Positions 1 to 64,000 of a stretch of 64,000 bases of DNA are shown one piece after another. A model generated the notes under the pieces. The model ran no database searches. It was not told the origin of the DNA and saw nothing but the letters and a program-made list of their open reading frames with translations. The DNA lies in contig CAZBFO010000001.1 of assembly GCA_964491475.1 (NCBI GenBank), positions 189,265-253,264 on the forward strand. The letters are read 5' to 3'. Both the position numbers and the translations under genes were made by a program. Position 1 is the first letter of the stretch, and the number at the start of each line of letters is the position of its first letter. The stretch comes from an uncultured Gammaproteobacteria bacterium. Lineage in GTDB: Bacteria > Patescibacteriota > Patescibacteriia > SG8-24.

Positions 1-312
1 CGCGAGGCATTGGCGCGTTCGGTCCGCACCATCGTCGAGAGCATCAAGTCCACGCTGGAGACGACGCCGCCGGAGCTGGTAGCCGACATCTACGAGCGCG
101 GCATCGTGCTGACCGGCGGGGGAGCGCTGCTCAAGGGCCTCGACCAGGTCATTTCGCGCGCGGCGGAAATCCCGGTGCGCGTGGCCGACGACCCTCTCAC
201 CTGCGTGGTCCGCGGCACGGGCATCCTCATCGACAACATGGACCTGCTCAAGACCATCGCGCTGCCGTCGTCGCAGGAGACGACCGTCGAGCGCCGCGCC
301 ATGTTCGCCTAG
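1..312 (+). CDS. mreB: Rod shape-determining protein MreB, C-terminal fragment (N-terminus lies upstream of the window)
   Basis: The translation [14 protein letters not shown]...[17 protein letters not shown] matches the actin-like MreB C-terminus. It is followed by mreC and mreD. Confidence 0.85.
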
Positions 313-427
313 ACGGCGGCATCGGCCCCGGTCAGCGATATGCGGAGGGGAGCGACGGGCGTCTCGACGCCTTCGCTGACCGCTTATCGCTTTTCTTTTT
401 CCCGAAGCCCCCGCCGCACCCAAAGCC

Positions 428-1243
428 ATGCCCACGCGCAACCCCAACCGAACCCGCAACGCCGTCATCGCCATCGTGGCGGTGCTGCTTTTGGCCATGG
501 GCGCCTTCAAGCCCGTGTCCGCGCCGCTCAAGCGCCTGGTCGCCAACGCCGCCGCGCCCGCCTACGCCGCCGGCGCCGGCATCAGCCGCGCCGCCGCCCG
601 CCTGTTCGACAGCAGCGAAAAGGACAAGGCCGCGCTGGAATCGCAGATCGACCAGCTGCGCATCGAGAACGCCAAGCTGCGCGAGCTGGCCGTGGAGAAC
701 GGCGCGCTCAAGACGGCCATCGGCTACAGCGAGAAGTCCGGCCTGAAGCCGCTGACCGCCCGCGTCATTTCCGAATCGGACGAGGACGTCTTTCACGGCC
801 TGGTCATCGACCGCGGCGCCGACGACGGCGTCAAGCCGGACCAGCCGGTGGTCGTCGGCGAAGGCATCGTCATCGGCAAGATCTTCGAGACCAAGGCGGG
901 CACCGCGTCGGTGCTGCTGCTGTCGGACTCGCGCAGCAGGCTGGCCGTGACCGTGCAGAGCAGCAGCGGCACCGCCGGCGTGCTGGAAGGCGACCGCGGC
1001 TTGAGCATGACCATCAACCTGATCCCGCAGACGGTGACGCTCTCGCCGGGCGACACGGTGGTGACTTCCGGCATCGAGGCCGGCATCCGCCGCGGCCTGG
1101 CGGTCGGCGTCATCGACAAGGTGGTCCAGCACACCCAGGACCCCTTCCAGTCGGCCACGGTGCTGCCGTTCGACAGCGCCGCCCATCCGCCGTTCGTGCA
1201 GGTGCTGACGGGCGACGTCGGCGCGGACGGCGAAAAGAAGTAG
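428..1243 (+). CDS. mreC: Rod shape-determining protein MreC
   Basis: N-terminal TM segment, coiled-coil LRIENAKLRELAVENGALK, then a beta-rich C-terminal domain. It is syntenic between mreB and mreD. Confidence 0.8.
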   Translation: MPTRNPNRTRNAVIAIVAVLLLAMGAFKPVSAPLKRLVANAAAPAYAAGAGISRAAARLFDSSEKDKAALESQIDQLRIENAKLRELAVENGALKTAIGYSEKSGLKPLTARVISESDEDVFHGLVIDRGADDGVKPDQPVVVGEGIVIGKIFETKAGTASVLLLSDSRSRLAVTVQSSSGTAGVLEGDRGLSMTINLIPQTVTLSPGDTVVTSGIEAGIRRGLAVGVIDKVVQHTQDPFQSATVLPFDSAAHPPFVQVLTGDVGADGEKK

Positions 1244-1246
1244 CCT

Positions 1247-1774
1247 ATGCTCCGCGCACTCTTGCTGTTCATGGCGGCCGCGCTCGCGGGCATCGCGCAG
1301 GCAAGCTTCGTCCGGGCGCTGCCCGCGCCGTACTCGTCGCTGCAGCTGCCGCTCATCCTGATCGTCGGCCTGGTGACGGTCTTCCGCGCCCGCGAGGCTT
1401 TCGCCGCCGCGTTCATCGCCGGCCTGACGCTCGACGCGCTTTCCTCGCTGCCGACGGGCACGGAGACGGCGGTGCTGCTGGCGGTGACCGTCTGCACGGT
1501 ATTGCTGTTCAACCGCATCTTCACCCACCATTCCTGGGTGGGCACCGTCGGCCTGAACGCCGCCATCTTCTCGCTGCAGCACCTGGCCTACGTCATCGTC
1601 GACCTGCTGCGCTCGGTGTTCACGGGCATCCCGTACTCGCTGCTGCCGACCGCCGCTTCCTTCTGGGCATTCCTGTCCGCGCTCGGCACGCAGACGGCAT
1701 TCGTGCTCCTGCTGCTGGCCGTGAACGGCGGCATCCGCCGCGCCTTCGTCAAACGTTTCGTCCTTCTCCGCTAA
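1247..1774 (+). CDS. mreD: Rod shape-determining protein MreD (polytopic membrane protein)
   Basis: 175 aa, about five hydrophobic helices, and positioned immediately after mreC. Confidence 0.6.
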   Translation: MLRALLLFMAAALAGIAQASFVRALPAPYSSLQLPLILIVGLVTVFRAREAFAAAFIAGLTLDALSSLPTGTETAVLLAVTVCTVLLFNRIFTHHSWVGTVGLNAAIFSLQHLAYVIVDLLRSVFTGIPYSLLPTAASFWAFLSALGTQTAFVLLLLAVNGGIRRAFVKRFVLLR

Positions 1775-1787
1775 CGCCCCGCGCCGC

Positions 1788-3908
1788 ATGGCCAAGCACC
1801 TCTTCGACGGTTCAGACCCTTTCCCGATTCTCGACGGCGAGAACGGATTTGGCGTCGTCCGCGGCAAGGGTTCCAAGATGATGGTCGACGAGGCCATCAT
1901 GGGCAGCGAGGGCGTGGCGCCGGACGTGGCCAACCAGCCGGCCTACGTCGGCCTGGCCATCGGCGAAAAGAAGCTGCGTGCCGCCTTCGGCGCGCTGCTG
2001 CTGATGCTCGGCGTCGTGGTGGCGCGGGCCGCCTACGTGCAGGTAGTCCAGGGCGCCGACTACCAGCGCCGTGCCGAAGGCAACCGCAGCCGCATCGTGG
2101 CCGTGCCCGTGGAGCGCGGCGTCATGTACGACCGCACCGGCACGCCGCTGGTGCGCAACGTGCCCGACTTCTCGGTCTCCATCGTCCCGACCGACCTCCC
2201 CAAGGATCCCGACCGGCGCCGCGAGTCCATCGGCCGGCTGGCGCTGCTGCTCGACGTCGCCCCCACCGACATCGAGGACAAGCTCAACGAGTTCCGCGAC
2301 TACGCCAGCTCCGGCGTCATCGTGGCCGACAACCTCACCCACGACCAGGCCGTGAAGGTGAGCATCGAGGAGATGCGCACCAGCGGCGTCTCGCTGGTGA
2401 CCGGCACGCGCCGCGAGTACCTGATGACCGACGCGATTCCCGCGCTCTCCCACGTGCTCGGCTACGAAGGCCGCCTCACCCAGAAGGAAATGGAATCCGA
2501 CCGCGGCTTCAGCTACGAGCCCTCCGACTTCATCGGCAAGGCCGGCTTGGAGAAGTCGTACGAGACGGTGCTGCGGGGACGGAGCGGGGAGCAGCGCATC
2601 GAAGTCGACGCCACCGGACGGCAGAAGACGGTCATCTCCGAAGATCCCGGCCAACCGGGCAAGAACCTGGTGCTGACCATCGATGCCGACCTGCAGAAGA
2701 CCGCCGAGAAGGCGCTCCGCGAACAGCTGAAGATCGCCCACAAGTCGCGCGGCACGGTCATCGTGCTGAACCCCAACAACGGCGACGTGCTGGCAATGGT
2801 CAGCGAGCCCGCCTACGACGCAAACAAGTTCGCGCAAGGCATCTCCAAGGACGACTACTCGGCGCTCATCAACGATCCCGACAACCCGCTGTTCTCGCGC
2901 GCCATCTCGGCCAACGTGGCTTCGGGCTCGGTGTTCAAGCCGGTGGTCGGCGCCGCCGCCATGGCCGAGCACACCATCAACGAGAACACTTCGGTGCTGT
3001 CCACGGGAGGCATCCACGTCGGCCAGGCGTTCTTCCCCGACTGGAAGGCCGGCGGCCACGGCGTCACCAACCTGGCCAAAGGCATCGCCGAGTCGGTCAA
3101 CACCTTCTTCTATTCCATCGGCGGCGGCACCGACAGCATCACCGGCCTCGGCGTGGAGCGGATAGTGAATTATGCAAAAAAGTTCGGCTACGGTTCGCCG
3201 CTGGGCATCGACCTGCCCAACGAAGGCGCCGGCTTCCTGCCGTCCAAGGAGTGGAAACAGAAGGTCAAAGGCGAGCGCTGGTACATCGGCGACACCTATC
3301 ACGTGGCCATCGGCCAAGGCGACGTCATCGTGACGCCGCTGCAGGTGGCGATGATGACCACGGTGTTCGCCAACCACGGCACGCTTTACAAGCCGCGCGT
3401 GGTGCAGGCCATGACCGCCAGCGACGGCACGCGCGTCGAAAGGGAACCCGAAGTCATCACCCAGCAAGTGACCGACAAGTTCGCCATCGATGCCGTGCGC
3501 CGCGGCATGCGTCAGACGGTGACCGCAGGCAGCGCCAGGTCTTTGAATGCGCTGCCAGTGCAGGTGGCCGGCAAGACCGGTACCGCCCAGTGGAACTCCA
3601 AAAAGGACAACCACGCCTGGTTCACCTCGTTCGCGCCGTACGACAAGCCGCAGATCACCGTGACCGTCCTGATGGAGGAGGGCATCGAAGGCTCCGTGAA
3701 CGCCTCGCCCGTGGCCCGGCAGATTTACCAGTGGTACTTTGGCGGCCGAAAAGATGCCGGAGCCATGCCGCCGGTGGTGAAGCCGAGCGCCGCGCCGGTC
3801 ACGCCTCCCGCACCAGCCCCGATCGCACCCGTGACGCCCCCTGCGGGCTCAACCAGCCCGATAGCGCCCAATTCTGCGGTAATTGAGCCCAAACCGGCTG
3901 GGGGATAG
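1788..3908 (+). CDS. mrdA: Penicillin-binding protein 2 (peptidoglycan D,D-transpeptidase) with a Pro/Ala-rich C-terminal tail
   Basis: TM anchor, PBP dimerisation region and transpeptidase motifs (SGSVFKP = SxxK; KTGTAQ = KTG). The gene follows mreD. Confidence 0.85.
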   Translation: MAKHLFDGSDPFPILDGENGFGVVRGKGSKMMVDEAIMGSEGVAPDVANQPAYVGLAIGEKKLRAAFGALLLMLGVVVARAAYVQVVQGADYQRRAEGNRSRIVAVPVERGVMYDRTGTPLVRNVPDFSVSIVPTDLPKDPDRRRESIGRLALLLDVAPTDIEDKLNEFRDYASSGVIVADNLTHDQAVKVSIEEMRTSGVSLVTGTRREYLMTDAIPALSHVLGYEGRLTQKEMESDRGFSYEPSDFIGKAGLEKSYETVLRGRSGEQRIEVDATGRQKTVISEDPGQPGKNLVLTIDADLQKTAEKALREQLKIAHKSRGTVIVLNPNNGDVLAMVSEPAYDANKFAQGISKDDYSALINDPDNPLFSRAISANVASGSVFKPVVGAAAMAEHTINENTSVLSTGGIHVGQAFFPDWKAGGHGVTNLAKGIAESVNTFFYSIGGGTDSITGLGVERIVNYAKKFGYGSPLGIDLPNEGAGFLPSKEWKQKVKGERWYIGDTYHVAIGQGDVIVTPLQVAMMTTVFANHGTLYKPRVVQAMTASDGTRVEREPEVITQQVTDKFAIDAVRRGMRQTVTAGSARSLNALPVQVAGKTGTAQWNSKKDNHAWFTSFAPYDKPQITVTVLMEEGIEGSVNASPVARQIYQWYFGGRKDAGAMPPVVKPSAAPVTPPAPAPIAPVTPPAGSTSPIAPNSAVIEPKPAGG

Positions 3909-4000
3909 ACACCTTCGGAGTCTATCCCCGACGCAGCTTGCCCCAACCGAAAACCACTGATACCCTGAGAAAATCGCAGCATAGACCGCATTTCCCACGT

Positions 4001-4468
4001 ATGGACGCCCTGACCCCCATCTACGTCTCCAAAGACGGCCTCGAAAAAATGAAGGAAGAGCTGCATCACCTCAAGACGGTCAAACGTCGGGAGGTTGCGG
4101 CCCGGATTGAGGCTGCCAAGGAACTGGGCGACCTCAAGGAGAACGCCGACTATCACGACGCCAAGGACGAGTCCGGCTGGACCGAGGCCCGCATCCGCGA
4201 GCTGGAAGACGCCGTGAACCGCGCCACGGTCATCGAAGCCCGCGACTCCGACAACGTCGGCATCGGCTGCAAGGTCAAGGTGGAGAGCGACGGCAAGGAG
4301 AAGCTGTTCACCATCGTCGGCTCGCACGAGGCCAACCCGATGCAGGGCCTGATCTCCAACGACTCGCCGCTGGGCCAAGCCTTCCTGGGCAAACGGGTGG
4401 GGGAGACCGCCGAGGTAAAGACCCCCGCCGGCTCCAAGACCTACACGATTAAAGAAATCAGCTGCTGA
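4001..4468 (+). CDS. greA: Transcription elongation factor GreA
   Basis: LKENADYHDAKDE plus a C-terminal FKBP-like domain. The start is chosen at the internal Met (MDALTPIY) of the longer ORF 3938..4468. Confidence 0.85.
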   Translation: MDALTPIYVSKDGLEKMKEELHHLKTVKRREVAARIEAAKELGDLKENADYHDAKDESGWTEARIRELEDAVNRATVIEARDSDNVGIGCKVKVESDGKEKLFTIVGSHEANPMQGLISNDSPLGQAFLGKRVGETAEVKTPAGSKTYTIKEISC

Positions 4469-4480
4469 TTCCCGGTCGCT

Positions 4481-5977
4481 ATGGAAAACCACGAAGAAAA
4501 AGAACCGAATCCGCTGGAGGAACGCTCCGCACGACTCGGCAAATTGCAGGCCGCAGTCGCCATGGGCATCCAGCCGTACCCCTCACGCTGCGAGCGCACC
4601 CACACCATCCAGGAAGTGCAGCACGGTTTTGATACTCTCGCAGGGGAGTCCACCGAAGTGACGGTGACCGGCCGCCTCAAAGCCGTCCGCGGCCACGGGG
4701 GAGCCTGCTTTGCCGACCTCGAGGACGGCACCCAGAAGATCCAGTTGCACCTCAAGAGCGACGTCCTCGGCGCCACGTCCTTCGAGACCTTCGAGAAGCT
4801 GGTGGACCGCGGCGACTTCATCCAGGTGAGCGGCACCTGCTTCGTGACCAAGCGCGGCGAGCGCAGCATCGAGGCCAAGCGCTGGACCTTGCTCACCAAG
4901 TCCCTGGCCCCGCTGCCCGACAAGTGGCACGGCCTGACCGACACCGAAGCCCGCTACCGCCGCCGCGAGCTCGATTTGATTTCCAACCCCGAAGTGCGTT
5001 TGCTGTTCAAGAAGCGCTCGCTGTTGGTGAGCGAACTGCGCCACTTTATGGAAGAGGAAGGCTTCATGGAAGTGGAGACTCCCGTGCTGCAGGGCATCGC
5101 CGGCGGCGCCACCGCCCGCCCGTTCATCACCCACCACAACGCCCTGGGCATCGATATGTACCTGCGCATCGCCACCGAGCTGCACCTCAAGCGCCTGGTG
5201 GTCGGCGGCTTTGAGCGCGTCTACGAGATCGGCCGCATCTTCCGCAACGAGGGCATCGACCATCTCCACAACCCCGAGTTCACCACCATCGAGTTCTACC
5301 AGGCCTACGCCGACTACAACGACCTCATGTCCATGACCGAGCGCATGCTGGCGCGCCTGGTCGAGCGCGTCTGCGGCACGCTGATCGTGGAGCACGACGG
5401 CGCCAAGATCGACTTTGCAGGCACCTACCCGCGCCTGACCTTCCGCGACGCCATCAAGCAGTACGCCGACATCGACATCGAGAACTTCCCCACGCGCCAC
5501 GAACTGGCCGCCGCCGCCGAAGCCAAGGGAGTCAAGGTGGAACCCAAGGACGACCGCGGGGCGATTTTGGACAACCTCTACAAGAGGACAGTCCGCGGCA
5601 GCATCGTCGACCCCACCTTCATCATCGACCACCCCACGGAGATTTTGCCGCTGGCCAAGCGCCGAGCGGACAATCCGAACTACGTGGAGAGCTTTCAGTT
5701 GGTTTTGGGGCGTGGTGTGGAGTTGATAAAAGCCTTTTCCGAGCTTAATGATCCGCTGGATCAGCGGGCGCGCTTTGAGGAGCAGGAGAAGTTACGGGCT
5801 GGGGGAGATGATGAGGCTCAGCCAATGGATGAGGAGTTCATCGCGGCTCTTGAGGCCGGCATGCCGCCGACGGCGGGGTTTGGGATGGGGATTGATCGGT
5901 TGGCGGCGCTTTTGACGGGATCGCATTCTTTGAAAGAAGTGATCTTGTTTCCGACTTTACGGCCGGAGGAGAAATAA
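4481..5977 (+). CDS. lysS: Lysyl-tRNA synthetase (class II)
   Basis: N-terminal OB fold followed by class II motifs ([26 protein letters not shown]; GMGIDRL). Confidence 0.9.
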
Positions 5978-5985
5978 ACATTGCT

Positions 5986-7104
5986 ATGAATTACTACGTC
6001 AACCTATTCTCACCGGAAACCGCGGAAATTTTTTCGCGTTCCGGTAAGAACATAAGCGGCTTCCGTCTGACAAAAAAAACTTACGTTGAGAACAGAAAAA
6101 TCGGTCCGGGGGACCGATTCATTTGTTATGTAACACGCATTCAACGCTTTATTGGCGTTTTAGAAGTTGTCAGCGACCCGTTCGTTGATAGCTCTCCAAT
6201 TTTTGACAAAGAAAATGACCCATTTGTCCTCCGCTTTAAGGTAAAGCCGATGGTATGGCTTCCGCTCGAAAAAGCACTGCCAATTCATGACAAAGCCATT
6301 TGGAACAACCTGTCTTTTACCAAAGGACTTGGGGATGATAGCAATAATTGGACTTACATGGTTTTTTCAAGTCCAAATCATTGGCCGACTGGAGATTGTG
6401 TTTTTCTTGAAAAGAAACTGCTTGGCCAAGCAGAGGACCAAGTTGATTTTCCGTTTAGCGAAGATGACCAGAAGAAACTTAAACCCCAAAAAATTAAGCT
6501 TCCTGGGAAGAAAGCTGTAGCCGTAACGATTCCGGAAGATGAGGAGGTCCCAGATACAGCAGAACAAACTACACCAAAAGACAGTGAACGCGAGTCACTT
6601 ATTGTCCAATCTAAGTTAGCCGAGGTTGGCGAAAAGCTCGGCTTTAAAATTTGGCTACCACGAAACGACAGGGCAGCCATCATCGGAATGTGGAAACCGC
6701 GGCCAGATTCTCTACTTGAAGAGCTGCCGTTTTCTTTTGACGACGCAACCACTCGAACCATAAAAAATATCGATGTACTATGGGTTAAAGGTCGTACAAT
6801 TGCTAGGGCTTTTGAGGTGGAGGGCACCACATCAATATATTCTGGTATTTTGAGGATGGCCGACCTCCTATCACTCGTACCGAACATTGAAATCAAGATC
6901 CACATCGTTGCGCCAGACGGGAGGCGCGAGGAAGTGTTTAAACAAATATCTCGCCCAGTTTTTGCGATAATGGAAAAAGCACCTCTGGCAGAGCTCTGTA
7001 CCTTTATCTCCTATAGTTCGGTATACGAACTGGCCTCTGAGAAAAGATTAGATTTAATGAAAGAATCCGTAGTCGATGAATACGAGGAAGCCTCCGAAGA
7101 GTAG
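5986..7104 (+). CDS. Hypothetical protein with an N-terminal PUA/EVE-like domain and a C-terminal putative nuclease-like domain; candidate modification-dependent (Type IV) restriction enzyme
   Basis: GC drops abruptly at the lysS stop. The N-terminus (MNYYVNLFSPETAEIF...GPGDRFICYVT...FIGVLEVVSDPF) resembles EVE/PUA-like folds. The C-terminus (IDVLWVKG...AFEVEGTT) shows a possible D...ExE/K nuclease-like strand pair. A Type II R-M lies adjacent. Confidence 0.4.
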   Translation: MNYYVNLFSPETAEIFSRSGKNISGFRLTKKTYVENRKIGPGDRFICYVTRIQRFIGVLEVVSDPFVDSSPIFDKENDPFVLRFKVKPMVWLPLEKALPIHDKAIWNNLSFTKGLGDDSNNWTYMVFSSPNHWPTGDCVFLEKKLLGQAEDQVDFPFSEDDQKKLKPQKIKLPGKKAVAVTIPEDEEVPDTAEQTTPKDSERESLIVQSKLAEVGEKLGFKIWLPRNDRAAIIGMWKPRPDSLLEELPFSFDDATTRTIKNIDVLWVKGRTIARAFEVEGTTSIYSGILRMADLLSLVPNIEIKIHIVAPDGRREEVFKQISRPVFAIMEKAPLAELCTFISYSSVYELASEKRLDLMKESVVDEYEEASEE

Positions 7105-7573
7105 TTATATAACTCTTGTGCGCGACAAACAAAAAGATCACACGGTACTCGTCTTCGGCACATTCGACCTGCTTCACCCAGGCCATCTTGCGTTTCTACG
7201 TGCGGCAGCAAAGTACGGCTCAGTGACGGCCATCATAACGCCCGATGCGAAAGTCAAAATAGAGAAAGGGAAAGCACCACACTTTTCTGAACAAGAGAGG
7301 ATGCTTATGGCCGCGGCCATTAAGTATGTCGACCATGTCGTTCTGGGAGACAATGGTACAAAATGGAATGTAGTACGCAATCTGGCGCCTGACGTTATTT
7401 GCGTTGGCCATGACCAGAACGCCAATCACCCAAAGTTCCTCGCGCAGTTGGCGCTGCTAAAAAAGCTTCCGAAAATTGTTCGGCTGCCCAGCCTTAAATC
7501 TTCGCGCTACTCATCCTCAAAAGTTAAGCTTGAAATACACAAAGCCAAACAAAACGAAGCAGCCGCTGATTAG
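7076..7573 (+). CDS. Cytidylyltransferase-like nucleotidyltransferase (RibL FAD synthase / TagD glycerol-3-phosphate cytidylyltransferase family)
   Basis: VLVFGTFDLLHPGHLAFL is the (H/T)xGH nucleotidyltransferase motif. ...VVLGDNG... and PDVICVGHDQ align with archaeal RibL. The gene is low GC and overlaps the upstream ORF by 29 nt, so the true start may be an internal or alternative codon. Confidence 0.55.
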   Translation: MNTRKPPKSSYITLVRDKQKDHTVLVFGTFDLLHPGHLAFLRAAAKYGSVTAIITPDAKVKIEKGKAPHFSEQERMLMAAAIKYVDHVVLGDNGTKWNVVRNLAPDVICVGHDQNANHPKFLAQLALLKKLPKIVRLPSLKSSRYSSSKVKLEIHKAKQNEAAAD

Positions 7574-7659
7574 TGCTCAGCTCCGAATCCATCGCAATGT
7601 GCTGAAACAGCCCATAACTTAATCAAAAACCGTCGCTTTTATGATGGTTTTGTTGCCGT

Positions 7660-7694
7660 TTGACATTGACGCGACAGCTAATTTTTGCTAATAC
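7660..7694 (+). promoter_or_regulatory. Putative sigma70-type promoter for the PLD endonuclease gene (TTGACA/TTGACG - 17 nt - TAATAC)
   Basis: Sequence tttgacattgacgcgacagctaatttttgctaatact lies about 70 nt upstream of the Met at 7766. Confidence 0.4.
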
Positions 7695-7765
7695 TTTGTA
7701 AGGCGCGCCCGTTGCATGCCCGCCGTGACGGACATCGTAAATCACAACGACAACACCTTCTCACA

Positions 7766-8959
7766 ATGCCTACACAAAAATTCATTTTCCAGGGCATTAC
7801 TTCGGAAACACACAAATCTGGTGTTGCATGGCTTTTGGCAACTGCAGATATCCAAAAAATCTTAATGAGCGTGGCCTTCATCAGCGAAGAAGGTGTGGCA
7901 CAGATTGAAAATGATTTGCGAAGCCACGCGACAAGTACCGAGTTTTTTGCAGGGATCCGTAATGAGATAACTTCTCGTCAAGCACTCGCCCGTCTCATTG
8001 GTTTAGGCGCGACTTTGTTTACGGTTGATACCGGTTCAAAGGGCACGCTTTTCCATCCAAAGTTATACTTTGCCAAAGGGCAAAATTTTGCGCGTCTCAT
8101 AGTGGGTAGCGCAAACCTGACTGCTGGTGGCCTCAACGATAATATTGAAGCCAGTATCGCCCTCGAGCTCGATCTTGCTCAAGCCAATGATTCTGCGCTC
8201 AGCGACGATGTCGAGCGGCTGTTGGGTGACATGGTATCCAATCATCCCAGTAACGTAAAAAGAATTTCTGCCGCCACCGAGCTTGATGTGCTACTGAACA
8301 ATGGCTTATTAATTGACGAAAGCCTCGCCGCGCCCCCTCGCGCGGCGACTAAAGGATCTAGCCCGTCGAGCGATATTGTTCCCCGGATTCAGCTGAGCAC
8401 CACCCGGCTGAACCGCATCGTCGCACGCGCACGCACCACTCCTCGACAGGTTCCCCAAGCCGCCAGGGCGGGCCGCTCAACCCAAGCCTCGCCACAAGCA
8501 TCTCCAGCTCCTTTGCTGACCGGGATTGAATTGGTATGGCAAAGCAAACCCCTGGAGGAAAGTGACCTAAACATCCCGAGCGGCAACAACACCCACCCCA
8601 AGGGCTCCATGAGCCTCGATCAGGGTACCCTAGACCCCTCGGTTGATTTCCGTCATTACTTCCGAAATACCGTTTTTCCGCAATTAACTTGGACGGTGAG
8701 TACACGCACCCCTGACGGAGAAGAGGCCAGCGCAAAGTGTGAGCTAATTGTAAAAGGGATTTCCTACGGAGTACATGAATTGACTATCAGTCACCACACA
8801 TCAACGACATCGACCACCTACAGGCAGCGAGGCCCGACGACCCGTCTTCGATGGGGCGCCATGAAAAGTCTTGTAGCCACTCCCGTTTTGCTTGGCCGAA
8901 CACTTTCACTTTACAAGAATACCGCAAGTTCAGACCGCTTTGTTATTGATATTGACTGA
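7766..8959 (+). CDS. PLD-family (HKD nuclease) restriction endonuclease, BfiI/NgoAVII-like
   Basis: HPKLYFAKGQNFARLIVGSANLTAGG carries the HxK...GSxN PLD motif. It is followed by a C-terminal domain of DNA-binding size. Its 3' end overlaps a convergent N6A MTase. The start is taken at the internal Met (MPTQKF) because the longer ORF begins inside the promoter. Confidence 0.6.
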   Translation: MPTQKFIFQGITSETHKSGVAWLLATADIQKILMSVAFISEEGVAQIENDLRSHATSTEFFAGIRNEITSRQALARLIGLGATLFTVDTGSKGTLFHPKLYFAKGQNFARLIVGSANLTAGGLNDNIEASIALELDLAQANDSALSDDVERLLGDMVSNHPSNVKRISAATELDVLLNNGLLIDESLAAPPRAATKGSSPSSDIVPRIQLSTTRLNRIVARARTTPRQVPQAARAGRSTQASPQASPAPLLTGIELVWQSKPLEESDLNIPSGNNTHPKGSMSLDQGTLDPSVDFRHYFRNTVFPQLTWTVSTRTPDGEEASAKCELIVKGISYGVHELTISHHTSTTSTTYRQRGPTTRLRWGAMKSLVATPVLLGRTLSLYKNTASSDRFVIDID

Positions 8960-10596
8960 GCGTTATTTTGCTCGGACGCGGTTCTTTGCCGTCGATTTCG
9001 GAGATTTATCCAATTTTCAAAAATCAACTCTCTTTCGGTTGCCGTCAAGCCCAAATCACCCAAGAGCTTGCGATCCTGCTTGCCCAGCACCGCCTCAGTG
9101 GACAAAGTTCGGACGTCATAATCGAGCTCCTTGATGTTAATCTTCACTCCCTTGGGCATGGGAATCAGCAGTCGCTCGATCTCGGACGGAACAAGTTCCA
9201 ATACACCTCCGCCGTAATGCCTACCCTCCAGCTCCGCACTTAACGAGGTGAGCGAATTTACGAAATTACCGACCAAGACATTCCCCGAAACGCTGTTTGG
9301 CTTAATTCTATATGCAGTGTCAGTGGTAAAAGCGTTTAGCTTGTTCACAATAAGCCTCGGAGTATTGCTCGAACGCTTAAGCATGCCAATCTCGGTTGCA
9401 TGCACAGAAGGAACGGAATACCAAGGCTTTCGAACGCTACACTTATAGCGAGTGTTCAGCTTTTGCCGTTCGCCAAACGCAATGTATTTTCTGGCGGCGG
9501 CATCCTTTGCTGCTGACTTATCAGGGAACCAGATGAAGTTTGTCGGGTAGCCCTTTTGAGCGTTCTCTGCGTGCTGCCGAGCGTCGTAAATAACCCCGGG
9601 GCAGTGCCCACTCCTCCCGAACATCGGGTGTGACCATTTCTCCAACCCATACTCTTGGACGGTATCATCATCCACCAGAAAAAAATCGTTCGCGCCGGTC
9701 ACGATGCCAACGTCGACTGCTGCAATATCAATGAATTGTTTTACGTATTCTTGGTTTGCCAGATCTGACAGAATCGACCGCATCTTTGACGCAAGGAGTG
9801 CGTAGGTCCACTTTCCCTTATTGACATCCGTGTTCATCAACTTTGGCGCGTTAAACACCTCAGAGGGATTCAACTTTAGAAACTCTTTTCCTTGCACAGG
9901 ATAAATGCCGACGCCTTCATTAAAGCCCTTGGGGCCGCGGCGTTTTTCAGCCATCAAGAGGACCGCACCCTGGAGCGTATTACCAAACCAGATTTCCTGA
10001 GGGTCAACGATTACGACTCTCCGACACTCTCGTCCAAGAAATGCTCGCAGCGAGCCAGCGTGGGCTACGTGGATTATTTCCGAAGGCACCACCATCGCCA
10101 AACGACCTCCAGGCCGAAGCATCGCAAGGGATGCTGCAATAAATGGCACCCACGCGTTCGTATGCTTAGTGAAGTCGAGGTTTAGGTGCGAAAAAATTTG
10201 CGCGGCACGTGCTTGGAATTTCTCTGGTAGATACTGATAGCGGATGAATGGCGGATTACCCAAAATGGCATCGAAGGTGGTGTTACCGCGCATTTCTTCG
10301 GTTGCCCAGCCGAGATAGTCACCCTGAACGATTCTTGCCTTCGGAAGAAGACCGCGTACTCGCCTCGCAGACTTCGCGGCCTCGTCTTCGTCCAGCTCAA
10401 GGCCGGTGACGGTGCTATTTGCAAATCCACCAACCTTCGCGAGTGCTTCAAAAAAAATTCCGTCCCCGCAACTAGGCTCGAGGATGTTTGCCGGCTTAAT
10501 TTCCTTCACCCAGCGGCTCAAAAAAACTGCCAAATCTAAGGAAGTGTAGTAGCCGCCCCTAAGCTTTTGTGCACTCTCATTAGCCCTAAAGTTCAT
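8911..10596 (-). CDS. N6-adenine-specific DNA methyltransferase (gamma class, Eco57I/TaqI-like) with a C-terminal target-recognition region
   Basis: ILEPSCGDGIFF is the SAM-binding FxGxG motif and AILGNPPFIRY is catalytic motif IV (NPPF). The gene is low GC and sits opposite the PLD nuclease. Confidence 0.8.
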   Translation of the reverse strand: MNFRANESAQKLRGGYYTSLDLAVFLSRWVKEIKPANILEPSCGDGIFFEALAKVGGFANSTVTGLELDEDEAAKSARRVRGLLPKARIVQGDYLGWATEEMRGNTTFDAILGNPPFIRYQYLPEKFQARAAQIFSHLNLDFTKHTNAWVPFIAASLAMLRPGGRLAMVVPSEIIHVAHAGSLRAFLGRECRRVVIVDPQEIWFGNTLQGAVLLMAEKRRGPKGFNEGVGIYPVQGKEFLKLNPSEVFNAPKLMNTDVNKGKWTYALLASKMRSILSDLANQEYVKQFIDIAAVDVGIVTGANDFFLVDDDTVQEYGLEKWSHPMFGRSGHCPGVIYDARQHAENAQKGYPTNFIWFPDKSAAKDAAARKYIAFGERQKLNTRYKCSVRKPWYSVPSVHATEIGMLKRSSNTPRLIVNKLNAFTTDTAYRIKPNSVSGNVLVGNFVNSLTSLSAELEGRHYGGGVLELVPSEIERLLIPMPKGVKINIKELDYDVRTLSTEAVLGKQDRKLLGDLGLTATERELIFENWINLRNRRQRTASEQNNAQSISITKRSELAVFL

Positions 10597-10697
10597 AGTA
10601 CCTACTTACGCACAATACACAGTGATGGTACTTGAACTGGGGCATATATCCCAGATAAGTTATACCCCCCCACACTCTAGTGCCGCTATTCCGCCCC

Positions 10698-12455
10698 TTA
10701 AGCTTTGGTTGGCTCACCGATATGAGGTTCATTCGGCGTCACGAAAGTCCCTTGAGCCTTGAGCAGCCCCGCATAAGCCCCACCCCGAGCCACGAGCTCC
10801 TCATGCCGCCCGCTCTCCGCAATCCGCCCGTCCTTCAAAACAAGAATCACATCCGCATCCTGCACCGTCCGTAACCGGTGGGCGATGATGAACGTCGTGC
10901 GGTCCTTCATCAAAACGTCGAGCGCGTTCCGCACGGCTTCCTCGGTCTTGCTGTCCAAGTGCGCCGTCGGTTCATCCAAAACGATGATCTTCGGCTTTCG
11001 CAGGAACGCCCGTGCCAACGCCACGCGCTGGCGCTCGCCTCCGGACAACTTCAGGCCGCGTTCGCCGACCATCGTGTTCAGGCCTTCGGGCAGCGCGGCC
11101 ACAAAGGTTTCAAGGCTGGCCAGGCGGACGGCCTCGCGGATCTCCTCTTCGCTGGCCTCGGGGCGGCCGTAGCGGATGTTGAAGCCGAGGGTTTCGTGGA
11201 AGAGGGTCAGGTCTTGGGGGACGTAGGACATCTGGCGGCGCAGGGACACCAAGTTGAGGTCGGCGGCGTTGCGGCCGTCGACCGTGATCTCGCCGGACTG
11301 GGGCAGGTAGTAGCGGCCGAGCAGGTCGACCATGGTGGTCTTGCCCTCGCCCGACTCGCCGACGATGGCCACGCGCTGGCCGGCCTTCACGGCGAACGAC
11401 ACGTCTTCCAGCGTCGGCTTGTCCTCGCTGTAGCGGAAGCGGACGTGACGGTATTCGACGTCGCCGCGCAGCTCGATGGCCTCGCCGCTCATGAAGTCCT
11501 CGGCAGGCTCGGATTCGATATCCTGAATGTCTTTGAGCGCGGCGGACATCCGCATGACCGAACGAAGCTGCCATTGGCAGTAGCGGATGTACCCGAAGAT
11601 GGCGAAGGTGTAGGCGGTGATGGTCGTGACGCGGCCAAAGGTGAACCGTCCGGCGCCGAAGTCCAGCACGGCCAGCAGCAATGCCGCGAACGATCCAAAG
11701 GAGATGATCAGGTTTTGGGTGTTGAGCACGCGCATGTCGATGCCGAAGTCCTCGGCGATGACCGCGCGGAACTCATCGCTGTACTGCTTGAGCGTGGTCG
11801 CGACGAACTGTTCGTTGGTGGTCGACTTCACCACCAGGGCGTTGCGCACGGAATCCCAGCCGAACGACGAAATCTTGCGATCGGCCTTGTTCCACTCCTT
11901 GCGGCTCTCCATCACCTTGGAAAGCGTCGAGCCGGTATACGACATGAAGGCGCAGATGGCCGCCAGCAGAGCCGCCGAAATGCGCCAGTCCAAATACGCC
12001 ACGTATCCCAAAATGCCCACGATGGCCAACAGTGCCGGCCACAAGTCGAACACGATGCCGCTGATGACGTTGTCCACGTCCCAGCGCAGACGGTTCACCG
12101 CCTCGGAAGTCTCGGCGCTTTTCCTGCCGTAATGAAAGGCCAGCGGCTTGTTGAGGATGACCAGCATCAACCGGCGCACCAAGCTTTCGGAGGCGTCCGT
12201 GGATACTTGCTGCCCGCGCTGCAACGTAAAGGAACGCAAGCGCTCCGAAATCACACGCAGTACGAACCAGCCGGCCAAGAAGCCGCCAGCCACCACGAAG
12301 CCCGAGCCGCCCCGAACCAAATCGAACCCACGCCCCATGGCGATGGGAGCGACCGTATCCAAACCGGCTGTCACCACGGAAAGCGCGGTGAAGGCGACGA
12401 CGGTGCGGGAATAAGGCTTGAGTTCGCGCTGGAGGAAGCGGGCGACAGGGTGCAT
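10698..12455 (-). CDS. ABC transporter, fused permease/ATP-binding half-transporter (MsbA-like exporter)
   Basis: Six-TM N-terminal domain. Walker A GESGEGKTT, ABC signature LSGGERQRVALARA and Walker B IIVLDEPTAHLD are all present. Confidence 0.85.
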   Translation of the reverse strand: MHPVARFLQRELKPYSRTVVAFTALSVVTAGLDTVAPIAMGRGFDLVRGGSGFVVAGGFLAGWFVLRVISERLRSFTLQRGQQVSTDASESLVRRLMLVILNKPLAFHYGRKSAETSEAVNRLRWDVDNVISGIVFDLWPALLAIVGILGYVAYLDWRISAALLAAICAFMSYTGSTLSKVMESRKEWNKADRKISSFGWDSVRNALVVKSTTNEQFVATTLKQYSDEFRAVIAEDFGIDMRVLNTQNLIISFGSFAALLLAVLDFGAGRFTFGRVTTITAYTFAIFGYIRYCQWQLRSVMRMSAALKDIQDIESEPAEDFMSGEAIELRGDVEYRHVRFRYSEDKPTLEDVSFAVKAGQRVAIVGESGEGKTTMVDLLGRYYLPQSGEITVDGRNAADLNLVSLRRQMSYVPQDLTLFHETLGFNIRYGRPEASEEEIREAVRLASLETFVAALPEGLNTMVGERGLKLSGGERQRVALARAFLRKPKIIVLDEPTAHLDSKTEEAVRNALDVLMKDRTTFIIAHRLRTVQDADVILVLKDGRIAESGRHEELVARGGAYAGLLKAQGTFVTPNEPHIGEPTKA

Positions 12456-12575
12456 ATCGCTTATAGTATAGCTTTTTCTGCCGAGGAACTGCTCAGTTTC
12501 TTCTTATTTGGCTCGGTTGTCAACATGCCTACAAGAAAACCGTCGAATCGACGACGGTTATGTTTCCCTGTAATC

Positions 12576-13187
12576 CTACGCCGTTACACGATCGAGAAAG
12601 CGGCATGCATTCGCCTGCAATGAACGCCCAACGATGCTCCGCGCGGCTTGTATGGCATCACCGCAGTTGTCGAAGACGAACGCGCGGTCCTTTTGACGGA
12701 ACAGGCGCTTGAACTCCGAATGATTTGCCCGTGCGTCTTGCTCGATTCCGTCCGGCTCCAGGGAACGAATCCTGCCGGTCATTCGGACGTCATGGTGCCG
12801 GCGACGTAGCACGGCATCAGTCGAAGCATTGAGCATAAAGTACGCCCTGCCGTACGGCCGAAACGCCTCGTCCCACATGCACTCGCGGCGCGTAATTCCA
12901 TTCTGCCTGATGCAGACAACCAAGTGCATCTCGCAGACGATCAACGGCGCCTGAGCGTGCAGGGCAAACGCCCTGAGCAGCGCCGATCGCAGCACCTCCC
13001 GCTTCGCAATAACGGATATCCGCTCAATCTCCTCACGGGAAGCGCCGTCGAAGGCGTGCCGCAAGACCTCCGAGCTCGATATCCGCACCGATCCTCTGAC
13101 CATGCTGACCGAGTGACCTGCTATGGTCGATTTTCCGACGCCGTTGATGCCGAACAGAAAGCAGACGTTTTTCATGATGGCCTCCAC
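12576..13187 (-). CDS. P-loop NTPase, small nucleotide/nucleoside kinase-like protein
   Basis: FLFGINGVGKSTIAG is a Walker A motif. Its size of about 200 aa fits NMP-kinase or shikimate-kinase-like folds. It lies downstream in the same orientation as the Ham1-like and ThyA-like genes. Confidence 0.5.
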   Translation of the reverse strand: MEAIMKNVCFLFGINGVGKSTIAGHSVSMVRGSVRISSSEVLRHAFDGASREEIERISVIAKREVLRSALLRAFALHAQAPLIVCEMHLVVCIRQNGITRRECMWDEAFRPYGRAYFMLNASTDAVLRRRHHDVRMTGRIRSLEPDGIEQDARANHSEFKRLFRQKDRAFVFDNCGDAIQAARSIVGRSLQANACRFLDRVTA

Positions 13188-13238
13188 GCCCTGAATGGGC
13201 GCCAGCCGCGTCGTCCGTTTGACGGCGCGGAAAGGCGA

Positions 13239-14201
13239 CTATTCAGGAGAAGCAAAGCGGCTTAGGAATCTGGCCAGCGCAGGCACCTCGGAAGTCCTGC
13301 CGCGCTCTTCGGGCGGCATTTCCGCATAGGTCAGTCCCGCGGGATTGGCAGCGGTCACCGGAATCAAGATCTTATCCATCGGGTACGAAGGGAACGTGCC
13401 TCGGGGTTCTTCGGAAAACCTGACCGGCACCTCGCTCACTTCCACGGACATCTGGAAGCCGTCAAAGAACGCGGCGGCGTTTCGTCTGCTCCCGTTTCGG
13501 TTTTCGACGCCCGCCAGGAGCCGCAACAGGCCCTCCGGCTTCAATTTGGTTGCGGCCTGTTTGGAGTTCGGACCGGGAAAGCCCTCATAGGCGTCCATGA
13601 AAATGCCGCCGTCGGTGCAGAGCACCGGTCTTCCCACGATTGCGTATGCACGTCGCGCCTTGTCGTCGGCAATTTTCTCGATGCTGTCATGTTTCAGTTC
13701 TGGAAGATCAAAGTCGCAAGCGTGGAGGTGCGGATGTTCGACCGCCGAACGCATTTCGCGCAACTTCATCGGATTGCTGGTGACAAAATAAACGGAGTCG
13801 GGGAACGGCCGATGGAATGCGACGACCGTGACACCAGTTTCTTCGTCGTCAGACTGCGCGGTCGGCACCCAGCCGAGTCCGCGCATCGAGCTGCGAATCC
13901 ACCTCGGATCAAAACCGCCGCAGGTACGAACGCGCTCAAAGTCGAAGACCGCATACGTGCCGACCCGAGACAGCCTCGTGAGCTCGGCCATATGCAACTG
14001 CGCTTCGACCTTGTCCGCCGTCAGACGGAGCACGTTCCTCGACGTGAGCACGTCGAACGCGCAAGGCGTCACTGGCATGCCTAACATGATCACCTCCAAA
14101 CACCTTGGCGACTCCAATGCGTCAAGCACTCCCGTGAGCACCGTTTCAAAACGCACGATGTTTCGCCTGCTTACTTCCTCGTTCTGCATGTCGACTCTCA
14201 T
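13239..14201 (-). CDS. Fusion protein: unknown N-terminal domain joined to a Ham1/ITPase-like non-canonical NTP pyrophosphatase domain
   Basis: The C-terminal half carries VYFVTSNPMKLREM (Ham1 S/TxNxxKxxE motif), DFDLPE and DGGIFMDAYEGFPGP. The start is chosen at the Met (MRVDMQ) that overlaps the upstream ThyA-like stop in an ATGA arrangement. Confidence 0.55.
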   Translation of the reverse strand: MRVDMQNEEVSRRNIVRFETVLTGVLDALESPRCLEVIMLGMPVTPCAFDVLTSRNVLRLTADKVEAQLHMAELTRLSRVGTYAVFDFERVRTCGGFDPRWIRSSMRGLGWVPTAQSDDEETGVTVVAFHRPFPDSVYFVTSNPMKLREMRSAVEHPHLHACDFDLPELKHDSIEKIADDKARRAYAIVGRPVLCTDGGIFMDAYEGFPGPNSKQAATKLKPEGLLRLLAGVENRNGSRRNAAAFFDGFQMSVEVSEVPVRFSEEPRGTFPSYPMDKILIPVTAANPAGLTYAEMPPEERGRTSEVPALARFLSRFASPE

Positions 14202-14971
14202 ACCATTCCCGCCATTAACGGCATTAACCTTGGCATCTTTTGCGCGGCGCACTCATTTAGGTACGAACTGACCGTCTCGAGAGCGGCATCATAGGTGTTC
14301 TGATAGATGTGGCCGTCCGTAATCATTCCGTCGATGAAGCCCATGCGTACCGGCGCACTGAGCGTTGACGACAACCGACGCCCCACCTCCTGCGCCAGCA
14401 GTGAGAAAATCACCAAATCGCTGACGTTCTTCTGGAAGATGTCCTGCGAACGCATGTTGTAAATGGTGTTGAGCATGTAGCCGTTGTCGTTCTTGCGGAG
14501 ACGGAACTGCAACGAAACGATACAGGGGAGATAGTCGTTATAGGGCGAATCCAGCACCTTGCCGTAATCCTCGTACGTCGGGAACACCATGACCGCCTTT
14601 TTGGATTCGGGAATTTCCGTCAGCCGTTTCACCACGAAATCGATCATTCGCCCCTCATGCAGCCTCGCATGATAGCTTTTCGCGCCCACGCGAAAGTTCG
14701 GCGTGATGTCGAAGTCTTCCATGACGGGGGACTCGAACACCAGACGGCGCATCTTCTCGATGTTGGCGGCGTTGCCGTAGCGCTCGACCAAGAAATCCTT
14801 TTCGCCGTGCGACCGCACCTTGAGCCGAAGCATCGGCAATGCGAACCTGCCCCGGTTCTCGTCGGGATCGTAAGCCCCGTTCTTAATGACGCACTCGACT
14901 GCCGCCAACCAAGCCTCACCGATAGTGTCTCCGGCAACCGAGTAGCCGAAGCATTCGTGGAAATTAATCAT
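14198..14971 (-). CDS. Thymidylate-synthase-fold pyrimidine C5-methylase/hydroxymethylase homolog
   Basis: [10 protein letters not shown] aligns with the ThyA PCH catalytic Cys loop. [20 protein letters not shown] aligns with [28 protein letters not shown] aligns with GDTHLY. Aligned by eye, Asp occupies the position of the specificity Asn of E. coli ThyA. Confidence 0.6.
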   Translation of the reverse strand: [257 protein letters not shown]

Positions 14972-15152
14972 AGGTGTGATGTGGATAAGTATGGGGTAGT
15001 CGTAACAGACCTCCTAAATACTGTCAAGCCTTTGACAACTTATTATTTACAAAGTGACAGATGGTCATACATAATTAATGCTTAAAGTCCGAAAAAGCTT
15101 GCGTTAATGTCAGCTCTCGACTACCCTCGCGCCCGCCGGTAATCGGACAAGC

Positions 15153-15569
15153 ATGGGTGATTTTCTAAAACGTTTCTTGGAATGGTCACAGCTTAAAATG
15201 GCACTGCATCAATTGCACAAAACGGTGCGATGCAAGGAGCGCGAAATATGGTGGGTGCACCTAGGGGTAAACGTAGGCGACGAAGAGGACGGCAAGAATG
15301 CGTCGTTCGAAAGACCAGCTATCATCATTAGGAGATTTTATGGCGGCAAGATACTTTGGGTTATTCCTCTCACAACATCAAAGAGAGATGGCGATTATTA
15401 CTTCAGCACCCGCTACACTAACTCAAACGGAAAAGTAATTGATCAATTCGCCATGATCCCGCACTTACGTGCAATCAGCCAAAAAAGGCTGGTACGCAAA
15501 TTGCGGATGCTGTCGAAAATCGAGTTCTCATCGTTAGCAGAACGAATAAAACAGTTCTTGGACACATAA
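15153..15569 (+). CDS. MazF/PemK-like endoribonuclease toxin homolog (orphan; no adjacent antitoxin ORF)
   Basis: REIWWVHLGVNVG...ERPAIIIRRF...ILWVIPLTTSKRDGDYYF parallels MazF GDLIWVDFDP...RPAVVLSPF...CLCVPCTTQSKGYPFEV. Confidence 0.5.
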   Translation: MGDFLKRFLEWSQLKMALHQLHKTVRCKEREIWWVHLGVNVGDEEDGKNASFERPAIIIRRFYGGKILWVIPLTTSKRDGDYYFSTRYTNSNGKVIDQFAMIPHLRAISQKRLVRKLRMLSKIEFSSLAERIKQFLDT

Positions 15570-15743
15570 AAAACGACACCCCGTCTGCCGAAGCAGGACG
15601 GGGCGTCTCGGAGCCCGAAGGCACTTGTACGGCTAGGCTACCACTGCCCGCACGGGCGGTCAAGAAACCCATCACATCGGAATTTTTTCGCCTCATTCAG
15701 CATTATTGTCAATACAAACACCTCGTGGCACAATGACCCCCGT

Positions 15744-17072
15744 ATGTTGGACCCCAAACTCATCCGAGAAAACCCCGAGGTGGTCAAAGCCGCCGCCAAG
15801 AACAAGCGCGTGAACGTCGACGTGGACGCCATCGTCTCGTTGGATTCGCAGAAGCGCAAGCTCCAACAGGAGTCCGAAGCCATCAAGGCCGAACAGAACA
15901 AGGCATCGGCTGAAATCGCCAAACTCTCCGCCGAAGAACGTCCCAGCAAGCTCGAGGCAGTCAAAAAGCTCAAAGAATCTTTCAAGGAGCTGGAAGAAAA
16001 GATGACCGCCATCGACGCCGAGCTGCAGCCGCTCCTCTTGAAGCTGCCCAACATCCCCAGCGACGACACGCCAATCGGCCCGGACGAGACCGGCAACGTC
16101 GTGCTGCGCCAAGTGGGGGAGATGCCCAAGTTCGATTTCCCGATCCGCGACCATGTGGAACTCGGCAAGATCAACGATCTCATCGACAACGACCTCGGTG
16201 CCGCCGTGGCCGGCGCACGCTTCACCTACCTGAAGGGCGACTTGGTGCTGCTGCAGATGGCCATGGTCAACTACGCCTTCGCGCTGCTCACCGACCGCGG
16301 TGCCCTTGAACGCATCATCGCCGAAGCCGACCTGCACGACGTCGTGGCCACCCCCTTCGTCCCCGTGGTGCCGCCGCTGATGATCAAGCCCGACGTGTAC
16401 CAGCGCATGGCCCGCCTTGAGCCGCGCGAGGAGCGCTACCACATCCCCAGCGACGACCTCTACCTCATCGGCAGCGCCGAGCATACCCTCGGCCCCATCC
16501 ACATCGACGAGACCATCGACGAGACCCGCCTGCCGCTCCGCTACGTCGCTGCCACCGCCGCCTTCCGCCGCGAGGCCGGCTCGTACGGCAAGGACACCCG
16601 CGGCATCATCCGCCTGCACCAGTTCGACAAGGTCGAGATGGAATCGTTCTCCGCCCCCGAACAGTCGCGCGGCGAGCACGAGTTCTTCGTGGCCGTCCAA
16701 GAGCACATCTGCAAGGCTTTCGGGATTCCATACCAGGTGGTGCAATCCTGCACCGGCGACCTCGGCGATCCGAACGCCCGCAAGATCGACATCGAATGCT
16801 GGATGCCCGGCCAGGGAACCTACCGCGAAACCCACTCCGCCGACTACATGACCGACTACCAGACCCGCCGCCTCGCCACGCGCGTGAAGCGCCGCGAGGG
16901 CGGGAACGAGTTGGCGCACACCAACGACGCGACCTGCATCGCCATCGGGCGCATGCTGGTGGCGGTGATGGAGAATCATCAGCGCGAGAACGGGACGATT
17001 GGCGTGCCGGAAGTGCTGGTGCCTTATATGTTGGGGCGGACGGTGGTTGGGGGAACAGAAAAAAAATCCTAA
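15744..17072 (+). CDS. serS: Seryl-tRNA synthetase
   Basis: N-terminal coiled-coil arm followed by class II core motifs (FRREAGSYGKDTRGIIRLHQFDKVE). Confidence 0.9.
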   Translation: MLDPKLIRENPEVVKAAAKNKRVNVDVDAIVSLDSQKRKLQQESEAIKAEQNKASAEIAKLSAEERPSKLEAVKKLKESFKELEEKMTAIDAELQPLLLKLPNIPSDDTPIGPDETGNVVLRQVGEMPKFDFPIRDHVELGKINDLIDNDLGAAVAGARFTYLKGDLVLLQMAMVNYAFALLTDRGALERIIAEADLHDVVATPFVPVVPPLMIKPDVYQRMARLEPREERYHIPSDDLYLIGSAEHTLGPIHIDETIDETRLPLRYVAATAAFRREAGSYGKDTRGIIRLHQFDKVEMESFSAPEQSRGEHEFFVAVQEHICKAFGIPYQVVQSCTGDLGDPNARKIDIECWMPGQGTYRETHSADYMTDYQTRRLATRVKRREGGNELAHTNDATCIAIGRMLVAVMENHQRENGTIGVPEVLVPYMLGRTVVGGTEKKS

Positions 17073-17081
17073 CGAGAGTAA

Positions 17082-17118
17082 GACCATGCCGCGTTTCAGG
17101 ATGCGGCATGGTCTTTTC
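17082..17118. terminator. Bidirectional rho-independent terminator between serS and the OLD-family gene
   Basis: aagaccatgccgcgtttcaggatgcggcatggtcttttcc forms a 12-bp stem followed by a T-run. A second hairpin aagcggcctgatggccgctttt lies at about 17139-17163. Confidence 0.55.
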
Positions 17119-17165
17119 CTAATGCGAGCGTGGCACCAAAAAGCGGCCTGATGGCCGCTTTTCAG

Positions 17166-18908
17166 CTACTTCTCGGCGGCCAAAGCGTCGAAAAGGCCGT
17201 CGAAGAACTTGGAGACGGATTTCCTGCCGCGCGCCTCCTTTGCGACCAAAAACTGAAAATGCGTTCGCTTGAGGTTGGTGTTGGCAATGTGGCGGCTGTG
17301 AAAGGTCTCGAGCATCTTCTTGCCGTCATAGAACTCGCGCCGGCGGCCATCCTTCTTTATCGAGGCCACTGCAACCTCGGCATTCTTTTGGAGTTTCGCG
17401 ACCTCCTCTGCCGAGAATTTCATCTGAAGCTCTGCAATGAAATCTCCGACCTGCTTCGCGAGCTCGGTGAGCGGCCGCTTCGGGCGGAAACCGTGAAAAC
17501 CGAGAGCCTTGTGGACCCGTCGCTCTATCTCATCCGCCTCCATCTCGTCGGAAATTTTGTCGAGCGCCGCGACAACGTCCTCCTTCGATTTCAGGTCTGT
17601 CTGCTCGACTACGACCTCAATTGCCCTCCAGATGGCGTCAGGATCAATGAGGAAGTTCTCGACCACGGACACAGGTAGGACAAACACGTCCTCGGGCACC
17701 TCTGGCGGAAAACCGACATCCTGATCGACCAAGGCGAAGACCTTGAGGCCACTGCTAAATCCGTCGAGCGCGCTCGAAAGACGCGATCTCAAGCTCATGC
17801 ATTCACTTTTTCCTCCACCAGGGATAACGGTGGCTCCGTCAAACCTTTGGCTAAGTGCACGGAAGAGTTTCCGCGCGCCGACGGCATTCTTCGCCTGCTC
17901 ATCACCCACGCCCTCTGCGATGATGACTGGCTGCATCGCGGTCAGATTGGAAGTACTGCCGAACAGCTCGCGCAAGACGGACAGACGCTCGTCATCGGCG
18001 GCAATCGGAATCAGCTGGTTTTCTCCGTCGGCCACCAGCTCGACTGGCCGCATCAGAAATAGCTCCTCAAAGGATGCATTCTCTACAATGGACGGGGAGT
18101 GGGTCGCAACAATCACCTGTGTATCCTCTTCGGCGGCAAGCACGCGGAGGTAGTCGAGCACTTTCATCTGCAAGTTCGGGTGCAGGTGTAACTCCGGTTC
18201 GTCTATGAGAACACACAAGTCGGTCTTGGCCTTGGGGGCGGAGCGACCATGAAGACCGTCGAGCGCCTCACGAACACGATGTTCGATCAGGGGATAGAAC
18301 ATCTGGATAATCGACTTCTCGCCAGAACTCAGGTCATCGAGGTCCACTTCAGTCGGCTTGCCGTGGACACGCCACACGCACCGAATGTTATCGCGATTCG
18401 ATGTGTCGATCTTCACGAACTCAAGGTGCGGCAATAGACTCTTCGTTAGAGCGCGAAACGGCTCCCAGACGTCGTCGATGGTGCCCTTGAGAATCTCTTG
18501 ATCTCGGTCGAATCGCGCCGTGATAGCTTCCTTCCTGCCAACGTCGATCTGGCAGAGCCCGTGCTTCAGGTAGTTGTATGCGTCATCAACGTTCCACGCG
18601 TCGCGGCTTCCACCCGCAAGAAGATTGATACCCTCGTAGCCCGATACCGATGTCTGTGTGAGGATTTCCTCCAGCTTGATGTCCTGACTTGCTAGGTGGC
18701 GTTGTTGCACTGTCTGCTTGCGCATGGCGCGAGCGGGGCCAACGTAGAGTACGCCGCTGGTGCGGCCGCCGGAGTTTCGGAGTTCGTTCAGGAGTGTGGA
18801 TTTGCCGCAGCCGTTCGGACCGGCGATGATCATCAGACTCGGGACAGCGACGCACTCGGCGAGCCGAACGGCCCGCTTATCGGTGATTTTGAATTCGGGA
18901 ATGCGCAT
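17166..18908 (-). CDS. OLD-family nuclease (ABC-type ATPase with a C-terminal Toprim domain), standalone class 1
   Basis: Walker A GPNGCGKST, signature-like LSSGEKS, Walker B LCVLIDEPELHLHP and H-loop ATHSP are present. The C-terminus carries VIIAEGVGDE...LVDQD Toprim acidic motifs. The start is taken at the internal Met (MRIPEF). No helicase or other partner gene is adjacent. Confidence 0.7.
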   Translation of the reverse strand: MRIPEFKITDKRAVRLAECVAVPSLMIIAGPNGCGKSTLLNELRNSGGRTSGVLYVGPARAMRKQTVQQRHLASQDIKLEEILTQTSVSGYEGINLLAGGSRDAWNVDDAYNYLKHGLCQIDVGRKEAITARFDRDQEILKGTIDDVWEPFRALTKSLLPHLEFVKIDTSNRDNIRCVWRVHGKPTEVDLDDLSSGEKSIIQMFYPLIEHRVREALDGLHGRSAPKAKTDLCVLIDEPELHLHPNLQMKVLDYLRVLAAEEDTQVIVATHSPSIVENASFEELFLMRPVELVADGENQLIPIAADDERLSVLRELFGSTSNLTAMQPVIIAEGVGDEQAKNAVGARKLFRALSQRFDGATVIPGGGKSECMSLRSRLSSALDGFSSGLKVFALVDQDVGFPPEVPEDVFVLPVSVVENFLIDPDAIWRAIEVVVEQTDLKSKEDVVAALDKISDEMEADEIERRVHKALGFHGFRPKRPLTELAKQVGDFIAELQMKFSAEEVAKLQKNAEVAVASIKKDGRRREFYDGKKMLETFHSRHIANTNLKRTHFQFLVAKEARGRKSVSKFFDGLFDALAAEK

Positions 18909-19081
18909 AATAAAAAGTGATATTGACTGGCCGATCTTAGCACTCGCAACGGTGAAGTGCCAAGAGCGTTTAGACCCAAGGTTCTTGAGCCGTGACCGGA
19001 GCATCAAGTACCGATCCAAACGGTTTTCCCATATCCACACCCCGTTGTTTTTCCCGCGCCCAAGTGTCAAAATAAGCTCAC

Positions 19082-20299
19082 ATGCCGCACCGGCCCTCCG
19101 GTCTGTTTTCGCCGTGCAGTTATCCCCATATCGAAAATATCGCCATGCCCTCTGCCGCCAAAAGACCCTATAAAACCTGGGTGGAAGTCTCCAAAAGCGC
19201 GCTGCTGAACAACGCCCTGGTGTTGAAGTCTGCGGCTGGCCGCAAGACGATGCTGATGTCGGTCATCAAGTCGAACGCCTACGGCCACGGCATTGCCGAG
19301 ACCGTCCGCGTGTTGGCCAAGGGGCCCACGGACTGGTTCGGCGTCGACTCCGTCCGCGAGGCCGAGCTGGTCCGCGCTTCGGGGACCAACAAGCCGATCC
19401 TGGTGCTGGGCTACACGCCGTTCAGCGACGCACTGCGCGCGGTCAAACAGGGGTTCAGCCTCACGGTCTACAACCGCGAGAACATCGCCGCCCTGAACAA
19501 AGCGGCCACGGCCAAGCGTCCGGCCAAGATCCACCTCAAGCTGGAGACGGGCACCTCGCGCCAAGGGCTTCTCAAAAAGGACCTGCCCGCGTTCCTGACC
19601 TTCCTCAAGAAGCGCAAGAACGTGGTGCTCGAAGGCGTCTCCACCCACTACGCCAACATCGAGGACACCACCGACTCCACCTACGCCATGGGGCAACTGG
19701 AGCGGTTCCTCACCATGGTCGCCACGGTCCGCCATGCGGGGTTCGACCCCAAGCTGGTGCACACGGCCTGCTCTGCGGCGGCGCTGCTGTATCCGGAGAC
19801 GCACTTCACCATTGTCCGCGCGGGCATCGCGCAGTACGGACTGTGGCCTTCCAAGGAAACGAAGGTGTCGGCCATCCTGAAACGGAAGAGCATCATCCTG
19901 AAACCGGCGCTCACCTGGAAGACCATCGTGGCGCAGGTGAAGACGCTGCCGGAAGGCGCACCGGTCAGCTACGGTCTCACCGAGAAGCTGGCGCGCGAAT
20001 CCAAAGTGGCCGTGGTGCCGGTGGGGTATTGGGACGGGTTTGATCGCAAGCTGTCGTCGGTGGGGCACGTGCTGGTGCGTGGCAAGAGCGCCAAGGTGCT
20101 GGGCCGCGTCTGCATGAACATGTTCGTGGTCGACGTCACCGACATCCCGGGCGTGCGCGTGGAAGACGAAGTTGTGCTGCTCGGCAGGCAGGGCAAAGAA
20201 GTCATCACTGCCGAAGACATCGCTTCATCAGTCGGCACCATCAACTACGAGATCGTCACGCGCATCAATCCGCTGATTCCTCGCGTCCTGGTTTCCTGA
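19082..20299 (+). CDS. alr: Alanine racemase
   Basis: VIKSNAYGHGI is the PLD-lysine motif. A C-terminal beta domain is present. The true start may be the Met at about 19145 (MPSAAKRPYK). Confidence 0.85.
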   Translation: MPHRPSGLFSPCSYPHIENIAMPSAAKRPYKTWVEVSKSALLNNALVLKSAAGRKTMLMSVIKSNAYGHGIAETVRVLAKGPTDWFGVDSVREAELVRASGTNKPILVLGYTPFSDALRAVKQGFSLTVYNRENIAALNKAATAKRPAKIHLKLETGTSRQGLLKKDLPAFLTFLKKRKNVVLEGVSTHYANIEDTTDSTYAMGQLERFLTMVATVRHAGFDPKLVHTACSAAALLYPETHFTIVRAGIAQYGLWPSKETKVSAILKRKSIILKPALTWKTIVAQVKTLPEGAPVSYGLTEKLARESKVAVVPVGYWDGFDRKLSSVGHVLVRGKSAKVLGRVCMNMFVVDVTDIPGVRVEDEVVLLGRQGKEVITAEDIASSVGTINYEIVTRINPLIPRVLVS

Positions 20300-20303
20300 A
20301 CAT

Positions 20304-21464
20304 ATGGGCTCGCGCAAACCTTCCTCCAAAAATCCTTCCGGCAAGAAGCGCATCTCCGTCGCCGTCGTTTTTGGCGGCATGTCGGGGGAGCACGAGGTGT
20401 CTTTGCAGTCGGCGGCCTCGATCATCGCTGCGCTCAACAAGAAGAAGTACGAGGTGCTGCCGGTGCGCGTCGAGAAGACCGGACGCTGGGCGGTGGACGC
20501 GCAGATGCTCGCCGCTCCCAAAGATTCGCAGACGCTGACGGCAAAAGAATCGACCCGCGAAACGCGCCTGCTTGCGCCGGGTTCTGCTCGCGGCGCATTG
20601 CTGGCGGGTGACGCGGCCACGGCTGAACGCGTCGACATCGTGTTTCCCATCGTCCACGGCACAGGCGGCGAAGATGGCGCATTGCAGGGCCTTATGGAGC
20701 TCTCCGGGCTGCCATACGTTGGCAGCGGCATCCTCGGCTCGGCCATCGGCATGGACAAGGTGGCGCAGAAGAAACTGCTCGAGCGCGACGGCTTTCCCGT
20801 GGCGCCGTACGTGCACTTCCGCGCTTCTGATTGGAAAAAAAACGCCAACGCCATCGTCAGCGAAATAGAGAAGTCTCTGAACTATCCCTGCTTCGTGAAG
20901 CCGGCCAACCTCGGCTCGTCGGTGGGCGTTTCCAAAGCGCATCATCGCAAAGAGTTGCGCGCCGGCATCGAAGACGCGCTGACCTATGACTCGAAAATCA
21001 TGGTCGAGAAGGCCGTCTTGAAGTGCCGCGAAATCGAATGTGGCGTGCTTGGGAACGACAAACCGCGCGCTTCGGTGCTGGGCGAAGTCATTCCTTCCAA
21101 CGAGTTCTACGACTACGCCGCCAAGTACGTCGACGGCAAGTCGCAAGTCATCATCCCGGCCGACCTTCCCAAGCAGGTCAGCGAGAACATCCGCGCGATG
21201 GCACTGAAGGCCTTCCGCACCTTGGACATTTCGGGTTTCGCCCGCGTCGACTTCTTCGTGGAGCGCACTACCAACGAGGTGTACATCAACGAGGTCAACA
21301 CGCTGCCGGGCTTCACCAGCATCAGCATGTTCCCCATGCTGTGGGAGGCCAGCGGCGTGCCGTATGCGGAACTGCTCGACGAGCTGATCACGCTCGGCCT
21401 TGCACGCGACCGCGAACGCCGCGGCCTCAAGCGCAGCTTCACGCCGCCTACCAAAAAAGCATGA
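20304..21464 (+). CDS. ddl: D-alanine--D-alanine ligase
   Basis: ISVAVVFGGMSGEHEVSLQSA and an ATP-grasp domain (EVNTLPGFT). The gene is adjacent to alr. Confidence 0.9.
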   Translation: MGSRKPSSKNPSGKKRISVAVVFGGMSGEHEVSLQSAASIIAALNKKKYEVLPVRVEKTGRWAVDAQMLAAPKDSQTLTAKESTRETRLLAPGSARGALLAGDAATAERVDIVFPIVHGTGGEDGALQGLMELSGLPYVGSGILGSAIGMDKVAQKKLLERDGFPVAPYVHFRASDWKKNANAIVSEIEKSLNYPCFVKPANLGSSVGVSKAHHRKELRAGIEDALTYDSKIMVEKAVLKCREIECGVLGNDKPRASVLGEVIPSNEFYDYAAKYVDGKSQVIIPADLPKQVSENIRAMALKAFRTLDISGFARVDFFVERTTNEVYINEVNTLPGFTSISMFPMLWEASGVPYAELLDELITLGLARDRERRGLKRSFTPPTKKA

Positions 21465-22663
21465 GCACTTCTTGGCGCCACTTTCCCAAGAGCCGCAGCA
21501 AGCCCGTCCGAGACTTCCATCGTCCGCGGTACGGGAATCCTTTGTTTGCAAACGCTTCCGGCAGCAAGGTGGTCCGACGCGGCAATGCTGCCGCGTCCAA
21601 CCGCACCGCGCGCCGCCCTTCCGGCGCGGGACTGGGCGACAAGAAGCGCAACCTGCTCATCGCCGCGGGCGTCGTGCTGCTCGGCGCGGCCTGGTACGTG
21701 TTTTGGGGATCGGCTTTCCGCATCACCAAGACCGAGTTCAGCGGCGCCACGCCGTACACCGAAGAAACTCTCCGCAAGGCGCTGGCCGACTACGAAGCCT
21801 CGAACGCGCTGCTGGTCTTTCCGCGCAACAACGTCCTGCTGTTCAGCGAGTCGTCGGCCAAGGACGCCATCAAGGACGCCGTCTACCTGGACGACATCCA
21901 GATCACCAAGAAGCTGCCCGACACGGTCCTCGTGACCGTCAAGGAGAAGGCCATGCGCGCCGTGCTCGAGCGCGGCGGACGCCTTTACGCGGTCGACGAA
22001 TCAGGCTTCGTGCTGCGCGAGCTCACCTCCAAGGAGCACGACATGATGCCCGACCTGCCGCCAGGGCTGAACGCGGTTTCGGTCGAAGGCCTCGGCGCGG
22101 AGACGGTCACGGTATCGAACGGGAAGGTGAACGACCCATCACCGACAAGCGGCGAGGCTGTGTCGAAGGGCGCGGCCGCAAAGACGGCAGCCGCGGCAAC
22201 AAACACCGGTGCCAAACCGTCGGCCGCAGGAACGCAGCCTTCTGCCGCCGCGGCCAAACCCCAAGCACCTGCGGCCCCGCCCGAACCGCCGTCCAAGAAC
22301 GCCTGGCCGCTGATCCTCGATCACAACCCCGACGACGCCATCAAGAAGCCGGCGCGTCCCGGTCTGCAGGCCTACACTCCCTCGACCCTGACCTCCATCC
22401 TGCAAGCCAACGCCCGCCTGCCGGACGTCACCGGCGAAACCGTCCGCTGGTACACGCCCGACGAAACCTCCAACTCCGTGGACGCCGCCATGTCCGGCGG
22501 CTGGCATGTTTTCCTGGCCACCGCCACGCCGTTCGACGTCCAGGTGGACCGCCTGTCAATCATCCTCAAGGACAAGATCGGCCCCAAGAGGGGAGACCTC
22601 GAATACGTGGATTTGCGCTATAACGAGAAGATTTTCTACCGTCTGAAACACCAGACCCAGTAG
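21461..22663 (+). CDS. ftsQ: Cell division protein FtsQ/DivIB-like (POTRA domain) with a Pro/Ala-rich insertion
   Basis: The ATG overlaps the ddl stop (ATGA). A TM helix (LLIAAGVVLLGAAWYVF) is followed by POTRA-like FRITKTEFSGAT...VTVKEKAMRAV. The part of ORF 21023..22663 that overlaps ddl is treated as artifactual. Confidence 0.65.
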   Translation: MSTSWRHFPKSRSKPVRDFHRPRYGNPLFANASGSKVVRRGNAAASNRTARRPSGAGLGDKKRNLLIAAGVVLLGAAWYVFWGSAFRITKTEFSGATPYTEETLRKALADYEASNALLVFPRNNVLLFSESSAKDAIKDAVYLDDIQITKKLPDTVLVTVKEKAMRAVLERGGRLYAVDESGFVLRELTSKEHDMMPDLPPGLNAVSVEGLGAETVTVSNGKVNDPSPTSGEAVSKGAAAKTAAAATNTGAKPSAAGTQPSAAAAKPQAPAAPPEPPSKNAWPLILDHNPDDAIKKPARPGLQAYTPSTLTSILQANARLPDVTGETVRWYTPDETSNSVDAAMSGGWHVFLATATPFDVQVDRLSIILKDKIGPKRGDLEYVDLRYNEKIFYRLKHQTQ

Positions 22664-22778
22664 GGGAGGGGCGACCCTCCCTTTCGGTTTGCCTATTCTT
22701 GACCATCTGCTACGGTGGCTTAGACGACCGTTTTTCGGCCGATCAGCGTTCCTTTCCCATCGTTAAGGAGATAGCGCC

Positions 22779-24590
22779 ATGAAGCGACAAGGACCTATTA
22801 CGGCGCTTTTGGTTTTGCTCGGCCTGGTGTTCCTGACGTTCATGATCGCCAGCCCCCAGGGGCAGGACATCCGCAACGTCCCCGTCAGCGAGTTCATCGC
22901 CGACGTGGAGCGCGGCGACATCAAGGACGTGACCATCGACGGCGACCACGTCGTCGGCATGAGTCCGGGAATCGGCGCGGGCAAGGAGGTGGAGTACGTC
23001 ACGTACGCCACCGACAAGACCGAGCTGATCCGCGTCATGCACGAAAAGCACGTCACCTACCGCGAAAAGCAGCCGTCCGGCCTGGCCGCGGCGCTCTGGC
23101 TGGTGCTGCCGCTGCTGTTCCTGGTGGTTGTCGGATCGCTGGTCCTCAAACGGATGGCCAACGTCAACGCCTCGACCATCAAGCGGACCATTTCCAACAA
23201 GGCCACGCTTCACCATTCGGTGAAGGTGACCTTCCAGGACGTGGCCGGCATCGACGAGGCCGTCGAGGAAGTGCGCGACCTGGTCACGTACCTCAAGGAC
23301 CCCAAAGGCGCCCGACGCCTCGGCGGTCGCGGACCCAAAGGCGTGCTGCTGATCGGGCCGCCCGGCAACGGCAAGACCCTGCTTGCCAGGGCCATCGCCG
23401 GGGAAGCCGGCGTGCCGTTCTTCTCGGCCGACGCTTCCAGCTTCGTGGAGATGTTCGTCGGCGTCGGCGCGGGCCGCGTCCGCGACCTGTTCGAAGACGC
23501 GCGCAAGCACGCCCCCTGCATCATCTTCATCGATGAGCTGGATGCGGTAGGCAAGAAGCGCGGCGGGCTGGCCAGCGGCGGAGGCAACGACGAGCGCGAA
23601 CAGACGCTCAACCAGCTGCTCATCGCCATGAACGGCTTCTCGTCGAACGACGGCATCATCGTCCTCGCGGCGACCAACCGTCCCGAGACGCTCGACAGCG
23701 CGCTGATCCGTCCCGGACGGTTCGACGCCAAGGTGGTCGTGCCCCGGCCCGACCTCCGCGGCCGCGAGAAGATCCTCAAGGTGCATTCGCGCGACAAGAT
23801 CATCTCGCCGGACGTCGACTACACCATCATCGCCCGGCGTACCACCGGCATGAGCGGCGCGGACCTCGAAGGCGTCATGAACGAGGCGGCATTGCGGGCG
23901 AACAAGCTCGGCAAGGCGGCCATCGACATGGCCGACGTCGAGTACGCCTGCAAGAAGCTGCAGCTCGGCGCGGAACGGAAGAGCGCGGTGATTCCCGAAG
24001 AGGTCAAGAAGGTCATCGCGGTGCACGAGTGCGGCCATACCATGGCCGGATGGTTCACCGTGGCGGCAGACCAGGTCCGGGAGGTGACTATCGTTCCTCG
24101 CGGACCGGCCCTCGGCCTTACCTGGACCATGCCGGAAGAGGACCGCATGCTGCTGTCCAAGACGCAGCTGCTCGCCGAGATCCAGCTCCTGTATGGGGGA
24201 CGGGTCGCAGAGCAGGTGGTCTTCGGATCGGATTTCATCACCACCGGCGCCAGCAACGACCTGGAACGGCTGACCTCGATCGCCAAAGGCATGGTCAAGC
24301 GCTACGGCATGTGCCCCGAGCTCGGCCCGCCGCAAGTCTACGGCGACAACGACAGCGGCTTCGTCTTCCAGGAGAGCCGCAAGGACTACAGCGAGAAGAC
24401 CGAAGCCGCCATCGACGACCAGGTCAACAAGCTGCTCAAGGGCTGCTATGAAACGGTGCTGCAACTCCTGACGGAGAAGCGGGACCTGCTCGACAAGCTC
24501 ACCGCGGCGCTGCTCGACAAGGAATCGCTGGGCCAGAGGGACATCGAGGCCATTCTCGGCGTCCGCGGCAAGACGCCCATCACGGCCTGA
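22779..24590 (+). CDS. ftsH: ATP-dependent zinc metalloprotease FtsH
   Basis: Two N-terminal TM helices. The AAA module carries [23 protein letters not shown]. The M41 peptidase domain carries HECGHTMAG (HExxH). Confidence 0.9.
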
Positions 24591-24591
24591 C

Positions 24592-24625
24592 CGCCAGCCC
24601 GCCTTAAAACGGCGGGTTTTTTATT
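24592..24625 (+). terminator. Rho-independent terminator after ftsH
   Basis: ccgccagcccgccttaaaacggcgggttttttattt is a GC stem followed by a T-tract. Confidence 0.6.
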
Positions 24626-25509
24626 TGGCGACACATCATCGATAAGTGAAAACATTTTGCGACACAGGAGGCGCTGCGGTAGAAAGGAAGAAAAAGAAAA
24701 GCCGTCGCAACAAGGACGGCTGACGGAAAAGCTTATCGGCTGCAGATGAGCGACCGCGCATGCGGTCGTTCCAGGAAACCTTTGAGATCGGACTCGCACG
24801 GTCGCGCCGAATGCCAACCGACCAGCAGCAGCGCAGCTGCAGGAACCGCAATGGCGGCAGCGACGCCGAAGCCGGCCACGCGGCTGAAGGTCCATTGCCG
24901 CCGGCTCAAGGGGCGCAACGAATGACCAGGCCGACGGGGCCGCAGGACGGCCGCAGTCCAGCTGCCAAGCCGCCACATGACTACGATGACCAAAGGAACC
25001 CCTATAAGGGTCAGTGTCAGCATTACGCAAGTGCTCACTTGGCGTACCTCCCGGCAAGCGATGGGTGAGTCGTTCACCCAAAGGCATGAACATAATGCTG
25101 TAGCATACCAAAAAGAGCAAGGAGCCACCTTATAGGCCATTTAAATGCCAAGGCCTATATTTTGCCTTATTTTAGCCAAATAATTGATACTTGGATTGAT
25201 ACGGGCAAAAGAACCTCGAATCCGCAACCTAAAAACCATTAATCGGATCGACGCCGCGTTCAACCGACAAAACCCAAGAAATAGAGGCGCGTGGAGATCA
25301 TTGCGAAAGTACCAAAAACAGACCGATGTCTGACGGGGAAGCCCGGTAAAACCCGCCGTACCCCTCCTTTTAGCCTTAAATAGTGTCGTCTAAGATATAT
25401 TGGGCGACACAATGTATGCCTAAAAATTGGCCCTTCCCCATCGCCCCTTGTTGCATTGCCGCCAAGACCGATACGATAGAGAAGTCCTTCGCCCGAAAGG
25501 AGATGGGCA

Positions 25510-26184
25510 ATGGCAGAAAACGGTCCGTTTGGACGACTGAAGGAGGCGATAGAACGTCTCCTTGATCGGCTAAGAGGGAAGCAGGAAACCGAGGCAACCG
25601 GCGACTCCCCTCTTACATGGCCAAAAGATGAAAAACACCGGGTGGCCGTGCACGAAGCTGGGCACGGAGTGGTCGCCTGGACGTCGGCGACGGTAACGGA
25701 GGTCTCCTCTATCGTCGTGTCCCCGGGCGGAAACGGACGGACAGTCTGGGCCGGCAGTTCGCTGCTCGGCAGCGGACATCCGCTCGCCCTTTGGGAACGT
25801 TGCGCCGTGTGCTTCGGTGGCATCGCCGGCGAGGCGTTCACCTACGGCAACTACTACCGCAACGGGTCGATGTTCGACATGCAGCAAGCCCTCGCCGTGG
25901 CGAACCAGCTTGCCGCAGCGGCATTGCTCTATCCCTCGGTGCTCGCTTCGCCCTGGGGTCAGCCGGAACCCGCCCTGCTGAACGACTTCGGCAACATCTA
26001 CGTCATCCGGCTCCCCTCCCCGCAGGCAGATATCCTTTACGCGGCGTACTATCATGCCTGCATGATGGTCGTCGTGAACAAGAGCAAGCTGTTGGCCCTC
26101 GCCGCCGCTGCCGCCAAGCACCGAACGCTCAACGCCAAGGACATTTCACGCGTCCTCGGCCCGCGACCGTGGGCCCTCCCTTGA
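25510..26184 (+). CDS. FtsH-like M41 peptidase-domain protein lacking the AAA module (truncated paralog)
   Basis: DEKHRVAVHEAGHGVVAW matches FtsH EKRIVAYHEAGHAIVGW (HExxH). CFGGIAGEAFTYG matches LYGGRLAEEIIYG. No ATPase motifs are present. Confidence 0.5.
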   Translation: MAENGPFGRLKEAIERLLDRLRGKQETEATGDSPLTWPKDEKHRVAVHEAGHGVVAWTSATVTEVSSIVVSPGGNGRTVWAGSSLLGSGHPLALWERCAVCFGGIAGEAFTYGNYYRNGSMFDMQQALAVANQLAAAALLYPSVLASPWGQPEPALLNDFGNIYVIRLPSPQADILYAAYYHACMMVVVNKSKLLALAAAAAKHRTLNAKDISRVLGPRPWALP

Positions 26185-26250
26185 ATCCCGTGCCTTGCCA
26201 CACGGGATTTTTTCATACGAAAAAGCGGCCATGCTGGCCGCGGAAGACGA

Positions 26251-26610
26251 TTAGCCGGAACGAGATACCCACCACAGGCGGAATATCGCGTACGCCGCGC
26301 AGATGAGGGTGGCCGGCAGGACGATCGGCAGCACCTGCTGCCTGAATCGCGTCCAGGTCATCACCGTCTGTGACTCGCGGCATCGGCCGCAGTGAATGCG
26401 CTCGGCGTATCCTGCCGGGTGCGATACGGAGTACCGCTCGCACTTGGCGCACCAGCGCACGTAAATCGGCAGGTTGCCCGACCAGCCCGGTTGGCGGTCC
26501 TGGCGCAAATACATCGGCCTGCCCAACGCGCGGGCAAGGCTGAAGCGCGTCGGGTGGCGCCGCTGTTCGGCGGCAATGTCGTACGTGTCTTGAAACGGTT
26601 TTCTTAGCAT
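26251..26610 (-). CDS. Small hypothetical protein with a Cys-cluster (CxxC...CxxC) and a C-terminal TM helix
   Basis: The sequence contains WCAKCERY...HCGRCRES followed by a hydrophobic tail. An AAGGAG Shine-Dalgarno lies 9 nt upstream of the ATG (MLRKPF). Confidence 0.3.
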   Translation of the reverse strand: MLRKPFQDTYDIAAEQRRHPTRFSLARALGRPMYLRQDRQPGWSGNLPIYVRWCAKCERYSVSHPAGYAERIHCGRCRESQTVMTWTRFRQQVLPIVLPATLICAAYAIFRLWWVSRSG

Positions 26611-26706
26611 CCCCACTTGCTCCTTTGCGTGACAGGGCTGTGCGGCGAGGAAAGGACGACGCGAAGATGCTATCCCCTTTCAGCCCATAAAACAAGACGT
26701 CCCGGC

Positions 26707-27987
26707 CTAGCGGCCAAGGACGTCCACGGCGGAGATGAGATAGCGCATGGGATCAACCGGAATGCCCTTGAGGCGCGATTCGAAGTGCAGGTGCGGGCCG
26801 GTGGTCAGGTTGCCGGCGCCCGGCGTGCCCGGCATGCCGCCCGAATACCCGATGATCTCGCCGCGCTCCACGAAGGCGTCTTCCCTGGCCAAGACCTTGG
26901 AGAGATGGCCGTAGACGGTGGAGATGTTGTTGTTGTGGATGATCATCACGTAGCTGTAGCCCATGCCGCCGTTCTGGGCGCGGGCGACCACGCCTGCCGC
27001 AGCCGCCTTGACCGGCGTGCCCTGCGGCGCGGGAATGTCGATGCCCGGATGCTCGAAGACGTAGCGGAAAGGATAATCGGGATCATGGAAGCGCGTAGAG
27101 ATGCCGCGTGCCGGAACCACCGGCCACTGCAGCGTGGCGTTCTGGCCCTTGAGACGGTCGGCCAGGTCGATCTTGTCGCGGAGCTTGCGCTCGAGCGCGG
27201 TAATCTCCTCGTCGGCGTCATCCTGCTGCCGCTTGAGCTCGGCCAGCATGTAGCGGTACTCCAGCTCCGACGATTGCGTCTGTGCCAGCAGCGTTTCCTT
27301 CACCGACTTGTCGTCCTCGATTTCGCGCTTGGAAATGTCGAGCTGCCGCTGGGTGTCGGCCACGGCCAGCTTCTTGGCCTCGTTTATGCCGTGCTCCTCG
27401 GCCAGGCTCGCGCGGATTTCCTGCACCGCGCGCAGCGTCTTGGTGACGCCGGACTCGAGGTCGGCTACTTGGCGCATGGCGTCGAAAAACTCCGACAAGG
27501 TCTTGCCCGCCAGCAGGATGTCCAAGGCGCTCTTGCGGAACTGCGCGCGATACAGCTGGCGCGCCAGCACGCCCAGCAGCTTGCGCTCCTGCACCATGCG
27601 CTGCTCCTGCGTCTTCATCTTGTCGTCCAGCACCGACATCTCCAGCGTCAGCTGGTTGATCTGGTCCTGCGCGATGTCGATGTCCAGCTGCGTCTGGGCG
27701 ACACGGTTGTCCATCAGGGCGATATCGTCCTGCAGCGAGGCCGATTCGGCCTTTTTCTGGCTGATGGCCACCCGATATTTTTCCTGGCTGCGGGTGAGGT
27801 CCTGCAGCTGCGCCTTCTTCCTGTTGACGTCAGCGGTGATGTCGTTGATCTGCTTGCCGACGCTGCCTTCCAATCCGGTGTCGGCCAGCGCAGTCGTCAC
27901 GGGCAGGAGCGCCAAAGACGCAAAGACCGTCACGGCCAATGCCGCGCGCCCGAACTTTCGGGAAATGGTCCTTGCGAAGTGCGTCAT
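26707..27987 (-). CDS. M23 family peptidase with an N-terminal coiled-coil (EnvC/murein hydrolase activator-like)
   Basis: Signal/TM segment, a long coiled coil, and a C-terminal M23 domain (HPGIDIPAPQGTPV...GHLHFE). Confidence 0.75.
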   Translation of the reverse strand: MTHFARTISRKFGRAALAVTVFASLALLPVTTALADTGLEGSVGKQINDITADVNRKKAQLQDLTRSQEKYRVAISQKKAESASLQDDIALMDNRVAQTQLDIDIAQDQINQLTLEMSVLDDKMKTQEQRMVQERKLLGVLARQLYRAQFRKSALDILLAGKTLSEFFDAMRQVADLESGVTKTLRAVQEIRASLAEEHGINEAKKLAVADTQRQLDISKREIEDDKSVKETLLAQTQSSELEYRYMLAELKRQQDDADEEITALERKLRDKIDLADRLKGQNATLQWPVVPARGISTRFHDPDYPFRYVFEHPGIDIPAPQGTPVKAAAAGVVARAQNGGMGYSYVMIIHNNNISTVYGHLSKVLAREDAFVERGEIIGYSGGMPGTPGAGNLTTGPHLHFESRLKGIPVDPMRYLISAVDVLGR

Positions 27988-27997
27988 GCGAAGTGCG

Positions 27998-29509
27998 TCA
28001 CGAGAGAGAAGCTATGGCCGCGTCGAGTCGCGCCAAGGTCCGTTCCTTGCCGATCGCCCAAGCGCACTCGAAAGGCCCCGGCGACATTTCGCGGCCGCTC
28101 AATGCCACGCGGAACGGCCACAGCGATTCGCCGTTGGTCCAGCCCTTTTCGGCGATGTGCGCGACCGTTGCCTGTTCCAACGCCTTGGCATCTGCAAACT
28201 GCGACTCCCCTGCCCCGACGACGAATGCCCGCAGTCCCAGCAGCCGATCCTTGGCGACCTCGGCGGTCGATTTCTTCCAGACCAGCATCGCAGCGGAAAC
28301 GGCGATTTCCTCGAACACGAAGCGCGTGGATTCGGGCAGCTCGGCGAGCGTGGTCGCCCGCCGCTGTTCCAGAGTTACCGCCTTTTCGAGCAAATCCATA
28401 CCGACGGCCAGCCCGCCCTTCACCGCAGAGAGCTTGCCGCCGTCCTCGCGCAGCACCTCCTGTTTCAGGTAGAACGGACGCGCGGCTTGCGCCAACGCGG
28501 AGGCCGACAGCGCCCGGAGGTACTCCTTGTTGAACCAGTCCAGCTTCTCGCGGTTGAACACCGCACCGGCCTTGTTTACCTTGCCGATGTCGAACTCCCT
28601 GATGAACTCGTCCTTAGTGTACAGGTCGCGATCCGCCCGCGGGTTCCAGCCCATCAGCGCGACGAAATTGACCAGCGCTTCCGGCAGGTAGCCCTTATCG
28701 AGATAATCCTCGACGGCAACGTCGCCCTGGCGTTTGGACAGCTTGGAACGATCGGGATTGAGCAGCAACGGCACGTGCGCGAATTGCGGCGGTGCCCAGC
28801 CGAAAGCCTTGTACAGCGCGATGTGCTTTGGCGTGGACGGCAGCCATTCCTCCGCACGGATGACGTGCGTGATGCCCATCAGGTGATCGTCGACGACGTT
28901 CGCCAGATGATACGTCGGAAAGCCGTCGGATTTCATCAATACCTGGTCGTCGATCAGCGCGTTCTCGAACTCCACGTGGCCGCGGATGCTGTCGTTGAAC
29001 ACCGTGGTCCCTTCAGCGGGCATCTTCATGCGGATGACGTGCGGCATGCCTTTGTCGAGCTGTGCCTGCGCCTCCTCGGGCGTGTGCATGCGGCAGTGCT
29101 TGTCGTACATGATGGGCAGCTTGGCCGCCGCCTGGCCCTGCTTCACCTGCTCAAGCCGCTCCGCAGTGCAAAAACAGTAGTAGGCGTGACCGCGCTTCAC
29201 GAGCAGGTCGGCCTGTTCCTTGTACAGGTGCAGGCGCTTCGATTGCACGTACGGACCGCAAGTGCCTCTTTCGGCCAGTTTCCCCTGCTCGTCAAGGTAC
29301 GGCCCTTCGACCGGACGGATGCCGCAGCGTTCAAGCGAGCGCAGCAAGCTCTCAATCGCCCCTTCGACATAGCGAGTGCGGTCGGTGTCTTCGATGCGCA
29401 AAATGAACTGGCCGCCGTTATGCAGGGCGAACAGTTCGTTGTAGAGGGCAGTGCGAAGACCGCCAATGTGGAGATAGCCTGTAGGTGAGGGGGCAAATCG
29501 GACGCGAAC
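27998..29509 (-). CDS. gltX: Glutamyl-tRNA synthetase
   Basis: MVRVRFAPSPTGYLHIGGLRTALYN (HIGH region) and KLSKRQG (KMSKS). The start is taken at the internal Met of ORF 27998..29695. Confidence 0.85.
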   Translation of the reverse strand, partial: VRVRFAPSPTGYLHIGGLRTALYNELFALHNGGQFILRIEDTDRTRYVEGAIESLLRSLERCGIRPVEGPYLDEQGKLAERGTCGPYVQSKRLHLYKEQADLLVKRGHAYYCFCTAERLEQVKQGQAAAKLPIMYDKHCRMHTPEEAQAQLDKGMPHVIRMKMPAEGTTVFNDSIRGHVEFENALIDDQVLMKSDGFPTYHLANVVDDHLMGITHVIRAEEWLPSTPKHIALYKAFGWAPPQFAHVPLLLNPDRSKLSKRQGDVAVEDYLDKGYLPEALVNFVALMGWNPRADRDLYTKDEFIREFDIGKVNKAGAVFNREKLDWFNKEYLRALSASALAQAARPFYLKQEVLREDGGKLSAVKGGLAVGMDLLEKAVTLEQRRATTLAELPESTRFVFEEIAVSAAMLVWKKSTAEVAKDRLLGLRAFVVGAGESQFADAKALEQATVAHIAEKGWTNGESLWPFRVALSGREMSPGPFECAWAIGKERTLARLDAAIASLS

Positions 29510-29546
29510 CATAGCAATCAGGAAAGAAAGACTTGTGGCAATTTTA

Positions 29547-30296
29547 TCAATTTTTCTCTCGTAAGGCCAGCCACGGGAATACCGCGACCGCCGTCCAAAT
29601 GCGGCCCAACCTGCTGGGCTGCTGCACGAGCCGCCACAGCCACTCAAGACCGATTTTTCGCAGGAATCTCGGCGCCCTGCGCACGTCTCCGGCAATGAAA
29701 TCGAAAGCGCCGCCGATGCCGATGGCCACCCGCACCGAGGGCAACGCCGCCAAGTGATCTGCTATCCACATCTCCTGCTTGCCGTGACCAAATGCCACCA
29801 ACAGCATGGCCGGCTCCGCCTTCCGAATGCGCCCGATCAGGCCCTGATCCATCTGCCAGCTGCCATCGGCATTCCGGCTGATCTGCCCGCCGCTTTCCGC
29901 GCCAACGACGTTCAGGCCCTGATATTTCTTCCGTAAAACGGCCGCTGCTCGCTCGGCCACGTCCTTTTTGCCGCCGCCAAGCAGATACACCGACAGGTCC
30001 TTATGCTCGGCAAGCCCGGCCAGCTCTTCCGCAAAATCCGTGCCGCTGACGCGCTCTGGTATGCGCTGACCGCGGATTCTCGCGGCCAACAGCAGACCAA
30101 AGCCGTCCGGAAGCGCCAAATCGGACTTTCGCAGGGTATCCCGGAAAACGGGGTCCTTGGATGCCAAGACCAGCATCTCCGGATTCGGCGTCGTCAAAAA
30201 GTGCCCGCGGCGCTCCGCGAGCATGTTGGCGACCTTCATGGAGGCCTCGACCTTGGTCATGGCGTCGACGGGGACGCCCAGGATTTCGATCCGCAT
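29547..30296 (-). CDS. WecB/TagA/CpsF family glycosyltransferase
   Basis: MRIEILGVPVDAMT...LLGGGKKDVAERAAAVLRKKYQGLNVVG...GLEWLWRL are typical of the family. The start is taken at an internal Met. Confidence 0.7.
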   Translation of the reverse strand: MRIEILGVPVDAMTKVEASMKVANMLAERRGHFLTTPNPEMLVLASKDPVFRDTLRKSDLALPDGFGLLLAARIRGQRIPERVSGTDFAEELAGLAEHKDLSVYLLGGGKKDVAERAAAVLRKKYQGLNVVGAESGGQISRNADGSWQMDQGLIGRIRKAEPAMLLVAFGHGKQEMWIADHLAALPSVRVAIGIGGAFDFIAGDVRRAPRFLRKIGLEWLWRLVQQPSRLGRIWTAVAVFPWLALREKN

Positions 30297-30424
30297 ACTC
30301 CCCTGCAGTGTAACAAATAAGCCGAAATTAAGCTTATCCACTCCCCGCTTGACATCCCTTCCGACCTGGTGCAAGAATGAGATTAGCACTCGCACTTGTT
30401 GAGTGCTAATACCCTCACCATCCG

Positions 30425-33088
<2,664 letters not shown>

Positions 33089-33098
33089 CGACACACTC

Positions 33099-33281
33099 AT
33101 GACGCGAGCTGAATTTGAGCAAATCCTCGGGAGGGCCAGCAAGCAGATGACTGCTGAATCGCGTCATAAAAAATACGCGACTTCTAAGGAGTTCGAGAAC
33201 CGTGTTCGTGAAGTAGTGCAGGAGCTCGTGCTACCGCATGGCATTTCTTTGGACTTCGATCCGGAACGGAACTGGCGGTAG
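33099..33281 (+). CDS. Small hypothetical protein (about 60 aa), uncertain
   Basis: The ORF sits in a lower-GC tail after clpB. It has no recognisable motif. Confidence 0.2.
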   Translation: MTRAEFEQILGRASKQMTAESRHKKYATSKEFENRVREVVQELVLPHGISLDFDPERNWR

Positions 33282-33384
33282 AACGCGCGGATTTTGCGCT
33301 TGGCCATAGTGTTATGGACGCGTCTGTGGTAGGTTGGACCTACCACTCACTGCGTGGTTATACGTTTCGCAGAAATGCGAAGCG

Positions 33385-33425
33385 TGTGGGAAACACCGCT
33401 GTCTCTCCCAAGGAGCGGTGTTTCT
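33385..33425. terminator. Bidirectional terminator between clpB and lexA (convergent)
   Basis: aaacaccgctgtctctcccaaggagcggtgtttcttttt is an 8-bp stem followed by a T-run. Confidence 0.5.
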
Positions 33426-33478
33426 TTTTGTAAACGAAGGGAAAAGGAACGGTCTTCAGGGTCTGCCGCATTTGCCCG

Positions 33479-34129
33479 CTACGTCATTCTGCGGTAGTCG
33501 CGAACGACTCCCCGAACGACACCCTGCACGATGATGTCTTTGACATAGAAGGGTTTCATGGTGCGGTTGGCCGGCTGCAAGCGGACGCGTCCGTCTTCCT
33601 TGTAGAACCGCTTGAGCGTGGCGTTGGTGTTTTCGAGCAGGGCGACCACGGTGTCGCCGTTCTTGGGCTGGGTGGTGGCGATGACCACCACGTAGTCGCC
33701 CGAAAGGATGCCGTCGTCGATCATCGACTCCCCTTTCACCTTGAGGACGTAGGCGTCTTCGCCGTCGTTGACCATTTCTGCGGGAACCGGGAAGGATTCG
33801 TTGGTTTCGACGGCTTCGATGGGTTCGCCGGCGGTGATGAGGCCCTTGAGCGGCAGGAGCATGGCCTTGGCGGTGGACAGCAGCGAGGATTCGACCTCGA
33901 TGCTGCGGGCCGAGTCGGCATCTCCGGTGAGGTAGCCCTTGCGCTCCAAGTTTTTGATGTGCTCATGGACCGTGGCGGTCGAGGAGATGCCGAAGTGCGC
34001 GCCGATCTCCCGGTACGACGGCGGGTAGCCGCGTTCCTGGATGTACTCGACCACGAAGGCCAAGATGTCGGACTGCTTCTTGGTCAGTTTTTCGCGTTCG
34101 GCGTTTGTGGCGCGCATAACGTTATCCAC
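33479..34129 (-). CDS. lexA: LexA repressor
   Basis: N-terminal wHTH (LTKKQSDILAFVVEYIQERGYPPSYREIG) and a C-terminal S24 peptidase (VLKVKGESMIDDGI; Ser-Lys dyad). The start codon is GTG, or the internal ATG a few codons downstream. Confidence 0.85.
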   Translation of the reverse strand: MDNVMRATNAEREKLTKKQSDILAFVVEYIQERGYPPSYREIGAHFGISSTATVHEHIKNLERKGYLTGDADSARSIEVESSLLSTAKAMLLPLKGLITAGEPIEAVETNESFPVPAEMVNDGEDAYVLKVKGESMIDDGILSGDYVVVIATTQPKNGDTVVALLENTNATLKRFYKEDGRVRLQPANRTMKPFYVKDIIVQGVVRGVVRDYRRMT

Positions 34130-34148
34130 ATCGTGACTTATCTGCTTA

Positions 34149-34163
34149 CACTATACCCGAACA
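34149..34163 (-). promoter_or_regulatory. Putative LexA operator of the direct-repeat type (GTTC-N7-GTTC on the lexA sense strand)
   Basis: The plus strand reads cccGAACaaaaaccGAACgtc, about 20-35 nt upstream of the lexA start. Confidence 0.4.
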
Positions 34164-34308
34164 AAAACCGAACGTCAAAGCTCTTCTGTGGACAAGTCGA
34201 GAAAAGAGCCGTCTTTTTTGACCATTTTTGGGTCGAAAAAGGCATCTTTCGTGCCTCGAAGACCTTATGCTTTGTGCCTGACCGTGGTAGAATGCAGCGG
34301 TAAACGTT

Positions 34309-35103
34309 ATGGCTTTAGTCTACGCCTGCATCACCGCGCACACTCCCCTGCTCATGCCGACCATCGGCAAGGAGGGGCTTAACGTCATCGAAAAGACCAA
34401 GAACGCGCTGATTCAGCTGGAGCAGGAGCTGTACATCGCCCAGCCGGAAACCATAATCGTGATATCGCCGCACGGCGACTCGCTGCCGGACGCGCTGTCC
34501 ATCAACCTCAACTCCAAGTACGTCACCAACTTCGAGGAGTTCGGCGACTTGGTGACCAAAATCGAATGGAAGTCGGACATCATGCTGACCGACCGCATCC
34601 GCGAAGACTTCAAGGAAAAACATTTGCCGCTGGTGCTGGGCAGCTCCGAATACGTCGACTACGGCTGCGCCGTGCCGCTGTCGTACCTGACGCAGCACTT
34701 GCCCAACGTGCGCATCGTCCCGCTGCACACTTCGCAGCTCGACATGAAGGCCCATCACGGCTTCGGCAAGGAGTTCAAGGACGAGATCATGAGCTCGACG
34801 CGACGCATCGCAATTGTGGCCTCTGCCGACCTTTCGCATCGCGTCAGTGAAACCTCGCCCGACGGCCTTTCGCCCCGTGGCGTGGCTTTCGATGAAAAGA
34901 TCATCGACGTCGTTACCAAGCAAGACCCTATCGCCATTCTCGACATCGACGAGGAGTGGATCAAGGAAGCGCAGTCGTGCGGCGCGAAAGTGATCGCCAC
35001 GCTCTGCGGCATGCTTGACGACGTCAATCACACCGCCAAGGTGCTCTCGTACGAGAAGCCGTTCGGCGTCGGCTACCTGATGGCCGGCATGAAAATCGGC
35101 TGA
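34309..35103 (+). CDS. Class III extradiol dioxygenase / MEMO1-like (AmmeMemoRadiSam system protein B-like) protein
   Basis: ACITAHTPLLMP...VISPHGDS...IVASADLSHRV matches the LigB/Memo superfamily signature (S-D-x-S-H). Confidence 0.5.
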   Translation: MALVYACITAHTPLLMPTIGKEGLNVIEKTKNALIQLEQELYIAQPETIIVISPHGDSLPDALSINLNSKYVTNFEEFGDLVTKIEWKSDIMLTDRIREDFKEKHLPLVLGSSEYVDYGCAVPLSYLTQHLPNVRIVPLHTSQLDMKAHHGFGKEFKDEIMSSTRRIAIVASADLSHRVSETSPDGLSPRGVAFDEKIIDVVTKQDPIAILDIDEEWIKEAQSCGAKVIATLCGMLDDVNHTAKVLSYEKPFGVGYLMAGMKIG

Positions 35104-35194
35104 TTCGCGGCGTGTTCACGGGACGGTTTTTCGCCGCAGGAAGGCGATTTTTTGTTCCTCCCGGAACTTTACGGAAAGACCGACCAATGCTAGG

Positions 35195-35521
35195 GTGAAA
35201 ACCGCTAAGATAAGGCCCTGTGCAGCTATGGACGACCTCAAAGACATCCTCAAAAAGCGTGCTCCCAAGGTGATTCCCAAGGACAAGCACCTGCATTCCG
35301 CAGCGCATGTGCTGGCCGACGAGATCAGCACGGCCTTCGGGGAGCGGAAGCGCTTTGCGATGTACCTGGGCGTCATCAACCGCGTGGGCGTGGAGAACGC
35401 CCGGCGCATCTTCCGCCAGCTCCATCAGGAAGCCAAGGGCGACCTGGGCAAGCTGTTCATGTACCTGTGCCGCAAGGAACCCAAGGAGCAGAAACCCCAG
35501 GACGCTCCCCCGAACCCGTAA
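35195..35521 (+). CDS. Small hypothetical basic protein
   Basis: ORF upstream of def with no recognisable motifs. The start could be the Met at MDDLKDIL. Confidence 0.3.
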   Translation: MKTAKIRPCAAMDDLKDILKKRAPKVIPKDKHLHSAAHVLADEISTAFGERKRFAMYLGVINRVGVENARRIFRQLHQEAKGDLGKLFMYLCRKEPKEQKPQDAPPNP

Positions 35522-35525
35522 CGAT

Positions 35526-36011
35526 ATGGCCGTCAGAAAAATCACCATGAAAGGCACGCCGGTCCTGCATGCGCGGGCCAAGGAGGTCGACCTCAAGGAG
35601 ATCGGCTCTCCGGAGTTCCGCGCGTTCATCGACGACATGGTCGAGACGATGTATGCCGCCAACGGCGTGGGCATCGCCGCCACGCAGGTCGGTGACGGAC
35701 GTCGCGTGTTCATCGCCGAAAGCGCCAAGGGACCCATCGCCCTGGTGAATCCGGTGTTCACCGAAAAGTCAAAGAAGATGCTTTCCGACGACGAGGGCTG
35801 CCTTTCCGTCCCCGGCAAGTTCGACCGCGTGAAGCGCCACAAGACCGTGACCGTCGAGGCCTACACCATCGAAGGCGAAAAAATCTCGTTCACCGCCGAA
35901 GGATTCTTTGCCCGGATTTTGCAGCACGAGCTGGATCACTTGGACGGCCTGCTGTACGTGGACCGCGTGGCCGAGCAGAAGAAGGCCAAGGACGATGCCG
36001 CTAAGAAGTAA
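35526..36011 (+). CDS. def: Peptide deformylase
   Basis: GVGIAATQVG, EGCLSVPG and HELDHLDG are the three PDF motifs. The start is taken at the internal Met of ORF 35307..36011. Confidence 0.85.
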   Translation: MAVRKITMKGTPVLHARAKEVDLKEIGSPEFRAFIDDMVETMYAANGVGIAATQVGDGRRVFIAESAKGPIALVNPVFTEKSKKMLSDDEGCLSVPGKFDRVKRHKTVTVEAYTIEGEKISFTAEGFFARILQHELDHLDGLLYVDRVAEQKKAKDDAAKK

Positions 36012-36021
36012 TCTCGTTGTC

Positions 36022-36999
36022 ATGCTTCGCATCGTCTACTTTGGTACCGCCGCGTTCGCCGTTCCGCCGCTCAAGGCGCTGCTTGGCGACTCGCGCTTCG
36101 AAGTCGCAGCGGTGGTGTCGCAGCCGGACAAGCCGACGGGCCGCGACGGCGCGGTCAGTTCCTCTCCCGTCGCCAAGGTGGCGCGCGAGGCCGGCGTGAC
36201 TTTGTTGCAGCCTGCCAAGATGAAAACGGACGAGACTCGCGAGATGTTGGCAGCGCTGAACGCCGACCTGTTCGTGGTGGCGGCGTACGGCCGCATCATT
36301 CCCAAGGCGCTGCTGGACCTCCCCCGCCACGGCTGCCTGAACTTGCACGGCTCGCTGCTGCCCAAGTACCGCGGTGCCTCCCCTATCCAAGCGGCCATCG
36401 CCGCCGGCGACGCCGAGACCGGCGTGACGCTGATGCGGATGGACGAGGAAGTCGACCACGGTCCCACCTACGCCATGGCACGCGTGACCATCGAGCCGAC
36501 CGACACCTACGCGACTCTGGAAGCCAAGCTGGCGGACGTCGGAGCCGACCTGTTGCTCGCAGAGATAGACGCAGTAGTGGCCGGGACGCGCGAGGCGAAC
36601 GAGCAGAATCATTCCGAAGCGTCTTTCACCGGCATCATTGATCGCCGCGACGGCTTCGTGGGCTGGACCGCCGACAGCGCCTCGGCGATCGAGTGCCGAC
36701 GCAGGGCCTTTACGCCGTGGCCGGGGCTGTATGCCGTCTGGAAGCGCAAGGGCGTGGCGTTGCGCATCAAGCTGCTCGACCTGGCGACGTTGCCTGACGC
36801 CAGCGTGCCGACCGGCACCGTGCCGGGAACGGTCTTCAAAACCGCTGACGGCTTCCCTGCAGTTGCCGCCGCCTCCGGCGCGCTCAAGCTGCGCACGGTC
36901 CAACCCGAAGGCAAGAAACCCATGGAAGGCAAGCTGCTGCTCAACGGCTATCAAGACTTCATCGGCAGCGTTCTGGAAAAAGAAGAGACGCCCGCGTAG
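36022..36999 (+). CDS. fmt: Methionyl-tRNA formyltransferase
   Basis: MLRIVYFGTAAFAVPPLKAL...NLHGSLLPKYRGASPIQ. The gene follows def. Confidence 0.85.
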   Translation: MLRIVYFGTAAFAVPPLKALLGDSRFEVAAVVSQPDKPTGRDGAVSSSPVAKVAREAGVTLLQPAKMKTDETREMLAALNADLFVVAAYGRIIPKALLDLPRHGCLNLHGSLLPKYRGASPIQAAIAAGDAETGVTLMRMDEEVDHGPTYAMARVTIEPTDTYATLEAKLADVGADLLLAEIDAVVAGTREANEQNHSEASFTGIIDRRDGFVGWTADSASAIECRRRAFTPWPGLYAVWKRKGVALRIKLLDLATLPDASVPTGTVPGTVFKTADGFPAVAAASGALKLRTVQPEGKKPMEGKLLLNGYQDFIGSVLEKEETPA

Positions 37000-37011
37000 G
37001 GCGTCTTTTAG

Positions 37012-37488
37012 TCAGGGATGAAGGATGACGTGAGAAGGGTGCTTAACCGTATACTCCTCCGTGTACAGGAGCAGCATGCTCAAATGGTCATCGCCGGCGT
37101 AAATGAACTGCCGGTCGGCCAAGTGCTCCTCGATGGCCGCAATCCAGGCGTCCAGACCGGCAAATCCCGGAGAGACTTCGCAGTCGCTATCGACGACGAT
37201 AATTCGCGTTTCCTGCCGCGACGCCAGAGTGGCGAACACCTGTCGCAGCGCGTCGCTCACGCCCGGCTCGCCGGTCAGACAACCGCTTACGCAAAGGAGC
37301 ATCGTCGATGGCTGGCATATCTTATCTTGCCAACCGAACACCAGCGGCCGGCCGTCAGATACCGTCTTGAGATCTCCGCTTTCTCCAGGATGCATGTCCG
37401 TTCTCCTCTTGACAAAGGACTCGTGCGCAAAGTACATGGTACCCTGCCATGCTCGATTGTCAACCAGCCGTTCAAGAGGTCTTTTCAT
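37012..37488 (-). CDS. Hypothetical Rossmann-like protein
   Basis: ORF with MLLCVSGCLTGEPG...RIIVVDSD. It has no confident family assignment. Confidence 0.3.
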   Translation of the reverse strand: MKRPLERLVDNRAWQGTMYFAHESFVKRRTDMHPGESGDLKTVSDGRPLVFGWQDKICQPSTMLLCVSGCLTGEPGVSDALRQVFATLASRQETRIIVVDSDCEVSPGFAGLDAWIAAIEEHLADRQFIYAGDDHLSMLLLYTEEYTVKHPSHVILHP

Positions 37489-38371
37489 CCCCGATCCTGT
37501 CGACGGTCTTCTTCGCATCGATGATCGCCAACACGTCGTCCGGCGGCTTGTCGCTGCCGAACAGCCGCTTCGAGATGGCTTTGCGGAGGTCGCGCAACGC
37601 CTTCATCTGCGGCAGCACTTCCAGCGTGGCGCGGCGGTGCTCGCCCTGTTCGGGCTTGCCCAAGCCGGCATCGGCATCCGTGCGGCGCAAGTCCTTGGCG
37701 ACGGTTTCGGCCATGCGGCCGCCCATCTGCTCCAGGACGCCGTCCACATGCGCCAGTGCCTCGATGGACGACATCTCGGCCGAGGCGTCAGCGTCCAGCG
37801 CGCCGCGAAAGTCGGTGAACGATCCGCGTTCGGGCAGCTGGTTGCCGATGCGCGAAAGCAGTTCGCCGTAGCGGCCTTCCTCCAAGTCGGCTTCGTTCAG
37901 GTTGCTTGAAGGGTAGCGCTCGAACATCGCGTCCATCGCCTTCCGGGCGGTCTCGCGCGACCACTTCATGTCGCCCTTGGCGCCCTGCTCGGACGCCTGC
38001 TTCTGATCCTCGGGGCTGAAACGGCGGAAGGCGCGTTCGGCCATGACGGAAACGGGATCGGCAAGTTCTTCGCGTTCGCGAATGACGGTCCCCTTCGGTT
38101 CCTTGAGCGCGACCTCGACCTCCGCGGCCCACTTCGGCTCGGCTTCCTCCATCTGTTTGGAAAGCAGCGGGTCCCGCTCGTGCGAGCGCACGGCGTCGTT
38201 CAAGGTCATCTTGGCGTTGCGGACGTCGTCGATGACCGACTGCTCCTCGGGGGAAGGGACGGGCGTGTCTTCGGTCTTCAGCTCGGCGATTTCTGCGGCG
38301 ACCTCGCGGTTGTGGGCCTCCAACCTGGATTCCTGGGTCTGTTCCTGCATACTATGATTCGTTCTTGGCAA
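37472..38371 (-). CDS. Hypothetical acidic, Glu/Asp/Arg-rich protein
   Basis: Long ORF with coding-like composition, charged and probably helical. It has no motif. Confidence 0.4.
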   Translation of the reverse strand: MPRTNHSMQEQTQESRLEAHNREVAAEIAELKTEDTPVPSPEEQSVIDDVRNAKMTLNDAVRSHERDPLLSKQMEEAEPKWAAEVEVALKEPKGTVIREREELADPVSVMAERAFRRFSPEDQKQASEQGAKGDMKWSRETARKAMDAMFERYPSSNLNEADLEEGRYGELLSRIGNQLPERGSFTDFRGALDADASAEMSSIEALAHVDGVLEQMGGRMAETVAKDLRRTDADAGLGKPEQGEHRRATLEVLPQMKALRDLRKAISKRLFGSDKPPDDVLAIIDAKKTVDRIGDEKTS

Positions 38372-40004
38372 ATGCGCCGTTGGCCGCCAGCGTGCCCATC
38401 AGCATCAGGATGCCGATGCCCAGCGGATGATTCAGGTACGGGCTGAAGACGTTGGTGCCGATGAGCGCGAGCAAGCCGATCAGCAGCCCGGCGGCAACCA
38501 GCGATTGCTGCTTGGCGCCCCCGTCGAAAGCCAAATCGGCGTTCTTGAAGTCGCCTCGCGCCAGGCGGACGCGACGCAGCATCGGGCGCAGCAGCGAGAG
38601 CAGGAACCAGGCGTAGATGGCCGCGCCGACCGCGCCGATCTTCAGCCAGATGTCATGATAGCCCCACTCGAAGGCGTAGGTGGTGTAGCTGCCGGTCTCG
38701 TCCGAAGCCTTGAGGCGCGGATCGTGGGTTTCGTAGGTGACGGTCTTGCCGTAGCCGGAACCGAACAGCGGATGCTCCATGGCGGCCGCGGTCAGTTTGG
38801 GCAGCAGCGCCCAGCGGCTCTTGGCGGCGTCGTCGTTCAGGGAGAAGGCGCGGTCTCCGAAGATGGAGGCCAGGGAAATGCCGCCGTTCTTGTTGGGGTA
38901 CGGGAAGGAATAAGTGACCGCGATGATGCCGACGGCCAGCAGCACGGAGCCTGTGCCCAACAGGACCAAACGCTTCCAGACCTTTGCTTCCGCCTTGCCC
39001 CAGACAAGGACGGCGAACAGCGCGGCGGTCGCCGCCGCTCCCCCGAACCAGAAGCTGCGCGAAAGCGACAGCAGCATGCTGACCATCGCCCAGGTCACGA
39101 AGGCCGCAGCGAATTTGGCGCCGCGTTCCTTCATGGAGCGCGAGTAGGCCACGAACAGGGCCGCCAGGAACATCGAGACCAGGATGAAAATCTGCGACTG
39201 GAAGAAGATGCGGTAGAAGTCGGCCACCATGATGGTGATTTCGCCCACGCGGGTGTCGCGCACCCACAGGTACAGCATCTTGGCGATGGCGAAGACGCGG
39301 TGCGAGAAGAAGAACAGCACCACCAGCGCCTTGAGCACGGCCACGGTCACGGCCGAGCACAGCAGCGCGGCGGCGCGCTCGATCATCTTGGGTGCCGCGA
39401 AGACGGTGATCAGCGCCGGGAACAGCGCAAAGTACAACGAGCGGTCGACGTCAAAGAAGACCAGGTTGTAGGGATGGCCGAAGACGACGCCGCGGGCGAT
39501 GCCGAACAGGATGGTGACCATCAGCAGCGCGAAGGGTGCCAGGACGCGCGAGGCGTTCAGTTTCTGCAGCCAGGCCCAGGCGGCCTTGCGGCGCTCTCCT
39601 CCGGCGAAGCTGGCGGCCAGCAGCTCGGCGAACCAGATGGCCACGACGATCAGGAACAGCGCGTGGCGGATCGACAGCTCCAGTCCCTGTTCGGCGCCGA
39701 AGGTGAGCATGTAGCCGCCCTGCGAACCGACGAACAGCTCGGCCAGCAGCACCAGCACGGCCAGCTCGAAGCGGATCAGCGCCAGCACGGTTACCGCGGC
39801 CAGGACGATCAGGAACAGGGGCGAAGACGCGGCCGGGACCACCCAGGCGGAAAATGAAATCAGCTCGTACAGCACCATCAGCGGCAACGCGAAGCGATAC
39901 GCGGCACGAAACGCGGTTGCATCGAGCCGCAGCGCCGCAGGCGGCAGCAAGGCGCGAAGATACTCCTTGATTCGCGTGAGGAAAGCAGGAGTGCTAATAG
40001 TCAT
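38352..40004 (-). CDS. O-antigen ligase/polymerase family membrane protein (Wzy/WaaL-like)
   Basis: Ten or more TM helices. The periplasmic loop contains LLSLSRSFWFGG. It is the last gene of the glycosyltransferase operon. Confidence 0.65.
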   Translation of the reverse strand: MTISTPAFLTRIKEYLRALLPPAALRLDATAFRAAYRFALPLMVLYELISFSAWVVPAASSPLFLIVLAAVTVLALIRFELAVLVLLAELFVGSQGGYMLTFGAEQGLELSIRHALFLIVVAIWFAELLAASFAGGERRKAAWAWLQKLNASRVLAPFALLMVTILFGIARGVVFGHPYNLVFFDVDRSLYFALFPALITVFAAPKMIERAAALLCSAVTVAVLKALVVLFFFSHRVFAIAKMLYLWVRDTRVGEITIMVADFYRIFFQSQIFILVSMFLAALFVAYSRSMKERGAKFAAAFVTWAMVSMLLSLSRSFWFGGAAATAALFAVLVWGKAEAKVWKRLVLLGTGSVLLAVGIIAVTYSFPYPNKNGGISLASIFGDRAFSLNDDAAKSRWALLPKLTAAAMEHPLFGSGYGKTVTYETHDPRLKASDETGSYTTYAFEWGYHDIWLKIGAVGAAIYAWFLLSLLRPMLRRVRLARGDFKNADLAFDGGAKQQSLVAAGLLIGLLALIGTNVFSPYLNHPLGIGILMLMGTLAANGAFAKNES

Positions 40005-40860
40005 ACTTCTTGCGTTTGGCCTTGAGCGCGGCGACCAGCCAGGCGAGCGCCATGGCCACGGGGTGCAGAAGGGTCAGCAGCAGGTACCCGCCGACGCCGT
40101 CGTGTATCTGGAAGTAGGTGCGGAGGCTGTTGTCGAAGTAGCGCTGCTTGACCGGGCTGAACACCTGCCCGAAGGACTCCCCTCCCCGATGGGTCACGTC
40201 GGCGACCGGCGCGTACCAGACCTCCAGGCCGGCGTCGATGGCCCGCTTGCAGAAGTCGGCCTCCTCGAACCAGATGAAGTAGCGCTCGTCGAGGGTGCCG
40301 ATGGTCTCGAGCACCGAACGGCGGATCAGGAAGACCGCACCGATGACTTGCTCGACCCGCGCGGCCTTGGCGTAGTCGAAATCGGCGGCAAAGTAGTCGC
40401 GCAAAACGTCGAGCTTCGGGAAAACGTGATGCAGCTTGAGGATGATGAGCACCTGCGACCACAGCGTCGGCAGGCGGCGCACCGAATGCTGCACGGTGCC
40501 GTCGAGGTTCAGTACGCGCGGCCCCATGATGCCCGCCTGCGGGTTCTGGCGCATCCATGCCACCATCTTGGCCAACGCGCCTTCGGAGCAGTCGGTGTCG
40601 GGATTGAGCAGCAGCACGAACTCGCCAGCGCATTGCTGGATGGCCTGGTTGTTGGCCGCAGCGAAACCCAGGTTGCGGTTGTTGGCGATGACCGTGGCTT
40701 CGGGGAATTCCCTGACGACCATCTCGACGCTGCCGTCGCGCGAGTCGTTGTCGACCACGAACACCTCGAAGCTGACGCCGGTCTGGCGGTAGACCGAAGC
40801 CAGGCACTGCCGCAGCAGGTCCTTCACTTTCCAATTGACGATGATGATGGAGAGGTCCAT
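39994..40860 (-). CDS. Glycosyltransferase family 2
   Basis: LSIIIVNWKVKDLLRQCLASV...VFVVDNDSRDGS (GT-A fold DxD). Confidence 0.8.
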   Translation of the reverse strand: MDLSIIIVNWKVKDLLRQCLASVYRQTGVSFEVFVVDNDSRDGSVEMVVREFPEATVIANNRNLGFAAANNQAIQQCAGEFVLLLNPDTDCSEGALAKMVAWMRQNPQAGIMGPRVLNLDGTVQHSVRRLPTLWSQVLIILKLHHVFPKLDVLRDYFAADFDYAKAARVEQVIGAVFLIRRSVLETIGTLDERYFIWFEEADFCKRAIDAGLEVWYAPVADVTHRGGESFGQVFSPVKQRYFDNSLRTYFQIHDGVGGYLLLTLLHPVAMALAWLVAALKAKRKKYDY

Positions 40861-40879
40861 GAGGGCGCAGTTCGATGTT

Positions 40880-41599
40880 TTACCCTAAACGATGTTTCTC
40901 TTTCATGACCTGCCGCGCCGCTTCCAGCTTCTCCATGTTGGCCATGCGGATGCCCAGCCTGCTCCAAGGAATCAGGTTGAATGCCTTGGGCACCCATAGG
41001 CTGATGCCGCCGGCGTGCGGCAGGCACTTGAACAGGTACTCGGGGATCCAGACGCCGACGTGTCCCTGTTCCAGCATGGTCAGCCACAAGTCCCAGTCTT
41101 GCAGCCGCCTGATCTTCTCGTCGAAGCCGGGGAAATGCTCGCGGCGGATGAGCGAGGTGGTGTGCACGTAGTTCATCTTGCGGAGCCGGGCGGCGTCGAA
41201 CGGCCACAGGCGGAACTTTTTCCAGCCGAACTTGAACGAAGAGTAGGCGTAAGAGGCTTCGTGATGCTGCCGCAGCGTCTCGACCATCTTGGCCAGCATG
41301 TCCGCCCGCATGATGACGTCGGCGTCGCAGAACAGCAGGAACTCCCCCCTGGCTTCGGCAGCCCCGCGGTTGCGGGCGGCGTTGCCTCCGCGGTTTTCCT
41401 GGACGACGTAGGCGATGCGGCTCATGAACGGCCGCAGCGCCTCTTCGGTGCCGTCGGTGGAACCGTCGTTGACCACGATCACCTCGAAATCGGCAAACGT
41501 CTGCGCGAAGATGCTCTCCAGACAGAGCGGGAGTTCTTTGGCGTGCTGATATGACGGGATGATGATGCTGATGACCGGTGTCTTTTGCAATGCGTCCAT
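40880..41599 (-). CDS. Glycosyltransferase family 2
   Basis: ISIIIPSYQHAKELPLCLESIFAQT...VIVVNDGSTDGT. Confidence 0.8.
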   Translation of the reverse strand: MDALQKTPVISIIIPSYQHAKELPLCLESIFAQTFADFEVIVVNDGSTDGTEEALRPFMSRIAYVVQENRGGNAARNRGAAEARGEFLLFCDADVIMRADMLAKMVETLRQHHEASYAYSSFKFGWKKFRLWPFDAARLRKMNYVHTTSLIRREHFPGFDEKIRRLQDWDLWLTMLEQGHVGVWIPEYLFKCLPHAGGISLWVPKAFNLIPWSRLGIRMANMEKLEAARQVMKEKHRLG

Positions 41600-41636
41600 A
41601 CGGCTAAAGTGCTTCCGCCACGTCAGTGGCTCCGTT

Positions 41637-42788
41637 TCAACCCTTTGCTTCCGTTTTCATCAGCGCCTCGACGAGACCTCCGGCCTGGCGCTTCCAGCCG
41701 AAGTCCTCCTGCACGCGCTTGCGGCCGTCGGCGCCCAGCCGTTCGGCGAGAGCCGAATCGTCCATCAGCTTGCGGACCGCCTCGGCAATCGCTGCCGCGC
41801 TGCCCGGCTCGACCAGCAGGCCGGTCTTGCCGTCGACCACCGCGTCGGCCACTCCCCCGGTCCGCGACCCGATGACCGGTCGGCCCATCAAGTTGGCTTC
41901 CAGGTAGACAATGCCGAACCCTTCCACGTCCGCGCCGATGCTCTTGGGCGCCATCACGAAGGCGTTGGCCGCAGCGTACAGACCCGGCAGGTCCTCGTCG
42001 GGCACTCTGCCAAGGAAGCTGACGCGGTCGGCGACGTCCTGGCTCTTGGCCAACGCCTCCAGCTTTTGGCGCTGCGGGCCGTCACCGGCGATGACCAAGT
42101 GCACCTGCCTGCCTTCCTGCTTGAGCAATGCCGCCGCCTGAATGGCTTCGGCAAATCCCTTGCGCTCCACCAGCCGCCCAACGGAAAGCAGCGTATAGCC
42201 TGCGGGCATGGCGTAGAACTTGCGAACGGCTTCGACTCGGTCCGAAGGCAGGGCGATGTCCAACGGGAAGCCCGGGGACGGACGCACGATGGCAATCTTG
42301 TCCCTGGTCGCACCGAGCGCTTCGGCCAGCTGGGCGGTGTGGACGCTGTTGGCCACGACCATCTGGGCGCCGGCCAGCACGGCCTTGGCGCGGGCGCGCT
42401 TCGGGCCGCCGGCCTTCAGGGCCAGTGCCACGTCCATGCCATGAACGATGACCACGTAAGGCAGGCCGCGACGCCGTTTGAGGATGCGTGCCACCAGTCC
42501 CATCGGCAGCAGGTGGCTGACGATCAGCAGTTCGGCACGCTCCTTTTTGCGCAGCCAGTCGGTCCAATACAGCGCGCCGAGCCAACGGGGGCGAATCCAC
42601 CCGAGCAGCAGGTTGCGGCGGTAGATGGGCGCGTCCGAGAGCATGTCGATGTCGTGCGACGCCGGGTCTTCCGGTGCCAGCACCTGCACGCTCCCCTTGG
42701 GAAAACAGGCCACCAGATTCGCCAAATAAGTGGCGACGCCGCCTTTCTGACCGGGGTATTCCAAAGTGGCAAGGATGATCGACTTCAT
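41637..42788 (-). CDS. Glycosyltransferase family 4 (GT-B, group 1)
   Basis: LEYPGQKGGVATY...VMAPKSIGADVEGFGIVYLEANLMGRPVIGS is an E-x7-E type motif. Confidence 0.8.
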   Translation of the reverse strand: MKSIILATLEYPGQKGGVATYLANLVACFPKGSVQVLAPEDPASHDIDMLSDAPIYRRNLLLGWIRPRWLGALYWTDWLRKKERAELLIVSHLLPMGLVARILKRRRGLPYVVIVHGMDVALALKAGGPKRARAKAVLAGAQMVVANSVHTAQLAEALGATRDKIAIVRPSPGFPLDIALPSDRVEAVRKFYAMPAGYTLLSVGRLVERKGFAEAIQAAALLKQEGRQVHLVIAGDGPQRQKLEALAKSQDVADRVSFLGRVPDEDLPGLYAAANAFVMAPKSIGADVEGFGIVYLEANLMGRPVIGSRTGGVADAVVDGKTGLLVEPGSAAAIAEAVRKLMDDSALAERLGADGRKRVQEDFGWKRQAGGLVEALMKTEAKG

Positions 42789-44254
42789 GTAGCTACGATA
42801 TCAGAAAACTTCTTGCCGCGCCGCAGGAACACGGCCATCACGTCCTTGACCTCGCGCCAGGTGACTCCCCCGACGCCCACCAGCACCAGCAGGTACTCGG
42901 CCGCCCCCAGCGGCATCAGCGCCGCAAAGTAGACGTGCGGCCGCAGCAACGCCAAAGTCATGGCCATGAACGATGCCGCGAACAGGCATTGCGCGGCAGA
43001 CACCAGCAACGGCTTGCGCTCGAACGGCGTGACGGTCCGCACCAACCGCAGGGTCAGGGCGAACAGCAGCGTGTTGGCGGCCAGCGCCGAAATGGCCGCG
43101 CCGACCGACCCGAGCAGCGGGATCATGAAGGCGTTCAGCGCCAAGTTGGCCACCATGGTGATGCCGAGCACGGTGGTGTGCTTGGCCTGACGGTCGCTGG
43201 CGTTGAGCAGCGAACCGGCCGGCCAGTACAGGAAGGCGAAGATCAACGAGAAGGCCAGTATCTCCAAGGGCGCGGCAGCCCCCTCGAACTGCTTGCCGTA
43301 GACGGTCTTGATGAGAGGCTCCGCCAACATGGCGATGCCGAAGGCCAGCGGCACCACCATGTACATCAGGTACTTGATGGATTGGTCGAAGATGACGCCC
43401 AGCTTTTTGCGGTCGCTGACGTAGTACTGGCTCATCGCCGGATAGACGGCCGCGGCGAAGGACATTGGCAGGAACTGGAAGGCGAAGGAGAGCTTGTTTG
43501 CCACGCCGTACAGGCCGACGTCAGCGGTGGTGCCCAGCTTGGAGAGCATCACCGAGTCGGCATAGGAGTAAACGCGCGAAAAGATGCCCGCCAAGGCGAA
43601 CGGCACGGTCACGTCGCGCAGGAACTTGACCATGACCGGCTCCAGCTTGAGGGTGACCTTCATGGGGAACTTGCGCAGCAGCATGGTCGAGGACCACAGC
43701 ACGTTCCAGGTGCTGCCGCAGAGCAGGGCGAAGATCAAGGAGACCAGCGGCAGGTGCAAGCCGAACAAAAAGAGTCCTCCCGCCGCGATGGTCACCGCCT
43801 GGCCGGTAACCACGCCGACGGCCTCGTACTTGAGGTTCTGGAAGCCGCGCATCACGGCGTAGAACACCAGATGAATCGAGTCCAACACCATCACCGCCGA
43901 AGCGACGGCGATCATGGTGCGCAGTTCCGAGGAATAGCCGAACAGCCAAGCGCTGATTTCCACGACCACGATCGTGGCTGCGGCCAGCACCGCCTTGATG
44001 CCCAGCACGTTGGAGAGCAGCGTCCCGGCCTTCTCCGGAAACTTGGCCGCTTCGCGCACCAGCACGTTGGACAACCCCAGGTCCACGAAAATCGAAAAGA
44101 TGGTGGTGAAGGAGGTGGCAATGACGTACTTGCCCGCACCCTCCACTCCCACCGCACGCGCTGCCAGCGTGAAATAGACGAAAGAAAGGATCTTTTGCCC
44201 CACGAAAGCCGCCACCAGGTAAGCCGTATTTTTCGCCACCCGTCCTTCAGCCAT
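42785..44254 (-). CDS. Polysaccharide biosynthesis protein / Wzx-like flippase (MOP superfamily)
   Basis: 489 aa with about 12-14 TM helices. It is the first gene of the glycosyltransferase operon. The revcomp of 44263-44291 reads TTGCCG-17-TAAAAT, a putative promoter. Confidence 0.7.
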   Translation of the reverse strand: MAEGRVAKNTAYLVAAFVGQKILSFVYFTLAARAVGVEGAGKYVIATSFTTIFSIFVDLGLSNVLVREAAKFPEKAGTLLSNVLGIKAVLAAATIVVVEISAWLFGYSSELRTMIAVASAVMVLDSIHLVFYAVMRGFQNLKYEAVGVVTGQAVTIAAGGLFLFGLHLPLVSLIFALLCGSTWNVLWSSTMLLRKFPMKVTLKLEPVMVKFLRDVTVPFALAGIFSRVYSYADSVMLSKLGTTADVGLYGVANKLSFAFQFLPMSFAAAVYPAMSQYYVSDRKKLGVIFDQSIKYLMYMVVPLAFGIAMLAEPLIKTVYGKQFEGAAAPLEILAFSLIFAFLYWPAGSLLNASDRQAKHTTVLGITMVANLALNAFMIPLLGSVGAAISALAANTLLFALTLRLVRTVTPFERKPLLVSAAQCLFAASFMAMTLALLRPHVYFAALMPLGAAEYLLVLVGVGGVTWREVKDVMAVFLRRGKKFSDIVAT

Positions 44255-44390
44255 AACGTAGCGATTTTACGCCGTATTCCCGCTTTCGGCAATGCTGGAT
44301 ATGCACCGTTTTTTGGCTAAAAATAAAGCTAAGTTTGCCAAAGGAAAGACGGGCCTCTGCAAGAGACCCGGGAAGGAACGGAAGGAAGGA

Positions 44391-46370
44391 TCAGCGGAGC
44401 AACACTTTGCCACCCTGGCCGTCGTCGGCCACGCGGCATATGCCAGTTACCGACCACTTGGCGAGGTCGAACCAATAGGCGCGGTTGCGGGAAGGCGACC
44501 AGACCCAGAGGTTGAAGCGCGTGACGGTCGGCGGAAGGTCGAGAACCAGCTCGGCCCCGTTACCGCCATAGCTTACGCGCGGCAGCGTTGCAGACGTCGG
44601 CGCCCAAGAAAGGCTACCGTCGCCGCCCGCAGCCACGAAGGCGAAGTCGGCATCGGTGAGCGCACCCGCATCCACGAGGGCGTGAGGAGAGACTCCCTTT
44701 ATGACCACGCGTAGCGAGCTCACGGTGACGGAACAGGCCAGGGTTGGAGCAGCAGATGAGGCATTTGCCGCGCCCTCAACCGCAGTTCCGCCATCGGTCA
44801 ACGACGGCACGACCGACTTCTGGCACTCGCCACTTACCGGATCGCAGGCATAGCCGTCATTGCAGGAACCGGTGCTCCAGAAGGTGCAGCCGTCCGGAGC
44901 CGTCGCGCATACTGCCGGCGATTGCGCGTTCATGCAGGCGTGCGTGCCCGCGATGCAAGTCATCGCGCATCCGCCCGGTTGTGACGGCGGCGGAATGCCG
45001 GAATCGGTCCCGCCTCCACGCGCTCCCCCGGAAGCCGAGGAAGAGATGATACGACTGCCGTTGGGACAGTTCGTAGCATCGGTGACCGTGAACTCGCGAT
45101 GCGCGGAATCCATCCGCCGCACCAACGAAGGCACCGAGCCATCCGGCACCTGAATAACCTGCGGCCAGCCGCGACCGTACAGCACCGGCATCAGGTTGCG
45201 ATACAGCCGATATGCCGTTCCGTCGTCGGAAATGACGTAGAAGTCGTCGTCCGAAGCCTGCTCGATGACTGAACCGTCGCGCAACGGCAATGGCGTCGTG
45301 TCCGGCGCGATGGCGCAGGAACGGCCGTTCACCAGCACGTCGGCTGCACGGAAGCCCCAGGAACGGAGCAAGATGGCGTACTCGTTCGCGGCCGGCGCGA
45401 ACGGCACTTTTCGCCGCCAGCGCATGACGCCGTCGTCGAAGGTGACGAAGGTCGGCCAGGCGGCACCGTCCAGACAGGTCGTGGCGGCTAGTTGCGCCGG
45501 CCTGTCGAGATCGAGTCCGCGGTCGTGGCAGGCCAGCTCGTCGTCGCTGACCGTCACCACGGTGTCCCACTCGCGGGAACGGTCCTGCCAGAACTGATAC
45601 GAGCGGTAGACCGTCTCGTCGCGGATGTGGCAGAGCCTGTCCGGCGCGCAGACCAGGTAAATCTCCGGTCCGTTTGCGCCTTTCACCAACGTGCCCACGG
45701 CATGATGCAGCGCGTGATGCGACAACTTTGCGCCCGCCGCCGCACCGAGACCGCTGTATCCCGAAATGGGCTCCGGCACGATGGCGCTGTCGCCGCAGAA
45801 TAGCTTGAAGTGCAGGTGAGCACCGTCGGTTTTGGGGTCGGCATGGCATGCCGAGATGACGTTGCCGAGGTTGCCGACCGTGCCGATCTGCTCGCCTTGC
45901 TGCACCCGTTGGCCGACCTTCACGGTCCGCGAGGCCAAGTGGCCGTAATGGCTGAAACAGCCGTTGCCGTGGTCGATGAACACCTGGTTTGGGCCGTAGG
46001 AACCGTCGAGCCGTTCGCGAGAGGCCGCGCTGCCAGGCAACGGATACTCGGCAATCGTTCCGGCCGCCGCCGCCAACGCCGGCGTGCCCCAGGCTGCGCC
46101 GCAGCCTTCACCGGCAAAATCGAGCGCGTAGCCGTCGTCCCACTCCCCCGCGCCGTGGCGGAGGTGCGTGGTCGGCGTCTGATACGAGCGCGTCAGCACT
46201 CGAGTCTCGCCGGCAGGAAAGGGCAGCATCAGCGCCATCGAGCGGTCGGCGGCGCTTTCCACCAACGCGTCCGAGCGGTCGCTTTCCGAGGGACTGCTTC
46301 CGGTGTCGCCGCTGCAAGAGGCGGCCAGGACGATGACGCACACGAGCAAGAAACGGATGAATGCGGACAT
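44391..46370 (-). CDS. M23 family peptidase lipoprotein with a large Cys-rich C-terminal region
   Basis: Lipobox LAASC. The M23 core carries HYGHL...GAHLHFKL. The C-terminal ~400 aa contain many Cys and Gly. Confidence 0.7.
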   Translation of the reverse strand: MSAFIRFLLVCVIVLAASCSGDTGSSPSESDRSDALVESAADRSMALMLPFPAGETRVLTRSYQTPTTHLRHGAGEWDDGYALDFAGEGCGAAWGTPALAAAAGTIAEYPLPGSAASRERLDGSYGPNQVFIDHGNGCFSHYGHLASRTVKVGQRVQQGEQIGTVGNLGNVISACHADPKTDGAHLHFKLFCGDSAIVPEPISGYSGLGAAAGAKLSHHALHHAVGTLVKGANGPEIYLVCAPDRLCHIRDETVYRSYQFWQDRSREWDTVVTVSDDELACHDRGLDLDRPAQLAATTCLDGAAWPTFVTFDDGVMRWRRKVPFAPAANEYAILLRSWGFRAADVLVNGRSCAIAPDTTPLPLRDGSVIEQASDDDFYVISDDGTAYRLYRNLMPVLYGRGWPQVIQVPDGSVPSLVRRMDSAHREFTVTDATNCPNGSRIISSSASGGARGGGTDSGIPPPSQPGGCAMTCIAGTHACMNAQSPAVCATAPDGCTFWSTGSCNDGYACDPVSGECQKSVVPSLTDGGTAVEGAANASSAAPTLACSVTVSSLRVVIKGVSPHALVDAGALTDADFAFVAAGGDGSLSWAPTSATLPRVSYGGNGAELVLDLPPTVTRFNLWVWSPSRNRAYWFDLAKWSVTGICRVADDGQGGKVLLR

Positions 46371-46474
46371 GATGTCGCTCCCCGCCGATTCGGCGGATGG
46401 GGTTGTAAAGAACGGTCTTCACTTTGCCGACCGAACGAACCGGCTCGGTCGGCAAACAAAAGGGCGCAGTGCAA

Positions 46475-47170
46475 TCACTGCGCCTGAAACGTCTCGGCGA
46501 CCTTCTCGAGAAGCGTCTGCCGCGAAAGGTTTCCCTTTTTTACCGCCAGTCCGACGACGAACTCGCCGCGCCCCGTGAACACCCGCGTTTCCCGAACCAT
46601 CAGCGACGAAGACGAGCCGTCGCCGTTCACCGTCTCTTCCCACGCCCCGCGCAGAACCTCCGCTCCCGGCGCAACGCCGTATTTTTTGGCAAAAGCTTCG
46701 TACTCGCTCTCCTCGTCCGCAAACGTCCCTGACGGCTTGGTGATGACCACGTCGGCATCCCAATACCGGTAAGAGGTGCCGTCCTTCGGCGTGTCTGCCC
46801 AAAGGTGCACCGCGCTTTCGTTTTCTTCCAGGTGCCACGTGGCCGGGTACGAAATGACGAAGCAGCGGTGCGGATCGCGATAGTGCGTCCACCCATTCGC
46901 ACGGACCTGGACTCCCCCTTTCCCCGCGGCAAGCGGGCAAAAATGCTCGGTGAAAGTCAGGGTGCCCGCAATCTCCGCGTTACCGCTTCCCTTCGGCGTC
47001 TGACCGTTCGATGCGGCCGGCGAGGCAACCGCACGTTTCTCCCCTGCCGGCCTCGCCGTCCCTCGCGGCCACGCCAACAAACCCACGCAAGCGATGCCGA
47101 CTGCCAATCCCGCCATCGTCAGTCCGATCGTAACCCGTTCTCGCACCGCAAACCGAGGACGTTGTTCCAT
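46475..47170 (-). CDS. Hypothetical membrane-anchored exported protein
   Basis: N-terminal TM/signal segment (GLAVGIACVGLLAW). No motif. Confidence 0.4.
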   Translation of the reverse strand: MEQRPRFAVRERVTIGLTMAGLAVGIACVGLLAWPRGTARPAGEKRAVASPAASNGQTPKGSGNAEIAGTLTFTEHFCPLAAGKGGVQVRANGWTHYRDPHRCFVISYPATWHLEENESAVHLWADTPKDGTSYRYWDADVVITKPSGTFADEESEYEAFAKKYGVAPGAEVLRGAWEETVNGDGSSSSLMVRETRVFTGRGEFVVGLAVKKGNLSRQTLLEKVAETFQAQ

Positions 47171-47297
47171 AAGAAGCGTTTAAAGGATTCAATGCGGCGC
47201 GCACCATGCCTACGTCGAAAAATCCCGTCAAGAAAAACTTATCCACATAACGAAAAGCCCGGCCAAAGATGGCCGGGCCGGGTGCGCACGATGCGCG

Positions 47298-48263
47298 TCA
47301 GAAGGTCTTGTTGCCCTTGGGGATGTTCCCCAGGAAGCTGCCGCCGCTCGGAGCGGGCGGACCGCTGCCGATGATCTCGGCCAGCTCCTCTGGCGAGCAG
47401 TAGTAGATGCGGATCAGCGCCGTCGGCTGCTCCTGCCAGAACTCGATCGGCTGGGTGTCGTCGTGGACGGTCTGGTTGACCATCGCGCCGGCGCCGACTT
47501 CGACGCGCGGTGCCGCCGAACGGAGCGAGCGCATGCCGCCGCCACCGAGCGTCTTGGGCGCGGCGCTGAAGACGCTTTCCTCGTCGCCGGGCGTGCTCTC
47601 GAAGCCGCCGCGCATGCGGCGGGTCGGCCGGGGCTTCGGCTCCTTGGAGAGGAAGAATGCCAGGCTGAAAGCGTCGACGCGCTCGTTGCCGATGATCTGC
47701 GCCGCCACGCCGCGCTCCACTTGTTCCGTGAACAAGAATTCGCGGGTGACGCCGCCTTCGCCGCGGAACCCGTCGCGCCAGAACGAACGGCCGGGCGTGA
47801 CGTTGGAAGCCAGGTAGTTCTGGCCGGGCCACTCGAAGCCGCAGTCGGCGCAGTAGCGGTTGCCGCTGAACGGCTTGTCGTGGTTGGGGCAGCGTCGCTT
47901 GTACTGCTCCATCGAGAGCGGCCAGGTGACGCGCCGTCCGGTGATGGCGTTGACGCCCTGGGCCGAGATGATCGCGGCGACGTGGTGCGGATTGTGCAGG
48001 CTGTCGTTGAGGTCGATCCACACCATGTGGCCGACCTTGGAAGCGAAGAAGAAGCTGCGCAGGTTGATGCTCGGATCGCTGCGGTCCCAGTTCTTCGGAC
48101 ACGCCTCGAAGTCGTCGACGGAGTAGACGGTGACCGGCGCTTGCGGCGCCAGATTGCCTACCTGCTCGTTACCCCGGGCGTCGAATCGCGACGTGGTCGC
48201 CTTCGGCATGTGCAACGTAGCGCTCACGCCGTTGACGTTCATCTGGGTGGTTCCTCTGCTCAT
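47298..48263 (-). CDS. Hypothetical protein with a putative zinc-ribbon (CPNHD...CADCGF)
   Basis: Long ORF with coding composition. No family recognised. Confidence 0.4.
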   Translation of the reverse strand: MSRGTTQMNVNGVSATLHMPKATTSRFDARGNEQVGNLAPQAPVTVYSVDDFEACPKNWDRSDPSINLRSFFFASKVGHMVWIDLNDSLHNPHHVAAIISAQGVNAITGRRVTWPLSMEQYKRRCPNHDKPFSGNRYCADCGFEWPGQNYLASNVTPGRSFWRDGFRGEGGVTREFLFTEQVERGVAAQIIGNERVDAFSLAFFLSKEPKPRPTRRMRGGFESTPGDEESVFSAAPKTLGGGGMRSLRSAAPRVEVGAGAMVNQTVHDDTQPIEFWQEQPTALIRIYYCSPEELAEIIGSGPPAPSGGSFLGNIPKGNKTF

Positions 48264-48404
48264 TTCCTACCTCTTTTTGGTCTGTTTCACGACGAACGAC
48301 GGCCAACGTGGTCCGTCACTCGACGCCACAGAGTAACTGGTTTCGACCCGAAGGTCAAGGAGCCGGGCTTCTGCTATACTGACCGCGTTACCCCCTATTC
48401 TTTT

Positions 48405-49895
48405 ATGCGCAGACGCCACATTATCGCCGCAGCCTTAGCCTGCGGCTCGTTGCTCATCGCCGCCGGCGTCTTGGCCGCGACGACAACGGCCCACGACGGC
48501 ACCCTCATCAAGAGCAAATCGTCCGCTTCCGTCTACTACTACGGCGGCAACGGCAAGCGTTATGCCTTCCCCAACGAGCATACCTACTCCTCGTGGTACG
48601 ACGACTTCAGCGGCGTAGCCACCATCACCGATGCCGACCTGGCGGCCATCCCGCTCGGCGGCAACGTCACTTATAAACCGGGCGTCCGTCTGGTGAAGGT
48701 CCAGACCGACCCCAAGGTGTACGCGGTGGATGCCAACGGCACCCTGCGCCCCATAAAGGACGAGGCCGCGGCCAAGGCGCTTTACGGCGACGATTGGAAC
48801 AAGCGGATTGACGACATCCCCGACGCCTTCTTCACCAACTACGCCGTCGGCGCGGAAATCGACTCTGCCGACGACTTCAGCCCGGACGATGCCGAAACCG
48901 AAGCGGCCGACATCGCCACCGACCGGCACATCCCCAAGAACGAGGGCGGCATTCCCGGCAGCTCCGTCACCCTCGACCTGACCAAGCTCCCCCTCGGTGA
49001 CGGCAAATACACTTCGAACGGCGCCAAGAAAGGGTACGTCTATGTCTGCCAGACCGCCTTTAACGGCGGCGGCGCGCAGCAGAACGGCTCATGGATAAAC
49101 ACCTCCGCCAAAACCTGGGACGCTACAAAGAAAATCGCCGTCAAGGGGAGCGTCGATTGGCCGACCGCCGCATATTCGATGACGGTTTCCGGCAGCGACC
49201 GCAAGATCACCTCCAACGGCCTGCCCGTCGGCAGCAACACCGGCACCTTCCCCGTCGCCGCCTCCGACCCCGCCTACCAGATCGACCGCAACCCCAACAC
49301 CATCAAGGCCACTTCGATTTCGCTGACGCTGCCCGCCAACCCCACGCTCGGCACCACGGCCAAATGCGTCCGCGGCCAGGTCGGCATCGGCGTGAACGGC
49401 GTCCCCATCTTTGACGGCTTCGACGCCGAAGGCCGCGACGCCGTGGCCCACGAAGTGCAGGACTCCTGCGGCGGCCACCCGCAAGAATCCGGCAACTACC
49501 ACTACCACAGCGCCAGCGACTGCATCGTCAGCGGCGGCGCGAACAGTTCCAAGCTGCTCGGCTACGCTTACGACGGCTTCGGCATCTACGGCAGCAAGGA
49601 CGCCAGCGGCAAAACGCTGACCACCGCCGACCTCGACGAATGCCACGGCATCACCAGCCAGGTGCTGTGGGACGGCAAATCGGTGAGCATGTACCACTAC
49701 GTGGCCACCAGCGACTTCCCCTACACCGTCGGCTGCTTCAAGGGCTCGGTGAGCAAGGAGCCGACGCCCAGCGGAGCGCCGAGCGGCGGAACGACGCAGC
49801 AGGGCGGCGGATCAAGCACGATGCCTCCCCCACCGCCAGAGGACAGCCCGTTGCCGATGGGCCCGGGCAGCCTGATGATGGGCAGGCTGCACTAA
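48405..49895 (+). CDS. Secreted YHYH-domain protein
   Basis: Signal peptide (MRRRHIIAAALACGSLLIAAGVLA). YHYHSASDC...LLGYAYDGFGIYG matches the YHYH motif family. A Pro-rich C-terminal tail is present. Confidence 0.7.
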   Translation: MRRRHIIAAALACGSLLIAAGVLAATTTAHDGTLIKSKSSASVYYYGGNGKRYAFPNEHTYSSWYDDFSGVATITDADLAAIPLGGNVTYKPGVRLVKVQTDPKVYAVDANGTLRPIKDEAAAKALYGDDWNKRIDDIPDAFFTNYAVGAEIDSADDFSPDDAETEAADIATDRHIPKNEGGIPGSSVTLDLTKLPLGDGKYTSNGAKKGYVYVCQTAFNGGGAQQNGSWINTSAKTWDATKKIAVKGSVDWPTAAYSMTVSGSDRKITSNGLPVGSNTGTFPVAASDPAYQIDRNPNTIKATSISLTLPANPTLGTTAKCVRGQVGIGVNGVPIFDGFDAEGRDAVAHEVQDSCGGHPQESGNYHYHSASDCIVSGGANSSKLLGYAYDGFGIYGSKDASGKTLTTADLDECHGITSQVLWDGKSVSMYHYVATSDFPYTVGCFKGSVSKEPTPSGAPSGGTTQQGGGSSTMPPPPPEDSPLPMGPGSLMMGRLH

Positions 49896-49908
49896 TCGCG
49901 CCAGATGC

Positions 49909-49940
49909 AAAAACACCGCCCGAAGGCGGTGTTTTTCGAT
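49909..49940. terminator. Bidirectional terminator between the YHYH gene and rpsI
   Basis: aaaacaccgcccgaaggcggtgtttttcg. Confidence 0.6.
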
Positions 49941-49953
49941 TCGTTGGAAGCGG

Positions 49954-50550
49954 TTAGCGCTTCGCCCACTGCGAGCTCTTGCGGGCCTTCTTGTGGCCGT
50001 ACTTTTTGCGTTCCTTCTCGCGGGGGTCGCGGGTCAGGTAGCCGAGCTTTTTGAGGGACTTGCGGTAGGCGGGGTTCAACTCGATCAGGGCGCGGGCGAT
50101 GCTGTGGCGGGCCGCTTCGGCCTGGCCGTGCATGCCGCCGCCGGAGACCTTGAGGTCGACGTTGGCAGCCATGGAACCGACGGCCTTGAGGGGCGCGGTC
50201 ACGGCTTCCTGGTGATCGTACACCGTGAAGTAGGTCTTGAAGGGCTTGCCGTTGACCTTGATTTCGCCGCCCATGTTGGGGAAAAGGCGGGCCTGCGCGA
50301 TCGAGGTCTTGCGACGACCGAGAGCGTAGACGTACTCGCCAGCGGGAAGCTTCCTCGAAGGTGGGAGGGCTTCGACCTCGGCAAACGCGCCGACGGCAGC
50401 GGACTCATCGGACGACTCGGCTTTGGCGACCGTCTCCTTGGCTTCCGCCTTCTTGGGAGCAGCGTGCTTGGCAGGAGCCTTGGCCGCGGCCTTGTGGGCG
50501 CGAGGCTTCTTCTCGGCTGCTTCCTCGGTATTTTTCTTGGCAGTCGTCAT
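49954..50550 (-). CDS. rpsI: 30S ribosomal protein S9 with a ~70-aa Lys/Ala-rich N-terminal extension
   Basis: The C-terminal 128 aa (GRRKTSIAQARL...YLTRDPREKERKKYGHKKARK) is S9. The N-terminus is AKKNTEEAAEKKPRAHKAAAKAPAKHAAPKK. Confidence 0.85.
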   Translation of the reverse strand: MTTAKKNTEEAAEKKPRAHKAAAKAPAKHAAPKKAEAKETVAKAESSDESAAVGAFAEVEALPPSRKLPAGEYVYALGRRKTSIAQARLFPNMGGEIKVNGKPFKTYFTVYDHQEAVTAPLKAVGSMAANVDLKVSGGGMHGQAEAARHSIARALIELNPAYRKSLKKLGYLTRDPREKERKKYGHKKARKSSQWAKR

Positions 50551-50552
50551 AG

Positions 50553-50921
50553 TTAGTCGTTCTTGATCGTGAGTCTCTTCATGCGGTCCTTGCGCTGGCT
50601 GTTCTTCGGGAGCATGGAGTAGACGGCGTGCTCGATGGCCTTGGCCGGGTTCTTGGCCATGACCTCCTTGAGCTGCGTCTTGCGCATGCCGCCCGGGTAA
50701 CCGGAGTAGGCGTAGAAATGCTTGCTGTCGAGCTTCTTGCCGGTGACCTTCACCTTGGCGGCGTTGCGGACTTCGACGATGTCTCCGCGGTCCTGATACT
50801 GCACGTAGTCCGTGCGGTTCTTACCCTGGAGCATCATGGCCACCTTGGTGGCGATGCGTCCGACGCTCTCCCCCGTCGCGTCGATGGTCGTGGTGTTGCG
50901 ATTGATGGGTTTGCGCGGCAT
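50553..50921 (-). CDS. rplM: 50S ribosomal protein L13
   Basis: TTTIDATGESVGRIATKVAMMLQGK. The start is taken at an internal Met (MPRKPI), although an upstream non-ATG start is possible. Confidence 0.8.
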   Translation of the reverse strand: MPRKPINRNTTTIDATGESVGRIATKVAMMLQGKNRTDYVQYQDRGDIVEVRNAAKVKVTGKKLDSKHFYAYSGYPGGMRKTQLKEVMAKNPAKAIEHAVYSMLPKNSQRKDRMKRLTIKND

Positions 50922-50922
50922 A

Positions 50923-51273
50923 TCAGACAAGTTCAATCTGGACCATCTCGGCGCCATCGCCTTCGCGGCGAACGAGGTTAGTGATGCGGGTGTATCCGCC
51001 GGCGCGATCCTTGTAGCGGGGGCCAAGCTCTTCGATGACCTTCTTGGCAGCGTTCTCGCTGTAGAAGAACGAGGAGAGCTTGCGGCGTCCGACCAGTCCG
51101 CCGGCCTTGCCGGTAGTGATGGCGCGCTCGACGAGCGGGCACACCGCCTTGGCCTTGGCGCGGGTGGTCTTCACTTTTTCGAACAGGACGATGCTCGTCG
51201 CGAGGTTCCTAAGCAAGGCTTCGCGCGGGCCCTTCTTCCGATCGAGGATTTTTCCTGAATTTCGGTGGCGCAT
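50923..51273 (-). CDS. rplQ: 50S ribosomal protein L17
   Basis: MRHRNSGKILDRKKGPREALLRNLATSIVLFEKVKTT. Confidence 0.85.
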   Translation of the reverse strand: MRHRNSGKILDRKKGPREALLRNLATSIVLFEKVKTTRAKAKAVCPLVERAITTGKAGGLVGRRKLSSFFYSENAAKKVIEELGPRYKDRAGGYTRITNLVRREGDGAEMVQIELV

Positions 51274-51320
51274 AATGTGAGCTAACTTGCTGGAACCGTA
51301 TCGTCCTTATCAGCGGTGGA

Positions 51321-52154
51321 TTACTTCTTAGCCTTCTTGGCGGCCTTCTTGGCCTTCTTGGGCTTTTCTTCGGACTCGCCTTCCTGCATCGGAGCTTCTT
51401 CCATTTCGGCCGGTGCTTCCGAGGAGGCCATCTCGGCTGCCGGCGCTTCGGTGACCGCGGCCTCCATGCCCATGGCGGCGACGAGGTTGAAGTGGTCGAG
51501 AATGATCTTGACCGACTGGTCGACCGCCTCGCGAGGAGTGATCGTGCCGTCCGTCTCGATGTTCATGAGGAGCTTGTCGAAGTTGGTGATCTGCCCGACG
51601 CGGACGTTCTCCACCTTGTAGCCCACTTCGCGAATAGGCGAATAAACGGCGTCGATGGCGATCATGCCCAGCTCCGGCTTCTCCTTGGAGCGCTCTTCGA
51701 CCGTGACGTAGCCGCGGCCGCGACCCACGAAGATCTCCATCTCGAACTCTGCCTTCTTGTCGGTGAGCGTCGCGATGTGGAGGTCGGGGTTGACCACCTC
51801 GACGTCGGCGTTGGCCTCGATGTCGGCGGCGGTAACGTTCTTCTCGCCCTTGGCCTTCAAGGTCAGGCGGACCGGCTCGTCGGAGAAGAGGCGGAAGCGC
51901 AGCGACTTGAGGTTCAGGATGAGCTCGAGCATGTCTTCCTGCACGCCCGGAATGGCGGAGAACTCATGCGAGGCACCCTTGATTTTGACGGCGGTGACGG
52001 CCGCGCCCGGAAGGGACGACAGCATGACACGGCGCATGGCGTTACCGAGCGTGGTTCCGTAGCCGTGCCAGCAGGGCTCCACGACGAGCGTGGCCTTGCG
52101 TGCATCTTCGCCGGGAATAAGCTCGATTTTCGACGGAAGCAAGATTTCTTCCAT
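51321..52154 (-). CDS. rpoA: DNA-directed RNA polymerase alpha subunit, N-terminal domain only; C-terminal domain replaced by an acidic/Lys-rich tail
   Basis: The alpha-NTD (GYGTTLGNAMRRVMLSSLPGAAVTAVKI) is present. After about residue 230 only low-complexity ...EAPMQEGESEEKPKKAKKAAKKAKK follows. Confidence 0.85.
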   Translation of the reverse strand: MEEILLPSKIELIPGEDARKATLVVEPCWHGYGTTLGNAMRRVMLSSLPGAAVTAVKIKGASHEFSAIPGVQEDMLELILNLKSLRFRLFSDEPVRLTLKAKGEKNVTAADIEANADVEVVNPDLHIATLTDKKAEFEMEIFVGRGRGYVTVEERSKEKPELGMIAIDAVYSPIREVGYKVENVRVGQITNFDKLLMNIETDGTITPREAVDQSVKIILDHFNLVAAMGMEAAVTEAPAAEMASSEAPAEMEEAPMQEGESEEKPKKAKKAAKKAKK

Positions 52155-52193
52155 AGGTGTTTCCTCCTTATTGAATGAGTTCTTCTCGTTTTT

Positions 52194-52823
52194 TTAGCGC
52201 GAGTAGAATTCGACGATCAGCTTCGGATCAAAGCTCTGCTTGAGCTCCTCGCCCTGCGGCTTGGTGAGCACCTTGCCCGTCATGGCGGCGGCATCGAGAT
52301 GCAGCCACTTGGGAGCCTGGTACTTTTCGAGGCGAGCGGTTTCATCCGCGAACAGCTTGCTCTTGGCGATGCGGCCGGAAAGGGTGATGACGTCTCCGAC
52401 CTTCACCTGGTACGACGGGATGGTCACCTTCTTGCCGTTGACGCGGATGTGGCCGTGGCCGGCAATCTGGCGGGCCAGCGCGCGTGACTTGGCGAATCCG
52501 AGGCGATAGATGACGTTGTCGAGGCGCATCTCCAGCATCTGGACCAGGAACTCTCCGGTGTTACCGACCTGGCGAGTGGCCTTGCTGAAGTAGTTGCCGA
52601 ACTGGCGCTCCATCAGGCCGTAGGTGTTCTTGGCCTTCTGCTTCTCGCGAAGCTGGATGCCGTACGGCGTCGGGCGGGTGCGCGAGGTGGGTCCGTGCTG
52701 GCCCGGTTTGAAGGGGCGGCGGGTCACCGGGCACTTGGGGGTAAAGCACTTGTCGCCCTTCAGGTAAAGCTTTTCACCCTCGCGGCGGCACTGCTTGCAT
52801 TTTGCTTCAAGTCTTCGTCCCAT
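52194..52823 (-). CDS. rpsD: 30S ribosomal protein S4
   Basis: CKQCRREGEKLYLKGDKCFTPKCP zinc ribbon followed by an S4 domain. Confidence 0.9.
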   Translation of the reverse strand: MGRRLEAKCKQCRREGEKLYLKGDKCFTPKCPVTRRPFKPGQHGPTSRTRPTPYGIQLREKQKAKNTYGLMERQFGNYFSKATRQVGNTGEFLVQMLEMRLDNVIYRLGFAKSRALARQIAGHGHIRVNGKKVTIPSYQVKVGDVITLSGRIAKSKLFADETARLEKYQAPKWLHLDAAAMTGKVLTKPQGEELKQSFDPKLIVEFYSR

Positions 52824-52834
52824 AGGTGGAAATG

Positions 52835-53296
52835 CTAGACGCGGCGGGGTTTAGGGGCACGGCAGCCGTTGTGCGGAATAGGGGTGATGTCTTTGATGGA
52901 GGAAACGTTGAGGCCGTTGGCGTGGAAAGCGCGGACGGCGCCTTCGCGGCCCGAGCCGACGCCGCAGACGAAGACAGAGACTTCCTTGAGGCCGGACTCC
53001 TTCACCTTGTCGCAGACGTCCTTCACGATGAGGGAGGCGGCGTAAGGGGTGGACTTCTTGGGGCCCTTGAAGCCGACGACGCCGGCGCTGGACCAACCGA
53101 GCACGTTGCCGTTGTTGTCGGTCAGCGTGACGATGGTGTTGTTGTAGGTGGCCTGCACGTAAGCGCGGCCGATGCTGACCTGCTTCACGGCCTTCTTCTT
53201 GCCGCGGGGGCGAGTCGAGGACTTGGCGGCATCAGCGGCACCAGCTTCGGCGGTGACCGGAGCTGCTGCTTCAGTTTTGATCATTTCATCAGCCAT
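52835..53296 (-). CDS. rpsK: 30S ribosomal protein S11
   Basis: IVTLTDNNGNVLGWSSAGVVGFKGPKKSTPYAA. Confidence 0.9.
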   Translation of the reverse strand: MADEMIKTEAAAPVTAEAGAADAAKSSTRPRGKKKAVKQVSIGRAYVQATYNNTIVTLTDNNGNVLGWSSAGVVGFKGPKKSTPYAASLIVKDVCDKVKESGLKEVSVFVCGVGSGREGAVRAFHANGLNVSSIKDITPIPHNGCRAPKPRRV

Positions 53297-53320
53297 ACGT
53301 CAGGTAAGAGACATCATTGA

Positions 53321-53704
53321 TTACTTCTTTTCGACCTTCGTGCGACCGGAGCCCATCGTGCGGCGGGTGTTGCCGCGAACGGTGCGGGAGTTGGTCTTGG
53401 TGCGCTGCCCGCGGACCGGAAGGCCCTTGGCGTGGCGCGAACCGCGGTAGCTGCCGATTTCCTTCAGGCGCTTGATGCTGGCCTGCTGGTCGCGGCGGAG
53501 TTCGCCTTCGACCTTGTAGTTCTTTTCGATCTCGTCGCGGAGCTGCTTTTCTTCCGTGGCGGAGAGGTCGGCGGAACGGGTGTCCTTGTCGATGCCGCAC
53601 TTTTCCAGAATCTCCTTGGATCGGGTCTTACCGATGCCGTAGATGTACTGGAGCGCGACTTCGATGCGCTTGTTCGGAAGGGTGATACCTGCGATACGGG
53701 CCAT
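53321..53704 (-). CDS. rpsM: 30S ribosomal protein S13
   Basis: [25 protein letters not shown]. Confidence 0.9.
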
Positions 53705-53737
53705 AGTTTGTGTAGTGAATGATGGGAATGCTGCCGG

Positions 53738-53852
53738 ATCAACCTTGGCGCTGCTTGTGCTTCGCGGTCTTGCAGATCACGCGGAGACGGCCGTAGCGGC
53801 GGATGATTTTGCAGTTCATGCAGATTTTCTTCACTGAAGCGCGGACTTTCAT
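53738..53852 (-). CDS. rpmJ: 50S ribosomal protein L36
   Basis: The minus strand translates to [37 protein letters not shown]. It falls below the 60-aa cutoff of the ORF track. Coordinates are +/-1. Confidence 0.75.
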
Positions 53853-54006
53853 GTGGATTCCCGGGTTGCGACGGCGTAGTTAGTATGGACGGAAACTTCC
53901 GAAAGGAAGTTTCCCACAATGCCGGCTATAATAAAGAGTGGCGCCTTCTAAGGCGTAAGTAGTAACGAGCAATGCTCATTTCCTACCCGCGCAAGTACGT
54001 TGCGCT

Positions 54007-54255
54007 TCAGAAGCGGTAGACGATTCTACCCTTAGTCAAATCGTACGGAGTCATCTCCAGTTTGACCTCGTCGCCGGGAAGGAGACGAATGCGGTTCATT
54101 CGCATCTTTCCGGAGAGATGTCCCAGAATGGTCTGGCCACCCTCGAGACGGATCTTGAACGTTGCTGCAGGAAGACATTCTTCGACGACACCGTTCATTT
54201 CGATGAACCCTTTGGACACCGATTGCGCGTTGTCGTTAGAGGTGTTTCCTGCCAT
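54007..54255 (-). CDS. infA: Translation initiation factor IF-1
   Basis: [65 protein letters not shown]. The start is taken at the internal Met. Confidence 0.85.
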
Positions 54256-54494
54256 AACGCCTTGAAGTGTACCGTGGACGATAAAAAATCGCAAGCCTAG
54301 GGCCTACGACTCTGCGGGACTTTTCCACAAAGCGTTGCCATTGTAGCAGTCCCTGTTTATCTGTCAAGGATTTTGGGGTGATAATTAAATCAGCCTTATT
54401 TTGACCTTTTCAACTCCTGCCTTTTGTACATTTTTAAGGCTAAAAAGTGCAAAAAATATGTCGTTTTTTTGGCTAAAATTAGCCATTTTTACTC

Positions 54495-54523
54495 TTGACA
54501 AAAAGGGCGTTTTGTGCTATACT
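54495..54523 (+). promoter_or_regulatory. Consensus sigma70 promoter (TTGACA - 17 nt - TATACT) upstream of the small repeat protein gene
   Basis: cTTGACAaaaagggcgttttgtgcTATACTcg. A GGAGG Shine-Dalgarno lies 6 nt upstream of the ATG at 54577. Confidence 0.55.
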
Positions 54524-54576
54524 CGTCTTAGGTCAGTAACGAAGCATACAACCAAGTCACACATTCGGAGGAATAC

Positions 54577-54918
54577 ATGCTCATTGCCATCGCCATCGCG
54601 TTCTGCCTCTGCCTGGTCGTCACGCTTGCGTTCGTTCCCGTGATGATGAACTCCGGCCAAATCAGCCGAGAGGAAGAGGTCAAGGAGGTCATCTACAACA
54701 AGACCCTGACCTTCAAGAACAAGATCATCATCGACGCCGAGTTCGAAGACTGCCTGGACAACCTCCCGGTCGTCCAACAGCCCTCGTCCGGCATCGTGCG
54801 CATCATGTCATCGTACGACCTGGACAACTTCCCGGTCGTTTACAAGCCTTCGTCCGGCACGGTACGCGTGTCGGCCTACAGCCCGCCCAGCGCTCGCAAG
54901 GTCAACCTCTTCGTCTGA
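54577..54918 (+). CDS. Small membrane-anchored protein with an internal ~19-aa tandem repeat
   Basis: N-terminal TM segment (LIAIAIAFCLCLVVTLAFVPVMM). The repeat units are DNLPVVQQPSSGIVRIMSSYDL and DNFPVVYKPSSGTVRVSAYSP. Confidence 0.45.
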   Translation: MLIAIAIAFCLCLVVTLAFVPVMMNSGQISREEEVKEVIYNKTLTFKNKIIIDAEFEDCLDNLPVVQQPSSGIVRIMSSYDLDNFPVVYKPSSGTVRVSAYSPPSARKVNLFV

Positions 54919-54948
54919 AACGGACAACTCTCGCCAGGGAGCAAAAAA

Positions 54949-55134
54949 ATGAAGAACGAAAACGTTCACACCGCAGAGACCGTTCGTCCGCCCGCCGGCT
55001 ACCCCAACGACATGCCGACCATGCGGCCGGAAGCGCCCTTCGTCGAGTTCGGCGAAGTACAGCTCGAGAAGCCCGAGCCCACCCTGGCCGAGCAGTCGGC
55101 CGCCCAGCTCAAGCGCCTCGAACAGCGCAAGTAA
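54949..55134 (+). CDS. Small hypothetical protein (61 aa)
   Basis: Short ORF followed by the hairpin aaacggcctcccacttggtgaggccgtttt. Confidence 0.3.
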   Translation: MKNENVHTAETVRPPAGYPNDMPTMRPEAPFVEFGEVQLEKPEPTLAEQSAAQLKRLEQRK

Positions 55135-55280
55135 CCTCTCTCAAAACGGCCTCCCACTTGGTGAGGCCGTTTTACGTTGCGGCTTTTTTGCCGCCCATGC
55201 TAGGGTGGAATATCTTCGCTTCGTGCGAAGGCGTTCTTTTTTGCGCCGGCCAGCAAGGGCCAACCAAGGAGATCTGGGTC

Positions 55281-56012
55281 ATGCATGATATCTGTCACGA
55301 TATCAATATCGCGGAAATCCGACTTTCCGATGAACAACAGTTCCAAAAGCACGTGTCCAAGGACAAGATCAGCTTCAACTGGGAGTCGATACCGGCGGTA
55401 GGATTCGCGGGCCTGATACTTTCCATCGCGCTGTTCGTGCTCGCGAAGTGCTTCTGGGAAGCGCAGATCGACATCCTCCTCACCCTGATCACGGGCGGCG
55501 GTGTCGGCACGGCGCTCGGCATCTTGAATGAACGTCGCAGGCTCAAGCTGATTCCCGACGAGGAAAAACGATGGCATGCCGACTACGTCGCGGTTTGCGA
55601 CGACATCGAACGGTTCAGCGAACGCCTGGAGGCTTTTCGGAAACTGGCCAAGACGATCGAACGGACGCACGAGATCGATGCAACGCTCACCGACAGGTAC
55701 TTGGCGGAACGCAATGAGCTGGCCCGTCGACTCCGCGTGTTCCTCCGTGTCCTGGCGCTCAAGCACTACGAAGCGGTGGTCGCCAAGAACACCGACGGTC
55801 GCTTCCGCGATACCCGCGACGTGAGCGAACAGGTGTTCGCCAATCGCGTACGCGTGGCCGAGGGTGAAGCGGAAATCGAGAAGCTCCTGGCCAAGGACCG
55901 CTCGCCGAACGAGGCGGAGTTCCGAAGGCTGGAGGCGCAAAGCGGCGGCGACGCCGAGCGCGAAGACGAACCGGTCGCATCGGTGCGCACGTTGCGGGCC
56001 CACGGCGACTAG
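55281..56012 (+). CDS. Two-TM membrane protein, paralog 1 of a tandem three-gene family (unknown function)
   Basis: AAGGAG Shine-Dalgarno. 2-TM hairpin, then RRRLKLIPDEEKRWHADYV...ERLEAFRKL...GRFRDTRDVSEQVFANRVRVAEGE. A terminator follows at 56019-56055. Confidence 0.55.
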   Translation: MHDICHDINIAEIRLSDEQQFQKHVSKDKISFNWESIPAVGFAGLILSIALFVLAKCFWEAQIDILLTLITGGGVGTALGILNERRRLKLIPDEEKRWHADYVAVCDDIERFSERLEAFRKLAKTIERTHEIDATLTDRYLAERNELARRLRVFLRVLALKHYEAVVAKNTDGRFRDTRDVSEQVFANRVRVAEGEAEIEKLLAKDRSPNEAEFRRLEAQSGGDAEREDEPVASVRTLRAHGD

Positions 56013-56175
56013 GCGACGAGAAGATGCGTAAGGACCTCTCTACTACGACGGTCCTTTTTTATTTTCTCACTATCAAACGGGCGCTTGCCGCTGATTGACT
56101 CCCCCGCCGTTCTGGGCTAGGTTGGAAATCCTGTAGCGTTTCGACGCAACGGGAGCACAGATACGGAGCAATAAG

Positions 56176-56901
56176 ATGCAGTCTACGTACAGGGAAAGCG
56201 CCGTGACGGTCGGAGAAATCGAACCGTTCGCGAGGAACGACGGTGAACGCGTCGAACGATGGCAGCAGACGCAGCGCTCGATGAACGCCATCGAGGAGTG
56301 CCGGCCGGTACGGGTGAGCGACTGGTTCTGGGAATGCAGCAGTCTGGGCGTGTTCCTGACGGCGCTGACCGTTCTTATCTCGCTTCCAGCTGCCGTTCTC
56401 CTGGATGTGAGCCTGAAGCCCAGTGCCATGCAGTGGCTCATCATCGGTGGCGCCGCGCTTGCATTCCTGCTGACGGCTAACGTCCTCCTCTCTCGCCGGC
56501 ACTGTCGCCGAAAGCGGCTTGCCGCCTTGAAGGAGATCGCTCCCGAAGAGCTCGCCTGGCATCACCGAACGGTCGAGATCAACGATCTGCTGGGGAAGTT
56601 CGACAGCCGCCTCGAAGCGCTGAAGGACTATGACGCGAACGCGGAGAAGGGTTACGGCGTCAGCCCCTCGGATGCCGCCAGATGCGCAACCGAGCGCGCG
56701 GTTTTGGATGCCCGAAGGCGCGCCCTCGGACGCGAGGAAGCCATCAGAAAACTGAAGGCGTCGGGCTACTACGGCATGGTCGAACTGTTCGCCGAAAAAG
56801 AAGTGGAAGAGAGGAAGCGCGTTGACACGCGGCTCATCGACCACGGCGTGGACGGGACGGACTTCACCGTCGCCGATTACCGGAACAGATGGCAGGGATG
56901 A
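56176..56901 (+). CDS. Two-TM membrane protein, paralog 2
   Basis: 2-TM hairpin, then RRKRLAALKEIAPEELAWHHRTV...FDSRLEALKDYDANAEKG. A terminator follows at 56905-56940. Confidence 0.55.
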   Translation: MQSTYRESAVTVGEIEPFARNDGERVERWQQTQRSMNAIEECRPVRVSDWFWECSSLGVFLTALTVLISLPAAVLLDVSLKPSAMQWLIIGGAALAFLLTANVLLSRRHCRRKRLAALKEIAPEELAWHHRTVEINDLLGKFDSRLEALKDYDANAEKGYGVSPSDAARCATERAVLDARRRALGREEAIRKLKASGYYGMVELFAEKEVEERKRVDTRLIDHGVDGTDFTVADYRNRWQG

Positions 56902-57026
56902 CGAAACCCCCGCGGCTCTTGCCGACGGGGGTATTTTTTTGCGTGAGCGGGGCGGGACGGTCAGCGTTGACCCAGCGGCACAAAACTGCTACGTTCGGAC
57001 AGCCAGAAGCAAGGAGTCCTTTTTCA

Positions 57027-57787
57027 TGGCGACGAACATCATGGCTGTCAGGCGATTCATCTTGGACCGGTACGTCAACGAGTACGGGGCCAAAGACTTT
57101 CGCTGGTTTGAGGAACGGCGAGAAAAGTGGCTTAAGGAGAGCCAAGAAGCGAACATCAAGCAGGTGGACGGTTACGAAACGGCGTCCATCGCCCGGCTGG
57201 TGGCGGCGATAATCGGCGGTTTCGTCTTGCTCCTGGCCGGGGCGGCAGGCACCGCCACGCACCTGCTGCCCATGGTCGCGTATGCTGCGGCGCTCATCTG
57301 CATGCTGCTGTGCACGCTGCGCATCAGCCGCCTGCGAAGCTCGGAACGCCGCAGGATCGCCGCCATTCCGGCGCCGCGCCGCGAGTGGCACGAGCGGCTG
57401 GTAGCGCTCATGGCCAGGGTCGAGGCGTTCAATTCGCGTCTGCACGCCTTCCAGCTGTATGCCGCCAACGCGGAGTCGGGCCAGGAGGTCGACCCTGCGG
57501 TGGTCGAAAAGTACGCCGCGGAACGGCAGGAGCTCGTCAACCTCGAGTGCAAGCTGATGCGCGACCATGCGACCATGGAGTTCGACGCTGCCAACGCCGA
57601 AGACGGCGGCAGCTTCCGCGAAACGCGCGACCTCTCCGACGCCATCTTCATGAACAAGGTGCGTTACGCGGCGGAAGACGGGCAGCCGGCCGGTTCGGTC
57701 ACCGAACTCCCTCCCGACGAACGCTTCCGAGCCTTCGACGAGGCGGCGGATCGGGAATCTGCATCCACGAAAAACCACGCGGGCTGA
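57027..57787 (+). CDS. Two-TM membrane protein, paralog 3
   Basis: AAGGAG Shine-Dalgarno. 2-TM hairpin, then ERRRIAAIPAPRREWHERLV...FNSRLHAFQLYAANAESG...SFRETRDLSDAIFMNKVRYAAEDG. A terminator follows at 57803-57835. Confidence 0.55.
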
Positions 57788-57857
57788 AATGCCCGAAAAC
57801 GAAAGACCCCCGCGCTTGCGGAGGTCCTTTTTTATCGTCTTTATTTATCGTCGTCCT

Positions 57858-59795
57858 TTACTGCACCACGGCCTTGATTCGGCGCACGCCGGCCGAGGAA
57901 GCTTCTTCCTTGAGAATCTTGAACTTGCCGACCATGGCGGTGTGCTCCACATGCGGGCCGCCGCAGATTTCCTTGGAGAAGTAGCCGCGTTCGTCGTCGC
58001 CGACCATGTAGACCTTGACCTTGTTGCCGAGCGTGGCGTACTTGTCCTCGAACAGGCCGATGGCTCCGGCGGCCTTGGCCTCGTCGACGGTGAGCATGTC
58101 GAAGTGGACGGGCAGGTCTTTGACGATCTGCTCGTTGACCATGTCCTCGACCTGCTTGATCTGCTCGGGCGTCATCTTGGCGCCGTGCGAGAAGTCGAAG
58201 CGAAGGCGCTCGGCGGTGATGTTGCTCCCCTTCTGCTCGACGTGCTCGCCTAGCACGTTGCGGAGCGCCTTGTGCAGCAGGTGCGTGGCGGTGTGCATGC
58301 GCACGACGATCTCGGAGTGATCGGCCAGGCCGCCGGCGAACTTCTGCTCGGCGCCGGCGCGGGACTTTTCCTGATGCTTCTTGTACTCGTCTTCCCATTC
58401 GCGGGAGTTCACTTTTTTGCCGAGCACTTCTTCGGTCAGTTCCATCGGAAAACCGAAAGACTCGTACAGGTAGAATGCCGCGGAACCGGGAACCTCGACG
58501 TGCTGGGCGTACTGGTCCTTGAGCTTTTTGGCTTCCTGCAAGCCGCGCTGCAAGGTCGCCGAGAACTTGTCCTCCTCGTTCTTGAGCTCGTCCATGACGC
58601 GCTGGCGGTTGGAGACGAGTTCGCCGTAATGCTCGCCGTACATGGCGATTATTTTTTCCGCGATTGCACCGGTGAACGAACCTTCGATGCCAAGCTGGCG
58701 TCCGAAGCGCACGGCGCGGCGGATGAGGCGGCGCACGATGTAACCCTGGTCGGTGTTCGACGGGCCCACGCCGCGGGGATCGCCGATGATGAAGGTGGCG
58801 GTCTTGATGTGGTCGGCGACGATTCTCATTAACCGATTCGTGAATATGGCTGGAATTGGATACTCTTCGCCGTCATCCTTGTGAAAAGTACTGACGTGCA
58901 TCGAGCCCATTTTCTGCTTCAGATCATTTTCTGCCAATGGCTGGTAGGCCTTACCCGACAAATTCTCGATGACCTCAATAATCGGTTCAAAAAAATCTGT
59001 TTCAAAGACAGTCGGTGCCTTCTGCAGCATCATCGCCATGCGCTCCAGTCCCATGCCGGTGTCGACGTTGGGCTTGGCCAACGGCTCGAACTTGCCCTCG
59101 GCGGTCTTGTTGAACTGCATGAAGACGTCGTTCCAGATTTCGACGTAACGACCGCAGTCGCAGTTGGGGTGGCAGGCCTCTCCCCCGCCCCAGCCCGGCG
59201 CGTGCGCCTTGGGGTCGGCGAGGTGCAGCGTGTCGTAGAACATTTCGGTGTCGGGACCGCACGGACCGGTCTGGCCGGCGGGGCCCCACCAGTTCTTGGC
59301 TTTGGGATAGGCGAAAATCTTTTCGCCGAACTTGGCGTCGATGCCACCCTTCTTGAATTGTTCCTGCCAGTAGCCGATCGACTCGTCGTCGCGCGGCGCG
59401 TCGGTGTCGCCTTCGAAAACGGAAACGTACAGGCGCTGCGGATCGAGTCCGTAGCCGTCGGCCTTCGAAGTGAGCAGGTCGTAGCTCCACTCGATGGCTT
59501 CCTTCTTGAAGTAGTCGCCTAGCGACCAGTTGCCGAGCATCTCGAAAAAGGTCAGGTGACGGTTGTCGCCGACCTCGTCGATGTCGCCGGTGCGGACGCA
59601 TTTTTGCGCGTCGGCCAGGCGCTTGCCTTCCGGGTGCGGTTCGCCCATCAGGTACGGCACCAGCGGGTGCATGCCGGCCGTGGTGAACAGGACGGTGGGA
59701 TCGTTCTCGGGAATCAATGACGCCGAAGGGATGATCTTGTGTCCGCGCTTCTCGTAGAAAGCCAGGAATCGGTTGCGGATGTCGTTGCCAGTCAT
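57858..59795 (-). CDS. alaS: Alanyl-tRNA synthetase, short form lacking the C-terminal C-Ala domain
   Basis: MTGNDIRNRFLAFYEKRGHKIIPSASL...FTTAGM is the class II catalytic core. The editing-domain zinc motifs (HTATHLLH...CGGPHV) are present. The protein ends about 30 aa after CGGPHV at 646 aa. Confidence 0.8.
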   Translation of the reverse strand: MTGNDIRNRFLAFYEKRGHKIIPSASLIPENDPTVLFTTAGMHPLVPYLMGEPHPEGKRLADAQKCVRTGDIDEVGDNRHLTFFEMLGNWSLGDYFKKEAIEWSYDLLTSKADGYGLDPQRLYVSVFEGDTDAPRDDESIGYWQEQFKKGGIDAKFGEKIFAYPKAKNWWGPAGQTGPCGPDTEMFYDTLHLADPKAHAPGWGGGEACHPNCDCGRYVEIWNDVFMQFNKTAEGKFEPLAKPNVDTGMGLERMAMMLQKAPTVFETDFFEPIIEVIENLSGKAYQPLAENDLKQKMGSMHVSTFHKDDGEEYPIPAIFTNRLMRIVADHIKTATFIIGDPRGVGPSNTDQGYIVRRLIRRAVRFGRQLGIEGSFTGAIAEKIIAMYGEHYGELVSNRQRVMDELKNEEDKFSATLQRGLQEAKKLKDQYAQHVEVPGSAAFYLYESFGFPMELTEEVLGKKVNSREWEDEYKKHQEKSRAGAEQKFAGGLADHSEIVVRMHTATHLLHKALRNVLGEHVEQKGSNITAERLRFDFSHGAKMTPEQIKQVEDMVNEQIVKDLPVHFDMLTVDEAKAAGAIGLFEDKYATLGNKVKVYMVGDDERGYFSKEICGGPHVEHTAMVGKFKILKEEASSAGVRRIKAVVQ

Positions 59796-59895
59796 AACGT
59801 TAAAAAGATATATGATTTGCCGTGGAGGGGCAAGACGAGCGCCATGCAACAAAAAAGGCCGCGAGGAACGCGACCCGGAAGCGCCGATGCCGAAG

Positions 59896-60174
59896 TTACG
59901 ACAGGTACCGGTGATATTGCACCGAGCGCCAATAGAGAAAGGCGACGACGGTGGTGACCACCAGCAGCGCCAAGTGCAGGACGACGAGGGCGCCGACGAT
60001 GACCGCGTAGGCGTTGAGCACAGACAGGGCCAGTGCGGTTGCCGAAGCCGCTTGGGCAAACACGACGGCTGCTCCGTGCTTCTTCGTCTTGGCCGCCACC
60101 AAATGCGCGATGGCGCTCACGGCCCACACCAGCAGAATCACAGCAGAGAACAATTCGAGCGGCGTATGCTGCAA
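59896..60174 (-). CDS. Small hydrophobic two-TM protein
   Basis: 92 aa, strongly hydrophobic, directly upstream of alaS. Confidence 0.3.
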   Translation of the reverse strand: MQHTPLELFSAVILLVWAVSAIAHLVAAKTKKHGAAVVFAQAASATALALSVLNAYAVIVGALVVLHLALLVVTTVVAFLYWRSVQYHRYLS

Positions 60175-60225
60175 AAGAACCTCCTTTTCGGAGGTTCTTT
60201 ATCAGCCGAATCACGTCCGGTCAAA

Positions 60226-60921
60226 TTACTTGCACTTTCCGGTCATGTCGCCCAGGCAGCGGTAGTTGGCCTCGCTGCCGTTGAAGAACATCTTGTAGTG
60301 GGGGCGGTAGCGTTTGACCACGGCCTCGATCTGGGCCTTGATGCGCGGGCCGTCGCAGGCGCCGCTGGGCTTGATCTCGCCCTTGAGCCAGACTTCGGTG
60401 TTGACGCCGTCGGTGCTCTGAATCTTGTCGACTTGCAGCTTGCCATTGGCGAGGGAGTTGTACAAAGGGGTGTGCGTGCCGCTGCCGTGCAGGCCGAAGA
60501 GGGTCAGCAGCGCGTCATGGACGATGCTGTCCGTGGCGGCTGCCTTGTGTTCCGACACGAAGGCGATCTTGTCGTTGCAGCCGAAGGTCTCTTCCGCGAC
60601 CTTGGCGTCGGCAGGCGCGGTCGTGTTTTCCGTGAGAACGAATGGCACGGGAATGTCGTCATTTGCCATGTCCACCTGTTCGTTTTGCTGCGCCTTTTCC
60701 ACGGCGGCGACCTCCTTGGCCTTTTGCAGCGCTTCGAGCGAGGTCTTTGCCGGCATCAGCACGTCGCTGCCGACCTGATTGCCGACCTTCATGGCAGTCT
60801 GCCCGGCATCCGTGACCGACTGCGTCACCGACTGAAAACAGCCGGCTCCAAGCAGGATGAGGCCGATGGGAACGGCGAAGGCCGCGATGACGGTCGAGGT
60901 TTTCAGACGCTGTTCGGGCAT
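60226..60921 (-). CDS. Putative lipoprotein of unknown function
   Basis: Signal peptide with lipobox (LILLGAGC). The start is taken at MPEQRLK. Confidence 0.45.
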   Translation of the reverse strand: MPEQRLKTSTVIAAFAVPIGLILLGAGCFQSVTQSVTDAGQTAMKVGNQVGSDVLMPAKTSLEALQKAKEVAAVEKAQQNEQVDMANDDIPVPFVLTENTTAPADAKVAEETFGCNDKIAFVSEHKAAATDSIVHDALLTLFGLHGSGTHTPLYNSLANGKLQVDKIQSTDGVNTEVWLKGEIKPSGACDGPRIKAQIEAVVKRYRPHYKMFFNGSEANYRCLGDMTGKCK

Positions 60922-61024
60922 AGGAAAGACGAAATTTGTACCTGCAAACAATAGCGAGAACGGCCGTTCTTCGCAAGAAGCGCCAGGCAAAGAAAAACCG
61001 CCTCTGATAAAGGCGGAAAAGGGT

Positions 61025-61336
61025 TCAGGCAGCGCCGATTTTTCGGAGCAGGGCGTAGGAGTTCGCGGAGAAGAACGCCCAAAGGCCGGCCATGAACAGG
61101 GTCATGAGCACGCCGTCGCCGGCGCCGAAGCGGACAATGAGCACGGCGCGTCCGACGTAGCTGACGGTGACCAGCACGCAGCTGATGAACGACGTCCAAG
61201 CCAGCAGCCGCGTCTTTCCGCCGAGGTTGCCGGAGCGGATTCGCGAATTGGCCCAGATGCCGGCAATCAGCGCGGCGATGAAAAAGGGCGTCTGCAGGCT
61301 CAAGATGAGACCCACGATGATGTTTGCAGCGTTCAT
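61025..61336 (-). CDS. Small membrane protein (3 TM)
   Basis: MNAANIIVGLILSLQTPFFIAALIAG. Confidence 0.3.
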   Translation of the reverse strand: MNAANIIVGLILSLQTPFFIAALIAGIWANSRIRSGNLGGKTRLLAWTSFISCVLVTVSYVGRAVLIVRFGAGDGVLMTLFMAGLWAFFSANSYALLRKIGAA

Positions 61337-61377
61337 GCGTCCTCCAGTGCAGACTGTAGCCCTGCGGTCGTCGACGG

Positions 61378-62496
61378 TCAATGCGAGGCGTTCTCAAGAT
61401 GACGCCCGATGACCGCTCCGCCGAGGCAGACGTCGCCGTGGTAGAACACCACGAACTGGCCGGGGGAGATGGCGCGCTGCGGCTGATCGAATTCCGCCTG
61501 CAGCGTGCCGTCGTGGGCAACCGACACGGTACAGTCCTGGAGCGGCTGGCGGTAACGGATGCGGGCACGGCAACGGAACTTCCGTGACGGCGGTGCGCCG
61601 GCAATCCAGTGCGCCTGATCGGCGACAAGCGCCGACGCGAGCAGATCCGACTCGTTCCGCGAGACGGTCACGACGTTGCGGGCCAGGTCCTTGTCGACGA
61701 CGAAGTACGGCGCTCCCCCGCCGATGCCCAGGCCGTGGCGCTGGCCGACGGTGTACGGGGCGATGCCCTCGTGCCTACCGACCGACCTGCCATCCCGAGT
61801 GACCACTTCGCCGGGCACGCCGGAAATTTTTTCTCCGAGGAATTCGCGCAGGTCCACCTGCCCGATGAAGCAGATGCCCTGGCTGTCCTTCTTGTCCGCC
61901 GTCGGCAAACCGAACTCGGCTGCGAGCCTGCGCACCTCCGGCTTGGGAAGCTGACCGACAGGGAAAAGCGTGCGCGAAAGTTGCTCCTGCGTAAGCTGGT
62001 TCAGGAAATAGGACTGATCCTTGTTTCCGTCGACGCCGGCGAGCAGTTCGTGCGTCGATGTGACGGTGCCGTCTGGTCGGGCCTCCCCCGCATGAGTGAC
62101 GCGCGCGTAATGCCCGGTCGCAATCATGTCCGCGCCGATCTCCAGCGCTTTCTGCAGGAATAGTTTGAACTTCACTTTGCTGTTGCACAGCACGTCCGGA
62201 TTCGGGGTTCGGCCTGCGGCGTACTCGCGAACCATGTACTCGACCACGTCGCGGCGGTACTCGGCCTCGAAGTCGAAAGTCTCGAAGGGGATGCCGAGCG
62301 TGGCCGCCACGCGCAGCGCGTCCTGGCGCTCCTTCTTCCAGCCGCACTCCCCCGTGCAGGGGTCGGCTTCGTCGGACCAGTTCTTCATGAAGGCACCAGT
62401 GACTTCATGCCCCTCGCGCAGCAAAAGCGCGGCGGCGACGCTGGAGTCGACGCCGCCGGACATGGCGACCATGATTTTGCGCTTGGGCTGGGACAT
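61378..62496 (-). CDS. mnmA: tRNA-specific 2-thiouridylase MnmA
   Basis: KIMVAMSGGVDSSVAAALL is the PP-loop SGGxDS motif. CNSKVKF and the C-terminal domains are present. Confidence 0.85.
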   Translation of the reverse strand: MSQPKRKIMVAMSGGVDSSVAAALLLREGHEVTGAFMKNWSDEADPCTGECGWKKERQDALRVAATLGIPFETFDFEAEYRRDVVEYMVREYAAGRTPNPDVLCNSKVKFKLFLQKALEIGADMIATGHYARVTHAGEARPDGTVTSTHELLAGVDGNKDQSYFLNQLTQEQLSRTLFPVGQLPKPEVRRLAAEFGLPTADKKDSQGICFIGQVDLREFLGEKISGVPGEVVTRDGRSVGRHEGIAPYTVGQRHGLGIGGGAPYFVVDKDLARNVVTVSRNESDLLASALVADQAHWIAGAPPSRKFRCRARIRYRQPLQDCTVSVAHDGTLQAEFDQPQRAISPGQFVVFYHGDVCLGGAVIGRHLENASH

Positions 62497-62614
62497 AACG
62501 GAGGAACCTAGCATAGCACGACCGGACGGGCAAGCTGCCGAGGCCGTGAAACGTCTTGACCGACGTGCTAAAAATCGCTATGTTGAGGCCTCACGGCAAC
62601 GAAAGGAGGCACAA

Positions 62615-63040
62615 GTGACAACTTTGGTCTTTACGGTACACAACGTCGAAGCGAACCGCGAAAGCGGATTTCCCAGCGCCGCCCGAGGCGGTCTCGTGCG
62701 CGCACTGCGCGCCGTCGCAAAGGAGCACTTCGGCGAGGAGACGCAAACCCTGGTGTCGCTGGTGGGCGACGCGCCGTCGGGCGAAAGCAGCTTCGAGAAG
62801 GCGGAGGGGCCGGTCGTCGTCGTTCTCGACATGCTCGGAGGTGACGTGGGATGGGGCCACCTCAAGTTGGACCAAGTCGCCGAGCGCATCGGCAAGGCGG
62901 CCAAGGCCGTCGTCCGCCACAGGGATTTCACGGTCTCGGTCCGAGACACGGAGTCCTCCGTCCATCACGGCCGGTTCAGCACCGCGGCAGCGTCGCCGAA
63001 CGCGGAGCCGGAAACGAAAGTCGCGACGGAAACCCGATAG
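62615..63040 (+). CDS. Hypothetical protein (about 141 aa) with a GTG start
   Basis: A perfect Shine-Dalgarno AAAGGAGG lies 6 nt upstream of the GTG. A putative promoter TTGACC-17-TATGTT lies at about 62566-62594. Confidence 0.4.
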   Translation: MTTLVFTVHNVEANRESGFPSAARGGLVRALRAVAKEHFGEETQTLVSLVGDAPSGESSFEKAEGPVVVVLDMLGGDVGWGHLKLDQVAERIGKAAKAVVRHRDFTVSVRDTESSVHHGRFSTAAASPNAEPETKVATETR

Positions 63041-63042
63041 AC

Positions 63043-63076
63043 CGCCGACCGACCTGATCAGGTCGGTTTTTTCTTT
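63043..63076. terminator. Bidirectional terminator (ccgacctgatcaggtcgg + T-run)
   Basis: gaccgccgaccgacctgatcaggtcggttttttctttg. Confidence 0.55.
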
Positions 63077-63124
63077 GTATGCAATCCGCACAAAGAAAAA
63101 GCTCCCCGTTGGGGGAGCTTTGGT

Positions 63125-64000
63125 TCAGATGCCGTAGATCCGTTCGTACTTTTCCTCGACGTATTCGAGGAAAAAACGGGCGTCGGGCTCTTCGTCGGTG
63201 GCCTCGCGGACGATCTGCTCGGCGGTCTTGAGCGAGCCGTGCCGATGGACCTTGTCGCGCAGCCAGCCGAGGATCGGCGCGAAGTCGCCGGCGGCGATGC
63301 AGGCACGGAGGTCGTGCTTGCCGTCGAAGTCGTCGCGCATGGCGCGATACAGCTGCGCCGCATGCAGGTTGCCGATGGCGTAGGTCGGGAAGTACCCGAA
63401 CAGGCCGGCGGCCCAGTGGACGTCCTGCAGGCAGCCTTCGGCCAGCGTCGGCGGCACGATGCCCAGGTACTTCTTGGACAGCGCGTTCCAGGTTTCCGGA
63501 ACGTCCCTCACCTCCAGGCGTCCTTCGATGAGCGCAAGCTCGATCTCGAAGCGCATGCAGATGTGCAGGTTGTAGGTGACCTCGTCGGCCTCGGTGCGGA
63601 TGAATGACGGGCGGACCGCGTTCAGGTAAGCGTGCAGGTCCTCGGCCTTCGGCGTCAGTCCGACCGTGGCCAGCTGCTTCTGCAAGAAGAGGCAGAAAGC
63701 GTAACTGCCGCCGATGCAGCGCTCCCAGAACCGCGACTGCGATTCGTGGATGCCCAGCGACGGCGCCTCGCCGGCCACGGTGGAGAACAGCTCCACGGGG
63801 AGGCCCTGCTCGTACATGCCGTGTCCGGCTTCGTGTACGGTGCTGCCCAGGCCGTAGAGGAAGTCCTCCTCGCGAAAGCGCGTGGCAATGCGCGCGTCGT
63901 TGGCATGCAGGCGCATCATGAACGGATGCGTCGTTTCGGCCATGAGCCCGCGCGAGAAGTCGAAGCCCAGCTTGGCGGCGATGCGCTTGTTGAGCGTCTT
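63125..64000 (-). CDS. M32 carboxypeptidase (Taq-like), C-terminal part; N-terminus lies beyond the window end
   Basis: VHEAGHGMYEQG is the HExxH...E zinc motif of M32. The reading frame is still open at position 64000. Confidence 0.7.
   Translation of the reverse strand, partial: KTLNKRIAAKLGFDFSRGLMAETTHPFMMRLHANDARIATRFREEDFLYGLGSTVHEAGHGMYEQGLPVELFSTVAGEAPSLGIHESQSRFWERCIGGSYAFCLFLQKQLATVGLTPKAEDLHAYLNAVRPSFIRTEADEVTYNLHICMRFEIELALIEGRLEVRDVPETWNALSKKYLGIVPPTLAEGCLQDVHWAAGLFGYFPTYAIGNLHAAQLYRAMRDDFDGKHDLRACIAAGDFAPILGWLRDKVHRHGSLKTAEQIVREATDEEPDARFFLEYVEEKYERIYGI

Follow-up and report, generated by a model that had tools for sequence, protein, structure and literature searches.

Organization of the ftsH locus

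The stretch of DNA analyzed here, referred to as the window, is 64 kb long and carries a canonical ftsH gene (22779..24590, plus strand) encoding a 603-amino acid protein with FtsH_ext, AAA, AAA_lid_3, and M41 domains and an intact HECGH motif. The product scored 677.6 bits against TIGR01241 (cut-off 600). The gene is followed by an intrinsic terminator (24596..24618, plus strand), made up of an 8-bp stem and then a T-run, which is kept in the related locus L001. A second gene (25510..26184, plus strand), hereafter the M41-only gene, encodes a 224-amino acid protein that was recognized as an M41 peptidase by Pfam, BLASTP, profile, and AF2/Foldseek analysis. The distance from ftsH, put at about 0.9 kb in the initial annotation, was measured as 919 bp. 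A Shine–Dalgarno sequence, AAAGGAG (25496..25502, plus strand), lies 7 nt 5' of the M41-only ATG and is kept in L001 and L093. Directly after the gene a terminator could be read from the sequence as ATCCCGTG-N8-CACGGGAT then TTTTT (26185..26213, plus strand). A weak Rfam match to anti-hemB (26146–26216, E 0.39) corresponds to this hairpin; down to E = 1, Rfam gave no other match between 24400 and 26400, and Rfam and tRNA scans of the entire window returned none. The convergent neighbor (26251..26616, minus strand) encodes 121 amino acids, including a CxxC...CxxC zinc ribbon and, at the C terminus, a transmembrane (TM) helix; it has a terminator at 26241–26225 and homologues in L001, L094/L109, and L108. 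Placement of the organism was based on GltX, whose matches were named Patescibacteria or Parcubacteria; a scan of GTDB species representatives with FtsH gave relatives of no more than 54% identity among the matches listed.

The spacer between ftsH and the M41-only gene is indeed heterogeneous in GC content, which ranges from 0.685 (24800–24999) down to 0.435 (25100–25299). It includes an AT-rich conserved non-coding block (25108..25182; TTTAAATGCCAAG...TTAGCCAAA) that is kept in L001 and L108. The initial annotation had found no convincing ORF in the spacer, a view that did not hold: a minus-strand ORF (24733..25038) of 101 amino acids begins at a GTG with GGGAGG 8 nt upstream, encodes two hydrophobic helices, and is followed by an intrinsic terminator (24700..24721, minus strand). 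At the corresponding position in L001, a homologue of 105 amino acids had been called as a gene, and the two proteins are 32% identical, with a common C-terminal GW..PC..DL.G. By tblastx, the best frame pair lay on the minus strand; GC3 does not discriminate the frame of this ORF. The spacer probably carries a small two-TM protein gene, as judged by these features. In L108, the AT-rich block is kept although the small gene is missing.

Domain structure and predicted active site of the M41-only protein

The assignment of the 224-amino acid ORF to the M41 peptidases was borne out by Pfam (Peptidase_M41, E 3.2e-10, 40.6 bits; cut-off 29.9), and the HEAGH motif was located at residues 48–52. The reported lack of TM segments and of an AAA module likewise stood, with no 19-residue window at a hydropathy of 1.6 and AAA families unmatched in Pfam and NCBIfam; FtsH_ext (PF06480) was not matched in the Pfam scan. 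Against TIGR01241, the protein scored 32.1 bits over profile positions 415–512 only, and the cut-off of 600 was not reached. The Pfam M41 HMM aligned with the first half of the domain only (profile positions 5–101 of 191), and assignment of the C-terminal half was based instead on BLASTP, profile-to-PDB, and fold matches. BLASTP aligned residues 38–219 with FtsH residues 406–596, and the family profile matched Thermotoga maritima FtsH (3kds, residues 263–458) with an E value of 3.7e-24. An AF2 model was obtained with a pLDDT of 87.9, for which all of the top Foldseek matches were FtsH, AFG3L2, or YME1 protease domains, over 190–230 columns and with moderate TM-scores (0.5–0.6). As judged by alignment and model, the M41-only protein is a complete M41 protease-domain fold, spanning approximately residues 38–220.

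Among 60 aligned family members, His-48, Glu-49, Gly-51, His-52, Gly-104, and Asp-123 were invariant, and Glu-108 was present in at least 90%. By alignment, H48-E49-x-x-H52 would form the zinc-binding and catalytic site, Asp-123 the third zinc ligand, and Glu-108 the structural Glu, located in the GG.AE helix. The third zinc ligand had been singled out for checking; in the alignments, its FtsH counterpart is the SND/AND Asp. The zinc-binding and catalytic residues are kept. The N terminus consists of an amphipathic helix (residues 6–21), then a disordered linker, then the protease domain. In the clade of the window protein (P0001–P0003), which carries a precomputed PF01434 annotation, the helix at residues 6–21 has a hydrophobic moment of 1.97 and a mean hydropathy of −0.59, and an N-terminal TM anchor is absent.

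The closest characterized proteins are FtsH, AFG3L2, and YME1 (MEROPS M41, TIGR01241), which are membrane-bound and ATP-dependent. With these the window protein shares the protease fold, HEXXH, the Asp third ligand, and the GG.AE helix, whereas it is without their N-terminal TM pair, periplasmic domain, AAA+ module, and AAA lid; because it has no AAA+ module, it cannot itself unfold or translocate substrates. Where FtsH has its PRG strand motif, the window protein reads PGGNG, and the M41-only family has Trp-57, Trp-95, and Trp-149 and a C-terminal LGPRPW tail of its own. FtsHi, the proteolytically inactive chloroplast protein, has a diverged M41 domain and was recovered by these profile and fold searches as well, but it is the opposite case: it keeps the AAA module and has lost the HEXXH zinc site, whereas the M41-only protein has lost AAA and has HEAGH intact.

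Relationship to ftsH and distribution of the family

The ORF had initially been suggested to be a decaying partial duplicate of ftsH, in other words a pseudogene stripped of its TM and AAA parts. Its location directly 3' of ftsH on the same strand, its GC3 of 0.74 (0.88–0.89 in the housekeeping neighbors), and its fast evolution would suit such an origin, but the protein is only 21% identical to the adjacent FtsH, and the ORF is full-length and intact in three relatives at 53–55% identity, with a mean column identity of 74%. Also against decay are the invariance of the catalytic residues among the 60 family members, a Shine–Dalgarno sequence and terminator hairpin that belong to the M41-only gene itself, and the existence of hundreds of stand-alone relatives, some of them in phages with no ftsH nearby. 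An upstream ORF supplying an ATPase domain, which had also been considered, was not found; tblastn of FtsH against 24500–26300 detected no AAA remnant (best E 0.8). A recent duplication of ftsH was rejected on the basis of the 21% identity and the missing AAA remnant, and the pseudogene explanation is effectively refuted.

An exhaustive search with the family profile yielded 1018 matches at E ≤ 1e-3 and 158 at E ≤ 1e-10, and the stand-alone M41-like family, when clustered at 50% identity, comprises no fewer than 158 clusters. For a set of 152 proteins (the top search matches plus three close relatives), 150 were no longer than 280 amino acids, 150 contained HExxH, 139 had a Met start, and 71 had a TM-like segment before HExxH; HExxHxxxxW was found in 140. 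The features that define the family (~150–280 amino acids, HExGHxxxxW close to the N terminus, G104, D123, W95, and W149) are all present in the window protein. HExGHxxxxW is common to the family and to Parcubacterial FtsH and occurs in 1 of 61 other FtsH sequences. This shared motif is suggestive of a family origin from a CPR-type FtsH, although by profile score CPR FtsH (79–80 bits) falls within the range of other FtsH (52–88 bits).

An M41-only gene occupies the same locus in L001, L093, L094/L109, L095, L104, L107, and L110, and is missing from the locus in L108, L099, L102/L112, L096/L101, L097, and L111. The L107 member reads HEGGR, so some copies may be inactive. Between the window and L001, identity is 86% for FtsH, 91% for M23, and 88% for GltX, compared with 56% for the M41-only protein; this much faster evolution than that of the housekeeping neighbors, together with the phage-encoded relatives, argues that the gene is accessory and not core. 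GTDB species representatives scanned with the family patterns contained no relative.

The AAA-less M41 architecture is already catalogued in databases, and none of the named proteins has a tested function. Such entries (~210–270 amino acids; one is A0A6J5RJ76 of an uncultured Caudovirales phage) are similar in length to the window protein, keep HEAGH, and bear names such as "Peptidase M41 domain-containing" or "ATP-dependent Zn protease." Brucella and Mesorhizobium AAA_lid_3+M41 proteins, which also belong here, still carry a remnant of the AAA lid (PF17862) and are nearer to FtsH; unlike these Rhizobiales proteins, the window protein and its relatives have a TM or amphipathic helix directly before HEAGH. 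The literature searched contained no paper on AAA-less M41 proteins.

A conserved 28-bp palindrome upstream of the M41-only gene

Three copies of GCGACACA had been noted in the spacer, and the window proved to contain exactly three, at 24628, 24659, and 25404, all on the plus strand. The count is that expected by chance (3 versus 3.08 expected in 64 kb); the motif is non-random only in its clustering (~790 bp, one strand) and its conservation in relatives. The first copy lies within half-site 1, TTTGGCGACACA (24624..24635, plus strand), which resembles the right arm of the palindrome described below and is kept in L001 and absent in L108. The second lies within half-site 2, TTTTGCGACACA (24655..24666, plus strand), 31 bp past half-site 1, the L001 orthologue of which is the exact consensus, TTGTGCGACACA. 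The half-site count is not above chance, and the two half-sites, both of which resemble the right arm, are isolated, lying between two convergent terminators.

The third copy (25404–25411) falls within the right arm of a 28-bp near-palindrome (25383..25410) of 11-6-11 layout, GTGTCGTCTAA GATATA TTGGGCGACAC. The left 20-mer gave 14 exact matches on metagenome contigs of 37–66% GC, one per contig, and the palindrome was also present in loci found independently via gltX. The layout was the same in 17 of 17 listed loci, with the left arm and center invariant and variation confined to the right arm; in L105, from a human-gut sample, the left 20-mer is present and the right arm absent. The window contains one copy, and each contig one exact match, even where the contig is as long as 336 or 496 kb. 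The 20-mer had no match in IMG/VR. In Parcubacteria, the palindrome sits between a ddl-ftsQ(-ftsH) block and an M23-gltX block, where it is retained with or without the M41-only gene; its conservation is independent of that gene, which simply adjoins it.

The palindrome is most likely a DNA site to which a dimeric or two-subunit protein would bind, and our best guess is a core site for recombination of the Xer/dif type. The dif site, at which XerC/XerD resolve chromosome dimers, has 28 bp arranged as an 11-bp arm, a 6-bp center, and an 11-bp arm, and the palindrome has the same layout. Further points of likeness are the AT-rich 6-bp center flanked by ..TAA / TT.., one arm and center invariant with the other arm variable, a single copy on contigs of up to 496 kb, and an intergenic position, often between convergent genes. 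The arms nevertheless diverge from the canonical dif consensus: compared with the Escherichia coli site, 6–7 of 11 positions agree with the XerC arm, and the match to the XerD arm is the inner TTA only. The palindrome also differs from dif in its conserved housekeeping gene neighborhood. In the 64-kb window, GC skew showed no inflection at 25.4 kb, and at the high-GC loci no switch at the palindrome; at four low-GC loci it was positive to the left and negative to the right, which gene-strand bias explains equally well. Among the 10 window ORFs scanned there was no dnaA or recombinase, and the literature searched contained no paper on the palindrome motif or on dif in Patescibacteria.

A regulatory role was weighed against the dif-type assignment. 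The palindrome and the GCGACACA half-sites could be operators (CIRCE-like, with few per genome) through which a transcription factor controls the M41-only gene along with the small gene divergent from it, or the palindrome could form a hairpin at the 5' end of a small RNA. The M41-only start is preceded by the palindrome at a distance of 100–390 bp, with orientation conserved, in the window, L001, L093, L109, and L110; an AT-rich center (TAAGAT / TATATT) resembles a −10 box, and in several loci a terminator follows 40–80 nt downstream. In L096/L101, L097, L099, and L102, however, it lies between convergent 3' ends, where there is nothing to regulate, and in L104 it is downstream of the M41 gene. 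The half-sites, placed as they are between convergent terminators, are in a region where transcription is not expected. As regards an RNA, there was no Rfam hit, and compensatory changes were seen in 0 of 7 stem pairs, the 8 unpaired cells out of 70 all being one-sided changes. An RNA hairpin was rejected for lack of covariation, and we regard the operator or small-RNA explanation as a whole as possible but rather doubtful.

Relatives of the M41-only protein in phages

Family members were also found in phage contexts (L003–L007 and IMG/VR contigs of 60–140 kb), in one case with a phage helicase two genes from the M41-like gene on an IMG/VR contig, and BFVD includes a 214-amino acid Caudovirales "Peptidase M41 domain-containing protein." A tblastn search of INPHARED cultured-phage genomes gave no match. 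Separately, a known defense system was considered and rejected, PADLOC being negative for the M41-only, small TM, and Zn-ribbon proteins.

These occurrences raise the prospect that the M41-only gene is a phage-derived conflict gene (a moron, exclusion factor, or counter-defense protease acting on host or phage proteins) that became fixed beside a recombination hotspot. The phage relatives lie within blocks of small early-type genes, the M41-only gene diverges fast and is patchily present among close relatives, and the 28-bp palindrome is 100–390 bp away in most CPR loci with an M41-only gene. Even so, we consider such a derivation unlikely: there were no PADLOC hits and only a weak PHROG match, the M41-only gene is not flanked by mobile-element genes, and viral contigs (IMG/VR) do not carry the palindrome. 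By best BLAST hits, moreover, CPR-locus members group together and phage members together, which gives no sign of recent transfer.

Proposed function of the M41-only protein

Our preferred reading, to which we assign a probability of about 60%, is that the M41-only gene is functional, is transcribed independently, and encodes a free-standing M41 zinc peptidase and that the 28-bp palindrome is a neighboring DNA site, for which the best candidate is one of the Xer/dif type. Within the limits of sequence evidence, the initial suggestion of a trans-acting peptidase finds support, the fold and the metal-binding and catalytic residues being kept. The likeliest role of the family would be that of an ATP-independent, membrane-proximal zinc peptidase, ATP independence being expected because there is no unfoldase module. 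Its substrates are predicted to be peptides, unfolded segments, or exposed tails, and it probably works on the cytoplasmic side of the membrane, to which an N-terminal TM helix would tether about half of the family; in the window clade, the amphipathic helix may substitute for this TM helix.

A different relationship to FtsH can be envisaged, in which the M41-only protein serves FtsH in a regulatory or non-proteolytic capacity, whether as adaptor, inhibitor, or cap, by docking on or intercalating into the protease ring, with the phage versions acting likewise on host FtsH. The M41 domain is the hexamerization module of FtsH, ftsH adjoins in four of the five informative CPR loci (the window, L001, L095, and L104), and HExGHxxxxW, as described above, is common to the family and Parcubacterial FtsH. 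Set against this, strict conservation of the catalytic residues argues that catalysis is the selected function; there is no ftsH near L110 or any phage locus, and L108 keeps ftsH at a locus without the M41-only gene. We judge a partner role of this kind to be distinctly improbable.

A more speculative proposal, which we rate as very unlikely, is that the stand-alone M41 protein is the detachable proteolytic chamber of an FtsH in two components, a free M41 ring that docks on a separate AAA+ unfoldase, whether the FtsH ATPase ring or another, in the manner of ClpP and ClpX. Phages would then supply a chamber of their own with which to redirect a host unfoldase, the palindrome would be the dif site of Parcubacteria, and the variable M41-only, Zn-ribbon/TM, and small TM genes next to it would be cargo exchanged through integration by Xer.

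For annotation, such ORFs should be called neither "cell division protease FtsH," as at least one relative is at present, nor fragments. If the palindrome is of the dif type, it would provide a ready marker of the replication terminus and of Xer-dependent mobile elements in a phylum about whose chromosome biology, to our knowledge, almost nothing is known. FtsH is the textbook protease fused to its own unfoldase; here, its protease half occurs alone and has kept the catalytic residues, as part of a large, diverse family spread over the ultrasmall Patescibacteria and phages, which raises the question of what an M41 chamber can do without ATP-driven delivery of substrates, or whether it borrows another unfoldase.

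A free-standing M41 domain downstream of ftsH

The ftsH gene (22779–24590, plus strand) is complete, with FtsH_ext, AAA, AAA_lid_3 and M41 domains (TIGR01241, 677.6 bits), and is followed by a strong terminator at 24596–24618. The M41-only gene (25510–26184, plus strand) starts after a gap of 919 bp, in agreement with the ~0.9 kb first reported, and encodes a 224-aa protein that matches Pfam Peptidase_M41 with 40.6 bits (threshold, 29.9). It has a Shine–Dalgarno sequence (AAAGGAG, 7 nt 5′ of the ATG) and, 3′ of the stop codon, a terminator consisting of a hairpin and a T-run (26185–26213). AAA, FtsH_ext and transmembrane (TM) signals were not found in the protein by Pfam, NCBIfam or hydropathy analysis; the initial annotation had correctly described an M41-domain ORF 3′ of ftsH with neither TM segments nor an AAA module.

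By BLASTP, residues 38–219 could be aligned to residues 406–596 of the adjoining FtsH, i.e. the whole protease domain, at 21% identity. In a family alignment of 60 sequences, H48, E49, G51, H52, G104 and D123 are invariant, and at least 90% of the sequences retain E108, W57, W95 and W149. The counterpart of D123 in the alignment is the Asp of the FtsH "SND/AND" segment, the third zinc ligand in FtsH structures. The family profile matched Thermotoga maritima FtsH (3kds, residues 263–458) with an E value of 3.7e-24, and an AlphaFold2 model (pLDDT 87.9), comprising an N-terminal helix (residues 6–21), a disordered linker (25–35) and a compact domain, gave only FtsH, AFG3L2, YME1 and FtsHi protease domains as its best PDB matches.

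The initial annotation had considered a decaying partial duplicate of ftsH or a trans-acting peptidase or adaptor, and had raised the possibilities that zinc-binding residues were lost or that an upstream ORF supplied an ATPase domain; neither is the case. A pseudogene is ruled out by the intact M41 domain and its conserved active-site residues: despite the low identity to FtsH the domain is complete and its metal ligands are present, and a tblastn search of 24500–26300 with FtsH recovered no ATPase-coding remnant, the best match outside known genes having an E value of 0.8. The HECGH site of the window FtsH is itself intact, so the M41-only domain does not stand in for an FtsH that has lost its protease activity. 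As judged from its sequence, the gene encodes a free-standing, separately expressed M41 protein with a complete, conserved active site.

A family of AAA-less M41 proteins

A word-indexed search returned only the M41-only protein itself and two relatives (53–55% identity); an exhaustive profile search extended this to 1018 proteins at E ≤ 1e-3, of which 158 reached E ≤ 1e-10. Full-length FtsH enters this list lower down, from an E value of ~1e-12, so that the short M41 proteins make up a separate family rather than contig-edge fragments. A sample of 152 proteins, made up of the top search matches and three close relatives, was checked: 150 are no longer than 280 aa, 150 carry HExxH, 139 have an initial Met, 140 show the signature HExxHxxxxW, and 71 have a hydrophobic, TM-like segment directly N-terminal of HExxH. 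Such proteins are already in databases under generic names: one relative goes by "cell division protease FtsH," and an uncultured Caudovirales phage has a 214-aa entry in BFVD named "Peptidase M41 domain-containing protein." Rhizobiales proteins named "ATP-dependent Zn protease" are 230–270 aa long and have an AAA-lid remnant. No studies of AAA-less M41 proteins were found in a literature search, and sequence comparison places the M41-only protein in a catalogued but unstudied family of AAA-less FtsH-type peptidases.

The motif HExGHxxxxW, with its Trp five residues after HExGH, is common to the family, where it is nearly universal, and to Parcubacterial FtsH (window, 22779–24590; L108, 10432–12237; a fragment in L104, 55–642); it is rare in FtsH from other phyla (1 of 61 sampled). 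There are hints here of a family origin from CPR-type FtsH, although profile scores brought no confirmation.

Locus organization and distribution

The window is assigned to the Patescibacteria (Parcubacteria, near Uhrbacteria) on the basis of GltX homologues that carry source names. The common gene order is serS-alr-ddl-ftsQ-[ftsH]-[small gene]-palindrome-[M41-only]-[Zn-ribbon/TM]-M23-gltX-wecG-clpB-lexA, in which the bracketed members are variable. At this locus the M41-only gene is present in the window and in contigs L001, L093, L094/L109, L095, L104, L107 and L110, and absent from L108, L099, L102/L112, L096/L101, L097 and L111; L108, whose GltX is 81% identical, has kept the Zn-ribbon gene and is missing the M41-only gene. 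The locus copies are highly diverse, with an N-terminal amphipathic helix in the window clade, a TM anchor in L094 and L095, no N-terminal extension in L110, and a signal-peptide-like N-terminus in the 171-aa copy of L104 (793–1308), which lies upstream of the palindrome. The L107 copy (858–1124) is probably inactive, because HEGGR replaces HExxH. Identities between the window and L001 are 91% for M23, 88% for GltX, 86% for FtsH, 68% for the Zn-ribbon/TM protein, 56% for the M41-only protein and 32% for the small TM protein of the spacer, the accessory proteins being much less conserved than the housekeeping proteins.

Other family members occur on phage-like contigs with long runs of small co-directional ORFs and NT5C, DUF2442 and HTH genes, and on IMG/VR contigs of 60–140 kb, one of which has a phage helicase two genes off. 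By best BLAST matches, CPR-locus members group together, as do phage members, with no evidence of recent transfer.

Proposed action of the M41-only protein

Since it has no unfoldase, the M41-only protein would cleave peptides, unfolded regions or exposed tails without ATP. It would probably act at the cytoplasmic face of the membrane, because about half of the family is TM-tethered, the Arg residues after the N-terminal TM helix of the L094 protein put the catalytic domain in the cytoplasm by the positive-inside rule, and the amphipathic helix of the window clade sits in the same place as the TM helix of its relatives. Because the gene diverges quickly, is patchily distributed and has homologues in phages, it would be an accessory one, possibly with a role in phage–host conflict.

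The spacer and the Zn-ribbon/TM neighbor

The spacer between ftsH and the M41-only gene is heterogeneous in GC (0.685 down to 0.435), as first noted, but the first reading of it as lacking a convincing ORF does not hold. The 101-aa product of a minus-strand ORF at 24733–25038 contains two hydrophobic helices; the ORF starts with GTG, preceded 8 nt upstream by GGGAGG, and is followed by a terminator (24721–24700). The ribosome-binding region is conserved in L001, where the positional counterpart was called as a 105-aa gene; its product has a similar start (M-S-x-C-x-M) and a common C-terminal GW..PC..DL.G, and the best tblastx frame pair between the two spacers is this minus-strand frame. Codon-position GC does not discriminate the frame, and L108 is without the gene. 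We consider it likely that the ORF is a real gene. The public call on the identical Logan contig (L002, 856–1530; window 24446–25120, minus strand) is a 224-aa ORF, most likely a mis-call, because it extends into the 3′ end of ftsH and across both terminators; the small TM ORF in the same frame is the better candidate.

An AT-rich, non-coding block of 75 nt (GGCCATTTAAATGCCAAG...TTAGCCAAA, 25108–25182), ~240 bp from the palindrome, is conserved in L001 (~1555–1625) and in L108 (~10320–10390), which has neither the small TM nor the M41-only gene; it has no Rfam match. The whole 64 kb gave no tRNA genes and no Rfam families at gathering threshold, yet contains a ribosomal-protein/rpoA/infA cluster at ~50–54 kb. 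GC drops to 0.45–0.54 against a background of 0.61–0.65 at ~6000–10500, ~15000–16000 and ~54000–55000, the first stretch (~4.5 kb) having few confident ORF calls; that stretch may be of foreign origin or contain atypical genes.

The Zn-ribbon/TM protein (window 26251–26616, minus strand; L001, 2707–3075; L108, 9374–9736; L109, 11284–11613) is conserved and ~110–120 aa long; it combines a CxxC...CxxC zinc ribbon with one TM helix at the C-terminus, a tail-anchored topology. Its gene adjoins that of the M23 peptidase even in L108, from which the M41-only gene is absent, and no significant family matches were obtained for the protein.

A lineage-wide 28-bp palindrome

The three spacer copies of GCGACACA listed in the initial annotation were recovered at 24628, 24659 and 25404. 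Their count is that of chance (3 observed versus 3.08 expected in the window; for the 12-mer pattern of the right arm, allowing at most two mismatches, 4 versus 5.6). What departs from chance is their clustering, the conservation of the first two and the setting of the third. All three lie on one strand within ~790 bp, and by our own estimate ~3% of 900-bp regions would hold some 8-mer three times. The third copy forms one arm, the right, of a near-palindrome of 28 bp, GTGTCGTCTAA-GATATA-TTGGGCGACAC (25383–25410); the motif, though real, is part of a site found across the lineage and not of the M41-only gene. The two upstream copies, exact in L001 amid otherwise diverged DNA, match the palindrome's right half (TATTTGGCGACACA versus TATTGGGCGACACA, 13/14 positions), the second site in L001 being the exact consensus TTGTGCGACACA; both fall between a pair of convergent terminators, in a stretch that is not expected to be transcribed.

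A search of the metagenome collection with the palindrome's left 20 nt gave 14 exact matches, one per contig, on contigs of 37%–66% GC that include two of 336 and 496 kb. The match in L105 (human gut sample), which has no right arm, is probably due to chance. L108, L109, L110 and L112, found independently through GltX, have the palindrome with the same 20 nt, and in the Uhrbacteria-like L111 the palindrome is in the opposite orientation and carries three substitutions. Variation is confined to the right arm, T[GAC][CAG]GAC[ATG][CG]; the left 20 nt, GTGTCGTCTAAGATATATTG, are invariant. The palindrome occupies the same syntenic position, with one copy per contig, in the window, L094–L104 and L106–L112 (Parcubacteria, 37–66% GC).

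An RNA hairpin is unsupported, as compensatory changes were seen in 0 of 7 stem pairs and 8 of 70 cells were unpaired. In L096/L101, L097, L099 and L102 the palindrome sits between convergent 3′ ends, and in L104 it is found 3′ of the M41 gene; it thus does not simply serve the M41-only gene as promoter or operator. The best candidate is a Xer/dif-type recombination core site, on account of the 11-6-11 layout, the AT-rich 6-bp center, the pairing of an invariant with a variable arm, and the intergenic occurrence as one copy per contig. We hold this reading tentatively, at slightly under even odds: no switch in GC skew was detected at the palindrome, a recombinase was not found among the window ORFs sampled, the 20-mer is absent from IMG/VR, and the arms differ from canonical dif. 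A literature search found no paper containing the sequence. A by-product of this analysis, the palindrome is more unexpected than the protein, and it may represent a dif-type site for the phylum.

Follow-up and report, generated by a model that had tools for sequence, protein, structure and literature searches.

Three adjacent genes between infA and alaS encode members of a fast-diverging orphan family of predicted two-TM membrane proteins in Patescibacteria

Introduction

The reduced genomes of Mycoplasma carry tandem arrays of variable lipoproteins, surface proteins with phase-variable promoters. Two-TM effectors of CBASS and type III CRISPR systems (SLATT/S-2TM-beta, SAVED-TM and CARF-TM) combine an N-in/C-in hairpin with a helical cytoplasmic part. 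In PspA, Vipp1 and ESCRT-III, found at the cytoplasmic membrane face, a helical hairpin precedes shorter helices and an acidic motif at the C-terminus; the hairpin helices of PspA and ESCRT-III are longer than the 33 and 36 residues found in the family described here. Proteins of the EzrA, SepX/GlpR and LemA types join a membrane anchor of one TM helix to a poorly conserved all-alpha cytoplasmic domain, and class II holins are two-TM proteins of ~65-95 aa encoded with an endolysin in a phage lysis cassette.

Patescibacteria (CPR) have tiny genomes with many unassignable genes, often encoding membrane proteins that are thought to lie behind an attached or symbiotic lifestyle (PMC6744442). Among CPR-enriched families, 76 of 106 have at least one TM helix (Meheust et al. 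2019, PMC6744442). Orphan families with no assigned function are common in these genomes. Here we describe one such family, of which three members (A, B and C) are encoded side by side in the window, the 64-kb stretch of DNA that was analysed.

Results

Predicted transcription units between infA and alaS

The interval is bounded by infA (54007-54294, minus strand), which lies just downstream of a divergent promoter-like site and coincides with an eIF-1a Pfam match, and by alaS (57858 to ~59795, minus strand). An earlier note on this DNA had described a consensus promoter driving a 113-aa membrane-anchored repeat protein and then a 61-aa ORF, followed by the paralogues. The promoter is present (Table 1), with the ATG of s1 53 nt beyond the end of its -10 element, and s1 fits the description of its product: it has a single N-terminal hydrophobic segment (residues 2-20, hydropathy 3.07) and an internal 49-nt repeat with copies at 54753-54801 and 54819-54867, which share 82% identity at a spacing of 66 nt. 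GC3 of s1 is 0.88. Just a weak hairpin (-5.9 kcal/mol) lies between s1 and s2, and s2 is probably co-transcribed with s1. Because a strong terminator lies after s2, separating it from A, the strong promoter appears limited to s1-s2 and does not drive the paralogues; a further hairpin with a T-run is located at 55213-55242 (-15.2 kcal/mol). No match to s1 was obtained in Pfam, NCBIfam, PADLOC or PHROG, and it forms a singleton cluster. Neither s1 nor s2 has a counterpart in any related locus, which argues against their being part of the conserved unit.

Table 1. Genes and predicted signals of the infA-alaS interval in the window
Feature	Position	Strand	Remarks
Divergent promoter-like site toward infA, TTGACA-16-TACAAT	54340..54367	-	11/12 matches, TG extension
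Near-consensus sigma-70-type promoter, TTGACA-17-TATACT	54495..54523	+	11/12 matches, TG extension; serves s1-s2
s1, 113-aa ORFan	54577..54918	+	N-terminal hydrophobic anchor, 22-aa internal repeat
s2, 61-aa ORFan	54949..55134	+	soluble, Pro/Glu-rich; called as gene in Logan assembly
Intrinsic terminator closing s1-s2 unit	55143..55173	+	-21.1 kcal/mol, z -4.06, then UUUU
Weak promoter-like site for A, TTGCCG-17-TATCTT	55188..55216	+	8/12, consensus match alone
Paralogue A, 243 aa, A-type subfamily	55281..56012	+	AAGGAG SD; TM 39-55 and 65-81
Intrinsic terminator after A	56030..56056	+	-21.3 kcal/mol, z -5.3, then UUUUUUAUUUU
Promoter-like site for B, TTGACT-17-TAGGTT	56095..56123	+	8/12 consensus matches
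Paralogue B, 241 aa, B-type subfamily	56176..56901	+	TM 59-75 and 88-104
Intrinsic terminator after B	56906..56932	+	-23.5 kcal/mol, z -4.4, then seven U
Promoter-like site for C, TTGACC-17-TACGTT	56967..56995	+	8/12 consensus matches
Paralogue C, 253 aa, C-type subfamily	57026..57787	+	AAGGAG SD; TM 58-74 and 80-96
Hairpin and U-run after C, between convergent C and alaS	57805..57826		-16.5 kcal/mol, z -2.35

The gene boundaries given earlier stand for A and B, and C begins at 57026 rather than at 57027. The Shine-Dalgarno sequences and the hairpins with U-runs that the note had assigned to each paralogue were recovered, the last hairpin 32 nt from the end of alaS. Each paralogue would thus be its own transcription unit, as had been proposed, with a terminator and a promoter-like site (8/12) of its own. 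The same arrangement recurs elsewhere: in the window and nine other loci every family gene is followed by a terminator of its own, and for most a separate TTGACx-N16-18-TAnnnT site was identified by consensus match. On these predicted signals, the family genes are monocistronic in the window and the related loci. An Rfam search found no match anywhere in the 64-kb window.

A, B and C belong to a previously undescribed family

The three proteins are 24-37% identical to one another. Composition-adjusted BLASTP was significant for all pairs, at 2e-18 for A-C (37% over 103 aa), 1e-8 for B-C and 2e-6 for A-B. Together with the external family described below, this bears out the earlier claim of paralogy and excludes a similarity that is merely compositional. 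A profile of A, B and C searched against 1.84e9 representatives returned 21 matches, themselves representatives at 50% identity, all 215-278 aa long and aligned over nearly their full length. The family HMM scores the window proteins at 2.7e-74 (A), 2.1e-43 (B) and 1.5e-71 (C), values that are partly circular as its alignment included all three; non-circular support for membership comes from the pairwise comparisons, the external search, the alignment and the constancy of segment lengths. The three proteins are thus members of a real orphan family, which an exhaustive search has placed so far within a small clade of ultra-small Patescibacteria related to ABY1/SG8-24. A word-index protein search recovered the query itself or one to three known members and nothing further, and a first scan of genome contigs and both scans of metagenome contigs gave no match; two of the alignments (A2 and A3) were too divergent for deriving DNA patterns.

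All three proteins show the build of the family: ~215-280 aa, an N-terminal peptide, a two-TM hairpin, a basic stretch, sequence motifs and an acidic tail. The motifs (I)PxxExxWH and FNxRLxAL come before the 8-aa tip loop and KYxAERxxL comes after it, followed in most members by DGxFRxTRDVSDxVFxNRVR. Of the motif FxSRLxA...ANAExG, said earlier to be common to all three paralogues, A keeps just half. TRDVSD is missing from B and its relative P0013; B, which is devoid of FRxTRDVSD, carries a C-terminal SGYYGMVE...NRWxG module of its own.

Architecture and predicted topology

Each of A, B and C has two TM segments. The loop between them is short (3-21 aa), not conserved and has a net charge of -0.3, against +2.6 for the C-terminal flank, and because of this bias the proteins are predicted to be N-in/C-in, with both ends cytoplasmic and a two-helix TM hairpin in the membrane. 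The hairpin with cytoplasmic ends described in the earlier note is therefore retained. In the all-alpha domain beyond it, a helix of 33 residues is joined by the 8-residue tip loop to a return helix of 36, and the DGxFRxTRD loop of 10 residues leads on to a helix of 16; these lengths are constant across 27 members. In these 27 the mean net charge is +2.9 for the juxtamembrane stretch and -4.3 for the tail, which bears an SPxExxFxxLE-like motif. AF2 pLDDT was 78 for C and 83 for A, with pTM of 0.60 and 0.65, respectively, and these two independent models agree; pLDDT exceeds 90 in the hairpin helices and is 88-93 in the N-terminal segment. The most conserved residues, F135/L170 and R138/E166, lie opposite each other in the antiparallel hairpin. 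The family proteins have no recognisable catalytic motif.

A two-TM hairpin with a minimal outside loop also occurs in intramembrane-sensing kinases, and a conserved W-H pair and an Arg-rich loop lie near the membrane. The proteins might on that basis be intramembrane-sensing signal transducers of envelope or stress signals. We regard this as very unlikely, given that searches revealed no domain of the kinase, HAMP, GGDEF, anti-sigma or DNA-binding kind, that the genes have no linked regulator, and that the outside loop is both short and unconserved. The classical envelope sensor suggested in the earlier note is disfavoured by the same small loop and by the lack of a recognisable output domain.

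The succession of antiparallel hairpin, shorter helices and acidic C-terminal amphipathic motif would also suit a membrane-remodelling or envelope-stress family like PspA/Vipp1/ESCRT-III or mycobacterial PspM, in which case the helical hairpin with its acidic tail would polymerise, or recruit a polymer, at the inner face. One member matched NCBIfam PspM_Rv2743c (E=0.0048). Against this stand the absence of PspA_IM30 or Snf7 matches at E<=1 among the families listed for 22 members, an anchor that is a TM hairpin and not an amphipathic helix, and hairpin helices that are short for such proteins. Structural scores against PspA/Vipp1/ESCRT-III could not be told apart from those for generic helical proteins, and we consider this explanation improbable.

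Searches against known families

The statement in the earlier note that no function can be assigned by homology held: nothing rose above the cut-offs in Pfam-A, NCBIfam, PADLOC or PHROG. The best Pfam-A and NCBIfam scores reached 12-18 bits where the cut-offs are 21-150 bits, each family being matched by at most 3 of 22 members, and none of the 22 had a significant match in PADLOC, Pfam or PHROG. Below threshold, one member each resembled SAVED_TM (E=0.016), CARF_TM (0.034) and '2TM Effector' (0.33) in PADLOC, and BFVD gave a SLATT-annotated protein at a non-significant E=1.2; SLATT families are not among the Pfam matches listed. SepX/GlpR (NF050099, SepX_GlpR_2) was hit by one member over the TM region, at 12.2 bits (E=0.13) against a cut-off of 150 bits, and Phage_holin_3_6 by one member, again limited to the TM region (E=0.0079). 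No phage genes or endolysin lie near the family loci, and PHROG matches were at E>=0.03. A PDB sequence profile match to bL9 (E=0.12) was judged to be chance.

A conserved chromosomal position

Eight of the 11 recovered sites (L004, L005, L007, L008, L010, L011, L012 and L013 with L016) share one order, in which infA points away from one to four family genes and alaS points toward them. The neighbours in these eight loci are infA, rpmJ, rpsM and rpsK, and alaS and mnmA. In the window, rplQ (L17) lies at 50926-51273, after rpoA. The other three sites hold solitary copies, whose neighbours are a TPR protein, TsaE/TsaD with a PilB-like ATPase, and SMC/rpsP. One of the related genomes is typed as Patescibacteria ABY1/SG8-24. 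Copy number varies from one to four, truncated copies occur, and the order of the subfamilies is shuffled between loci. A phage or prophage origin was rejected, as PHROG and BFVD gave no significant matches and the flanks are core genes.

Old duplications and fast divergence

The earlier note had read the tandem triplication as a way to raise dosage or diversify variants. Three adjacent genes on the same strand with 24-37% mutual identity could have arisen by recent local triplication within the window genome. However, each paralogue has nearer relatives in other genomes than the two beside it in the window: A shares 63-65% identity with the first L004 gene and 59% with P0003, B shares 42-49% with P0013, the value varying with the stretch aligned, and C shares 42% with P0004 and 36% with P0005. 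DNA similarity among the copies is confined to motif stretches of 16-28 nt. Because the paralogues group in the tree with counterparts from other genomes, the duplications are old and, by sequence comparison, predate the split of these genomes, and a recent amplification is extremely unlikely.

The family is among the fastest-diverging genes of its neighbourhood. Its genes are 25-37% identical where the housekeeping flanks are 91-98% identical, and for the same genome pair dS of A and B was 1.31 or saturated against 0.33 in flanking alaS, that is at least 4-fold higher, although these NG86 estimates are rough and near saturation. Such divergence is not unique to the family, since another neighbouring hypothetical protein is also just 28% identical. 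A scaffold explains fast divergence and high dS no better than diversifying selection or frequent exchange would. The array might then be a conflict system, acting for example in abortive infection or by excluding phages, or an interface between symbiont and host, its proteins being membrane-embedded two-TM effectors or decoys in an arms race. This would account for variable copy number and extreme divergence at a fixed locus, and the truncated copies, the shuffled order and the non-significant PADLOC and BFVD likenesses point the same way. We nevertheless find it rather doubtful: no sensor, nuclease, cyclase or other partner consistently adjoins the genes, no SMODS, SLOG, SAVED or CARF signal generator or sensor is linked to the infA-alaS loci or the solitary copies, none of the 22 members has a significant match to a defence family in PADLOC, and the core translation-gene synteny, always with the same family, is unlike a defence island. 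A more specific version seems unlikely, in which the array would be a hypervariable conflict locus specific to this lineage of ultra-small bacteria and encode a new membrane-embedded two-TM class, with cytoplasmic helical domains that diversify against phages or host and with alleles or paralogues that pass between related genomes faster than the core flanks diverge.

Discussion

A, B and C are anciently diverged members of a fast-evolving family that is clade-restricted as far as the search reached. Our tentative preference is for a non-enzymatic role, in which the proteins would act on the cytoplasmic face as a scaffold or adaptor anchored in the membrane. We infer this function and any oligomerisation; 'scaffold' is the default reading for a helical, motif-poor protein, as the fold matches generic helical proteins. 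Each protein would be inserted by its hairpin of two helices, leaving both termini in the cytoplasm. Exposed there would be a conserved short peptide or helix at the N-terminus, a basic stretch next to the membrane, the compact all-alpha domain and an acidic tail. The subfamilies could be specialised subunits or partner-specific variants, and they may form hetero-oligomers. Counting against a scaffold are the solitary copies in unrelated contexts and the very fast divergence beside such highly conserved neighbours.

The family provides a well-defined example of a Patescibacteria orphan, with one to four copies that are predicted to be independently transcribed, the same core-genome position in the clade and a well-predicted structure. 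If the scaffold reading is true, it would point to lineage-specific membrane organisation; if the proteins instead act in conflict, they would represent a new defence or interaction module in organisms with few known ones.

Among known systems, the two-TM effectors share with the family the N-in/C-in hairpin and helical cytoplasmic part, and the effector modules of conflict systems share fast evolution and variable copy number. Unlike them, the family gave no significant match to such effectors in sequence or structure, has neither a nucleotide-sensor domain nor linked cyclase or Cas genes, and sits within conserved translation-gene synteny. PspA, Vipp1 and ESCRT-III are alike in the order of their helices, acidic motif and membrane face, whereas the family is integral through its TM hairpin and has shorter hairpin helices. 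EzrA, SepX/GlpR and LemA-type proteins have a similar combination of anchor and variable helical domain, but the family anchor has two TM helices instead of one. Class II holins have two TM segments as well but are far smaller than the 215-278 aa of the family. Like the Mycoplasma arrays, the locus combines a small genome with tandem, individually promoted, fast-diverging paralogues; unlike them, nearly the whole protein is predicted to be cytoplasmic, and neither a lipobox nor a phase-variation repeat was seen. Although much narrower, with 21 representatives at 50% identity in 1.84e9 proteins, the family resembles the CPR-enriched unannotated membrane families (PMC6744442) in its lineage restriction, poor annotation and TM helices.

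Paralogy and family membership

The products of the neighbouring genes A, B and C are membrane proteins with two transmembrane (TM) segments, and composition-adjusted BLASTP shows that their paralogy is real (A-C, 2e-18, 37% over 103 aa; B-C, 1e-8; A-B, 2e-6). The earlier note had named purely compositional similarity as grounds against paralogy, and its claim holds up under this adjustment. When 1.84 billion representative proteins were searched by HMMER with an A/B/C profile, no more than 21 reached E<=1e-3, 19 of them with E<=1e-10; all are 215-278 aa long and align over almost their full length. The aligned members begin with a short conserved N-terminal peptide and two hydrophobic helices; a basic stretch then leads to (I)PxxExxWH and FNxRLxAL. 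Next come a tip loop of 8 residues (NAEPGxxVDP or xERPGPDV), KYxAERxxL and DGxFRxTRDVSDxVFxNRVR, and the plan ends in an acidic tail with SPxExxFxxLE in many members. In B and its relative P0013, the TRDVSD part is replaced by SGYYGMVE...DGTDFxVAxxxNRWxG.

Neither the five window proteins (Pfam, NCBIfam, PADLOC, PHROGs) nor the 22 aligned members (Pfam, PADLOC, NCBIfam) gave anything at or near curated thresholds, and no Pfam, PADLOC or NCBIfam family was matched by more than 3 of these members. A sequence profile search of the PDB gave no match (lowest E 0.12), and Foldseek returned generic helical matches only, from PDB (best E 1.0) and BFVD (best E 0.32). All of these searches, being without significant match, agree with the earlier view that no function can be assigned. 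The A/B/C family is a new orphan family with a very narrow distribution.

Transcription signals and the upstream small ORFs

Features of the window (window positions)
Feature	Position	Strand	Details
Eco57I-like gene	8911-10596	-	type IIG restriction-modification methyltransferase, M_Eco57I_C 3e-82
ATPase	17166-19070	-	634 aa, AAA_15/AAA_21, AbiEii/OLD-like family names
M23 protein	44391-46370	-	659 aa, M23 peptidase domain
YHYH protein	47463-49895	+	810 aa, YHYH domain
rpoA	51321-52154	-
infA	54007-54294	-	left of array
TTGACA-16-TACAAT		facing infA	11/12 matches, TG extension
TTGACA-17-TATACT	54495-54523	facing right	11/12 matches, TG extension
s1	54577-54918	+	113 aa, downstream of rightward promoter, GGAGG SD
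s2	54949-55134	+	61 aa, after s1
Hairpin closing s1-s2	55143-55173		strong, -21.1 kcal/mol, z -4.1, then U's
Second hairpin + T-run	55200-55245	+	-15.2 kcal/mol
A	55281-56012	+	(A)AGGAG or GGAG SD
B	56176-56901	+	(A)AGGAG or GGAG SD
C	57026-57787	+	(A)AGGAG or GGAG SD; converges on alaS
alaS	57858 to ~59795	-
Unknown protein	60226-60990	-	254 aa, no Pfam match

Each of the three genes has a promoter-like site (TTGxxx-17-TAxxxT, 8/12 matches), and 3' of each lies a GC-rich hairpin that runs into U's (A, -21.3 kcal/mol, z -5.3; B, -23.5 kcal/mol, z -4.4; C, -16.5 kcal/mol, z -2.4). The Shine-Dalgarno sequence and terminator proposed earlier for each paralogue were recovered in all three cases. 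Gene C starts at 57026, one base before the 57027 first reported. Across all loci a hairpin and T-run lie 3' of each family gene, and most genes have a promoter-like site of their own; these signals indicate that the family genes are monocistronic.

The intergenic region beside infA carries two divergent promoter-like sites, the rightward of which is the strong promoter described in the earlier note. The small ORFs downstream of it, s1 and s2, have no counterparts in any related infA-alaS or solitary-copy locus compared and are singletons in a 15-billion-protein collection. The s1 product has a single, N-terminal hydrophobic segment and a 22-aa protein repeat, encoded by a 49-nt repeat with 82% identity and 66-nt spacing. 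A second hairpin with a T-run lies 3' of A's weak promoter-like site, within what would be the leader of A; it may attenuate A or give the s1-s2 unit a back-up terminator.

Predicted structure and topology

The AlphaFold2 models of A (pLDDT 83, pTM 0.65) and C (pLDDT 78, pTM 0.60) are concordant, running from a short, confidently placed N-terminal helix (pLDDT 88-93) through the TM hairpin and two long antiparallel helices (pLDDT >90) to one or two more helices and a C-terminal helix. Among 27 members, the inter-TM loop has 3-21 residues and a net charge of about -0.3, the 15 residues C-terminal to TM2 have a net charge of about +2.6 with about 4 K/R, the tail has a mean charge of -4.3, and segment lengths are almost fixed (33, 8, 36, 10 and 16 residues). 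Because of the charge bias around the TM segments, the positive-inside rule predicts that both termini are cytoplasmic, with few residues outside the cell. In general kind, the family is a TM-hairpin-anchored cytoplasmic helical protein, its helical domain being compact.

The best-conserved residues (C numbering) are F135 with L170 and R138 with E166/R167. Helix boundaries, rather than coordinates, would place these at facing positions in the antiparallel hairpin, which suggests a structural part for them. The family shows no evident motif for catalysis or metal binding. A PspA/ESCRT-III-like role is improbable, and an intramembrane-sensor role slightly more so; the likeness is one of general shape in both cases.

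Locus, copy number and divergence

The sole genome match in the GTDB species set was the MAG nzgw370 (JAHFIV01), which the PMC12455944 supplement places in Patescibacteria, ABY1, SG8-24, genus JAHFIV01, at ~1.1 Mb. On contig 2 of this MAG, rpoA-rpsD-rpsK-rpsM-rpmJ-infA share one strand, and after infA at least three family genes occupy the opposite strand up to the contig end; a fourth copy is found at another site, close to smc and rpsP. In other assemblies the common arrangement is infA (leftward), family genes (rightward) and alaS (leftward), and copy number at this conserved locus is 1-4: one in L008/L009, one full and one truncated (168 aa) in L007, two (A' and B', with alaS directly after and without C) in L004, a close relative of the window with AlaRS 92% identical, and four in L010-L012. 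In L016 and L013, from one sample, two copies follow infA and one full and one truncated copy precede alaS. A solitary copy in L014 adjoins a TPR protein, and another, P0012, in L015 (1-2391) lies directly 3' of a PilB-like type II/IV secretion ATPase on the same strand (T2SSE 1e-123), with tsaE and tsaD on the opposite flank.

The truncated members, both of 168 aa (L007 2168-2674; L013 962-1468), keep the N-terminus, TM hairpin and FNxRL hairpin and are without the TRDVSD helix and tail. In these two genomes they are the family genes nearest to alaS, and both show a promoter-like site, TTGACA-17-TATATT, with 11/12 matches.

In an NJ tree, A grouped with L004-gene 1 and P0003, B with P0013 and P0007, and C with P0004 and P0005. 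The P0015/P0014 and P0016/P0017/P0010 subfamilies are common to nzgw370 and the L010 genome at differing array positions. The duplications are therefore old, their order is not fixed, and the tandem triplication of the earlier note is not a recent event.

Flanking proteins of L010 and nzgw370 are 91-98% identical (S13 94%, infA 95%, L17 98%, RpoA 91%) and 82% DNA identity reaches right up to infA, whereas their family genes share 25-37% identity and no detectable DNA similarity. Local controls were a 206-aa protein without Pfam match (69%), a polysaccharide-synthesis protein (89%) and another hypothetical protein (28%); the family is among the fastest-diverging genes of the neighbourhood, though others also diverge fast. 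For the window compared with L004, NG86 estimates, which are rough and close to saturation, gave dN 0.047 and dS 0.33 for AlaRS (92% amino acid identity), dN 0.27 and dS 1.31 for A (63%), and dN 0.50 with saturated dS for B (46%). The higher dS of A and B may point to family genes that coalesce deeper than the flank or have been exchanged relative to it. Fast tempo and copy-number variation would also suit a role in conflict or defence. We nevertheless consider such a role unlikely; neither a defence model nor a partner gene nor a mobile setting speaks for it.

Other features of the window

A low-GC region at 6000-10600 (GC 0.45-0.53 against ~0.62 elsewhere) holds the Eco57I-like gene and two ORFs without Pfam match (5986-7104, 7685-8959), and is probably a horizontally acquired restriction-modification island. 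The 634-aa ATPase is a possible defence gene, and the M23 and YHYH proteins are probably secreted or in the envelope. RpoA has only 269-288 aa in the window and in L005, L008, L010 and L016; its Pfam matches are N-terminal only (RNA_pol_L, RNA_pol_A_bac), the alpha C-terminal domain being absent among the matches listed in window and relatives. AlaRS is also short (~645 aa; relatives 598-638 aa) and seems to be without its usual C-terminal extension, the domains listed for the relatives being only tRNA-synt_2c and tRNA_SAD. The 254-aa protein directly downstream of alaS, with 41-48% identity to proteins that L007, L008 and L010/11 carry at this position or close to it, is a second lineage-restricted unknown protein of the neighbourhood. 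Rfam gave no family at gathering score over the whole 64 kb, including tRNAs, ribosomal-protein leaders and riboswitches.

Proposed role of the family

The observation of the earlier note was confirmed, and its interpretation was supported in part only. As the most economical reading, which we hold tentatively, the family would be a non-enzymatic, membrane-anchored scaffold or adaptor at the cytoplasmic face, whose subfamilies may be specialised or co-assembling subunits. Unannotated families with TM segments are frequent in CPR bacteria, that is, Patescibacteria (PMC6744442), and against that background the A/B/C family is a real and tidy find, not an exceptional one.
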